DNA from: Nymphaea colorata
Taxonomy: Eukaryota
Direction: 5' to 3'
Length of the DNA: 64,000 bases
Assembly (NCBI RefSeq): GCF_008831285.2
Contig: NC_045138.2
Location: forward strand, 29,140,001 to 29,204,000
Every line of letters begins with the position of its first letter. Position 1 is the first letter of the stretch. Position numbers and translations under genes: made by a program. This document shows positions 1 to 64,000 of this stretch, in pieces. The notes beneath the pieces are model-generated. The model had not been told where the DNA came from. It searched no databases and saw nothing but the letters and a program-made list of their open reading frames with translations.

Positions 1-868
1 CCGACGTCGCCAACGGCTTCAGCAAGTTTTGTAAAATTATCAGGTGGGGAAACTTCTAAAAAAACGATGTTGTCAAATTTTGTGTCCATCTTTTTAGGCA
101 GAAGATTGTTGGTATTTGACAAAGAAGATGAAAGCTCGCTCAAGTAGGAAAACGTATAGAGCTGAAGGTCATGCCTGCTGTTTGGTTGGAGGGAAAGGAA
201 GGAAAAGGGAAGGGAGAAAAAAAAAAAGGGAATAAATCTAATCCTTTTAAAATTGGAGGGATTGGGAAGGAAAGGAAAAGTCTATCACTTTTTACTGTGT
301 ATACCCTTTCAACTTCGCCCGCAAAAGAAACATCAACCAACCTTGCCTGACTCTTTCTTTCCCTCCTCACTGCTGGTTAAGACTTCGACGGGCGCCGAGC
401 CTGTCACTCCACAACGGCCCCTTTACCAAAATCAATTTTTTGTCATTTTTATGTCATCCAATTAGTGTACCTGAAAATTTGTTTGATTGATATAAATTTT
501 TATCATATTTGTTATTATAGAATGAAATGTCAAATGTGTGGTTTCTCTTTTATTGAATCACAAAGTCAAATTAAATATATTTTTATTTGAATGATCAATT
601 TTTGAATGTTATGGATATTATTGTAAAGTATTAAAAATACTATCATTTCATTTCCTTTTTATCCAAAGAAGTTTTATAATCATCTTTTTTCTTTCTTTCC
701 TTTCCATTCCATTTCTTTCTCATTCTTTTTCCCTCCCTTTCTTTTCCTTTTCATCCCTCTCCCTCCATCAAAACAAAGCTTTAGAACAAGAAACACCATG
801 GCACCAAACATTACACCTGTCTTTCGTATGATCCGAACTTTCCTTCTTATCCAATTTGAGATCCCCAT
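1..868 (-). pseudogene. GT47/exostosin gene A, copy 1, exon 1 (runs off the window edge), disrupted by a MITE
   Basis: 1-167 and 779-868 align to 26013-26269 (MGISNWIR... N-terminus). A 611-bp insertion at 168-778 splits the exon and gives a stop at 680. Confidence 0.85.
168..778. mobile_element. MITE-like insertion (Tourist/PIF-Harbinger-like termini)
   Basis: Absent from copies 2 and 3, whose empty site reads GAACTGAAGCTCTAGAAC (26171, 53211). Imperfect TIRs CTGTTTGGTTGGAGGGA ... TCCCTCCATCAAAACAAAG, purine/pyrimidine subterminal tracts, AT-rich core. TSD not clean. Confidence 0.7.
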
Positions 869-2570
869 CCTTATACACCCTCAAATTATTGGCTCTCCAT
901 TGCTTCGAAAATGAAACGAAAGCCTCTCAACAACGCCAAGTAGTTGACAACAAAGAGTGTTAAGTAGTCCAAAGTTTATGCATTGCACGAAAAAATCGAA
1001 ATACCCACAAGGAATCCAGCAAGAAAAGGATCATAGTAGATGTTTACATCAGACCAAAAAGAAGATCATTTATCCTGTAAAACCGACATAAGAAAATCCA
1101 GACAGCAGGTTAGCCCCTTTTTTCCAGAAATTTCCTCTTTGTTCCCATTGAAAAGTACCTGTGGCACCCCAAAACCCTCGTCTTCTTCTTTCTACTAGAT
1201 CATCATGTTGTAGTTTGGTTGCAGTCTAATTGTTCCGGCGGCTCTCCTCTCCTGTCCTTCATTTACACATAAAGCACCTAATTATTCATAATTTTCGGAA
1301 AGCCGCCTAACTTGCCAGTTATAACATTTAGGTGCGGGTTCTTTGAGAGCCTGCTCCTGTCGACAAGTCTGTGCAGGAAGTAAATTGTTAAGGTTAGGAA
1401 TTAGCCTAGTCCGACTAATTAAGATCCGACATTTACATATATTAGTTTCGGATTACTATTGGATTTCAGGGTCAATTTGTGCAGTACGTGAATTCTAACT
1501 CCGATGGAAAATGGCACACTGAATCTGAATCAATTTGGTCACTGGATCCTATTTTCTTTACTAAATCCAACTAATGTTATTTGGATTTGGGTCAACCGTC
1601 AGTAAATGCAGCCACTCAAATTTGACTATCATCGGTCCAGCATAAACAGATCCAACCTAACCGCTGACAGACTAGAATTCTCTAAAGTTGCCACCTATGT
1701 GGGTCTAAAATGTATAAAGGCAGGTGTCTAGTTTGATTTATGTTGGCGTTATTTTCCTGTCTTAAGGTGGTAGAGTGCGACATCCAAATTGAAAGGTACA
1801 ATGTTGCAGCTGAAGACTCCAAAGGCAGAAGGAATGAAGAGGCCTTCGAACCTTTTTCGAGCGGTGAAATTAATAACTCTTGCTCACCCGAAAAGACTCG
1901 TTGTCTATGCATCCCTCGCTGACCAGATATGATATGCTAAACCTAATCAATGAAGTGATTGCTCTGTCACTTTACATACGTAGCCTGCACTCCAACTGTT
2001 TACATGTATTTATTTACTAAAATTGGAAGACCAGTTTATCAGGGAATTTATGACTCAAAGTAGTAAATTTACATTCCGCTTCCTGCTTACGGAATGAAGC
2101 CAAAGATTCGAGGCCTCGAGTTTGGTAAAGTGACATTTTGCCATCTTGTCGTTTCTAATCGAGGAAACATCCCTCGAAATCTTCCCGAAAACAGAAGAAA
2201 TAAAACCATTCCAAATCTTCTCTGATCTCACAAACATACACTCGGCTTCAGTTTGCGCAAGAGGTGGTGCCCAGTATAGCACTACACCGACCCCTTTGGC
2301 TGTCGATGTTTTTATTTTCAATCTCTTTTTTTTATTCAAGTTCTGCCAATCTCATTCATCGTGCAAATAAAGCATGAAAAAGACTTCAGTTCACTCTCTG
2401 AAATATACAGGAAAACAACAAGACATATACAATCTAGAAAAAGGAAGCGATGTAAATAGATTCAATGAGACTGAACATGGCGCGGTCTTCGCTGACTGAC
2501 TTCTTAGCATGCAAGCATAACGCAGGTCCTTTTGAGGCTCCCATCTTCCAACGTCAAAGCTCTGCAACTT

Positions 2571-5466
2571 CTACCCTTTTATCTGATATAATCGGTTAAG
2601 CCAAATTGAATGAAGAACCATATGAAATATGTCATACTTGACAGGCTTTAGATGCCACAGGAAGTGCTTTTGAACTCTTTTCACCCCTGTCTGCAGCATA
2701 AGATACTTCTTCTCTGGGACTGATTGACAACAATATTTCCTTCAAACTTGGGAATGTCCTTCTCAGGTATAATGACTGAAAAAGCATCCCAATTTAGGAC
2801 TTCAAAGAAAGGTGGAACGAAATTGTCTGACATAATTACAGGAACACACACATAGTAACCTCTAGGACAGATGCAGTACTTGCTAGATTTCATGTGTTCT
2901 ATGTAGGAAACTTTGCTTGCGACTCCACGGGGCATAGCTACATAGATTTTCATGTCAGTATCTTTCTTCTCCCATTGATTAAGCAAAATGGGTCTAAGAT
3001 AACCATGCATTCGTCCAGCAAAGAAGGTGAGGATTGGCCTTTGACATGCAGGCTTACCTCCAACATCCCTAAGAGGATTTTGTCCAGAACGAATGTTCGT
3101 CTGTGGAAAAGAAACATCTTTACCCAACTTGAAGAAGCCTTGTGAGACATCTGCATTGCATATAGCTTTTATTGCATTCTTTCGAAGTTCACGGTGCAAC
3201 TTTGTTTCAAATGGTCCTTGAGAATCTAGATGAATCAGAATGATATTTCAAGGAGAATTGCCTCAGGAGGTCAAGAGAAACAACAAGGCTATGTTCAACT
3301 GACAATAGGGAACAAAGTATATACCCAGTCATGGCAGGCAACAATAGAGTGATCAGCACCTCCAGTTCTATTCCGGAAACGATATTTTCTAGCCAGCATG
3401 TCAACGTAGTCTTTTAAGATACAGCTAAAGGACTTACCCTATGTGAATTAGGTACATACAGTAACTCCCGCATCATGGAGGAACTGTAGGGCATGTAAAA
3501 CATGTGAGTTTTTCTTGGGTCCTTGACAACAAATCTTCTGTTCCCTTCCATCTGTTTCATAAACCATCCCTCAGAAGCATAAATGCCCCTGAAAAAGGGT
3601 TTGTGGAAAATGGGTTTGCTTCCTTCCTTATAGATATAAACCTTGAACATTTGCTCCATTAGTTCGTAGCTCCTGAAACAAGGACAACAAAGTTCTTATC
3701 ATCGACATGAGGGCAAAATTCTAGATGCAACTAAATTTCTTTAGGGAAAATAACCATAGTTTCACAGCATAATCTTCGAGTATCAGCTATAGATAGGAGG
3801 AACTTCAAGGAAGAAAATTGCATGTTTAGTTCAACAGCATTTGCAGCAGAAATTTTTTCTAAATCGCAACAGGGACCATGGTGCGTGACATTTGAAATTC
3901 TAACAGCACACAACTGCGGTTTTCAATTAATGTACCATACTGCAGTAGTTGACTTATGTTAGACCAAAAAAAGAAATCACATAGTTATAGTCTACTCTTT
4001 GAATACATGAGAAACAATGGTGGAAAACACTGCATAGACTGTCTAAGATTTTTCTGAACGCTCATTAGAGACGGTCATGGTTTCAAAATGTCAATGAGAT
4101 ACAACTAAATATTCAGTTAATCTAGCACTCTGCAAGTTTAACAGCATATAATTTCATCAGGCAAAGATAGAAAAACCAGAACTGCTTTAGGCATAACAAA
4201 AGATCCTAAAGCATGAAACTTCAGATCTTTCCGTGTCGTGAATATTACATCTTGATTGCTATTCTTTACCAAGAATTCATGATGTGAAAAACAATCGGAA
4301 TTCTGAATAACCAGCGCCAGTTGCAGACAAAGGTGTTAGTCATGTACCTCTTGAACATGGAGACATTACGCAATACTGGTGCATAAAGATCGCGATCGTT
4401 TCTTATCATAGGTGCATTTTGAATTTGTTTCCTTGCAGATAATAGCTCCTTGTCCCGTGGCGATGGCCACCGAGGTCTCTGCATAGGGAAAACCAAGTAT
4501 GAGGAATAGATTCATCACGACGGCATCACGCATGGACGTGGATTATGCTGTTGATCCATACCATAGAACCAGAAGGAATGCCATTCCAATCAACCATGTA
4601 AACGCTCTCAACAATCTTATTCCTCATTGTTAGGCGTGGAGTTAATGGGTCCATGGAATCGGGTCAGCAGCTCCATCGTCTCCTCCATGCGCTCCCTGTG
4701 AGCTTCCACAGCAGCCGTTACGTCCTTGGAAGTCACCTTGTATTTGTTAGCCATAGCTCTGATACCAGTGTTAGCCGCCTGCTAACAGAGGGCTATTACT
4801 CCTGCGAAAGCCCAGCCTTCACATCGGTCCTTATATATACTGCGGTCCAATACATGGGATGGGTTTATTAAGACCTACCATCTACCCGACCCATTCCTAA
4901 CAGACTTCACGCAGGGCAGATCCTGCCACCGCTGACCTGACTCCATGGACCCATTAACTCCACGCCCAACACTCATCCAGTGCTTTTGTCTCGGCTCATT
5001 GATAATCACTAAACCACCATGTAAGGCATAGCAAGTGTTCGTTTTGGAGCCTAACTCTACCTTTCTCACCCCCATGGATGATGACAAAATGGGAACAACT
5101 GGGGTCACTAGCAAAGTTCCTTTGATTTTCCCATGACTTCGTCACTCTTAAAAGAAACGACTGGACATGATTCAGCAGCCGGAACAGTAGCTGCCCCTTT
5201 TCCATCTACATCCTTTCCTTCTTCTCTCTGTTCCTCTTGGATACCTCCATCCATACTCACAACTTCAGTTTCCTCCACTTCATCGTTAAAAATAAATGTA
5301 CGATTAGAGTTACCAGAATCACTGAGTCCAGGGTTATAGGCACATGGACTTTGCTGTCAGGAAACAAAGAGCAGAAATTACTCAAATAAGAAATACTGCA
5401 AGATTGGAACACTAGCAGAAATGTTCCCAAGATAACAACCACCAAAGTTAGCTTTCTGTGTTCCAT
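2571..5466 (-). pseudogene. GT47/exostosin gene B, copy 1 (pseudogene)
   Basis: Same 4-exon layout as 28062-30706. Lesions: ~70-bp deletion near 5326, 344-bp insertion at 4628-4971, 1-bp deletion near 3419, 36-bp deletion at 2857/2858 removing EVNSPRILEAIY, and +1 and +4 insertions near 2720-2746. Confidence 0.93.
4628..4971 (-). mobile_element. LTR-retrotransposon-derived 344-bp element with inverted termini (single LTR + PBS + gag-like start + inverted LTR end)
   Basis: TSD CTCAT at 4623-4627 and 4972-4976, single in copies 2 and 3. Ends TGTT..AACA. Inverted repeats 4628-4668 and 4931-4971 match 38/41. On the minus strand: LTR-like 4971-4769 (TG..CA, TATATATAA near 4831-4839), PBS TGGTATCAGAGC at 4767-4756, ATG at 4754. 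Confidence 0.9.
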
Positions 5467-7460
5467 TATGGGTGCTTCCTTGTCATCTGTACAGCAACCT
5501 CCATGGAGCAAACAACCCCAAAACCTTTCCCAGAAGAGGGGAAAACAATAGTCATACTGCAAAAAGCAATCATGATCACAAAAAAACCAACAAGAACAAA
5601 ATGTACAGATACCCATTTCCTAAAACAGTATAGCGTGAGACAACTACAAAGAGAAAGTGAAGGACAAACCTGAAAAGAAATCAGGGCTGCAATGCAAACT
5701 GAATCACTCCAACCACTGCAAAGATCAAAGACAGTGAAAAATGAGGATTTAAAGATACTCATTTCAGGAAAATTGTGGACGATATCCGCTACAGATGCAT
5801 ATTGAAGAGTAACCAAAGCTGCTTCCTTTAGATATTCTCGAGCCCCAAGTATGCTCACGAAGAATGAGTCGACTTTCTTACTTCAGAGTTCAGACCCCTA
5901 CAATCTGGTCCTCTAAAAAACATTAAAGAGAAAATGGAGGTCGTGGTAGGCAGTGGTGTGCCCCACTCATTGGGAAAGGGTCGTTAACCTCATCTCCTCT
6001 AAAATCTGTCCCTCTCTCTTTCTAGATCTCTCTCTGAGTGCCAGGCCTGTCATGTCGTTGGCCCTGCCATAAAGTACCTCTGTAAGAGTTTCCGTACGCC
6101 ATTTCCGTTCGATCAGTGCATCATACTTAGGAACGACACCTGAAAGTCCAGTCACTAGTGGAACTGCACTGGCGGTTAACCGCATACTGCAGATCTCCGG
6201 ATTCTGGTTACGTGGGAAGGGTTGATAAACATTTCAAGAGTTTTACACTTCGACTCAACTCTTGATCAAGAATATTGGGATAAACACTTACGCCTAAAAT
6301 TTGGGTTCGCAGGTTTTTTAAATCTTATTGCCAGTCCACTGAATGAGAATCATGCTAGAAATCAGACCGTAGCAAGTTGCCTTTGAGTGTTTTACTGCTG
6401 GAACAATTCAAGTATGACCTACGATACACAGAGGAATGAGAATAAACAGAAAAGAGAGCACTTTCTCTCACCCTGACTCACACCCTCATCATCATCACCT
6501 TTGACAGCTCCCAATGTTTGTCCGGTCAGTGTTCGAGAGGATGCAAACGTTTGCAGGAGGATCATCATTTTAAGAACCTCAAATATGGCTTCTGAGTCAA
6601 ATTTTTTGCACCGTACATTAGATTATATAAAGATTTAAAAGTTAGATGAAAATTTGACAATAGGGAAAGGCAAAAGGATTGTTTTTTCTTCATAGCATTA
6701 GATCCTATCTACATATCCAAAAAGACTTGATTAAAGAGGCGCTTCTTATGCTCTTAAATCTCAACCATGGAAAGCAGATAGCTGGGGCGTCCTGAATCTT
6801 GCAGTTGAATACGCATTTGGGAGCATTATCCAGCCAGCATATCATCTTTTCTTTGGTCTTCCCACTGAGAGGCTAGATAAGATTCTTTATTTACTTCATC
6901 TGCACACGCTTATGCAACTTGGTTCAACAGATTCTTCAAATTTCTAGTACCTGATCATGCTTATTGAAAAATGACAATGGAGAATCTTTAAGGTCTTCAG
7001 TTTCTATCCAATAAAAACTACTTTGCAATTGTATGGCTCTCCTAGGAGGAAAACAGTATGTATAATATATCATAGAGAGAGTGAACACCTTTGTTCAGGG
7101 AGATCTGATCAGTTAAATATTGTGGAAAAAACATTAGCATCTGAGCTCTTCTCTGAAATTTATCTCCTTGAAATTAAGACCGGTGAAATAAAGTGTTATT
7201 TAGCACATAATGAACTATGTGAAAATATATTTCTCAGCATGTTTTTTTGAAACGGAATACAAATAATGTCTTCATTTATTACATCTACCGGCCTGGGGAA
7301 AACATCAGCTCAATAATTAGATTTTCTAAGTCCTAACAATAATAAATCAACTTCTATCAGCCCATTTTCTTTAGCCAGCTGAAGATTGTTGTTGCATGCT
7401 TCAAACTCCCATCGCATTTTATTTCTCCATAAATTGTACTCTGGCCACTGCAATGCCTTC

Positions 7461-9437
7461 TCACTTCAGTTTTGCTTTCTTGGGTTTCATAATCAAGTCA
7501 TCATCATCATCATCATAATCAAATATGCTTCTCCTGGCCTTCAAGTCACCATTTTTTGCCATAGGTGGTCTTTGGGAGAGCTCGGGGTTTTGCTTCATTG
7601 TGTTTACTTTGGTTGGAGCTGAATTTGTTTTGGCTGGGATTGCATTTGCTTTGACTGGAGCAGCACTTGTTTTGATTGGAGCTGTATTTGTTCTGGCTGG
7701 AGCTGTGTTTGTTCTGGCTGGAGCTGTATTTGTTCTGGCTGGACCTGTATTTGTTCGGATTGGAGTTGTATTTGTTTTTATCGGAGTTCCCATTCTTTGT
7801 TGTTTCTGCCTCTTTTGCTTTTTCTCATATGCTTTCCTTGCTCTTTCAGGTGACAACAGGCCATGCTCCATCATCCTGCCAACGGAAGAAGCATTTAGTA
7901 CCTCATAGCTGTTAAAAAATTCTCCACAATTGATCGTGACAATTGGCCCTTTCTAGCTTGTTGTGCTCATCAGTCTAAATCTATGACATGGTGAGATGCT
8001 ATCTAGAGGCATGACATGGATGGCATGGGCCAAACATGCTTGCATGTATAGAGCCATCATTTCAATAAATTTTAACAGTTTAAAATACATTCCATAATAA
8101 TCAAATAGGCATTATTGCATTCACTAAGTGAATGTTTTTCTACTTTATTCATGTCCCTTATTCCTATTACTCAAAAAAGATTTCCATGTCAGCCTGCTAA
8201 ATCATACTTGTCTTTGTGATGAGACCAAAATATTCTTTAATGTGAAAATGACCAGCCTCACTTCTCCCTATTAGTAAGACCATGATGTTGCGTAAGAAGC
8301 ATTCTATGTTGGTAGGTTCACATTATTAATGCTACTTGCTGGAGTGACTTGTCTTCTCCAAAGACATGCTGCAAAGGAACTCTACCAGATGCTTTATCAT
8401 GTATTTTCCAATAGAACAACCATATTCAAAGAGATGAATGTGGTGCTCTTGGAGATGATGAGGCAAAGTCCTAGTGGCCTTGTCGAGGGTATTGATCCCC
8501 AGAAGCAGCCAGATAACCCTGGAAAACAAAATTTTGGAGACAGTGTTTGGTAGTTCAGAAAGGAGACTAGCTTGACACTGTAATTTTAATTTTGCATCAT
8601 GGCCTCTAGAAAGGGGACCACGATTAAAACTCATAGTCAGTAGAGCCAACTAAAATATCAGTGCAAAAATTCGGCGACAACCAGACTGTAATGTTCTTGG
8701 TTCTAGCGTCAAAAAAGACAGCAAAGTGCTTCCTTCCCAAAGATGTCCACTTTCAATCCCCATTAACAGACACGCACGTCAAGGCAGAAACAAACTGTAA
8801 GGAAAATCAAAAGAAAGAAAACAGACCAAAATTCTGCCATTTCACTCTCTGGTCTCTGTTTCATCAACGATTCGTAGAAGATCCTCAACGGTTCCCTCTG
8901 CTCAGAAGATGAGGGAAGGGGCAGTCAGTAATTGGCAGCATACTCAGCCTTTTTAACCCCAAAACGCAACCGAAGAAAAGGGGAAAAGTAGAAAACAAAG
9001 TTAAAGGACAGATCCCCGCAAAACTGTAAGAGATCATTATACCTGTTCAGGTGGATCATATTTCTGGCCAGGCAAAGTGTACACCTTCTTCTCTGACTTT
9101 GTCTTCACAGAGCTAACGCTTTTGGAAGAACTCCCAGAAGTTTTGCCCTTGATCTACAGAACAAAGAATTATCAAACACCAATCATGAAAAGGACCAAGA
9201 ATCATCAAAATCCAACCAAACGGTAAACAAAAACCACCCCTTTATAAAAGATCAAGACGGTACCTCTGGTTTTGAGACATTATGCACTGATTTGCTCTTG
9301 GCATCTCCACTCTGCCTATTTGATGAGCTCTCCACCTTCTTGTTGATGACCACAACTCCCTTTGGCCTTACGGAGCCATCATCCTTGATTGGTGGCCTCA
9401 ATTTCACAAGATTTGCTCTGGCCTCAGCAGCAGCCAT
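7461..9437 (-). CDS. Conserved uncharacterised basic plant protein, 256 aa (KVYTLPGQKYDPPEQREPLRIFYESL...EFWMMEHGLL family)
   Basis: Exons 9264-9437, 9043-9153, 8827-8897 and 7461-7875 have GT-AG junctions and join in frame. The core motif is recognisable from conserved plant proteins of unknown function. Confidence 0.85.
7600..7790 (-). repeat. Coding 21-bp tandem repeat (~9 heptapeptides, consensus APARTNT)
   Basis: Translation TPIKTNT TPIRTNT GPARTNT APARTNT APARTNT APIKTSA APVKANA IPAKTNS APTKVNT. DNA unit ~GGAGCTGTATTTGTTCTGGCT. Confidence 0.9.
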
Positions 9438-12400
9438 GCCTGGAACTGCCCTACCTTACGCTTCTTTCCTGATGCTCATTACCTCCAATCTACCTAGTCA
9501 ATCTTCGGACGACCTACAGATCGGTGCGGGAGCCGAATCTGTTCAAAATCGTTCTAGTTCTTTTTCCCCTTTTCTATTTTCCGTGCTTCTTTGACCATGG
9601 CATGTTTATATAGAGAGAGAAAGGGGGATGGCTTGGACTCGGAGTCATCATTTTGAGAATTTCTTTCTTCCCAGTTTTCATTTGTCTGGATAAAAGGGGA
9701 AAAAAATAAATGTGGGTTATCCGTTTACCTGCTTTGTAACCACTTTTGATGTGTAAAAACGGAAAAAAATGCTTCATGTTTTCCATTTGTGGCATGATTT
9801 CGCCTCCCCATTTTTCTTCCCTCTTTCCTAGCTGATGACCGCATCTATGTGTCTGACGACACGCTTGGCCGTGCAATCCGGTCTCTTGGTCAGGTTCTTA
9901 TCTCTTCTCTGCTGCCACTTCCCACGTTATCCTATTCTTCAGGTCAAATCTACCGCAGTTAATTCATCAGAGTACCGCTTTCATCGTGTGCGGCGCTCGG
10001 TCGCCTATCTCGAAGCGCTTTGGTCAGTGGCCGTAAGTAATGTCTTAACGAACTTTTATGCTTCGAGGATGACTCCACTGTCAAGGGGCGCTGATGATGA
10101 CGACGATGATTTTGAGGATGACCTTTTTTTAGTTGGTGAAGATCACCGTGTGAATCCAACCTGGTTGATGCACTAGAATCAATCATGTTAGATCCTGATT
10201 TTAGCGTCAAAACATATTTCCTTTAAACTAAAATTACTTTTTCGTGTTGTAAATGACATCTCTACGAGCCAAAACTAAAAGTGGTTGCTGCTTTTTCAAC
10301 CTTACGACATGGGCTCATGGGCGGAGGAGCCCATTGTATTAGACAACGTACATGAAGGGGCTTTATTCACTCTGGTGGTCGAATACTATCTACTCGTCCG
10401 GTTCATGCTTAATCTGAAACTTTAATTTGCGATTACATGTCAAATTTGATTAACTTTCAGCATACCAAAGGGTATATTTATATGGTTTCCAACGCATTTT
10501 TTTTTATGTCATCGTGGGTTGCTTATATTGTTGTTCACCAACAAAATCCATTAGTTGGCACAACGGCTTGGGGTTCTTAGCGGTCAATCTTCAATTTCAA
10601 TCTCTTTTGTTGCAGAAAAGAGGTCACCAACACACAAGTTAAAGCGCGGCAATGAGGGTGGCACTTTAAATGCCTTGATATTAAACTTGATTATTTCGCA
10701 CTCCAGGATTCATGTGTGACACTCTATCTGAGCATTCAAACTAGGCTCTTAAGTCGTTAAGCTGGAGTAAAGTATGAACTCAAATTCCAATAGTGGGTAT
10801 AAACTGGTAGGCAGATTTGGCTTAGCCCCAAGTTGCCATTTAAAAAGAAAAAGTTAAAAAGAAAGAAAAGGGAAAATATGAAGCCACCACCCAATGTGCC
10901 AGTTCAACGAGGACGTTTAAAATTTTGTTAAGCCCTTCACCACAGGGTAAAAAGAATGATGATTGGACGCATGCGTAGCTCAGGAACGTTAATTGATTCC
11001 CTTGTATAAAAAAGAATAATACAACGAAAAAAGCATGCTTCTCTTTGAATCCTCTCATGTTGGCCATGTTTACTTTTCTTATTCAGCTTCAAAATATATA
11101 TGTTAATTCACCTGTGCTCAATCAAACTGATATCTTCTTCCACTATATATATATATTTGATAATCATGTCGGAATACTCGTTGGCTTTGATATTTGTTAA
11201 GGACGTATATTTTTCTATTTTTGTCATAAATTCAACAAGAGGCCCAGGCGTTTCATGACAATTATTTTTTTCAGATGATTTGTTTTCCTTGTGATCGATA
11301 AGAGTAAAAATTGCATGAAAGATGTGTCTGTCCGCCCCAAGGCGGACTTTTCCTAAGTTTTAGCCATGTGAGTTCAAAATGTATCATTCATTTAGTGTAC
11401 TTTGTAATATTTTTCAACGTTATCAAATGCCCCCTAATCAACATCGTTCTCTAAGTAACTTTTTTTTTTTTTTACAATTTTAATTGCATGACCCTCATGC
11501 GTAAAGAACCTGCACAAAATATTTTAGAGTTTTATTGTGTACAAGTACACGGTTTGAAAATTTATAAGTATACTGTTTGTGCAATAATTAACTAAAGTTA
11601 TGTGGATAGAAGAAATCTGCTTGGGTTTTCCATATTTCTTCTTTCGCTTTGCTTTCCGCTCGGCACTTCTTTTCTAGTCCCATCGTCCATTCTAATGCAA
11701 CATTTTATTTTCCATATTCGATTTTTCACCTAATCCATTTCAGGCGTGTTTGAATCATGGAACATTCGTGACAATATATGTATTTTGCATCTATCTTTCC
11801 ATGGAATATAATGGTCAATGAGGATAGCTAATTGGTCAGGAGAGTTTTTTTGCTTCAAGAAAAGTGGGGGAAAGACGAACTTTGTTTGACTGTTTATCGA
11901 AAAGAAGTAATCCAGGACAAGAGCAACCTGAGATAACTTCGCCATGCCTTCATGTATGCATATAGTTGTCAGCAGTTAAGATTGGAATACAGGTTTAATT
12001 CGACCTCCTCACAACAAATTTCTGGTTTCGCTCCTGCATACACGGATAGCTGCATAGCTCTAGATGAATTGATCTGCATGGTACAAGGGAAACACAAAGG
12101 CATTGCGTAACGAAAATGCTCTTTCTGCGAGGCCACTATGTTTCTAATCGTTAGTGCTTGGTGACCCGCGCCACCACCGTCTCTGGCCACCCCCATTTTC
12201 CCCTCTTTTCTTCTCCCACCGGCGACCTCTCCTGTCGGCGGTCTCCTGTTGGTAAAAAATAGTTCTCTCTCTCTCCCTCTGTGGCAAACTGCGTTGGCCA
12301 CGCAGTCCTTGGATATGAACACTGGAGTTGCTAATGCCAGCTTTCCTGGGTTACCTGCGTGTCCCATAGGGGGATGGGCAAAATGGTAATCTTCTAGAGA

Positions 12401-12480
12401 GACGACGGCCTAGAATTCGAGGGAGAGAGAACCGATGTTTTAGGCAATCGGGCTGCATTCCTCTCTTTAAAATTTCACAT

Positions 12481-15400
12481 ATGTCAAGAATGCCCCCCGT
12501 CTCAGGCCTCAGGCTCTTCTTCTCGACTTCTCCTCTGTTAATCCCCAAACCCAAAACCCCTCTCATCCCTCTCCGACCTTTCCCGCCACCTCGCTTCACC
12601 GTTCTCTGCGCATCATTCGGCAAGAAAACTCAGTTTCCGAGAAGGTTTTCAACTCTCAGAAACCCAAAGACCAGAGAGAAACCGCCACAAATGGAAGAGA
12701 AAGAGAAGGAAGGCGTCGGTTTCAACAAAAGGAGGGCAGAAGGGAAGGATAAAGGCCAACCGAAGAATCTCCAACTCAAAAGCAGAAAATTAAATCCTGT
12801 CAATACTATCTGTTACGTTCAGGTTGCTCTCTTCGTCTTTGTATTCGTTGCCATTGCTGTTTTCTTACTTCTTCTTTGAGTTATGACTAAAGAGTTGCTT
12901 TTGGGAGATGAGAGCAAAGAGGATCCCTGAATCAGACATTTTCCCCATGTGGGCATCATGAATTTGGCTTACTTGTGACAGATTTTGGGAACCGGAATGG
13001 ATACACAGGACACTTCACCATCGGTTTTGCTGTTCTTCGATAAGCAACGCTTTTTTTTTAATGCTGGAGAGGTGATGCTTCTTCAATTTATTTAGAATAC
13101 TGGCTTCTTCTTATTAAAATTGTGGGCTTCTGGTTATCATGGCAACTTGATTTTGAAAGTTTACATTGCTAAACTCGTCGCGGTGTGAACCTAGCTTGGG
13201 GTTTATAGCATGGTAGGAGTTGGTAAATGTCGATGTGTTCAAAAATCTTGCTGATTAGAAGTCGATACTCATGCTTTTGAAGCAACTGTGATTTTATTCT
13301 TTAAAATTCCGTTGTTGCTTGACTTTCTTTTTTCCCTCCGCCAGGGCTTGCAACGTTTCTGCACGGAGCACAAGATTAAGTTGTCTAAGGTAAGGTCCTT
13401 GTCTATGCGTTTGTTCAAGGAAAAGCTTGAATATGTCTTCATTGGTGATTGCAACTGTGAGTTTTAAAGCTGTTGAAATGTCATTCAGATTGATCACATA
13501 TTCCTCACTCGTGTTTGCTCTGAAACTGCTGGTGGTCTTCCAGGTTAGTGATTCTCTAACACGGTTGTACATTTGCAGCTTGTGCTTTATAATAATTCGC
13601 ACGCTCCAATTGCCATGAATGAAAAACTGAATTAGATGGCATTGAATTGAGGACGTAGTCACGTAAGCACATGATTGAGATCTGATCTCAGAAATTGTTG
13701 CGTGCTCTGCAGGACTTTTATTGACAATGGCCGGCATTGGTGATGATGGGATGAGTGTAAGTGTGCTTTATCTCAAAATTAGTTTATGTTATTTTTAATG
13801 GTCTCTTCCTAGTTCCTACAAATTTTCGAGCACTTGCAGCACAAGTTTACAATTTGTGAAGCTCTGACTATATTTTCTCGAGCTTCTCATATATGTTTCT
13901 GTAAGAACTAAGAACTTACTTGACACAAAATCTGGCTCACTTGGGTGCACTCTCTTCTTGTGGAAACCATGCCACTCACTACAGTTATGATCACGCACCA
14001 TGATGCTCCACTGGGAAATTAGGGATGTTCTTTGTTCCCCTATGTGCTCTAATATGTTTTTTTGTTTGTACTGAAGGTTAATATGTGGGGTCCATCTGAT
14101 CTCAAGTATCTGGTGGATGCAATGCGGACCTTTATTCCAAATGCTGCTACAGTGCACACTCATAGTTTTGGACCTGCACCTGGCTCAATCTCCGGCCTAC
14201 TTAAAGATCCAATAATCCTCGTGAATGATGAAGTTGTCAAGATATCGGCAATTATCTTGTGCCCAGCTTTGTCTGGAACTAACGAAAGTATAGACCAGGT
14301 TGACAATGGTTCAGATGTTACTGGTTTTGACTTTGAAAGAAATCTGGATGACTTCTCCAAGTACCCATCTTTGAGTCCACCTGGATCTCCTAAAAAAGCA
14401 AGTTTGGCTACGAAACCTGGTGATTTGGCTGTTGTTTATATGTGTGAGTTACCTGAGATCAAGGGGAAGTTCGATCCGGCAAAAGCTATGGCCCTTGGGC
14501 TGAAACCAGGGCCAAAATATCGTGAGCTGCAGCTTGGGAACACTGTTATGTCTGATCGTAAAAACATAATGGTAGGAGAAATAAAAATAATTGTATCCAT
14601 TTCTGTAGCCTATGTTGAATTACCAAAGGCACTTGACTTAAAATAAGGTACTTGTGCAGGTGCGCCCAAGTGATGTACTCGGTCCATCAATTCCAGGACC
14701 AGTTGTCATTCTAGTGGACTGCCCGACACTATCTCATGTTCATGGATTGGTTTCAGTTCCATCTCTCAAAAAGTATTACGTGGACTCAACTGACCCCGAT
14801 TGGGGTAGCTCTAAGCCCGTGAATTGTGTTATTCACTTGGGTCCTGCTTCTGTGACAAGTACAGAGTCCTACAGGAAATGGATGTCAAGATTTGGTGGGG
14901 CACAACATATCATGGCTGGACATGAAATGTAAATTTCTCATATCTTAAATTTCTTATATCTTAGTTGTTTTCTATTACCAGCATGATGTTCTGCCCGCAA
15001 GCAATTAGAAGTAGTACAACGGTTCTGGCAACAAAGTGTTGTTTATCTTTTGTATTTTTTTTTTTCATTATTTATCCTTTACAGGAAAAACGTTGAAATA
15101 CCAATCCTCAAGGCCAGTGCAAGGATAGCGTCGAGACTGAATTATGTGTGTCCACAGCTCTTCCCTACAAATGGATTCTGGACTGTAGGGAATATTGACA
15201 GCTGTCCCATGGATTCAATTTCCTCAAGCAAGGTTTGTTATTTCTAGTCTCTAACAATTAAAGATCATAATCTATGTTACAACATGCACTTGACATTCCC
15301 CATGCACGCACATATCTTTAGGTTCCTGAAATATATGTATTAGTTATGAAGGATCCAATCAATCAAGTTGATCAAATGACTTATGATGGACACAATCGTG

Positions 15401-18400
15401 ATATTTTCTTAGTGCACTTATTCTATGAATATGATACGCACAACCAGATATATGTGTGTGTGTGTGTGTATAGGCTTATATGAGCACTAATCAATGTCTT
15501 TTTTCTAACTTGAATATGATGAAAGCCAAATAATTCAGTGAAAACCTGCACACACGTATTGTTTATTATGCAAGAACATAATGAGTTGACTGCCTATTTT
15601 TTCTTCTTTAGGAGGTTCTCCAGTGCATCCCGTCAGAAAATCTTTTAAAGGTACGTAATTTGATAGGTTCCTATTTTTGTTGTAGTCTGTCATTATTTCT
15701 TCCCCCTCCCCCTCTCCTCCAAAGAAAATAAAGAGACAAAAAAGGGATCTTCATCCTGCCTTCAATACTTATATAATGAATATGCAGAAAAGAACTAACA
15801 AATGGTGCTCATCTAGTGCATTTGCATGACTGTTTATGTCTAGGGATTTTAATCCTAACTGATTTAAATTCATTCACAATCTTGCTGCCACAGTTATATC
15901 ATAACCACATTGTAACGTGTTGAAATACTCATTAGAAAGATAGGAAGAAAGATCTGTTCCCTCCTCTGAATAATTTTTATATATATTATTAATATTAGTT
16001 TTGATATCCCACGATCGGGACAATTGGCATGTCCTTGCTGAAAATTCTTGCTTTTGTGCCATTAGAATTAAGAGTATTGCACAAGCCTACTTCCACATAT
16101 ATTTCTTGCCCTTCACTATACAACTCTCGACCCAAATGCAGCATGATAGGTAAGCATGTTACTGTTTCTTGAATCGTGGGATATGCATTAAGTGGTCTGT
16201 GAAAAGCAAGAATCACCTGGCTTCACATTGATAAAATGGCATCCTAAAATTTGCTATTCAAATTGTGGTCATTCACTTCTACCAGAAACCTGTTATTTAT
16301 GGCCTTATCCATGTCGCTCCAGAGCATAATGAAATGCTACAACTAAATCATGTTTCGTCTGAGGTGTTAGAAGAAAGAAATACCTATTTATTGTTGGTGT
16401 GAAATGAACTAATGTAAGGCCATGAACTCATGGACTTTAATTAACTCACACTGATAAACAACGTCCTAGATTTTGCTAGTCAAGTTTTGGTCATTCACTC
16501 CTAAATCTACCAGGACTTGTTAAATATCTCTTCGTGTGGTGTTATTCATGTAGTCCAAGGATATATGATGAAGTCAATAACTAAATCATGTTTCCTAGAG
16601 GAGGTGTAGAAAGGAAGACCCATATATCATCATTGTGAAATGAACTGGTGGACTTCAAAGCCATGCATTTCTGGTCTTTAAATGCCCCCTCCTTTTCCTT
16701 TTTCCTGACTAATATTGCTTACAAGCTAATACATTTTATATTTATGCAGTTCCACTTGCGTCCTTATGCAAATCTTGGGTTAGATAAATCTGGGATTCCA
16801 CCGTCTCCTAAACCTTCATATTTCATAAATGAACTCCTTTCAGAAATTCCTGAAATTGAAGATGCTTCAAAAGTTGTTAGGAAGTTCTGGGAGTGCCCAA
16901 CAGAAAAGGCTGGAAACAATTCATTCCCTGTGGAAGAGCCATGGATTAGTGAGGCATCTGTTGAGGAAGTTCAGTACCAAAAAGGGAATGAGAACATGTC
17001 TTTTGAAGATGTGTCCCAGATTCCAGCTTCTCTAGAGAACATATCAAGAGAGGACATGGAAATAGTCCTCTTGGGCACTGGTTCGTCACAGCCATCCAAG
17101 TATCGGAATGTTAGTTCTATCTATATCAATCTTTTCGCCAGAGGAAGTCTGCTTCTAGATTGTGGTGAAGGAACCTTAGGGCAGTTGAAGAGAAGGTAAC
17201 TCTATTATAGCTTTTTGCTAGTTACATATGTAGCGTAGTGAATATTTCACATGGTGATGGTTTGTTTTGACTGTTCAGATTTGGTATGAAGGGTGCTGAT
17301 GATGCTATAAAAAGTTTGAAGTGCATCTGGATTTCCCACATCCATGCAGATCACCACACAGGGCTAGCAAGGGTCCTAGCACTCCGATCCCAATTGTTGA
17401 GGCATGAACCCCACGAGCCACTTCTGGTTATTGGACCAAGGCAGCTGAAGAGGTTTTTGGATGCTTACTCTATGTTGGAGGATCTTGATATGCAGTTCCT
17501 AGATTGCAGGCAGACCTTGGAAATCTCGAAGGATGTTAGTAAGAAGTCCCTTGAGACAGTAAGCACTCATGATATCTTGCAGCAAGGAAATGGTTCTCGG
17601 GAAAATGGTATTGCTGGTTCAGGAAGCTTAACTATGGCTGACGGTGGGAATCCACTTCAAACGTTGGAAGGGACCTTGTTTGTAAAGAGTAAGATGCAAA
17701 GCTACTGGAAGAAATCAGGCTTCCAGGGAGATGCAGTGGTTGACACTGCTGGCTTGGAAAAACTAAGAAGCTTATTGGAGGATTCAGGCTTAGAAGCACT
17801 GATCAGTGTTCCTGTTGTTCACTGCCCTCAAGCATTTGGACTTGTCTTGAAAGCTGCAAGTAGAATTAATTCAACCGGCAAAACTATACCTGGTTGGAAG
17901 CTTGTTTATTCTGGTGATACAAGGCCATGTCAAGCTCTTATAGATGCTTCTCGGGGGGCGACAGTGTTGATACATGAGGTAAGATACTCAATGCGTAGGC
18001 TGCCAAGTCTGGTACGCGCTGATGCAAAATATACATGAGCATCTCATTTGAATAATCCAAATTCATAAAATGTCCTCGACTTTTGTTAGTAAGCCAGATG
18101 CAAACATCCACTGAACGTGTCTTTTTTGCATTACCATAACTGCAAAAAGTTATATGGTAACTAAATCCTGACAACCACTACTGTGTCAAACAATGCTTCA
18201 TCTCTCTCTTTCATTCATTGTGAAACATTCATGAGAAAGATAAGGACAGTTTGATTTGTTTCAGACAGTAGTCAGTATCTAATCAGACTACTGTCTGAAA
18301 GAGAGAGAGATCACTCCCTCGAATTTATATAAGCCTTCTTTCTATCTTGCTTCTAAGCATTTGACGCGATAAGGTGTTGATGGTTACTATTGCAGGCAAC

Positions 18401-18704
18401 TTTTGAGGATAGTCTGCTCGAGGAAGCCATTGCCAGAAACCATAGCACAACAAAAGAAGCAGTACAAGTGGGAGAATCTGCAGGCGTGTACAGGGTAATC
18501 CTTACGCATTTTAGCCAGCGGTACCCCAAGATTCCTGTGGTTGATGAGACACACATGAACACATGTATTGGCTTTGATATGATGAGTGTGAACGTGGCAG
18601 ACCTCCCTGTTCTCCCGAAGGTCATGCCTTTCCTCAAGCTCTTGTTTAGGAATGAAATGGTAGCTGATGAAACTGATGAATCGCTGACCGCTGAATCATA
18701 TTAA
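12481..18704 (+). CDS. TRZ3: tRNase Z long form (ELAC2 / TRZ3-TRZ4 type), ~993 aa, 12 exons
   Basis: Exons 12481-12822, 12982-13071, 13345-13389, 13489-13543, 13713-13756, 14077-14571, 14660-14928, 15085-15232, 15612-15650, 16750-17195, 17279-17978, 18396-18704 (2982 nt, in frame). Motifs: [59 protein letters not shown] (HxHxDH), [23 protein letters not shown]3 versus TRZ4 cannot be resolved by eye. Confidence 0.96.
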
Positions 18705-19842
18705 GTTATAAAAACACCCATTTTTCTGTAAAAAGAATTCTTCCAGGGTTTAATTTTGCCCTATCAATTTTGTATCTTTAGCTTTTTCCTTTTTTTATAA
18801 TTGTATTTTCTCCAAGACAAACAGCTTGCTTGTATTCACGCTAATTAAATTCTCCCGACGGTGGCTTTTATTCTTTTTCTGAAGCACCATGGAGACAAGT
18901 TAGTCAATATTTTCATTTAACGCAGCTTGTATTTAGCAGCTTATTTACCATCTTGAAAGAACGAAACGAAGAGAATTAGATTATGTGACATCTGTTTGAA
19001 AATGAAATTCTTGTAAGCGTACTTGTGCAGACACGGGGTTCTGTCCTTCACAGAAGTTTCCATGTTAAAACCGTTGCTTAATGATTTACCCGCTTGGATG
19101 TGGAGACCGAAGTCGAGGCTAATTCTCAGATATGGAAAGCTGGTTGCAGAATTGTATAGGTGGACCTCATGGATTTCAGTTTTGATATTGAGGCAGTACC
19201 CATTCCCGGATGAATTTGATCTTGAGTGGTGATCATGTATCGTCTGAAGTTGTCGAACTTCTTGCTGTGGGAGCTGAGTTTGGTAGGCATTTAACGTAGG
19301 CCAGGTTTCATCGGTTTTCTGTGTTATTCTCTTTTGGTTGTGCGTGGCTAATCTTATGGATGTTCTCTTTCTATTCTTTCATTTTATTCATGTTCTTTTC
19401 AAATGAATTCCGGGGATCCTCCCCAGCAGGGATTCATCACAACCAGGGTCCTTCCAAATTAAAACAATGACCCGCCCTATGGTCGAGTTTCTCAGATATT
19501 CAATTGTATTTCTGGAATACCAAAAAGGCCATCATGCACAAATTTTAAAGCTCAATTTGGCAAGATACAAGAAAAAATCATATATCCATTTCTTTATTAA
19601 TCATGCTGTAAAGTTTGCATTTGTGAACAAAAAGCAGTGCCTACTACGTCTTGAAAAATCAACTGCTCTAAAAGCAGAGTAGTTTGCAGGTTCTTCGCTT
19701 TTTTTTTTTTGGTTAAAAATCTACTAAAACCTTGAAAAGGCCGCTGTTAAGGACCTCTTGCAAATTTAGTTACCTGAATGCATATTTTCGAAAACAATAT
19801 GCATGATTGTGGATATGTTCTTAAAATTAAATGCAAGAATGG

Positions 19843-19975
19843 TAGTCCCGTAGGACTTAGTATAGTTGGTCGGACAGTTGTGTGGTAAAGTGGGGTGTTA
19901 AGTTCCTGTTCTGAAAATGGGGAAGCAATGATGAATTAGTTGACATGCAGTGAGCTCATCCTGAACTACCAAAGC
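19843..19975 (+). mobile_element. Possible degenerate tRNA-derived SINE
   Basis: A-box-like TAGTATAGTTGG and B-box-like GTGTTAAGTTCC. The 3' part ATTAGTTGACATGCAGTGAGCTCATCCTGAACTACC resembles plant SINE 3' ends. No cloverleaf and no clear TSD. Confidence 0.35.
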
Positions 19976-21134
19976 AGCCCGAGGCCTACGGGGGATTCGC
20001 CCATCGGAATAGGCTCACTAGTGGGTTAGTTTCGCCAGTAGGCATCTCTGGTCGACGGTTCGTCGGAAAGATGGCTGGCGAATGAGAACGATAGGAGGAG
20101 AGAGAGGGGGTTTGGCGAGCCGTTCTAAAGTATTTAACCCTCACGATTCGTCTTTGACGTGATAATGAAACGTTAGAGAAAGACTAACAACAAACGCCCA
20201 GGCGAGACGTCAGAAATTTCTAAATCACGTACACCACGCAACTGTTGACGGTCAGCGAACGCATCAATAAATAGACTTTCAATGGCGCAAAACATCAACT
20301 CGTAAGGAACAATCTGCCTTTACTGATAAGCCCTCCTTCGTTAGTAAAGATTTTATGGAATAAGATTTGACTTTTACTGAAGTCTTCTAGTAGAAGCCAA
20401 GCCATTGACATTCCAAAGGGTAGCATTTCATACATGTTGCATGTGAAACATCAACAACAAACATAATTGGAAGCCAGAAGAGGCATTATCAACCTCAGAG
20501 GCGCTTGGGGAACCCGAAAGGAAGATATAAGGTAAAGAGAAGGAATTCCGACTCAATTGCAATAAAATATGAAATTCTTGTATCATCAGAATCGGGAGAA
20601 CCAAACACAAACTGGTGCGAGCATGTTCGGATCATAATTTTCTCCACTTGTATCGAGAAAGCAGAAACTTTACATTGTTCTTAAGAAATTCCCATCAACC
20701 ATAAAGAATCAAAGAAATGATCATGAATTGAGAAAGTAAACACCTTCCAAAGACGGGCAAAAACTTACAGATTTCGAAACAGTCGAAAGGAAAAGGGAAG
20801 AGCAAACTTTAAGATCTTCGAACGAGGCGATCAGCAAGGCAACGAAAAGGCTCTCACGATAACATGGAGAAAATGAAGATGGGTAGGAAAAAAATTGGTA
20901 AGATCCGCCTAAGCGGGTTGCCTTAACCATATGTGGTAACGGAAAGCTCGAAAGCTATTCCCGTCCCTGTCAGGGGAGATGCCAACCGTCTCTCCTTTCA
21001 ACGAACACGGTGAAAGTGTTACAGCTTTTCTATTAAATTACGCAAGTCTTTTCCAAAATCGGCCAATACAGGACTATTTTCCCCCTCTCACACCACCACT
21101 TCCTGGGGGTTTCGCTCCCCAGCAAAACCCAGTC

Positions 21135-22948
21135 CCGAAGAAAGTTTTCACTCTCATTAACCCAAAGACCAGGGAGAAACCACCACATATGGAAGAGAAA
21201 GAGGAGGAGGCATAGGCCATGGGTCCACCAGGATGGTGGTTCTCTGACATGTTAATACAGTTGCACCTTGTTCTTTTTTATAGTATTTGGGGCGCTCGAA
21301 ATTGCCATGTGAGAAAAACTCAATTTGATGGTGGAGGACTTGAACACATAATTAAGAATCTGAGATCTTATCTTAGAAACTGTTGTTTGTTTTGCAGGAC
21401 CTCTATTGACAATGGCCACCATTGGTGATGATGGGATGATTTTTAGCGTACTTAATCTCGAAAATTAGTTTGTGCTATTTTTATGGTCTCTTCCTAGTTC
21501 CTACCAATTTTCAAGCACATCTAGCCCCACTGAGCAATTTGCGAAATCTCTGACTATTTTCATCTAGAGCTTCTCGGATATGTTTCTTTTAGACATGACT
21601 TGATTCAAAATCTTGTTCCTTGCCGTTTCCTGCTCTTATTTTTCTGTAATGGCGTCTTCTTCGTCCTTCCCATACCCATCGACTCTCAACGTTTGGAAGT
21701 TGGTTTCGCTGAAGCTCAACTCTGATAATTATTTGCTATGAAAAATCTTGGCGTTTGGTGAGAGCCAACATCTTCAGGGTATCATCACTGGTGAAGTTAC
21801 TCTATCGGATCAGTTCATATCTGATTCCTGCTCGGTTGGTAGATCTGCCAAAACCATTTTAAATCCTGCCTTCGTTGCTTGGCGTAAGTCCGACCGCCTC
21901 CTCAAGAGATGGATTACCAGCACGCTTTCAGAAAGCGTCTTCGGCCTCGTGGTTGGCCTTGATTCTCTATTACTATTCTCCTTTGATGAAGTAGATAGCC
22001 TCACAGCATACATACTTTTTTTGCAAAGAGATTGTTGTTGCTGTCCCCTCCTATATCCCTTTTTACATGCACGCCTCTAGAAATTAGTGTGAAGTATGAT
22101 CTGGTAGACTTTTAATTGGGCTCATATGCTTAAATTTTTGCTTTTGCCACTGGCAGTTGTCCTGACTTGTGATCTTTACATTCTCTCAGCTAATTGTTTT
22201 ACACGTTCCAAGATTGCGTGGCATTCATCTCATTTCTTTCACTCATTGATTCATGTTTTATTTTAGTGAGTTGCTTTATTCCATAAATCAATATTTCAGG
22301 CTCTTTCTCAAAAACGTGAATCAGAATGTACATAGTTTAAGAACTAGGGATGCATAAATCACTTTATTTTTTAGTCAACATGGGAATTGACAAATGGCTG
22401 TGGTTTTCTCATACGTTAGAAACGAAAAAATATACTTATAACATGTTTAAAATTTGATGATCGAGTATAACTGTAATTGTTCTTCTTGACAGATGATTCC
22501 CTGAAAGGTCTGGCACTTCATATAGGACAGTTTACTAAATGAAAGTGAAAGACACATACGTATCATTTGGAGGCTGGAGAAAAGGTGTTTTACAAACCGA
22601 ACCACTTTAGCCCTTCGTTCTCTGTTTTCTTATTTTCTATACCACTCACTGCAGTTATTTTCACGCGACATTCGGGAAACTAAGGATGTACTTTGTTCCC
22701 CTATGTGCTCTATTCTTTTTATTTTTCCTTGTACAGAAGGTTAATACGTGGGGTCCTTCTCATCTGAAGTGTCTGATGGATGCAATCCGGCCCTTCATCC
22801 CAAGTGCTGCTACAGTGCACATTCATAATATCGCGAAGTGCAGCTTGAAACATTGCCATGACTTATCGTAAAAACACAATGGTTGGAGATATCAATTGTA
22901 TCCATTTCTGCAGCCTATGTCGAAGTAGGCAGTTGAGTTAAAAATAAG
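21135..22948 (+). pseudogene. Decayed partial duplicate of the tRNase Z gene
   Basis: 21135-21210 matches exon 1 ([15 protein letters not shown]). 21350-21615 matches exon 5 plus flanking intron, with the donor lost. 22640-22948 matches intron 5, the start (VNTWGPSHLKCLMDAIRPFIPSAATVH) and end of exon 6, and intron 6. Large internal deletions. Confidence 0.88.
21649..21965 (+). mobile_element. Ty1/Copia gag N-terminal fragment
   Basis: MASSSSFPYPSTLNVWKLVSLKLNSDNYLL*K...NPAFVAWRKSDRLLKRWITSTLSESVFGLVVGLD follows the Copia gag pattern (KL..NYLLW; W...D.....I..TLS), with a stop at the conserved W. No LTR or PBS seen. Confidence 0.8.
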
Positions 22949-23459
22949 CTAAAATTGAGACTGGCACATACAAAACATAAGACTAAGATTCCAAAACCGT
23001 GAGCAATAAAATCTTGGAATAAACTCCCTAATTTGCAAATAAACACTTACAACATCTAATAAATAGAAAGGATTCTTGCGCTTTTGCCTTTATTCCATAA
23101 AAATATTCCAGCATGGTGCTCTGGGCAATTCTGAATTGGCTTTTGGATTCATTAGGTACGAGTTTGATGTTTTGCCAACTCGAACATAGAATATTATGGC
23201 ATACCATGGATGAGTAGGATTTTCACATAACAAATAACCGTCCTGTAGAAATCCTTATTTACAGCAATTAGCACACATACCCATGCAAAGAAGTTCCTCT
23301 GATCAAAGCATATCTACAATATAATCTCTCATATGACCCCTTAGGTAGAACTTTGTCATAAAATAAGCACTGCATGCAAGTCCTGGTTCTGTCAAATGCA
23401 TCATGTCCTTTCTTTCATTGCATTGAGCAATTCAAGTGGCAATTAGACCTCTAAACAAG

Positions 23460-26269
23460 TCATATCCTTATCTGCCTTAATCTGCTAAACCAAACTGAGT
23501 GAAGAATCATGTGAAATATGTCATATTTAACAGGATTTGCATGCCAAAGAAAATGCTTCTGCACTCTTCTCACCCCCAACTGTAACATACGATACCTGTG
23601 GTCTGGGATAGATAGCAGTATCTCCTTTAGTCTAGGAATGTCTTTCTCACGTACAGTTACTGCAAAAGCATCCCAGTTCAGAACTTCATCAAATGGTAGC
23701 ACGTAGTCATCTGAGATTATAACAGGAACACACTCATAGTATATGGCCTCAACCACACGTGGGCTGTTCACCTCATAACCTCTGGGACAGATGCAGTACC
23801 TGCTAGATTTCATATTCTCTCTATATGACCCCTTGCTCTGGATCCTATCAGGCATTTCACCCTGTATTTTCATGTCTGTGTCTTGTTCCCAGTGCTGCAA
23901 CATGACCGGACGAACTCTACCATGCATTTGACCTGCAAAGAAGGCCAGAGTCTGTCTTTCATGTGCCGGTTTACCTCCCACATCTTTGAGAGGATCCTGT
24001 CCTGAGCGAATGTATGTAGTCGGAAGTGAAACATCTCTGCCTAACTTGAAGATGCCTTTTGAAGGATTGGCATTGCACAGTGCCTTGATTGTATTCAATT
24101 TAACCTCCTCATGAAGCCTTGTCTGTTGTGGTCCCTGTGAAAGTACAAGTAGCAATTTTACCAACCGAGGGGAGTCAATCAGGATATGATGCATTCAGGA
24201 TGACGAATTGCCTATTAGACCAAATTTAGGATTCAAAATGCTTACCCAGTCATGGCAAGCAACAAGAAAGTGATCTGCTCCATGTGTTTTATTCCAGAAA
24301 GGATATTTTGCAGCAAGCATACTGATGTAGTTTTTCAAATATAGTGCGAGAAATTTCTGCCTCGTTGCTCCAGTCGCATTTGTTGCACTTCGTAGCTTCA
24401 GTGCACTATATGGCAAGTAAAACATGTGAGCTCTGCTTGGATCGTTTGCAGAAAAGTATTTGCTTGTTTCCATCAGTTTCATAAACCATCCTTCTGAAGC
24501 ATAGATTCCCCTGAGATAAGGTTTATGAAAAATGGGCGATCCTCCATCCTTGTAGACGTAGACCTTAAATATTTTTTCCATCAACTCATAGCTCCTGCAG
24601 ATGGTTTGACCATGAGGCCGATATTTTCAGTATGAAAATGCTCTCCAACAGTAAAAAGGTTACACTTTACAAGCAAACTATAATGGAGAATAGAAAAACC
24701 TTAAGTAGCTGATTGCTTGCAGAACTGAAATTTACAGTTATTTCCTCACAAGCACCAATACAAGCAAAAGCAAAGCATCCGAAATTTTAATGTGACGAAA
24801 GAGAATATCTAGATCTATCTTATGTAAGAGATTGATGTATGCACTATTATGCCAAAGATCAAGAGGTGAAAATATGAATTAAGGCAAACAACTGAATTAC
24901 AGTAGTTTTTCGACCATGGTTCCCTTTAAATATTTCATATGTTCAATAGCGTGCTTATGGTCCAAAACTTGTGATTAGACTGCGTGTTCACCATAGTCAC
25001 ACGCACAGGGGGCAGTTACCAAGATTTGGCAGGGAACCTTCATTATTTGTTTATGCAACAAGAAGCTGCCAACAACCTACGCAGAATGCCATTTATTGTG
25101 CTTTTCTTACTAAATATAATGATCTGAAATTTCTTTGAAAAATATAGCGCTATTACACATAAGAGCTCATAATTAACTAGTAGAGAAATTTTAGTTTCAT
25201 GTATTGGGTGACTGTAAGAAGTGTCATATGTTCTCTTTATTTTGCCAACTGCAAAATGTAGAAGCTGTAAAAAATAACTTTCACTTTAGAACTATCTTAA
25301 GCCCAAGAACTCCATGACTGCACTAAGAAGTAGTTGCTATCTCTTCACCCATTATTGGTAATTGTAATCAAGACAGTGCAACTAAACGGGTCTTACAAGA
25401 TATCGAGTATATTCACCTCTTAAACATGGAAATGTTCCGAAAGAGAGGTGCGTACAATTCACGGACATTCTCCAGATGAGGAGCACGATAAATTTCTCTT
25501 TTCGCAGACAAAAGCTCCTTTTCCAAAGGTGAAATTCTTACTGGCTTCTGCATAATATGGAGCAATATCACAAAAACCTACCTAGGGGGCAATCATGTTA
25601 GTAATCAAGATAAGAGCATCCAACATCACATACCTTACTATACGAATTGCCACTACGTTTCTTCCCGGCTTGATCCTCCCCTGTAAGGAAACGGCTCATT
25701 CCTGCGGAATTACCAGTCGAACTCACTGACGTCCTCTGTGAAGGATATGAACGTTTTCTTTTAGCAGCCAAAGCAGTTGCTTCTGCTCCCAATGTAGGCA
25801 TTTTCCTTGGCACCATTAAAGGGTTCTCAGTTGGTGTTCCTACCATTTTCGCATTCACGTGGGTAGCAAGTGGTAATGCTGCCTTTTTATGTCTTCCTCT
25901 AAGCATTTCTTTTGCATTATCTGGCATCTCAAAATCTCTCTTCACACTCAGAATATTAGAGACTTCACCCTGATCACCCAAAGAAAATAATCTGCTGCTA
26001 GATTCGAAGAGACCGACGTCGCCAACGGCTTCAGCAAGTTTTGTAAAATTATCGGGTGGGGAAACTTCTAGAAAACCCATGCTGTCAAATTTTGTGCCCA
26101 TCTTTTTAGGCAGAGGATTGTTGGTATTCGACAAAGAAGATGAAAGCTCGTTCAAGTAGGGAAACGTATAGAACTGAAGCTCTAGAACAAGAAACACCAT
26201 GACACCAAACACTACACTGGTCTTTCGTCTGATCCGAACTTTCATTCTTATCCAATTTGAGGTCCCCAT
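23460..26269 (-). CDS. GT47/exostosin-family glycosyltransferase A, copy 2, intact, 596 aa
   Basis: Exons 25634-26269, 25417-25547, 24246-24594, 23460-24134 (1791 nt, in frame). N-terminal TM segment. Motifs LYAPLFRNISMFKRSYELME, GIYASEGWFM, GADHFLVACHDW, SSRYCICPRGYEVNSPRVVEAIYYECVPVII, YDIFHMILHSVW. Confidence 0.95.
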
Positions 26270-27636
26270 CCTTATATACCCTCAAATTATTGACTCTCCA
26301 TTGCTTCGAAAATGAAACGAAAGCTTCTCAACAACGCCAAGTAGTTGACAACAAAGAGTGTTAAGTAGTCCAAAGTTTATGCATTGCACGAAAAAGTCGA
26401 AATACCCACAAGGAATCCAGCAAGAAAAGGATCATAGTAAGATGTTCAAATCAGACCAAAAAGAAAATGATTTATGCTGTAACACCGACATAAGAAAATC
26501 CGACAGCAAGTTAGCTCCTTTTCTCCAGAAACTTCCACTTTTTTCGCATGAAAAAGTACCTGCGGCTCCCCAAAACCCTCGTCTTCTTCTTTCCTCTAGA
26601 TCATGTTAATAGTTTGGTTGTAATCTTACAGACGGGAAGTGCGGGGGTTTCCGCGTACATTGTTCCGGCGCCTCTTATGTCCTTCATTTACACATAAAGC
26701 ACCTACTTGTTCATAATTTTCGGAAAGCCGCCTAACTTGTCAATTATAACGTTCAGGTGCCGGTCCTTTGAGAGCATGCTCCTGTCGACAAGTCCGTGCA
26801 GGAAGTAAATTGTCAAGATTCGGAACAAGCCTAGTCCGACTAACTAAGATCCGACATTTACATATATTAGTTTCGGATTATTATTGAATTTCAGGGTCAA
26901 TTTGTGCAGTACGTGAAAACTCCGATGGAAAATGGCACACTGAATCTGAATCAATTTGGTAACTGGATCCTATTTTCTTTACTAAATCCAACTAACCTTA
27001 TTTGGATTTGAGTCAACCATCAGATAAATGCAGCCACTCAAATTTGTCTATCATAAGTCCAGCATAATTATATCCAGCCTAGTCACCGACAAACTAAAAT
27101 TCAACTAGTTTGTATTCTAGAGTTGCCATCTATGTGGTGGTATGCCAAAGGTAAAAATTATCCCTTTTAAGATACATTTTTCAATTTGAGTGTTATGCAC
27201 GTTGCTATTTACAGTTTAGAAAAGTAACACTCACAAAAATCGAACTAGACTAGCGACCTGTTGTCCATGCATTCCTCCGGCAACCATTAATGAAGTGATT
27301 GTTCTATCATTTTATATATGTAGCCTGCACTCCAACTGTTTACATGTATTTATTTACTAAAATAGCAAGACTAGTTAATTAGGGAATCTATGACTCAAAG
27401 TAGTAAATTTACAGCCCGCTTCTTGTTTACAGAATGAAGCCAAAGATTCAATGCCTTGAGTTAGGTAAAGTGAGATTTTGCCATCTTGTTGTTTCTAATC
27501 GAGGAAACATCCCTCAGGATTTTCCCGAAAACAGAAGAAATAAAACCATTCAAAATGTTCCCCGATCTCCAGACATACACTCTGCTTCAGTTTGCGCAAG
27601 AGGTAGTGCCTAGTATAGCACTACATCACCCTTTGA

Positions 27637-27796
27637 TAGGGCGGCGCCAAGAATTTTTTGTCTGAGTTTCAAAATTTTAACAAGCGTCAAAATAGAAAAT
27701 TTCAAATTATATATATATATTACACTAATTTTTTTAGATTTATATATAATTTTGTTAAGTTTTTAAAATCCGAGGGGAGGGGGGGACAAGGCCCCT
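27637..27796. mobile_element. Short truncated MITE-like insertion specific to copy 2
   Basis: AGGGCGGCGCCAAGAATTTT...AT-rich...GGGGGACAAGGCCCCTG replaces ~10 bp present in copies 1 (2299) and 3 (54906). Confidence 0.6.
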
Positions 27797-28061
27797 GTTT
27801 TTATTTTCAATCTCCTTTTTTTTAATTCAAGTACTGCCAATCTCATTCATCGTGCAAATAAAGCATGAAAAGGACTTCAGTTCACTCTCTGAAATATACA
27901 GGAAAACAACAAGATATATACAATCTAGAAAAAGGAAGCGATGTAAATAGATTCAATGAGACTGAACATGGCACGGTCTTTGCTGACTGACTTCTTAGCA
28001 TGCAAGCATAACGCAGGTCCTTTTGAGGCTCCCATCTTCCAATGTCAAAGCTCTGAAACTT

Positions 28062-30706
28062 CTAACCTTTTATCTGATATAATCGGTTAAACCAAATTGA
28101 ATGAAGAATCATATGAAATATGTCATACTTGACAGGCTTTAGATGCCACAGGAAGTGTTTTTGAACTCTTTTCACCCCCGTCTGCAGCATAAGATACTTC
28201 TTCTCTGGGATTGACAACAATATTTCCTTCAACTTGGGAATGTCCTTCTCAGGTATAATGACTGAAAAAGCATCCCAATTTAGGACTTCAAAGAAAGGTG
28301 GAACGAAATTGTCTGATATAATTACAGGAACACACTCATAGTATATTGCCTCAAGGATCCGCGGACTGTTGACCTCGTAACCTCTAGGACAGATGCAGTA
28401 CTTGCTAGATTTCATGTGTTCTATGTAGGAAAGTTTGCTTGCGACTCCACGGGGCATAGCTCCATAGATTTTCATGTCAGTATCTTTCTTCTCCCAGTGA
28501 TTAAGCAAAATGGGTCTAAGATAACCATGCATTCGTCCAGCAAAGAAGGCGAGGGTTGGCCTTTGAGATGCAGGATTACCTCCAACATCCCTCAGAGGAT
28601 TTCGTCCAGAACGAATGTTCGTCTGTGGAAGAGAAACATCTTTACCCAATTTGAAGAAGCCTTGTGAGACATCTGCATTGCATATAGCTTTGATTGCATG
28701 CTTTCGAAGTTCACGATGCAACTTCGTTGCAAATGGTCCCTGAGAATCTAGATGAATCAGAATGATATTTCAAGGAGAATTGACTCAGGAGGTCAAGAGA
28801 AATAACAAGGCTATGTTCAACTGAACAATAGGGGACAAAATACATACCCAGTTATGGCAGGCAACAATAAAGTGGTCAGCACCTCCGGTTCTATTCCAGA
28901 AACGATATTTTCTAGACAGCAGGTCAACGTAGTCTTTTAAGAATACAGCTAAAGGAATTACCCTATGTGAATTAGGTACATACAGCAACTCCCGCATCAT
29001 GGAGGAACTGTAGGGCAAGTAAAACATGTGAGCTTTTCTTGGGTCCTTAACAACAAATCTTCTGTTCCCTTCCATCTGTTTCATAAACCATCCCTCAGAA
29101 GCATAAATGCCCCTGAAAAATGGTTTGTGGAAAATGGGTTTGCTTCCTTCCTTATAGATATAAACCTTGAACATTTGCTCCATTAGTTCGTAACTCCTGA
29201 AACAAGGACAACAAAGCCCTTATCATCCACATGAAGGCAAAATTCTAGATGCAACTAAATTTCTTTAGGGAAAATAACCATAGTTTCACAGCATACTCTT
29301 TGAGTATCAGCTATAGATAGGGGGAACTTCAAGGAAGAAAATTGCATGTTTATTACGACAGCATTTGCAGCAGAAATTTTTTCTAAATCACAACAGGGAC
29401 CATGGTGCGTGACATTTGAAATTCTAACAGCACACAACTGTGGGTTTCAATTAATGTACCATACTGCAGTACTTAACTTATGTTACACCAAAAAAAAAAT
29501 CACATAGTTATCGTCTACTCTTTGAATACATGAGAAACAATGGTGGAATACACTGCATAGATTGTCTAAGATTTTTCTAGACACTCATTAGATGCGGTCA
29601 TGGTTTCGAAATGTCAATGAGATACAACTAAACATTCAGTTAATCTAGCGCTCTGCAAGTTTAACCGTATATAATTTCATCAGGCAAAGATCGAAAAAAC
29701 CAGAACTGCTTTAGCCATAACAAATGATCCTAAGGCATGAAACTTCAGATCTTTCCATGTCGTGAATATTACATCCTGATTGCTGTTCATTACCAAGAAT
29801 TCATGATGTGAAAAACAATCGGAATTCTGAATAACCAGCGCCAGTTACAGACAAAAATGTTAGTCATGTACCTCTTGAACATGGAGACATTACGAAATAC
29901 TGGCGCGAAAAGATCGCGATCGTTTCTTATCATAGGTGCATTTTGAATTTCTTTCCTTGCAGATAATAGCTCCTTGTCCCGTGGCGATGGCCACCGAGGT
30001 CTCTGCATAGGGAAAAACAAGTATGAGGAATAGATTCATCACGACAGCATCACGCATGGACGTGGATTATGCTGTTGATCCATACCATAGAACCAGAAGG
30101 AATGCCATTCCAATCAACCCTGTAAACGCTCTCAGCAATCTTATTCCTCATCCAATGCTTTTGTCTCGGCTCATTGGTAATCACCAAACCACCATGTAAG
30201 GCATAGGAAGTGTTCGGTTCGGAGCCTAACTCTACCTTTCTCACCCCCATGGATGACGACAAAATGGGAACAACTGGAGTTACTAGCAAAGTTCCATTTG
30301 ATTTTCCCACGACTTCGTCACTTTTAAAAGAAACGACTGGAGATGATTCAGCAGCCGGAAGAGTGGCTGCCCCTTTCCCATCTACATCCTTTCCTTCTTC
30401 TCTCTGTTCCTCTTGGATGCCTCCATCCATACTCACAACTTCAGTTTCCTCCACTTCATCGTTAGAAATAAATGTACGATTAGAGTTATCAGAGTCACTG
30501 AGGTCGTTAATCTCGCCAAAATCCGTTACTTCGGGAGCAGAATATTCACTACTGGGAGTACCCATGTCCAGGGTTATAGGTACATGGGCTTTGCTGTCAG
30601 GAAACAAAGAGCAGAAAGTACTCAAATAAGAAATACTGCAAGATTGGAACACTAGCAGAAGTGTTCCCAAGATAACAATCACCAAAGTTAGCTTTCCGTG
30701 TTCCAT
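28062..30706 (-). CDS. GT47/exostosin-family glycosyltransferase B, copy 2, intact ORF, 592 aa
   Basis: Exons 30086-30706, 29872-30002, 28848-29196, 28062-28739 (1779 nt, in frame). TM segment KLTLVIVILGTLLLVF, MRPRW..RDKELL, GIYASEGWFM, YCICPRGYEVNSPR. Has ACHNW in place of ACHDW. Confidence 0.93.
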
Positions 30707-33700
30707 TATGGGTGCTTCCTTGTCATCTGTACAGCAACCTCCACGCAGCAAACAACCCCAAAACCTTTCCTAGAAGAGGGGAAAATGATACCCCATAAGA
30801 AATCTTCCTATAATACTGCAAAAAGCAATCATGATCACAAAAAACCAAAAAGAACAAAATGTACAGATACCCATTTCCTAAAACAGTAAAGCGTGAGACA
30901 ACTACAAAGAGAACGTGAAGAACAAACCTAAAAAGAAATCAGGGCTGCAATGCAAACTGAATCACTCCAACCACTACAAAGATCAAAGACAGTGAAAAAT
31001 GAGAATTTAAAGATACTCATTTCAGGAAAATTGTGGACGATATCCGCAACGGATGCATAGTGAAGAGTGACCAAAGCTGCTTCCTTCAGATATTCTCGAA
31101 CCCCAAGTATGCTCACCAAGAATGTGTCGACTTTCTTACTTCAGAGTTCAGACCCCTGCAACTGGTCCTCTAAAAAGCATTAAAGAAAAAATGGAGGTCG
31201 TGGTAGCCAGTGGTGTGACTGTGGCCCACTTTCTGGGAAAGGGTCGTTTAACTTATTGAACACCAAATTTTCAGTTTAAGTACCACTGTTTGCACACACT
31301 AGTGGGCATCTCTTTGTTCCAAAACTCAAAGCTAAAATTGAATGCAGAAATTACTCACTGGTGAAAAAACTTACTTTGACAGAAGCAGAAGTATCAAACC
31401 TTTTCGAATGGATATATTTTTCAATTCATATCAACCTTCAAAGTCACTCCCTTGGATCAATGCCTAGTAATTACTCCATTTGATCAGATGCGCGGTAAAA
31501 CTCGCTCCATCTTACTTGTTTGTTGTTTGTTGCAAAAAGTTGCTCCAATACCATCAATCAACTTGTGAGGAACCTATTTTTTTTCATCTATTAAAGCGTC
31601 GCTTTCAGTTTATTGACGACGGATGCGACTCCAATAGCAAGAGGATGGCCTTAGTGGTCAGGAAATAAATGACCAACAAGTGAAAAAGAAAAGAAAGAAG
31701 ACATATAATTGTATATCAACTTTTTTTTGTTACACTAAATTATTTGTACCCTTGTTTTAAGGAGGGTAGCATAGATAGTCGGGTAGACACACATAGAAGG
31801 CATGTTGCCAAGAAATGTAACTGTACTTATATATTTTGTCGTTGTTTTTAAATTCAAAAATTAAACATTAGCACCATACTTTTTGAAATAAGTTCATAAT
31901 GTTCTTGAAACATGTAGCTTAGGGCTAGGTGTTCTAAGAACACAATGTTTTTCATACTGATACTTTCTTACCATTTGATATGCCTCCTTAGATACTTAAA
32001 TTATTACAAACTCAAGAATTACAAGCTAAAGGATGTCAGGATCGAGATTACAGGTTTGGTCATATAAAATTGATTGGATTCAATTTAGCGGTCTAGTTTG
32101 TCGTCTTTATATCTGGATCTACAACACTGATAAATCGTGTTCGGATATGGCACCATGATCCGGTCCGCGACCCGCTGTTCGTTTCCTTCTCGCGTTTCCG
32201 TCCTTGATAGTTGATACCCATGAGGGGCAGTTCGGTAATATGTTTCCTCATGGCACGCAGGAAGGCCCCACAAGACAGGGCAGTGACTGCACAAGTCAGA
32301 ATCCTTTTTTGTCCTTTTTCCAGTCAAGCTGAGAAGAAAGGCATTAAAAATTTCAAGGCTTATCCAGATATGGCGTCTTCTTTTCAGTAAAAACTTTTCC
32401 CAGAATTTTCCCTTTCCAGAAAACAATGAGAGGCTTCTTTTGGAGCATCGGATTCAGGAAGAAGGGGCATTTGAATTTTTTAAGTTGCATCGTTTTTCTA
32501 GTGTTTTTAGAATCAAAACCTCTTAAAGTACTGCCAAGTTGGGATTTAGAATTCAATCACTTTCCAAAAGAATCGGAAAAACAAAAAGTTCGAGCACCTT
32601 TTTGGAAAAACAAAAAATCAAAATCAAAATTTATAGAAAATTCAAGACTCATATGTTTGAGAATCAATTGATAATCTGGTCAAGACTTAAAAATTGCAGA
32701 AATGTATGAGGGGAATTGGTAAGGGAGGCTGTGCTCTGTGCACGAGGGGGATTGATAGGCAGTCAATTCAGCCTAATAAAATTTTTAATATTATTTTTGC
32801 TTATTTTTATATATTATTTTAATATTTTATTACAATTAGTTACATTTATATATTATTTTATATTAAAAACATATATTTTTTAATTTTAATCCAATAGGAC
32901 CCATACTTAGGTTTTGGGTGTCGGGCTGGCTCAGCCCGAGCCTGACTCCTTATCCACATTCCTATACTTGCCTATATCTTATTTGAAAAAAAAAAGTTTT
33001 TTTAAATAAAATTTTTTGGGTGTGCTAAATAAGGATGTCCAGGGATTAGATTAAGATTCTGGCCAAAATGATTCAAAAAATAGGGAAAAAATTTAATACA
33101 TCCAATTAAGAAAACAATTCGATTAGAATTCAAACAATAACATTTCATCAATTTAGTGATTTCATTCTAAATAAATTCCCAATCAGAAGGGAGAAAAGTG
33201 GATATGAAATCACACTTTTTTCTCCTTGTTTTATCTCAACTATGGATCTGAAAAGGATCAAATATTGAGAATGCCGTTTACCATCTAAGTATCTAGCACC
33301 TACCAGTTTTTTTTTTTTTTTTGTTCTTTCTCCTTTTATCGTTTTTTATATACATATAGTTTAACAATTTAAATAAAAGACAAAAAAAAAAAAAAAAAAA
33401 AAACAGCGTGATGCCAAATGAAGAGAAGGATATCTAACGAACAAAGATTCTGGTCCGGGGTACTGAATGTAAGACTTTATAAATTGATAAAAATAAAGAG
33501 TTGAATACGAGGCGTGTAACTCTTTGCATAAGCAAGCTGGTAGAGCCCTTCTATTGCAAATTGACCAAAAAAATATTATTCAATTCTTATTAAAAACAAG
33601 TCTTCACAAACAAGTAGTAAAGAAGGGGAAGGTTGCTCTTAATCGCTTTCCACAATCTTCAATCGCCTTTTAATTGCTGGCACGAAGAAGCTTCCCAATT

Positions 33701-34693
33701 TGCCTCGTAGACTTGTTACATTATTAAAAGCAGTTTCTTGGAAACATGGCAAGTTAATCTCTATCGTCATTCTGCCTCTTACTTTTGTTCCATTAGTTTC
33801 CATTCAATCTTCGTTTCGTCGTTTTCTATTAATTTTCTACACTGCCTTCTTGTATGTTTCCCTTCTAGTTTCCGGGATGCTTCAAAAGAGCTTCATATGA
33901 ATTACATCATGCATCCGTCTGCTTAAAGTTTTTAGTATATTACATGAGTGGACCACATAAAAGTATATTGGCATGCACCCTTCTATTTCTCATGTCTTCT
34001 AAAAATATTTGATAGTGGACCGCACAAAATTCATAAAGATTTTCTTCTTCCAATTCCTACCAAAAACAATTGAAAATTCAAATACATTCTTTCCGTTGTT
34101 AAACAGAAAAGCAAACATGTAATTAGCCTTTAAGTTGGCCTCTCATAAATCTTTACTATCTAGGGAATCACAGTCCAGATGATTCTACTTTTATTAGGGC
34201 TAGGATTTTTTTTTTTTTGTTGTAAGAGCCGAATTATAGTTTTAACAGAAGCCAAAATATAATTTTTCAAATTCTTTATATAGGCTAAACTAAAATTTTT
34301 AAAATAAAATTTTTAAAATTTTAGTTTATCGAGTTTTCACCAATGACAATATTTTCATTAATTGCTGGTTATATTAATAACTGACCTACTTTCTCTCCAA
34401 AACCAGCTGCAAGATCTATACCTTTTTATCTACGCTAGTCTCCTTTCCTAAAACTGAGTCATGCCGTTCATGGAGCTCAATGAATGTAAAGTTAGCGGAA
34501 AATAAGTTTTTTTCGGATGGGCATTTTGAATTATTGAAAAGGAAGAAAGGAGACTTCTGCACGGTAATTGGGAAGAAACTACGAATCATGGACCGAGCCA
34601 CCAACTTAAATATGTCATGGAGATCTGTCAAAGGCTATTAGATCGAGGTGCAGGATTAGTTTGCAACCGAACCCCAAAAGAATTCTTCGGAGA

Positions 34694-35308
34694 ATGCGTT
34701 TATCTCCTCTGATTCTTCTCTTCATCCTACCATTTTCTCTGGCAGAAGAGGAGACACCAATTTCCTCTAAAATCTCTGGCTACTTCATCGTGTTCTTCTT
34801 GCTCCTTTGTGCGGTTCTTCTCAAGTACATACTGCGAAATTGCAGAAGCAGGGGTAGCACCAGAGACAGCAACCTCAACGTCGTCAATGTAGAAGTTGGT
34901 GATCTTCAAGGGCTCTCTGTTGGTGCTCCCCAACAATCCTCTGGTGGAGTTGACAGGAACCTCATCAATTCACTGCCGGTTTTCGAGTTTGCAGCCCTCA
35001 CTGAATCGAGCGTAGGCTCGGAATGTGCGATTTGCCTTGGCAGATTTGAGGGCAAAGATTCGCTTCACTTGCTTCCAAAGTGCAGACACGCTTTTCACAG
35101 AGAGTGCATAGACAAATGGCTTGAAGATCATTCTAGCTGCCCCATCTGCAGGCAAAGCGTCGACGCTCAGGACATCTCTGCTTTTGTATCCAGCAATTCT
35201 CGTGATTGTACAAACCTGAAGGTAGATGGTGCAGATAGGAAACGAGTTCATGGTTTTGAGCATAGGATCACTGTTTTAGATGCAAATTTTGACAGTACAA
35301 GTCGCTAA
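34694..35308 (+). CDS. ATL-family RING-H2 E3 ubiquitin ligase, 204 aa, intronless, possibly C-terminally truncated
   Basis: Signal peptide MRLSPLILLFILPFSLA, TM segment, GVD (GLD-like) motif, and RING-H2 CAIC-x15-CRHAFHRECIDKW-x6-CPIC. Confidence 0.88.
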   Translation: MRLSPLILLFILPFSLAEEETPISSKISGYFIVFFLLLCAVLLKYILRNCRSRGSTRDSNLNVVNVEVGDLQGLSVGAPQQSSGGVDRNLINSLPVFEFAALTESSVGSECAICLGRFEGKDSLHLLPKCRHAFHRECIDKWLEDHSSCPICRQSVDAQDISAFVSSNSRDCTNLKVDGADRKRVHGFEHRITVLDANFDSTSR

Positions 35309-36898
35309 ATGAATATGTCATCGATGGCTTGAGTCTCGTGGTTTTGAACTCCGTCTCTCTTTTTCCCCGAGAGCTTGCCAAGGATCAAGACCTGCTCTGC
35401 TGCGGATGCCAAGGGCAGTAAGTCCTGCGCTTTCTCCCTCGCGTTAGGACTTCTCCTCTAGTCCGTTTATTGATCTTGGTCTCTGAAGCATCCCCGTATT
35501 CTCTTGATTGGCGCCATGGGGAAAATGTCAGAGCATAATTCTGGTGATTTGTTTTCAGAAAAACACGAAGAAAATGTAAGATAAGTTGATGCTCTTTCAC
35601 TGCTTTTATTGAGACTGTCTGTCACATTGGAAAAATCTTTCACACTCCCAAGGAATTCGTTCGCAGCATTTGAAAGTGCAGAAAGACAGCTTGTTCTTGA
35701 TTGTATTTCATCATAAACCATTTAAAAGAAAACTAAAGCTTCCATCTAATTTTCACTAAGATTTTTCTGAACCATTTTCACTGCTTTAGATTACATAATA
35801 CTTGAAAGCATCAAGCTTCTTTGGTGCTATATCATCCTTTGGGAATCTAATAATAAGGTCGTTGGCATTTCTTAAAATTTTCTGATTATCGCAATTATGC
35901 AACACCCCAAGCAACAGTTGAGGCAGGCAGAGTAGGTGGGCAATGGCCATCGTGCACGCAATCACTGTTACCATTAAGGTTCAACCTTTTCGCAAATTGA
36001 ACCGAAAAGGGAAAAAGGAAAAGGCATTGAGCACAATATGCCAAGTGGTAGATATTATTGCTATTAAACATGATCATACATGCGATAATGTGACAGGTGA
36101 CTCTCAGGTTTGGAGAAGAAAGCACAGGAAACGACCAGACATTTTGCTGTATAATTAAACTTATATTTACTGCTACTAATATATTTACTCCCAGTAAAAA
36201 AAACGGAGCGGTTTATCAAGATTTAAATGAAGAAAAAATATCACCATATTTGAACAGTTAATATAGAATAATTTACAAAAGCAAGCTCAACCATCGAGAG
36301 CATTACAGAAAGATGATCATGTTGTTAATCCTATTGCAACAGTAGTGAAAGTCGTAAAGTTAGTTTCTCTCTTGAAAAGCGTATTTGCGTAGATTGTCCA
36401 TTTTGGTTGTTAATTTTTGGCAATTTGATGAGACTTTAACCTTTACACGTTCGTTCAGGTTGTTCATCTATCTTTTTCTTTGAGGTTGCAAAGTTTTCCA
36501 ATTGTTCATATATGGACAATTTAGAGAAACTTAAATTAAGCATGAAAGAGATATTCCTCGCCCGTGAACCTCAACAAATGGACATGCAGTGTCAGCACAT
36601 TGAAAACTTGAGAATAGGCAGCGAAATCAAATTCCTTGTTGGTGGCAGCCATTTTTTTCTCTGCTACAAAGAAGAAAATACTCTTAACTGTAATTTTATT
36701 TGCCATAAAAGAAACTAAACTTTTTAGTCCGGCTAAAATGCAGAGTTAACCGAAGCCTACTTTTTTTTAATGTGACGGATGGTGGCAGCCTGGCTAGAGT
36801 ACTCAGGATTTGGAAATCAAAGAGCATCAAAAGGATCGATGGGAAGGAGGAGGAGGAGGAGAGGGCGGTGAGGGATATTTATTTTGGTGTGATTTTGA

Positions 36899-37221
36899 GG
36901 TCTGTTTGGCAAATAGAACAATGTGTAAACTGTAACATGAATGTGCTCCAAACGTTGAGGCAGTTTTATTCCATGAATAATGAATTTGCCACAATTTTTG
37001 GATCTTATTTAAAGAATAATTTCATACCATTTTTTTTTTGTCAAACGGACCCTTAAAAATCCTTTAGAAGCAGACTACTTAAAGAGTATCTATTGAATCA
37101 ACTTCAAATATTGGAGCAGATTCATGAAACATTAGTTCTAATACTCTAACTGCAATATCTAAGTTATGGAACACTAGTTTTAGTTCTATCATGATAGAAT
37201 GTCGTTACTGCCAAACAACCC
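36899..37221. mobile_element. Degenerate Tourist-like MITE
   Basis: Termini GGTCTGTTTGGC ... GCCAAACAACCC with an AT-rich interior. A related remnant lies at ~44749-44890. Confidence 0.4.
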
Positions 37222-37807
37222 ATCACATAACTCAAATGAAACCATAGTCATGAAGCGAAAAATATGATACTAGAGCATTTTTTTTATGATCCCAATAATA
37301 TAATTGAACGTGTATCTGAAAAATTCTCCAATAACATATAGCTCACTGAGGAAACTTGAACTCAAATGGAGTTGGGAAAATGTATGCATCCCAACGTTCA
37401 ACTGTCCTGTCCTTCTACTACATAGAAGAGATGAAGGGTACTTTGAGAAACAGCCATATATGTTTCTAAAGGGGGTGTTTGAATGGTAGATAAGAACGTC
37501 TGATACAACCTCCTATCCGGACCCTACTTTCCCATTGAAATATGGTGGAGAATGGCTCTGTACAATGTACATTTTCCACAAAGGTTGCGTTTGACAGTGA
37601 TCTGAAATTTTGCACGGATCCAGGACTTAGATCTGGACATGTTGCCCGACTTCACCTTTATCGGATCATAAATCTACGGTTTTTTCTTTCGACCGAAAGA
37701 TCAGAACCCACATTATTGAAATTGAGCAATGGATTTCACCAGAAAGAGCAGAGAAGAAGAATGTCCGAGTGCTTCGCCGGGGATTATTTCCTCCCCGTGA
37801 TTTAACT

Positions 37808-38731
37808 TAGGCCTGGGCGCCGGGCCGGGTCGTCGGCGGGTACCCGGTACCCGGCCCGAAACGGGCCCGGGTCCGGGTAGTGCTTTGCGCTCTTCGGGCT
37901 CCCGCCAGTTGCGCCCGGCCCGGCCCGACATTAAAACGGGCCGGGTCCCGGTTAGAAGTTGGGGCCCGTTGGAGCCCGATAGCCATTTCGACCAAGGTCG
38001 AAATAACTCTAGTCTTTCCCCTTTCATTTGAAAGGGAGAGAGCCGCTGCCTGCGCTGGTCTGCACCATGTGATCCACTGTCGTCGCCGCCGTCGCACTGC
38101 TGGTCTGCACCATCACCGTCGACGCACTGCTGGTTCGTCACAGTCGACCTCCGGTCCACCACCGATGGTTTTCCTTTCCGTTGGGAGGCACTTTTCGTCG
38201 CAGTAGGTAGCCCCAAACCCCATCCGGTGGTTCTCCTTTCCTTTTGCCCAATCCATCCCCATCATAAGCAAAAGTGAGAGAGGGATTCATATCATCAGCA
38301 TCATCGGCGGTGGAAAAGCCAATGGATGGCAGCAGCCTCCATCATCAGATGCAAAGGCACCATGGAGCAGCATCGCCCTCCTCCACCGCCTCAGGGACTT
38401 TGGAGCCTCCCCCCAATTCCAATGTCATCAGCCCCATCCTCTTCCTCCTATTCCCTATCTTCATTATCTTCTCCATTAGCAGCAGCCCCCAGCGCCAATG
38501 GATTCCGCCTCCAGACCACTCACGGATGCAGTTTGCGCACCCCTCATCCGCCTCCTCCACCACCATGGTATCGCGGCCCGGCCCGGCAGAAAACAAAACG
38601 GGCCTTGGACGAGGTTAACCATGCCCGACCCGATACACCCATTAATAGTCAGGCCGGGTAGCGGGTCGACCCGATTCAAATACGGGCCATTAACGACAAT
38701 GACTAAACGGGCCGGGCCGGGCCCATGTCTA
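37808..38731. mobile_element. Non-autonomous hAT DNA transposon, 924 bp
   Basis: Perfect 8-bp TSD ATTTAACT at 37800-37807 and 38732-38739. TIRs TAGGCCTGGGC / GCCCATGTCTA. Dense GC-rich subterminal GGCCCG/CGGGCC/ACCCG motifs. No transposase. Confidence 0.9.
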
Positions 38732-38848
38732 ATTTAACTCCAACGAAAGTAACTTCTGTTTCAATCCTAAAGAAAAAGCAGTAACTAGGATAACCGACCA
38801 ATTACAACCCGCTTTATAAACATTCTAAAATCTCTCATAACTTACAAG

Positions 38849-38912
<64 letters not shown>
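38849..38912. repeat. (TA)n microsatellite
   Basis: About 30 TA units with one TG interruption. Confidence 0.95.
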
Positions 38913-38918
<6 letters not shown>

Positions 38919-40669
38919 CAAGGGAGAAGAGACGGATAGATGTCATACCTTAAAAAAGTAGTAACTTGGACAACTGACCACTTCCAATTTTATTTGTTGG
39001 ACCTGATTAAATGGATCCATCATTTAAATCCTTTTTTAATTTTTATTTAATTCCACTACATGCGCCACCTACCAGTACCAATCTTTCTTTGTTTTTTGTG
39101 TTTTTTCTTTCTTTTTTTCTCCTGTGAGAAACGATTCGAGTATCCTGCTAATTCGACAACTGCTAAAGTTGTGAATTGAGACAAAACAAGGAGAGCTTTT
39201 GAATCTGAACGGCTTTTCTTCCATCTTCAGTTGTTTTCCCTCTTAATGTTTCCCTAGTCTGCTACACCACACTACAGCCACAAAATCTTGTTCTTGGGAA
39301 GATCAGAGTGGTGAAAAAGCTTTGGTTTCTCTAGTGAAAATCCAAGTCTCGTCATTGCATGCACAAGAGAAAAACTCTATCTTGTGGCCTACCAAGAAGA
39401 AGCGTAAACCTGAACTTCCTGGAGAAAGTGTTAAAAGAGCAACTTCCACTGTACTTTCTCCGCTACCAGGAAGAGTATACATGCGTAGATAACTTAATCT
39501 TGCACATGGATGACAAACTGATGGCCATGAAATGAATGCAGGAGGCAATATTTCAGATGCAGCTGAAAGAACAAGAGAGGATTCTGTTCTTCACAATGAT
39601 GAGCGATGAGTCAAATCGGGGTTTAAGGAACTCAATTGCTTCATTTAATTTTCTGGGTCAGCTGCACAAGAAAATTTCTTTAATATTCACTCAAACTGCC
39701 GTTAGCCTCATCCGATATTTGAATAAGAGATTCTTCCGCCACGACCAGCTTTCTTGGATCATGGAATTTAGGTAGAAGTATTGCAGAATCAATTTGAAGA
39801 GCATATGAAAATTTAAATTGTAAGTGGATCAATTAATTTGAACACCGGTGCAAGGCAAAACAAGAGTTCTAGCCGCTAGTTATTTCAAGATAGAAAATGC
39901 GTACCCGGAACACAAGAGTTCTAGCCATTAGGAATTTAGTTGGAAAAGGATAAGTCAAGCCTTTAAGAAACATAACAGGAAAAGCAAGACACGAATTCCC
40001 GTGTATGATGACATCTCTTCAAAGAATTGCTGACCAGATAATTCAAAATGATCTGCACTGCTGATGGTGAGATATCCATATGGATGTATCAGTTTTTGGA
40101 CAGGACTGAGTAATAGAAGAGGTTCATTTTTCTATTGCATAGCAACTACTGCAAGACATATATAGCATCAGACTGGAACTGTCAAAAGTTCAATTACTGT
40201 TGCAATAAATGGTAGGAAAAGAAGAGAATGAAAACAAACTGAAAGAGGACAAGAATTCATTAATGCTCAAGGTTGGTCTCTTGGTAAGATCTGAGTTAGG
40301 TTTACCTAACATTTGTAGATTGCCTATTGGAGGACAAAAAAAATGAACTTTTTTTTGTCTAAGATCTAAGATAGGCTTTACAATGTCGGACTGTTCACTA
40401 GAGAAAAGGTATTTCATGTTTGAATATTAAAGGAAAAGAGAAAACAAAACCGGCCTAGACCCGAAGCTGGTTATATATGCCGTTTTCGTGTATGAAATTT
40501 CATGCATTATTTTAATAAGGAAAAAAATTACCCATGATTAATAGAAAAAGAAACTTTTTTATAGAGACAAAAAAAAAACCACAAAAAGAAGATTTAAAGA
40601 TTTGATAAATGTAAAATTTGTCATATATGCTTATCATTATGACAATATGCCCTCTAAACAGTAAAAAAG

Positions 40670-40925
40670 CATTATCTAATACATTTGTTTGTTATCATAT
40701 TATCTCATAAGTATTTTATTATCTCATAAACATTGTCTCATACTTATGTTTATCGTTATCTTATACGTTTGTCTGTTATTTTATTATATCATAGTTCTTT
40801 TATTATCCAATAAACATTATCTCATACTTATGTTTAACATTATCTCATACATCTGTCTTTATCTCAAAAATCTTTTATTATATCATACACATTATTTCAA
40901 ACTTATTTGTTATCTCATCCACACA
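40670..40925. repeat. Degenerate AT-rich array of TTATCTCATA-like motifs
   Basis: Motif recurs many times, including a ~60-bp duplicated block (~40714-40774 and ~40798-40858). Probably a transposon subterminal remnant. Confidence 0.55.
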
Positions 40926-43900
40926 CATATGTAATGTTTGGGTATAAAAGTAAATATGAATATTAATAATAAGGTCCACATCTGACGTACACTAGTTAAA
41001 TAGATGCAACAACACTTTCCAGTTTGTGATGAACATTGTAAAGGGCGTCTTAAAAAATGCAGTATCCTCTTCTACTACAAAAGGAAAAGAAATACCACAA
41101 TCTCTTTCATGATTTGAGGTGTTTATGTGGTCATGAATCAAGAAAAAATAGAAACAAAGAAAATTGAAGATGACGAAGGAAAATAGGGAGGGGATTCATG
41201 GCGGAAAAAGGGGTATTTCATATCAGTCATCTTATAAATTGAACTATTATTACATTGCAAAGAAGAAGCTAATTTTCAAACACCAACAAATCTTTCGATA
41301 GACAGATAATTGACATGCACAATCCAAAATAATTTTAAGTTTTATGTCCATAGTGCATCGACATGCCTACAAAATTTATGGTCAATTAATTCACTATATG
41401 ATCTTTCTCTTTTTTCTGTTCTTAACAAGAGCCTGCAGCTACAATGCGGGGGCAACACTAACAACGTAATCAATGGCCATGTTGGTCTCCTTCAGGGGCT
41501 CACCATTGAACTCCCGAAACATCATCAGCTGAAAGTCACAAGGATCTCAACACATGTCCTCCGTGTTTGCTGAGATGCTTTCTACACTGTGCATCATAAT
41601 CAAAATAGTCTTACTGCTACAACAAATTAAACCATTTCCAGTTTTCTTAAGTATGAAAAAAAAGTCCATTCATGATTCTTTTTTTTCATGGAAGAACGTT
41701 CTTGAACATACCCCAACAATTTAATTTGCTGCTCTCATGGAAACATACGTTATTTTCTTCAAGATTAGTGCCACCTGTTTCAACTAAAATACGAAAATTC
41801 AGTTCCCGCTTGGCCAAGTTAAATAGAGAGAAAATCTAAATTTGTGATTCCAAACGATCATCATGTCACGAGTAACTTTGTGCACTAATTTTTGTTGAAT
41901 AATTAGATGGAAAAAGGGTATCCATGAGGTGCAAGCTCATATTGGCATTAATTTGTGCCCATTTTCATAATTTTTGTAAAGATTTTCATCATGCTTGTCC
42001 TTGCTTGTGTGATGCGACTCCATGGTGGCATTTGATTATCTTAAATCTTAATTCCGAGTTTGATACATTTGATAACTTGCCTTAGATACATTTGTGTGGT
42101 CATGATATATTGTGCTTTATTCAAAATAACCAAAGTTCTATATAAAATCCTATCACTACTAATCGAACTAAGGATCTTAGAGATAAGTTGCATACTCGAA
42201 GCCCTCATTTACTTATTTGATTATCATGTGTATCTATCTTAAAGGGATGAGGAGTTGCGTAGAGGCTTCTGCCTTCCGTTGATTGATCTATAACAGTAAG
42301 TTAAGTTATTAGGAGATTGGTCAAAACTTGGTTTTCGTCAAGGGCCAAAAAATCTTGCTTCCCCTAAGTTTTTTAGTCCAGACTTATTTTTGTCGATCTA
42401 TAAACTAAGTTTTTCACTTGTCATCCAATCCAAGTTTACAAAACTGCGTTTTCAATTAGGTTTTTACAAAACCATGTTTTTTGAGGGTGCCATCCAAACA
42501 CTCCCCAAGTGGTCCATAAAGGTGTGTGCAAGGCTGCCAAATTACACTTGGGGCATGCATTTTAAGCAATCTGGTAAAGCTTAGCACAACTGATCTCCAG
42601 TTCAAAAAGGTTAAAACCTTAATTAATCTAGATTTTAAGCTTGGTCTGCCAGCCATCTACCATATGTTACGCGTTTTGTCATGCATAACACATAATTGTA
42701 TGCGTTTTATCTTAACTACATGTGCTCCAACCTGTTATGCTGCTAGAAATATAGAACTCATAGTGGAATCGCAACTGAATGTATACACTAAAGGTTGGGT
42801 CTAGATAATGAACACATGGCCTTCAATTTCATGCTTAGCTAACCTAATGGCAGCTACCCTTAGGTTATAAACCAATTAGCCGATTTGGATGTGATACGAT
42901 ACAATAATCTTTTAGGGGCACAATATCTCCTGAAGATAAACTGCAACACAAGATAAATTTTATTTTGCATTTTTATTTTGAAAGTTGGGGGTGAGTGGCT
43001 GGTTGGAGAATTAATAGATGCACTATTATTATTCTGATTTTCTCAAACATGGGCTATTAAATTTGTTTACACTTGCCTTGTTTGTACACTAGTCAAAAAG
43101 AGAAAATGAGTGTACATTTACATTGTATCGAATGGTGTGTTGAGGACTCAAGATTTTCAGTCTAAACTTAAAATGGAGAAATCTATAAATTCTATATATA
43201 AAAATGATTTTCAATCTAAATTTGATTTAAATTATATATATATATATATATTATAAAGCACTGGATTCCCATCCCACCTCATTAACACAACCCAAACAAA
43301 AAAAACATTAGGCTGTGTGTGAGAGGGATTCTCACAGCTGGATGAATCCATGTTATTTATATAATAGAAAGAGAGAGTGCAAGTATGTGGGTGAAAGTTC
43401 GCACCATGTGCTTGAATCTGCCTGAGCCAGAACTGATGGAAGTCATTGGAATGGATGGATCGGTTCAATGGCAGAGACTGTCGATCCATCAGCTTGCTTC
43501 ATGGGTTGTGTTGTAGAAAGCTAGCTAGTTTTTGGTATGGTTCGGTCAGATATCCTAATTGACATCCCTATATCATCATATAATTATCTCTAAGGAGTCA
43601 AACTAAGCTTGACCACAAACAATGACAGAAGTAGAACCAGGAATTTTTTGCTATAGATCACTTGTTTATGCATAAAAACAGAGCTAATGGACCACAATCA
43701 CAAATAGTTGAACATCTTATGCTTGTCTACAAATCTTTTTCTTTCATGTATGGGTACGTTAGATTTCTTATTCAATATCATTTTCCATCTGTTATCTTGT
43801 GGTTTTAAACATTATGTCTTCTGTCTTTCTACCAAGAGAATTAAACTATTCAAGTCGAATTAGTTTTCAACAACTTGATACTCCATACAAGGGCATGTTT

Positions 43901-44354
43901 TTCAAGAAGTCTATTTGAGGGGCAGATAGTTAAAGTTTGCAATATTAGGTATGAAATATGCTTGTTCAGATTCAATCAACAGATGAACTTTTTCTTTATA
44001 TGTATTCAATCTTATAGGGTATGCCGAGAACTCAAAAGCTCAAGTCAGTCTTGGATTGGGTCTTACAAGTATTTTGGACCAAAATTGTTCTAAATTCCTT
44101 TCTTTTACTTGTTTTAGTTTGTTTGTAACTCATTTTTGGCTCTATTGTTATAGCTATTGGTCATTAACATGTACTATTTTATTTATATGACTTGTTTATT
44201 TAAACATTGCTTTCATTATGATTTCTCTAGACCGATGCATGGAGCGTAAAAGTAAGAATTATTGAGCGCAATATGCATTTATATTAACTCAGTGCCTTCG
44301 TTAATTGTTTAAGATTAGATCTGTCTAGCATATAAATTAGTTTGTGTACACGCC

Positions 44355-44355
<1 letters not shown>

Positions 44356-44399
<44 letters not shown>
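44356..44399. repeat. (CA)n(TA)n compound microsatellite
   Basis: Directly visible. Confidence 0.9.
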
Positions 44400-45343
44400 C
44401 ACATTCATTTCCTCCAAATTTTTTGATGTGGCCACAGAATGATGCATCTTCTAGGGTCTATGTTACAGTTACCATGTAAATTGTTCTATACTTAATACTT
44501 TTAACCAATTAAATGAGAAGCTCAAATTACAAAAAACAAAAAAAACAAAAAAACAATTACTGTTATGTTACAACAAGTTCTCAAGACATAACATAATTAC
44601 GTTTTCATCTTTCATATGAAAGAGGTCAAGAGTCTGCATTACTTGTCATTTTATTCCTTCAAATTAATCCTAGCTAATCAAGACTTGGAGATCCATAATG
44701 TGGACAATGTAAAACTTTGTTAAAAGGGGATCCATCAAGACATATGAATGTTTGACATTAGTAACATAGTGTTATTGTTTCATGAATTTATCCTACAGAT
44801 CCATTAAATAGTATATTGTAGTATTCCATGAATCTATCATATTTTTCTATGGGGATTCATGAAATAGTAACAGTTATTATTACCAAACAACCTTTTGTAG
44901 AGACTTTAAAGGGCATATTGTTAATACATAGATCAATATGTATCAATTTTATCTCATGACTTTGGATGAGTGACCATCAATATTTGAAAGGAATTTTCTA
45001 TAGTTCGATTAAGACTCAGTTAAGAGAAAGAATGTTGCACTAAGGCTCAACCAGCTCAATGAATGGGACATACTGCTAGCTAGACTTGATTAGGCTTGAT
45101 CAAGGTTTAAAACTGGTTATAGATGCCAATTAATTCAGTCAATATCATTATTGACCAATCACAATCTAAATTCATTAATGCAGAGAGAACTAAATTGATT
45201 GTGAAAATAGGGTGTGACACTTTACCCAATTTCATCCAGGCACTCCCTTAGGCTGAACCTCAAAGGAAACAGTTGGTGGAAAAAACAGCAGTGTTGTCAA
45301 AGAATACTATACTCTTTGACAAACTCTCTTTTCCCCCCTAAAG

Positions 45344-46648
45344 ACAAACACATTCTCTCGTGTTTGTTTGATTGGTGTGCCACGGACATGCACGGGCGAG
45401 CCAAATTGCACGATACCCTGAAGAACATGTCCCTCCCAAACTTAATTATGAAACCCCAGTCAAGCAAATAAGGTTTTTGATGGGGGATGCAAATCTACCA
45501 TAATGTAATGTAGTTGTTGCTCCAAGTGGAAGTGGTTCACAAGCACATTGGCAGGAATATCATCATAAATATCGTTCATAATTTATTTAATCTTCATCCG
45601 ATTGTCAAAATTTTTTCGTATGCTTCGTGGGTGCCCCCATCCTTTTTAAGATGTATTTTCATGAACTGCACCAGAGCATGATAAAAAGTGATAGGGTCCC
45701 AAAGTAAAAACTGACTGAACCAGAGCTAGAAGCTATCCAATCGGGTAGATAAGGAAAGTTCATCTGAGTAAGTGACATCATCTGGCGAGTGGAAGTCTTA
45801 TCAAATGCGGATATTTGATTATTTTAGCAAAAAAAGCTTCAAAGCACAATGTCACTTTAATGGGCCATTCAAGATAAAATATATTAAAATATGTTCAAAA
45901 TAAAATATATTAAAATATGTTAAAAATAAACATAAAACTAAAAATTAGTAACCAAAAACTAATCATATGACGCCCTGAATGGCCCATTAATTCAATTTGA
46001 TATATCACCAATCCGCTTTGAAGATACCAATTGAGGTTGATTAGTTGACGTAAAAAGTTCGCATTGATATTGAAGAGTTTGTTTGGTAAATAAAACAAGA
46101 TGTTAGTCATATAAATATGGTCAAAAAATTTTAACGTATTCATGTAATATTTTAATGTTTGATGAATTAAAAAAAGAAAAATGAATCCCATTCAAAAACA
46201 GTTACAAACTTTTTTATTTACCAAACAAAGCTCAAATAGAACTATTGTTATTACTAACAACATCACGGCACTCAAGAGCCTAAGAATTAACTTATATCGA
46301 GATGTTTTAAAATAAAAAACTGATTTATGATATTATATTATTAAATAGAAAAGCTCATTTCGGCCTCATTAATAAAGAAGATCAATATTAAATTGGATAC
46401 ATAAACCGCAATCACAATTCACACTTCTCAACCCTACTTCAATCGAAAGACAATTTTTTCTTTCTAGAAGTTTCTGCTGAATAAATGAAAGTCCAGATCC
46501 GAATCATTGCTTCCCCGCCGTTGTGATGGGCCAATGTTTATGGATTCAGATCTAGATTTAGATCCAAATTCAGATAAAAGCGCTTTGCCTACCTACCTAG
46601 GCACGTCCGTGGCACACCAATCAAACAAACACGAGAGAATGTGTTTGT
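45344..46648. repeat. 48-bp inverted repeat pair enclosing ~1.2 kb
   Basis: 45344-45391 and 46601-46648 are reverse complements at 47/48. No obvious TSD. Confidence 0.85.
46075..46233. mobile_element. Tourist-like MITE
   Basis: TIRs GAGTTTGTTTGGTAAATAAAA ... TTTTATTTACCAAACAAAGCTC around an AT-rich core. Confidence 0.65.
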
Positions 46649-47915
46649 GATTTTGGGGCACTCACCCTCACAGATTACGGATGTCACTTGCACGCACCGG
46701 CAAGGTTTTACTTTCGCTGCTTCAACAAGCTCAATTTGTTTGCTTCAGAATGAATTAATTGCCCTCAAATGTGTTGTTCGGCTTTTTTGTTCTTTCATCT
46801 TTAAATGTACCAATATAAACTATGGTATGCTCATTCATTTCAGAATTCGGCAATGTTTTAATTCGGCAATATTAGCCAGAAGTTTAAAGCCTGTTGCGAG
46901 CGACAGATGAATTAATAGCTAATTGCCAAAGAGTCCTCCATTCACGCTTTATTAATAGCTAGTACAGTTATTGTAAAATTTTCAGACCTTCCCTTCCCAT
47001 TAAAGGAAATCACCTGCCCCACCATCACCACTCCTTCCGATCGAGATTTTTTTTTAAAACGTAAAGCCTAAAGAAAGCGCATTTTCATCCCAACCAGAAG
47101 GCAGAAAGAAAAGCAACAATCAACTGATAATAAACAGCTGATAACAAGGCCTCCGTCTGCCAAATTCTTTCATATACAAATCAAATCAAAACTCACAGAT
47201 TGCAGACTAACAAAAGCCTTCTTTCATTTAAAACATCTACTTTGACAATGGTAGGCTCCGAGCTATGACTCAACTGAGATTTAATAGGATAAAAAGTTTT
47301 ACTGTGAAAAGAACTTGGAGAGAGCATACAAGTTAAAAATGTGATCTACCTTTCAAAGCATACACGTAACATGTACTTTTCCTTCCAATGTAAAGCATGT
47401 GGGTCTTAAAAGTAATGTAGTCATTCGTATGATCTGAAATAAACATTATCTTCGAATCCTACTTTTTTAGAACCGATATCTCACCTACCCATGTCAATAA
47501 TATTTAATATGCATTAATGGTTGGTGAGCACAACATGATAAAAGGGTGGGCGGTCTGCCTGCCACTTTGAGATATATATGGATACTTGGGAAAATTAACC
47601 AATTGCAGTTTCTTATAGAATTTTTCTATGGGCGGATGAAAAGCTCTCCCCTCTCCCTTTTACCTTTACCTTTTCTTCCTCAGCCCCTCTCCCTCTCCCT
47701 CTCTGCCCTCTCCTTCTCCCCCCCTCTCCTCCCCCATCCGCCTTCCCCCTTCCCCAATGGAGCTTCCCTGGTTCACGCGCATGCCTGGAATTGTCCACGC
47801 CGTCGCCAACTTCTCATTCCCTCCCGCTTTACGGCTTCCCCTCCCGGAAGAGTTTCTTCGATTTTGTTTCTGGTTCATTTATCTTGCTTTCTTGTTTTAT
47901 CTGCTGGGGTCGGCG

Positions 47916-50900
47916 ATGGCGTGGACAATTGCAGGCATGCGCGTGCCTCTCGGTGTGGGCGAGGGCTTCGCGTCGAGACCGGGCGGCGAGAGGAGGACGC
48001 CTTCTCTTCGTTATCTTTGCTTTCAGAAGCGCCCTGCGCGTGAGTTTCTTTCCTCTTTTAAGTAGTTGTTCAAAGTTTCAAACGTTGTGCAGTTAAATGC
48101 TTTCCATTGTAACAGCCCATCAGGTTTCTTCTATAAGGAGGTTATCTTCCAGGAGGACTTCAACCATGAAAACTTCAGATAATGTTCTTGTTCCGGAATG
48201 CAGAGTGACATTTCAACATCTACTGAGGAGAGCCCCCAAGTTGATAATGAGGATGTCCCCCAAGTTGATACTGATGATGTACCCCAAGTTGATAGTGATG
48301 ATGTCCCCCAAGTTCAAACGGAGAAAGTTCAGGTCTGTTGGAGCAATGGATCTTCATATGCTGTTTGGTATCTTTTCTATGATTCATAGATATACAAATT
48401 CAAACTAATTTTGCGATTATTTATACCAAAAAGCCAGTATTTTTTGCACTTCAAAATGGTTAAGTAAATTACAGCTGTTACTTTTTTCTTTTCTTTGTTC
48501 TCCTGGAGGCGCGTTTTTTAGAAGATGTAGTTCTGGATATATTGAAATTGTGGGGATATTTGGCTGTGCTTCGTTGCTCTCCTGTTGATTTTATTTTGGC
48601 ATAATTACTCTAAAGGGAAACACTTCTCATGCATTTGACTTACCACTACCCTTAAGTCCATACTTTTTGTGAGATATCATTAGTGGTTCTATGTCACTTC
48701 AGTGATTAAAAGCTCTACATGTACCTGGTTAACCCATTAGAGCTTGTTATTTGTAGACCTAGACTTATTTTTGGGAGCATCTTGACCATGTTTTTTCCTC
48801 TCTTTTATAGGTAATTGAGGAAAATATGGAGCAATCAACAAAGAACGATGCTGCTTGGAAAACTGAACGCAGGTCTATACCTCCTTGTAGTAACGGCCAG
48901 ATGATCTATGAAATAGATCCACTTTTAAAAGCTCACCGAACGCATCTTGATTATAGGTAATATTCTTTACCTTATAATCTTGAAATCGAAGCTGTGTGCA
49001 TTAACTTTCTGTTCTGATTTTGGATAGTAAGCAGATGCATGTCTACCCTAACCCAATTAAGGTAAGCCCTCTTAACTCTGAGGGAAAGCCTTCACTAATC
49101 CCATCATAGTGAGGGTCACCGTCCCTGTATAAAAGTTTATATGGTGATTAACGGGCCTAATTGATATGTGTCCAGGATCCGAGCCCCTTGTTCATTTTTC
49201 TCTAAGAACCCCAACCTTGCAGTGCAGTAGTACATTTGTATCCTTCTTGCCCACGACCATCACACTGCTCCAGCATATAATGGTTATGTCATGAAGACAT
49301 ACTTCATACTTGTTTCTTTATTCTCGTGTTCACTGGTATTTGCATTTATATTCTCATCTGGCTGCTTGTTTTTTATGTAAAATATGCAAATTGCTTGAAA
49401 TAATTAGGCAAATTCTATACATACACTGTTCTTCAGGAGAATCATGATTCTGATTTTCATAGCTCTTTCAAGGTGAGGATTATCCACTGTTACTAGCATG
49501 TTGGGAGAACTACATCTCCTATTACTTTTTCTTGGTATTGAGAAAATGAACGGTTTGTCATCTGTGTTTCTTTCATAAATTTTTATTTTCTTTTGTCATG
49601 CTTAGTTGCATTATGCTTGCAGGTATTCACATTATAGGAGAATGAGGCATCTTATTGATCAAAATGAGGGGGGTTTGGATGCATTTTCTCGTGGATATGA
49701 GAAATTTGGCTAATTAATCAATATGGTGGTCTCTCCATTATAGCTAGGATTGCAAATGGGCTGGACATGGGACAGAATATATGTCAGAGGTTGGGATGAA
49801 TCAAGACTTGGCAAATAGAAAAGCAACAAAACTTTAAACCAAATCTGGCCTATTTACAAGCCTAATTATGTCCTCTTATATTTCACTTCTCTCTGCCTCT
49901 CTTGCCTTTTCTTTTTTGGCTAAGAAAGATTGCAGGTGGGCATTGGAAATTCAACCGTTTCTTGCTATTTACCAGTTTGGTTGGCTCATTGTTAGTCTAA
50001 GTCAGATGAGTACTTCAGTAGGTCCCATACCGACACGACAAAACTGGTATTTAGACACACCTACATACTTTTTGGATCGAAACTGATCCAAACCTCTTAT
50101 TTTACTTGATCTTCCTTGTTTGTAACACAGTTTACATTCTGTTTTTGTGAGTTATTTTTCTTTATATATTTTGTTTATTTAAATGTTGTTTTCATTTTTA
50201 ACTTTTTGAATTATTTTGCATATATAAATATACACACCCTGCTGTACTCCCATGCCAACATTTTCTAAAGTTGCCGTATCTGTTCCTGTATCAGCATTTA
50301 TTTTGGTTTGACCTCATTGGTAGCATTATTTGTAGTCTCTATATTCTGCTTCTAATTATGAGCATGTTGAATTTTTTATCAGGTGGCATTTATGGGAAAT
50401 TATAGTGAGTACTTTGGATTTGCAACTAATGTAGATGCTGTGGTTTATTTGATGCTTGCTAATGACCTTATACATGGTCTCTTTCCTGAAGCAGTTACTG
50501 TTGGTGAAGATGTAAGGGCAGTACTTTCCAATGTTACTATGTCTTTTCCTTTCCGTATTGATTAGCTAGTTAGCATGTGAATATGTTTAGACTAGCTTGG
50601 TGCTATACCCACTTTGTCATGCATCTTCATTAATTTGTTATGGGATTATAGCATTATACAGGTCTCTCTAGGAATTGCAATGCATCAAAAAGTGGATGTA
50701 CTTGATGTATATTGTGAATCTATGAACAAGTCATCAGACGCAATTGTTGTGCTAGCCTTTATAGCAGTAACAGGGAGGGGAAAAAATAAGTTAATATTAC
50801 TGCTTAGTAATCCATTTCGTCTACTTTTTTCTATGCTAAGGCTTCTGTCATGGATATGGTTCTTTCCTTTTTTTTTTTTCAAAATAGATATGTAGAAGAC

Positions 50901-51812
50901 TTTATTTATCATATCTCAAAGCTTGTATTTGCTTACATATTTTCTTTTTGTCTCAATTTGCAGGTTAGTGGGATGCCAACATTTTGCATTCCTGTGAAGG
51001 ATGGAGGGGTTGGGTTCGACTATCGCCTTCACATGGCTATTGCAGATAAATGGATTGAGCTCCTCTTAAAGTAAGTGTTGTTGCTTTGATTTTGGTATAT
51101 CTTTCATATTTATTGGCAAAACTAAGGAATATATGGACAAATAAATTACATACAAACTAATTGTATTGATCAACTTCAAGTTGGCAATAGCCTCTTGATG
51201 CAAACTGTTAGACATTTGGATTTTTCTAGGTATAGAGAATCTTCAATTCAATTTCGATGCCTTTCTTGCGGTTTCTGTACCTCAAGGTGAAACAAATGGG
51301 TAAAGATTGGTAGTTTGGAAGTTGGAACCCGAAGAATTGATGCCTTAGTTGTTAATAAAGTCAACTGCTGGGGTAGTAACCTATATTCACTGGTTAGATC
51401 GTGTGAAATAAAGTTCAATTATGTAATGGGCACACGGAATTACTTCTCTCATCAATGTAATGCTACCAGCTCTTATGTATCTTTTAATCTGCAGAGAAAC
51501 TATTTATTTCCTTTTTACTTCTATTGATGAATAGGCTCCAACTTTGTAGTTCTAGTGCCGGGAGACTTGTTTCTTATTTTCATCATTTATTTGTTCTTTT
51601 CATTTAAACTTTTGTGTGGTTGATGTGGAAACTTGACATTTCATGCTACCATTTCCTGGTACAGGAAAAAGGATGAGGAGTGGTTAATGGGTGACATTGT
51701 TCACACACTTTCAAATCGAAGATGGCTGGAGAAATGTGTTGCGGATGCAGAGAGTCACGATCAAGCACTTGGTGGTGACAAGACTACTATTGCATTTTGG
51801 TTGATGGACAAG
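47916..51812 (+). pseudogene. SBE2: Starch branching enzyme II (GH13) remnant
   Basis: Exon-like blocks: 47916-48039 (MAWTIAGMRVP transit peptide), ~48116-48332 (apparent frameshift near 48196), 48811-48956 ([20 protein letters not shown]), 49623-49710 ([15 protein letters not shown] then stop), 50383-50511 ([34 protein letters not shown]), 50964-51070 ([21 protein letters not shown]), 51665-51812 ([12 protein letters not shown]). Central exons including the FDGFRFDG region and all 3' exons were not found. Confidence 0.92.
48234..48314 (+). repeat. 24-bp tandem repeat (PQVDxDDV, ~3.5 copies) in SBE exon 2
   Basis: CCCCAAGTTGATA.TGA.GATGT. unit repeated. Confidence 0.85.
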
Positions 51813-51827
51813 GTGTCTTTGGCTGTA

Positions 51828-52253
51828 TTTGTTTGTGTTTTTGTTTTTCACTGTGTTTTTGTGAAGCTATTGTTGAGGAAACATCCTAGTTTGGGAGTTT
51901 TATATGACGTAAGTTTGAAAATTTTTAAATTTTGTTGGAGTCTTTTATGTAAAGGGTTAAACTTAACCCTAATAATTATTTAGTCTAATAAAAACGAGCA
52001 GCCTAGGCTTGTGTTGAGGTAGGATATATATATATATATATATGTATATATATGAGGAAAACCAGAACATTATCCTGCATCACCACAAGCGTAGGCTGCT
52101 CGTTTTTATTAGACTAAATAATTATTAGGGTTAAATTTAACCATTACTCCAACAAAATTTAAAAATTTTCAAACTTACGTCATATAAAACTCCCAAACTA
52201 AGATGTTTCCTCAACAATAGCTTCATAAAAACACAGTGAAAAACACAAACAAA
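51828..52253. repeat. Long fold-back inverted repeat (~190-bp arms, 44-bp spacer containing (TA)n)
   Basis: 51828-52026 is the reverse complement of 52071-52253 apart from a few substitutions and two small indels. Confidence 0.95.
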
Positions 52254-52457
52254 CTGTAAGAAGTGTTGTATGTTTTGTTATTTTACCAACTGCAAAATGC
52301 AGAAGCTTTAGAAGACAACTTTCACTTCAGAACTATCTTAAGCCAAAGAAATCCATGACTGCACTAAGAGGTAGTTGCCATTTCTTCATCCATTATTGGT
52401 AATTGTAATAAAGAGAGTGCAACTAAATGGGTCTTACAAGATATCGAGTATATTCAC

Positions 52458-53309
52458 CTCTTAAACATGGAAACGTTCCGAAAGAGAGGTGCGTACAATT
52501 CACGGACACTCTCCAGATGAGGAGCACGATAAATTTCTCTTTTTGCAGACAAAAGCTCCTCTTCCAAGGGTGAAATTCTTAATGGCTTCTGCATTATATG
52601 GAGCAAAATCACAAAAACCTACCTAGGGCCAATCATGTTAGTAATCAAGATAAGAACATCCAACATCACATACCTTAGTATTCGAATTGCCACTACGTTT
52701 CTTCCCGGTTTGATCCTTCCCTGTAAGGAAACGGCTTATTCCTGCGAAATTACCAGTCGAACTCACTGACGTTCTCTGTGAAGGATATGAACGTTTTCTT
52801 TTAGCGGCCAAAGCAGTTGCTTCTGCTCCCAATGTAGGCATTTTCCTTGGCACCATTAAAGGGTTCTCAGTTGGTGTTCCTACCATTTTCGCATTCACGT
52901 GGGTAGCAAGTGGTAATGCTGCCTTTTTATGTCTTCCTCTAAGCATTTCTTTTGCATTATCTGGCATCTCAAAATCTCTCTTCACACTCAGAATATTAGA
53001 GACTTCACCCTGATCACCCAAAGAAAATAATCTGCTGCTAGATTCGAAGAGACCGACGTCGCCAACGGCTTCAGCAAGTTTTGTAAAATTATCGGGTGGG
53101 GAAACTTCTAGAAAACCCATGCTGTCAAATTTTGTGCCCATCTTTTTAGGCAGAGGATTGTTGGTAATCGACAAAGAAGATGAAAGCTCGCTCAAGTAGG
53201 GAAACGTATAGAACTGAAGCTCTAGAACGAGAAACACCATGACACCAAACACTACACTGGTCTTTCGTCTGATCCGAACTTTCTTTCTTATCCAATTTGA
53301 GATCCCCAT
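52458..53309 (-). pseudogene. GT47/exostosin gene A, copy 3: exons 1-2 only, catalytic exons missing
   Basis: Exons 52674-53309 and 52458-52588 are open and near-identical to copy 2. Homology stops at ~52253 in intron 2, and exons 3-4 are absent. Confidence 0.9.
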
Positions 53310-54216
53310 CTTTATATACCCTCAAATTATTGGCTCTCCATTGCTTCGAAAACGAAACGAAAGCTTGTCAACAACGCCAAGTAGTTGACAACAACGAGTG
53401 TTAAGTAGTCCAAAGTTTATGCATTGCACGAAAAATCGAAATACCCACAACGAATCCAGCAAGAAAAGAATCATAGCAAGATGTTTACATCAGACCAAAA
53501 AGAAGATGATTTATGCTGTAAAACAGACACAAGAAAAATCTAGACAGCAGGTTGGCTCCTTTTTTCCAGAAATTTCGTCTTTTTTCTCATGAAAAAGTAC
53601 CTGTGGCTCCCCAAAACCCTCGTCTTCTTCTTTCCACTAGATCATGTTGTAGTTTGGTTGTAATCTTACAGACGGGAAGTGCGGGGGTTTCGAGTACATT
53701 GTTCCGGCGCCTCTCGTGTCCTTCATTTACACATAAAGCACCTAATTGTTCATAACTTTCGGAAAGCCGCCCAACTTGTCAATTATAACGTTCAGGTGCC
53801 GGTTCTTTGAGAGCATGCACCTGTCGACAAGTCTGTGCAGGAAGTAAATTGTTAAGATTGGAAACTAGCCTAGTCCGACTAACTAAGATCCGACATTTAC
53901 ATATATTAGTTTCGGATTACTATTGGATTTCAGGGTCAATGTTTGCAGTACGTGATTTCTAACTCCGATGGAAAATGGCACACTGAATCTGAATCAATCT
54001 GGTCACTCAATCCTATTTTCTTTACCAAATGCAACTAATCTTATTTGGATTTGCGTCAACCGTCGGATAAAATAATCTTACTCAAATTTGACTATCATCT
54101 GTCCAGCATATTCAGATCCATCCTAGTCACCGACAATTAGAATTCAACTAGTTTGTGTTCTAAAGTCGCCATCTATATGGTGGTATGCCAAAGACCAAAG
54201 TTATCACTTTTACGAT

Positions 54217-54504
54217 ATACCTTTCAATTTGAGTGTTAGTGTTGTGCATACCTTTCAACTTGAGTGTTAGTGTTGTGCATACTGTTATTTGCACTCCAAA
54301 AAAGTAACACGTTACTCACGAATACTTGAGTGTTAATGTTATGCATACCGTTATTTGCAGTCCAAAAAAGTAACTCACAAATACTTGAGTGTTAATGTTA
54401 TGCATACCGTTATTTGCAGTACAAAAAAATAACACTCACGAATACTTGAGTGTTAATATTATGCATACCGTTATTTGCAGTCCAAAAAAATAACACTCAC
54501 GAAT
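54217..54504. repeat. ~60-bp minisatellite (4 units) plus a 31-bp duplication, specific to copy 3
   Basis: Units start at 54259, 54325, 54384 and 54445 (CTTGAGTGTTAATGTTATGCATACCGTTATTTGCAGTCCAAAAAAGTAACACTCACGAATA). Copy 2 has a single related unit at ~27186-27240. Confidence 0.92.
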
Positions 54505-55169
54505 TGTCTGTGCATCCCTCAGGCGGCCAGATATGCTAAACCTAAATATGTGTTCATCAATGAAGTGATTGTTCTATCATTTTATATATGTAGCCTGCAC
54601 TCCAACACAGTTACATGTATTTATTTACTAAAATAGGAAGACTAGTTAATTAGGGAATTTATGACTCAAAGTAGTAAATTTACGGCCCGCTTCTTGCTCA
54701 GAGAATGAAGCCAAAGATTCAATGCCTCGAGTTAGGTAAAGTTTGATTTTGTCATCTTTTCGTTTCTAATAGGAAACATCCCTCGAAATCTTCCCGAAAA
54801 CAGAAGAAATAAAACCATTCGAAATTTCCCCGATCTCCAGACATACACTCGGCTTCAGTTTGCGCAAGAAGTGGTGCCCAGTCTAGCACTTCACCGACCC
54901 CTTTGGCTCTCGATGTTTTTATTTTCAATCTCCTTTTTTGTTATTCAAGTTCGGCCGATCTCATTCATCGTGCAAATAAAGCATGAAGTTTACTCTCTGA
55001 AATATACAGGAAAACAACAAGATATATACAATCTAGAAAAAGGAAGCGATGCAAATAGATTCAATGAGACTGAACATGGCACGGTCTTTGCTGACTGACT
55101 TCTTAGCATGCAAGCATAACGCAGGTCCTTTTGAGGCTCCCATCTTCCAATGTCAAAGCTCTGAAACTT

Positions 55170-57815
55170 CTACCCTTTTATCTGATATAATCGGTTAAAC
55201 CAAATTGAATGAAGAATCATATGAAATATGTCGTACTTGACAGGCTTTAGATGCCACAGGAAGTGTTTTTGAACTCTTTTCACCCCCGTCTGCAGCATAA
55301 GATACTTCTTCTCTGGGATTGACAACAATATTTCCTTCAACTTGGGAATGTCCTTCTCAGGCATAATGACTGAAAAAGCATCCCAATTTAGGACTTCAAA
55401 GAAAGGTGGAACGAAATTGTCTGATATAATTACAGGAACACACTCATAGTATATTGCCTCAATGATCCGCGGACTGTTGACCTCGTAACCTCTAGGACAG
55501 ATGCAGTACTTGCTAGATTTCATGTGTTCTATGTAGGAAAGTTTGCTTGCGACTCCACGGGGCATTGCTCCATAGATTTTCATGCCAGTATCTTTCTTCT
55601 CCCAGTGATTAAGCAAAATGGGTCTAAGATAACCATGCATTCGTCCAGCAAAGAAGGCGAGGGTTGACCTTTGAGATGTAGGCTTACCTCCAACATCCCT
55701 CAGAGGATTTCGTCCAGAACGAATGTTCGTCTGTGGAAGAGAAACATCTTTACCCAACTTGAAGAAGCCTTGTGAGACATCTGCATTGCATATAGCTTTG
55801 ATTGCATTCTTTCGAAGTTCACGGTGCAACTTTGTTTCAAATGGTCCCTGAGAATCTAGATGAATCAGAATGATATTTCAAGGAGAATTGCCTCAGGAGG
55901 TCAAGAGAAATAACAAGGCTATGTTCAACTGAGCGATAGGGAACAAAGTACATACCCAGTCATGGCAGGCAACAATAAAGTGATCAGCACCTCCAGTTCT
56001 ATTCCAGAAACGATATTTTCTAGCCAGCATGTCAACGTAGTCTTTTAAGAATACAGCTAAAGGACTTACCCTATGTGAATTAGGTACATACAGTAACTCC
56101 CGCATCATGGAGGAACTGTAGGGCAAGTAAAACATGTGAGCTTTTCTTGGGTCCTTGACAACAAATCTTCTGTTCCCTTCCATCTGTTTCATAAACCATC
56201 CCTCAGAAGCATAAATGCCCCTGAAAAAGGGTTTGTGGAAAATGGGTTTGCTTCCTTCCTTATAGATATAAACCTTGAACATTTGCTCCATTAGTTCGTA
56301 GCTCCTGAAACAAGGACAACAAAGCCCTTATCATCCACATGAAAAAGTCTAGATGCAACTAAATTTCTTTAGGGAAAATAACCATAGTTTCACAGCATAC
56401 CCTTCGAGGCTTCGAGTATCAGCTATAGATAGGAGGAACTTCAAAGAAGAAAATTGCATGTTTAGTTCAACAGCATTTGCAGCGGAAATTTTTTCTAAAT
56501 CACAATAGGTACCATGGTGCGTGATATTTGAAATTCTAACAGCACACAACTGCGGTTTCGAATTAATGTACCATACTGCAGTAGTTAACTTATATTAGAC
56601 AAAAAAAATCACATAGTTATCGTCTACTCTTTGCATACATGAGAAACATTGGTGGAAAACACTGCATAGATTGTCTAAGATTTTTCTAGACGCTCATTAG
56701 ATGCGGTCATGGTTTCGAAATGTCAATGAGATACAACTAAACATTCAGTTAATCTAGCGCTCTGCAAGTTTAACCGTATATAATTTCATCAGGCAAAGAT
56801 CGAAAAACCAGAACCGCTTTAGCCATAACAAATGATCCTAAGGCATGAAACTTCAGATATTTCAGTGTCGTGAATATTACATTCTGATGGCTATTCATTA
56901 CCAAGAATTCATGATGTGAAAAACAATCGGGAATTCTGAATAACCAACGCCAGTTGCAGACGAAGATGTTAGTCATGTACCTCTTGAACATGGAGACATT
57001 ACGAAATACTGGCGCGTAAAGATCGCGATCGTTTCTTATCATAGGTGCATTTTGAATTTCTTTCCTTGCAGATAATAGCTCCTTGTCCCGTGGCGATGGC
57101 CACCGAGGTCTCTGCATAGGGAAAACCAAGTATGAGGAATAGATTCATCACGACAGCATCACGCATGGACGTGGATTATGCTGTTGATCCATACCATAGA
57201 ACCAGAAGGAATGCCATTCCAATCAACCCTGTAAACGCTCTCAGCAATCTTATTCCTCATCCAATGCTTTTGTCTCGGCTCATTGGTAATCACCAAACCA
57301 CCATGTAAGGCATAGGAAGTGTTCGGTTCGGAGCCTAACTCTACCTTTCTCACCCCCATGGATGATGACAAAATGGGAACAACTGGGTTCACTAGCAAAG
57401 TTCCATTCGATTTTCCCACGACTTCGTCACTTTTAAAAGAAACGACTGGAGATGATTCAGCAGCCGGAAGAGTGGCTGCCCCTTTTCCATCTACATCCTT
57501 TCCTTCGTCTCTCTGTTCCTCTTGGATACCTCCATCCATACTCACAACTTCAGTTTCCTCCACTTCATCGTTAGAAATAAATGTACGATTCGAGTTATCA
57601 GAATCACTGAGGTCGTTAATCTCGCCAAAATCCGTTACTTCAGGAGCAGAATATTCACTACTGGGAGTACCAATGTCCAGGGTTATAGGTACATGGGCTT
57701 TGCTGTCAGGAAACAAAGAGCAGAAAGTACTCAAATAAGAAATACTGCAAGATTGGAACACTAGCAGAAGTGTTCCCAAGATAACAATCACCAAAGTTAG
57801 CTTTCCGTGTTCCAT
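55170..57815 (-). CDS. GT47/exostosin-family glycosyltransferase B, copy 3, intact, 592 aa
   Basis: Exons 57195-57815, 56981-57111, 55956-56304, 55170-55847 (1779 nt, in frame). Retains GADHFIVACHDW and YCICPRGYEVNSPRIIEAIYYECVPVII. Confidence 0.95.
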
Positions 57816-60800
57816 TATGGGTGCTTCCTTGTCATCTGTACAGCAACCTCCACGCAGCAAACAACCCCAAAACCTTTCCTAGAAGAGGGGAAAACGATAC
57901 CCCATAAGAAATCTTCCTATAATACTGCAAAAAGCAATCATGATCACAAAAAACCAAAAAGAACAAAATGCACAGATACCCACTTCCTAAAACAGTAAAG
58001 CGTGAGACAACTAGAAAGAGAACGCGAAGAACAAACCTAAAAAGAAATCAGGGCTGCAATGCAAACTGAATCACTCCAACCACTACAAAGAGCAAAGACA
58101 CTGAAAATGAGGATTTAAAGATACTCATTTCAGGAAAATTGTGGACGATATCCGCTACAGATGCAGAGTGAAGAGCGACCAAAGCTGCTTCCTTTAGATA
58201 TTCTCGAACCCCAAGTATGCTCACCAAGAATGTGTCGACTTGCTTGCTTCAGAGTTCAGACCCCTACAACTGGTTCTCATAAAGAACATTGGGAAAGGAT
58301 CGTGTTAACTTTTTGAACACCAAATTTTCAGTTTAAGTACTACTGTTTGCCCACACTAGTGGCCGTCTCTTTGTTCCACAACTCAAAGCTAAAATTGAAC
58401 GCAGAAATTATCAACTTACGAAACCTCCACAGAGAGTATATGAAAAAACTAACTTTGACACAAGCAGAAGTATCAAACCTTTTCGAATGGATATAGTTCT
58501 CAATTCATATCAACCTTCAAGGTCACTCCCTGGGATCAATGCCTAGTAATCACTCCATTTGATCAGGCGTCCGGTAAAACTCGCTCCATCTTACTTTTTC
58601 CCTTGATTGTTATTTGGTGCAAAAAGTTACTCCAATACCATCTATCAACGTGTGAGGAAACTAACTTTTTCATCTATTAAAGCGTCGCTTTCGGTTTATT
58701 GACCAGCTGGAATAAAGGAAATAACTGCTGATGGGACTCCAAAGTCTCCAATAGCAAGAGGATGGCCTTAGTGGTCATGAGATAAATGACCACAAGTGAA
58801 GGCGCAAGGAAACTGGTGGAGCAGTCCTTTTTAAATGGAATATTAATAAACAATGTATTTACGTATGTTAAAACATTTTAATACAAAAATAATCAAGGGT
58901 TTTTGAAAAGCAAAACACTGTGCTTTCAAAACACACGTTTATCGAAAACATATTTCAACAACGCCGTGCTCTTATTTCAAGAAATGTATCTGTCCTTATA
59001 CTTTGTCGTTGTTTTTACATTCAAAAAATAAAAATTAGCACCATGCTTTGTGAAATAAGATGACAATGTTCTTGAAACATGTGGGTTAAGGCTAGGTGTT
59101 CTAATGACACAATATTTTTCATACTAATACTTTCTTACCGTTTGATTTGCCTCCTTAGATACTTAAATTATTACAAACTCAAGAATTTCAAGCTAAAGAA
59201 TGTTAGGATCGAGATTACAGGTTTGGTCATATGAAAATTAATTGGATTCGACCGGACGGAAGGCCCCGCAACACAGGGCAGTGACTGCATAAGTCAGAAT
59301 CCTTTTTTGTCCTTTTTCCAGTCAAGCTGAGAAAAAAGGAATTAAAAATTTCACGGCTTATCCAGATATGGCGTCTTCTTGTCTAAAAAATTATCCAAAT
59401 AGTAACGTCATCTGGGAACTTCAACATAATTGCTGAACGGCATCTTTTCGGTAAAAACTTTTCCAAGAATTTTCCCTTCCAAAAAACAATGTGAGAGGCT
59501 TCTTTTGGAGCACGGATTCAGGAGGAAGGGGCATTTGAATTTTTTAAGTTGCATCGTTTTTCTAGTGTTTTTAGAATCGAAACCTTTTTAAAGTACTGCC
59601 AAGTTGGGATTTCAAATTCAATCATTTCCCAAAAGAATTAGAAAAACAAAAAGTTTGAGCACTTTTGTGGAAAAGCAAGCATTAGAAATCAAAATTTGTA
59701 GAAAATTGAAGACTCAAATGGTTGAGAATCAGTTGATAATCTGGTCAACACTTAAAAATTACAGAAACTGGGACGGTGCTCTCTTATGAGGGGGATTGGT
59801 AGGCCGTCGGTTCTTACTAATAAGATTTTTTAATATTATTTTTGTTTTTTATATATTATTATAATATTTTATCACAATTAATTATATTTATATATTATTT
59901 TATATTAAATATATATATTTTTCAATTTTAACGGGGTAGAACCCGAGTTTAGGGTTTAAGTGTCGGGCCAGTCTGACTCCACATCGAGTTGGGCCAAGCT
60001 GATGCCCAGGCTTGCCTATATTCTATTTGGAAAAAGGCAAAAGTTTTTTAAATAATTTTTTTTTTGGTGTGCTAAATAGAGATCTCAAGGAATTTGATTA
60101 AAATCCTATATCTGTCCAAAATGATTCAGAAAATAGGAAAATTTTTTAATACATCCAATTAAAAAAACAACTGGATTAGAAATCAAATAACAACATTTCA
60201 TCGATTTAGAGATTTCGTTCTAAATAAATATCCAATAGAAGAGAAAAAAGTGTTGAAGATTCTGTCTTGACACTTTTTTTCTCATTGTTTTATCTCAGCC
60301 ATGCATAATAAAAGAAGACCGAATATTAAGAATGTTCTTTTATCCGTTTAGCATCTGCATCTGAGTATCTAGCACTTGCCAGTTTTTTTTCTTTTTTGGT
60401 TCTTTCTCTTTATTTATTTACATATACAGTTTAACCATTTAAATAAAGACAAAAAAAAAAAAAACAGCGTGATGCCAAATCAAGATGACGATATCTGACG
60501 AACAAAGATTCTGGTTCCGCGGTAGTGAATGTAAGACTTTATAAATTGATAAAAAATCAAGATTTGAATACAAGACGTGTAACTCTTTGCATAAGCAAGC
60601 TGGTAGAGCCCTTCTATTGCAAATTGACTAAAAAATTACTATTCAATTCAATTCTTATTAAAAAACAAGTCTTCACAAACAAGTAGTAAAGAGGTGGAAG
60701 GTCGATCTTAATCGCTTTCCACAATCTTCAATCGCCTTTTAATTGCTGGCACGAAGAAGCTTCCCAATTTGCCTCGTAGACTTGTTACATTATTAAAAGC

Positions 60801-61658
60801 AGTTTCTTGGAAACATGGCAACTTAGTCTCTATCTTCATTCATTCGTGTCGCTGTTAATTTTCTACACTGCCTTCTTGTATGTTTCCCTTCTAGTTTCCA
60901 GGATGCTTCAAAACAGCTTCATATCAATTACATCATGCATCCGTCTGCCTAAGTTTTTTAGTATATTATATGATAAAAGTATATTGGCAGGACTTAGAGT
61001 CACTTCTATTTCTCATCTCTTCTAAAAATAATATTGGCAAGACTTATAGAGTCACTTCTATTTCTTCTTCCAATTGGTACTAAAAACAATTGAAAATTCA
61101 AATACATTCTTTTCGTTGTTAAACAAAAAAGCAAACATGTATTTAGCCTTTAAGTTGGCCTCTCATATTTTCACCAAATCTTTGCTATTTTTTTTTTTGT
61201 TGCAAGAGCCGATTATAGTTTTAACAGAAACTAAAATATAAATTTTCAAAGTCTTTATGTAAGCTAAACTAAAATTTAAAAATTTTAGTTTATCCAGTCT
61301 TCACCAATGACAATATTTTCATTAATTGCTGGTTATATTAATAACTGACCTACTTTCTCTCCAGAACCAGCCGCAAGATCTGTACTTTTCTATCTACTCT
61401 AGTCCCCTTTTGTAAAACTGAGTCATGCTGTTCATGGAGCTCAATGAATCTAAAGTTAGCGGAAAATAAGTTTTTTTTCCGATGGGCATTTTGAATTATT
61501 GAAAAGGAAGAAAGGAGACTTCTGCAGGGTAATTGGGAAGAAACTACGAATCATTGACTGAGCCACCAACTTAAATATGTCATGGAGATCTCTCAAAGGC
61601 TATTAGAGGGAGGTGCAGGATCAGTTTGCAACCGAACCCCAAAAAAATTCTTCAGAGA

Positions 61659-62082
61659 TTGCGTTTATCTCCTCTGATTCTTCTCTTCATCCTACCATTT
61701 TCTCTGGCAGAAGAGGAGACACCAACTTCCGCTAAAATCTCTGGCTACTTCGTCGTGTTCTTCTTGCATCTTGGTGCGGTTCTTCTCAAGTACAGACTGC
61801 GAAATTGCAGAGGCAGGGGTAGCAGCAGAGACAACAACCGCAACATCGTCAATGTCGAAGTTGGTGATCTTCAAGGGCTCTTTGTTGGGACTCCCCAACA
61901 ATCATCTGGTGGAGTTGACAGGAACCTCTTCAATTCACTGCCAGTTTTCGAGTTTGCAGCCCTCACTGAATCGAGCATAGGCTTGGAATGTGTGATTTGC
62001 ATTGGCAGATTTGAAGGCAAAGATTCGCTTCACTTGCTTCCAAAGTGCAGACACGCTTTTCACAGAGAGTGCATGGACAAAT
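61659..62082 (+). pseudogene. ATL RING-H2 duplicate, pseudogene
   Basis: Paralog of 34694-35308. Start ATG changed to TTG at 61659. Sequence breaks after RECMDK at 62082, losing the RING Trp and the last CxxC. Confidence 0.9.
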
Positions 62083-62365
62083 TGTTGGGATTTACTCATC
62101 TGAATAGTCTTATGTCGATTGGGGTCCATATCTGTTTCAGACCCTTAAGTATAAATACAAGACTCGTGTCTTGTGATGGTGTGAGACACATTCAGTTTTA
62201 CCGTTTGGGTAATCGGTCTCCTTAGTCATACGTGAATTGCCTGTCCCCATCACTTGGCTGATATGGCTGAGGAGAAAAACTCATTGCCGCCGCCGCCGCT
62301 ACCTGCTCCAGGCAACGACTTTATGGGGATTGTAGCTGTTCTTCCAACAGCCGCCGACATTTAGT
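62083..62365 (+). mobile_element. Probable 5' fragment of an LTR retrotransposon
   Basis: Begins TGTTGGGA exactly at the RING breakpoint, has TATAAATA at ~62150 and a candidate LTR end CCCCATCA at 62252. It continues CTTGGCTGAT (no canonical PBS) and a short ORF MAEEKNSLPPPPLPAPG. No second LTR or TSD. Confidence 0.5.
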
Positions 62366-63048
62366 CGGCGGTCACCTCTACAGGTTTTACTTTCGCTCTA
62401 TGAAACACATGAATCTATGAATGTATTCGATTTCTGCATTCTTGTTTATGCGCTACATTGATTTCACACCACGCTTCCGCTGCGCCCTGCCTTCGGTTTT
62501 TGAAGGAAGGGCAGCGAGGGACGATGGCGGGAGAAAAGGGGCTTCGCCCACCTCTGTCCGGCCACATCCAACCTCGCCGGGGAGTCCACCGTCATCGGAC
62601 GGCATTGTGCGACGAACTGATGCACACCCTCAGCCTGCCAGTGGCTTCTGGCCGCCGCTTCAGCCGCCCATTCAAGCAAAGGGGGCGGAAATCAGAAAAG
62701 GGGCAAAATCTGAAAAATAAGGGCACTGCGAGAAGGCGACGACCGGTCATAGGGCTGCCAGTGACTTAGCTGTCGACGGACGGATCAATATTTGAAAGGA
62801 ATTTTCTGTAGTGTGTTGCACTCAATTAAAACTCAGTTACAAGAAAGAAGGTTGCATTAAGACTCAACCAGTTCAATGAATGGGACATACTGCTAGCTAG
62901 ACATGATTAGGCTTGATCGGAGTTTAAGACTGGTTATAGATGTCAATTAATTCAGTCAATATCATTGACCAATCACTATCTAAATTCATTAATGCAGAGA
63001 GAACTAAATTGATTGTGAAAATAGGGTGTGACACTTTACCCAATTTCA

Positions 63049-63820
63049 AAAAGGAGGTCCTCGCAAAAGGGGATGATCCGATATTGATAGCACCAATTAA
63101 AAAAAAAAAAGTATCAGGATCGTCTCCATCATTTGCCTAATTAGCTAAGTTTTATCGGATCACCCCCTTTGAGGTTCTCACAAAAGGGGACCGGACACCC
63201 TATACTCCTCCTGATTATAAAATATCTTAAAAACAAAGATGAGCAAAGCAGCATATTCGCACCTTTTCTTTCATTAGGGTTGCTTTAATTACCTGCCAAA
63301 ATCTTATTGAAAAATTTGAGAGATCATTCAAGTGATCATGCAAAGTCCCACCAACAGATGCACTAGTCTGTTGAACACCAACACCATAGGATATACCGAA
63401 TGCACCAATGGCAGCCTATGATTAGTAAGATACCTCACACTTTTTGGTCTTGCACAAATATGATTGCATTGTGGTAACTCATGAGAAAAAAAAAATGTAA
63501 GAAAAACTTAAAAACAATTGTATTCATAGGAAAAGCCCCACTGAAGTTTTAATTATAATATATATAATTATATTTGGCTTACATTCCTACCTATCAGATC
63601 ACCACCTGACACGAGTTGCCCACAAAAATGTAAGCCAAATGCATGTCTTCGACCTTTCCAGCTTCCCCATAACATGCAAGTCAAATATATATTATAAAAA
63701 ATGTAATATAAAAAAAGAGGGTGATCCGATAAAACTTCAGATCACCACCTGGCTCTTCAAAAATGTAAGCCAAATATAAATATATATATTATAAAAAAAG
63801 GGGGTGATCGATAAAACTTC
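63049..63820. repeat. Cluster of direct and inverted motif repeats (probable DNA-transposon or foldback remnant)
   Basis: AAAGGGGGTGATCCGATAAAACTT-like motif forward at ~63066, 63714 and 63797 and reversed at ~63147. AATGTAAGCCAAAT forward at ~63627 and 63762 and reversed at ~63572. CAGATCACCACCTG occurs twice. Confidence 0.6.
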
Positions 63821-64000
63821 CTCCCATATCTCTCTCTCTGCAGTTAGGCATGAATGGTCCACCGCTATACCGCTATTATATGGATTGAACTTTAAAATTC
63901 ACAATTAAATCGAATTTGAAATCCACTTTTAAATCCACAACCGAATATAGTCGGAAATTAAATAGCGAGTTCACTAAACTTCCTCTTACAACATAGCCCT

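What the first reader, a model, noticed from the sequence alone, without database searches (positions are those of the whole stretch)
4623..4976. Miniature retroelement with inverted termini: one LTR, PBS and gag start, closed by an inverted copy of the LTR's own 5' end
Seen: a 344-bp insertion, absent from both paralogous sites, with perfect 5-bp TSD CTCAT and TG..CA ends. On the minus strand it reads as a 203-bp LTR-like unit (TGTTGGGC...GCTAACA, with TATA box), one spacer base, PBS TGGTATCAGAGC, then ATG-initiated MANKYKVTSKDVTAAVEAHRERMEETMELL. There is no PPT or second direct LTR; the element ends in the reverse complement of the first 41 nt of the LTR (38/41, three transitions). Established: 5-bp TSD with TG..CA is the LTR-integrase signature, this PBS is complementary to tRNA-iMet, and TRIMs and solo LTRs have direct or single LTRs, not long TIRs. 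Inference: integrase inserted a cDNA with two U3-type ends. It is either a one-off template-switch product (GCTG sits at the junction) or a member of a possibly undescribed MITE-shaped non-autonomous family mobilised by retrotransposon machinery.
Basis: partly seen in the sequence, partly recalled or inferred. Interest (0 to 1): 0.9.

Follow-up and report, generated by a model that had tools for sequence, protein, structure and literature searches.

The report
One-off retrotransposon scar with inverted ends
A 344-base piece of a plant retrovirus-like jumping gene sits in a dead gene copy with the same tip at both ends, likely a single copying error that was still inserted, and probably not a new family of mobile elements.

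Summary
The 344-bp insert (4628-4971) has TG..CA ends and a 5-bp duplication, is absent from both paralogous genes, and has 41-bp inverted arms matching 38/41. It holds one 203-bp LTR-like unit, a tRNA-iMet primer site and about 30 gag codons.

New here: the gag start is real. It is 24/32 identical to a Nymphaea thermarum protein that carries a gypsy-type protease, so the parent is likely a chromovirus (Reina-like). The gag similarity runs about 9 nt into the inverted arm, so the junction likely sits at a microhomology between gag and LTR bases 34-41.

Best reading (0.5): one template switch during reverse transcription gave a short cDNA with two U3 ends, which integrase inserted. Rivals: inverted dimer joined or collapsed by repair (0.22), rearrangement keeping the U5 tip (0.1), spreading family (0.12).

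A family is unsupported. No second copy lies in the 64-kb window, and the element lacks the PPT and 3' repeat needed to be copied again. Copy number and read support are untested because no genome or reads were available. A maize element with two inverted TRIMs under one TSD is published.

The parts
4623..4627 (.). Target-site duplication, copy 1 (CTCAT)
   Evidence: single copy at both paralogous empty sites
4628..4668 (+). Inverted arm: copy of LTR bases 1-41 in opposite orientation, 38/41 identical; supplies the second TG..CA end
4659..4668 (-). Junction zone: gag codons 29-32 overlap the inner end of the arm; inferred microhomology of about 7-10 nt
   Evidence: inferred from one relative at protein level
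4665..4754 (-). First 30 codons of a Ty3/gypsy gag; the frame runs on through the arm and stops in host sequence after 45 residues
4756..4767 (-). Primer-binding site complementary to tRNA-iMet, one base from the LTR end
   Evidence: same 12-mer and a one-base spacer in beet Reina elements Bingo5-7 (PMC3605345 supplement 1)
4769..4971 (-). 203-bp LTR-like unit (U3-R-U5 inferred), TG..CA
   Evidence: identity as a complete LTR is inferred from its ends and the adjacent PBS, no parent available
4830..4839 (-). TATA-like box in the LTR
   Evidence: seen in the sequence; function untested
4972..4976 (.). Target-site duplication, copy 2 (CTCAT)
2571..5466 (-). Host gene: pseudogenised exostosin/GT47 glycosyltransferase copy; the insert lies in its first coding exon, same strand
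   Evidence: several indels; pN/pS 0.93 on its branch; ends read off the alignment
28062..30706 (-). Intact GT47 paralog 2, empty site at 30147-30151
   Evidence: 592 codons, no internal stop
55170..57815 (-). Intact GT47 paralog 3, empty site at 57256-57260
   Evidence: 592 codons, no internal stop

Best explanation
The 344-bp insert, made of one LTR-like unit, a tRNA-iMet primer site and about 30 gypsy gag codons closed by an inverted copy of the LTR's first 41 bases, likely arose once when the reverse transcriptase of a likely Reina-type chromovirus switched templates at a short microhomology, and was likely inserted by that element's integrase through two U3-type ends. Steps: (1, inferred) inside the particle, a plus-strand DNA stalled about 41 nt into U3 and its 3' end paired with gag codons 29-32 on a sense strand; or, equivalently for the product, the sense strand stalled in gag and folded onto U3 bases 34-41. 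(2, inferred) Extension to the template ends gave a short duplex with the U3 tip at both ends. (3, scar shown, enzyme inferred) Concerted integration left TG..CA ends and a 5-bp duplication in exon 1 of a GT47 gene copy. (4, inferred) The product is a dead end: its transcript would lack most of U3, a 3' R repeat and a PPT.
For: Real 5-bp TSD against 2 of 2 empty paralogs; 93.4% of plant LTR elements have 5-bp TSDs (PMC6317226, passages). Gag start 24/32 identical to KAF3772426.1 of Nymphaea thermarum, which carries an RVP_2 protease. tRNA-Met priming is used by chromoviruses and not by non-chromovirus gypsy elements. Similarity continues into the arm: codons 30-32 need only 2 base changes to encode the relative's residues; 454 of 60,000 window 9-mers (0.8%) and 2 of 390 LTR 9-mers do as well. 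The junction is gag to LTR interior, not to an LTR tip, so integrase did not make it. The arm ends exactly at LTR base 1, and 41 bp exceeds the ~20-bp integrase footprint reported for HIV-1 (PMC11054761, passages). Three differences in 41 fit decay of once-identical arms if the insert is about as old as this gene copy's branch (118 of 3,514 sites; P(>=3)=0.53), and that branch looks neutral throughout (34 nonsynonymous, 10 synonymous changes, pN/pS 0.93). Template-switch products integrated under one TSD are described in cereals (PMC1950507, passages). Ty1 integrase inserts foreign DNA that only ends in TG..CA (PMC2939329, passages).
Against: The parent's DNA was not obtained, so the microhomology rests on one relative at protein level and a codon window chosen after seeing the alignment (two codons alone: 955 of 60,000, 1.6%); the 5' LTR's own bases score 3, not 2. 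Microhomology fits repair-mediated joining equally well. The arms are not identical: if the insert is a tenth as old as the branch, P(>=3 differences) is 0.003-0.05, which would call for two different templates. The position-5 difference makes the right tip match the U5 end over 6 bases, as a retained U5 tip would. Copy number is unknown.
Confidence: 0.5

Rival explanations
1. Two cDNAs, or an inverted dimer of them, were inserted by their U3 ends in one integration event; host repair then joined them, or later collapsed the long palindrome, at the gag/U3 microhomology.
For: Published precedent: two inverted Zma-SMART TRIMs under one TSD in maize, shown among the PCR-checked tandem structures (PMC4717578 section 8). 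Two donor molecules would explain 3 differences in 41 at any age. Microhomology is typical of end joining (own knowledge).
Against: For a full-length parent of about 5-6 kb (Reina sizes in beet) nearly all of both molecules must be lost in one clean join; only one junction is seen. Needs two events rather than one.
Confidence: 0.22
2. Member of a small non-autonomous family with inverted ends that is re-mobilised in trans by chromovirus proteins (MITE-shaped, Ginger-like).
For: Compact size, clean 41-bp inverted termini, intact PBS and TATA box. Ginger1 and Ginger2 show that integrase-like enzymes move elements with 40-270 bp TG..CA inverted ends (PMC2836005). Not excluded: only 64 kb could be searched.
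Against: 0 other copies in the window; no relative in metagenome or viral contigs (weak, these are not plant genomes). No PPT or 3' R repeat, so the standard cycle cannot rebuild it (inference from the cycle described in PMC7197481). Integrase-related DNA transposons are reported absent from ferns and seed plants (PMC6839031, passages). The arms have not been kept identical.
Confidence: 0.12
3. An ordinary U3...U5 element was made or inserted, and a double template switch replaced its interior and 3' LTR by an inverted copy of LTR bases 7-41 while keeping the outermost U5 bases.
For: The right tip matches the U5 end at position 5 and the U3 start at position 7, a mosaic pattern. U3 and U5 tips share 7 of 9 bases, enough to seed a switch. 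It needs no unusual integrase substrate.
Against: Rests on one base, which is also an ordinary transition or a family polymorphism. Needs two switches across kilobases.
Confidence: 0.1
4. Assembly artefact, or an unrelated DNA-transposon MITE that captured an LTR-PBS-gag piece.
For: Read support could not be checked. Hairpins can cause assembly errors (own knowledge).
Against: The arms differ at 3 of 41 sites, the TSD is clean and both flanks are colinear with two paralogs. The inverted repeat is the LTR's own first 41 bases, leaving no room for a foreign terminal repeat.
Confidence: 0.06

Closest known systems
Ty3/gypsy chromoviruses, Reina clade most likely (PMC3605345 passages and supplement 1; PMC6317226 passages)
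   Same: tRNA-iMet PBS one base from the LTR, 5-bp TSD, TG..CA, short LTR (beet Reina 293-503 bp, the shortest of the clades whose rows were seen), gypsy-type protease in the gag relative.
   Different: No second direct LTR, no PPT, no pol; ends in an inverted piece of its own U3. Clade not tested on RT or integrase.
Maize tandem TRIM with two inverted Zma-SMART units under one TSD (PMC4717578 Fig. 2C legend, section 8 read)
   Same: Small LTR-derived insert whose two ends are inverted copies, one 5-bp TSD, single reported locus.
   Different: There two whole TRIMs are inverted; here one LTR plus a gag stub plus 41 bp, asymmetric, with a junction inside U3.
Template-switch complex insertions of Angela, Squiq and Opie (PMC1950507, passages)
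   Same: Abnormal reverse-transcription product integrated in one step with flanking TSD.
   Different: Those have three LTRs and are longer than a normal element; the word 'inverted' does not occur in that paper; this one is inverted and 344 bp.
TRIMs (PMC4717578, passages)
   Same: Under 1 kb, LTR-derived, 5-bp TSD, in a gene.
   Different: TRIMs have direct terminal repeats and at least two copies with different TSDs; the first is not met, the second untested.
Ginger1, Ginger2/Tdd and GingerRoot (PMC2836005 passages and Discussion; PMC6839031 passages)
   Same: 40-bp-class inverted ends with TG..CA, integrase-type scar; Bao et al. proposed that Ginger1 ends came from two LTRs in opposite orientation.
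   Different: No transposase, carries PBS and gag, TSD is 5 bp (Ginger1 4 bp and site-specific, GingerRoot 6 bp); no such family reported in seed plants.
Auto-integration inversion circles (PMC7197481, passages)
   Same: Inverted retrotransposon cDNA products made inside plant particles.
   Different: Those are circles whose junctions involve an LTR tip (own knowledge); here the junction is at LTR base 41 and the product is chromosomal.

Membership tests
Ty3/gypsy chromovirus-derived sequence | tRNA-iMet PBS within 3 nt of a TG..CA LTR | tested here: met
Ty3/gypsy chromovirus-derived sequence | Gag related to a gypsy polyprotein | tested here: met
   24/32 identity to P0123, E 1e-4 library-wide; P0123 has RVP_2 above cut-off. 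That RVP_2 marks plant gypsy elements is recalled; P0123 is a gene model that may be spliced.
Reina clade | RT/RH/INT phylogeny and group II chromodomain | not testable with these tools
   no pol in the insert, parent not retrieved; short LTR and one-base spacer only suggest Reina
Canonical LTR retrotransposon insertion | 5-bp TSD and TG..CA termini | tested here: met
Canonical LTR retrotransposon insertion | Two direct LTRs and a PPT | tested here: not met
TRIM | Direct terminal repeats | tested here: not met
   repeats are inverted; definition in PMC4717578
TRIM | Size under 1-1.5 kb, no pol | tested here: met
   344 bp
TRIM or any non-autonomous family | At least two copies with different TSDs | tested here: inconclusive
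   0 further copies in 64 kb; genome not held
Solo LTR | Single LTR directly flanked by the TSD | tested here: not met
   PBS, gag stub and inverted arm lie inside the TSD
Ginger1 / Ginger2 / GingerRoot non-autonomous element | TIR of 40 bp or more with TG..CA | tested here: met
   41 bp; range
Ginger1 / Ginger2 / GingerRoot non-autonomous element | TSD of 4 bp (Ginger1, metazoan Ginger2) or 6 bp (GingerRoot) | tested here: not met
   5 bp; only Dictyostelium TDD-4/5 have 5 bp
Ginger1 / Ginger2 / GingerRoot non-autonomous element | Autonomous partner with the same TIRs and a transposase | not testable with these tools
   no host genome
DIRS | Inverted terminal repeats with tyrosine recombinase and no TSD | tested here: not met
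   a 5-bp TSD and a tRNA PBS are present; absence of TSDs in DIRS is recalled, papers seen as search listings only

The most novel reading that the evidence does not exclude
The insert is one copy of an undescribed class of MITE-shaped parasites born from a chromovirus LTR: two U3 tips act as terminal inverted repeats and the parent's integrase moves the unit again. That would be a captured step in the proposed conversion of LTR retrotransposons into Ginger-like DNA transposons, in a seed plant.
Probability: 0.1. Interest if true: 0.85.

Novelty: new variant of a known kind. Interest (0 to 1): 0.33.

Why it matters
As a one-off it is a clean natural record that a plant gypsy integrase likely accepts two identical U3 ends, with empty paralogous sites as controls and a readable junction. 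LTR finders that demand direct repeats would miss such inserts and MITE finders could mislabel them. A host transcript through it would form a 41-bp hairpin of U3 sequence (40 of 41 positions pair in the sense RNA), a possible small-RNA trigger against the parent family; this is untested. If copies with the same junction exist at other sites, it would be a missing link between LTR retrotransposons and integrase-driven DNA transposons.

Tried and rejected
Other copies in the window: BLASTN found only the element's own arms at meaningful E-values; no LTR 14-mer elsewhere.
Protein searches for the parent: the 45-residue frame against longer proteins, 0 of 1 candidate; P0123 residues 1-60 against longer proteins, 0 of 11 candidates. 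Of the 2 hits I dropped P0122, a lamprey Ig-repeat protein with no aligned stretch. Pfam: 0 families for the 45-residue frame. ESM Atlas: unnamed short clusters only, scores 0.90 or less.
Viral contigs: 0 of 149. Neither collection is a plant genome, so these blanks are weak.
Rfam around the insert: one chance-level match, E 0.77.
Host lineage from GT47: best hits 63-75% identical in a length-limited search, not decisive.
Auto-integration was rejected because the junction is not at an LTR tip. A cryptic PPT before the arm (13 of 15 purines at element positions 286-300) is explained by Glu/Met codons and was not used.
A first codon count was out of frame and was replaced.
Earlier scan notes by sequence, words and place gave nothing.

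Full report
Observation. The insert spans 4628-4971 (344 bp), begins TG and ends CA, and is flanked by CTCAT on both sides. The window holds three related copies of a plant exostosin/GT47 glycosyltransferase gene. Aligned with the two paralogous sites, the insert plus one CTCAT is the only gap, and both empty sites carry one CTCAT. The duplication is therefore a true target-site duplication. The first 41 bases on each end are inverted copies, 38/41 identical, with A/G transitions at positions 5, 31 and 34. The best terminal match in 20,000 shuffles was 24/41. The strand folds into a panhandle with z = -7.98 as DNA and -9.41 as RNA, 0 of 100 shuffles as good.

Anatomy. On the minus strand there is a 203-bp TG..CA unit with a TATA-like box, one spacer base, a 12-nt primer site, one base, then ATG. 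The same 12-mer, complementary to tRNA-iMet and one base from the LTR, is listed for the beet Reina elements Bingo5-7 (PMC3605345, supplement 1 read). There is no second direct LTR: no LTR 14-mer occurs elsewhere in the 64 kb, and no purine tract precedes a TG end. That the 203 bp are a whole LTR with U3, R and U5 is inferred from these features.

The parent. The 30-codon frame found 2 proteins at E <= 0.001 among 1.84 billion. One is a lamprey Ig-repeat protein with no aligned stretch and was dropped. The other, P0123, is KAF3772426.1 of Nymphaea thermarum: 24/32 identical from the first methionine, followed by a retroviral-type protease (RVP_2, 34.9 bits, cut-off 20.3). That this family marks plant gypsy elements is recalled. 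Among gypsy elements tRNA-Met priming occurs in chromoviruses and not in non-chromoviruses (PMC6317226, passages), and Reina had the shortest LTRs among the beet rows I saw (293-503 bp; PMC3605345, passages). So the parent is likely a chromovirus, probably Reina-like. The clade was not tested, and no full-length parent was found. The host may be a water-lily relative, but one search did not settle this.

The junction. Protein identity does not stop where the arm begins. Codon 29 ends in the arm, codon 31 (Thr) is identical to the relative, and codons 30 and 32 are each one base from the relative's residue. Only 454 of 60,000 window 9-mers and 2 of 390 LTR 9-mers fit codons 30-32 as well. So gag and the reverse complement of LTR bases 34-41 likely share about 7-10 nt, and the position-34 difference may simply be gag-derived. 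Caveats: one relative, protein level, and a window chosen after inspection; the 5' LTR's own bases score one worse. The junction joins gag to the inside of the LTR, not to an LTR tip, so it is not an integrase-made (auto-integration) joint like the inversion circles seen in Arabidopsis particles (PMC7197481, passages).

Age. The host copy is a pseudogene: 64-bp and 36-bp deletions and several 1-4 bp indels, and 34 nonsynonymous to 10 synonymous changes on its branch (pN/pS 0.93, against 0.13 and 0.34 for the intact copies; 557 codons). Its branch carries 118 changes in 3,514 sites; with three unrooted sequences this is an upper bound. Arms identical at birth would show 3 or more differences with P = 0.53 if the insert is as old as the branch, 0.16 at half that age and 0.003 at a tenth, at equal rates. 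So the insert is old, or its arms came from two templates. It may have been what killed the gene (+349 bp shifts the frame), but two frameshifts lie upstream and the order is unknown.

Mechanism. Shown: the parts, the TSD, the empty sites. Inferred: one template switch in the particle at the gag/U3 microhomology gave a short duplex with the U3 tip at both ends, and integrase inserted it. Either a stalled plus-strand DNA primed on gag, or a stalled sense strand folded onto U3; the product is the same. The arm ends exactly at LTR base 1 and is longer than the ~20 bp an intasome protects (HIV-1; PMC11054761, passages). Ty1 integrase accepts foreign DNA ending in TG..CA when overexpressed (PMC2939329, passages). 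Reverse transcriptase switches need homology and occur between co-packaged RNAs (PMC6894440, passages); aberrant transfers at several stages are documented for HIV-1 (PMC12657518, passages); switch products under one TSD are described in cereals (PMC1950507, passages). I give this 0.5.

Rivals. (a) Two cDNAs or an inverted dimer inserted by U3 ends and joined or collapsed by repair, 0.22: microhomology fits equally, and a maize locus with two inverted TRIMs under one TSD is published (PMC4717578, section 8 read). (b) A double switch that kept the U5 tip, 0.1: the right tip matches U5 at position 5 and U3 at position 7, but this is one base. (c) A spreading family, 0.12. (d) Artefact or foreign MITE, 0.06.

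Why a family is unlikely. An RNA from the LTR promoter would start after the TATA box and so lack most of U3; it would have no 3' R repeat for the first jump and no PPT (inference from the standard cycle). Re-mobilisation would need excision by integrase, which Bao et al. raise only as a possibility for Ginger1 (PMC2836005, Discussion read). Integrase-related DNA transposons are reported absent from ferns and seed plants (PMC6839031, passages). But only 64 kb could be searched, no genome was held and no read data were available, so copy number and read support stay open.

Comparison with what is known. It works like an aberrant LTR-retrotransposon integration. It is not a TRIM (repeats inverted), a solo LTR, a Ginger or a DIRS element by the features tested. 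Ten literature searches found no description of this LTR-PBS-gag-inverted-U3 layout; they cover open-access text only, and the sugar-beet survey of non-autonomous elements mentions only 4-bp terminal inverted repeats (PMC13570524, passages). Unchecked notes from this scan describe seven similar single insertions with inverted LTR ends in other genomes (6 of 8 notes, 1 of 1). These are leads, not support, but they suggest a recurring by-product rather than a rarity.

Verdict. A real, unusually readable feature; a new variant of a known kind; most likely a dead one-off. Interest 0.33. The family reading has probability about 0.1 and would deserve 0.85.

Noticed in passing
window 2571-5466, 23460-26281, 28062-30706, 52638-57815: Tandem cluster of GT47/exostosin genes in a segmental repeat: two intact copies, one pseudogene, and a more distant paralog near 23460-24626.
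   Followed up: partly
window 20887-21008, minus strand: U6atac minor spliceosomal snRNA gene, 97.6 bits.
   Followed up: no
window 51836-52251: 416-bp near-perfect hairpin (106-nt and 75-nt arms, 97% and 92%) around an AT run; MITE-like, no convincing TSD found.
   Followed up: partly
window 45334-46658: 58-nt inverted arms 1.2 kb apart; neighbouring 44976-45234 is repeated at 62784-63048; probable non-autonomous DNA transposon, no TSD found.
   Followed up: partly
window 47774-47945: GC-rich 37-nt inverted arms 98 nt apart, no Rfam match.
   Followed up: no
window 12625-14650 versus 21124-22951: Pieces of the gene upstream of the tRNase Z-like exons recur at 76-85% identity near 21-23 kb, a likely decayed partial duplicate; the tRNase Z label is recalled, Pfam gave only a weak metallo-beta-lactamase match.
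   Followed up: no
window about 27640-27795: About 150 bp AT-rich insertion with GC-rich ends present only downstream of paralog 2, probably a MITE remnant.
   Followed up: no
window 4769-4787 and 4745-4752: The LTR's 3' end forms a 7-bp hairpin, and its last 8 bases recur in gag codons 1-4; LTR bases 68-84 partly repeat the LTR's 5' tip. Meaning unknown.
   Followed up: no
window 34610-35308 and 61575-62225: Duplicated single-exon RING-H2 genes; the second copy diverges after the RING start and may be damaged.
   Followed up: no
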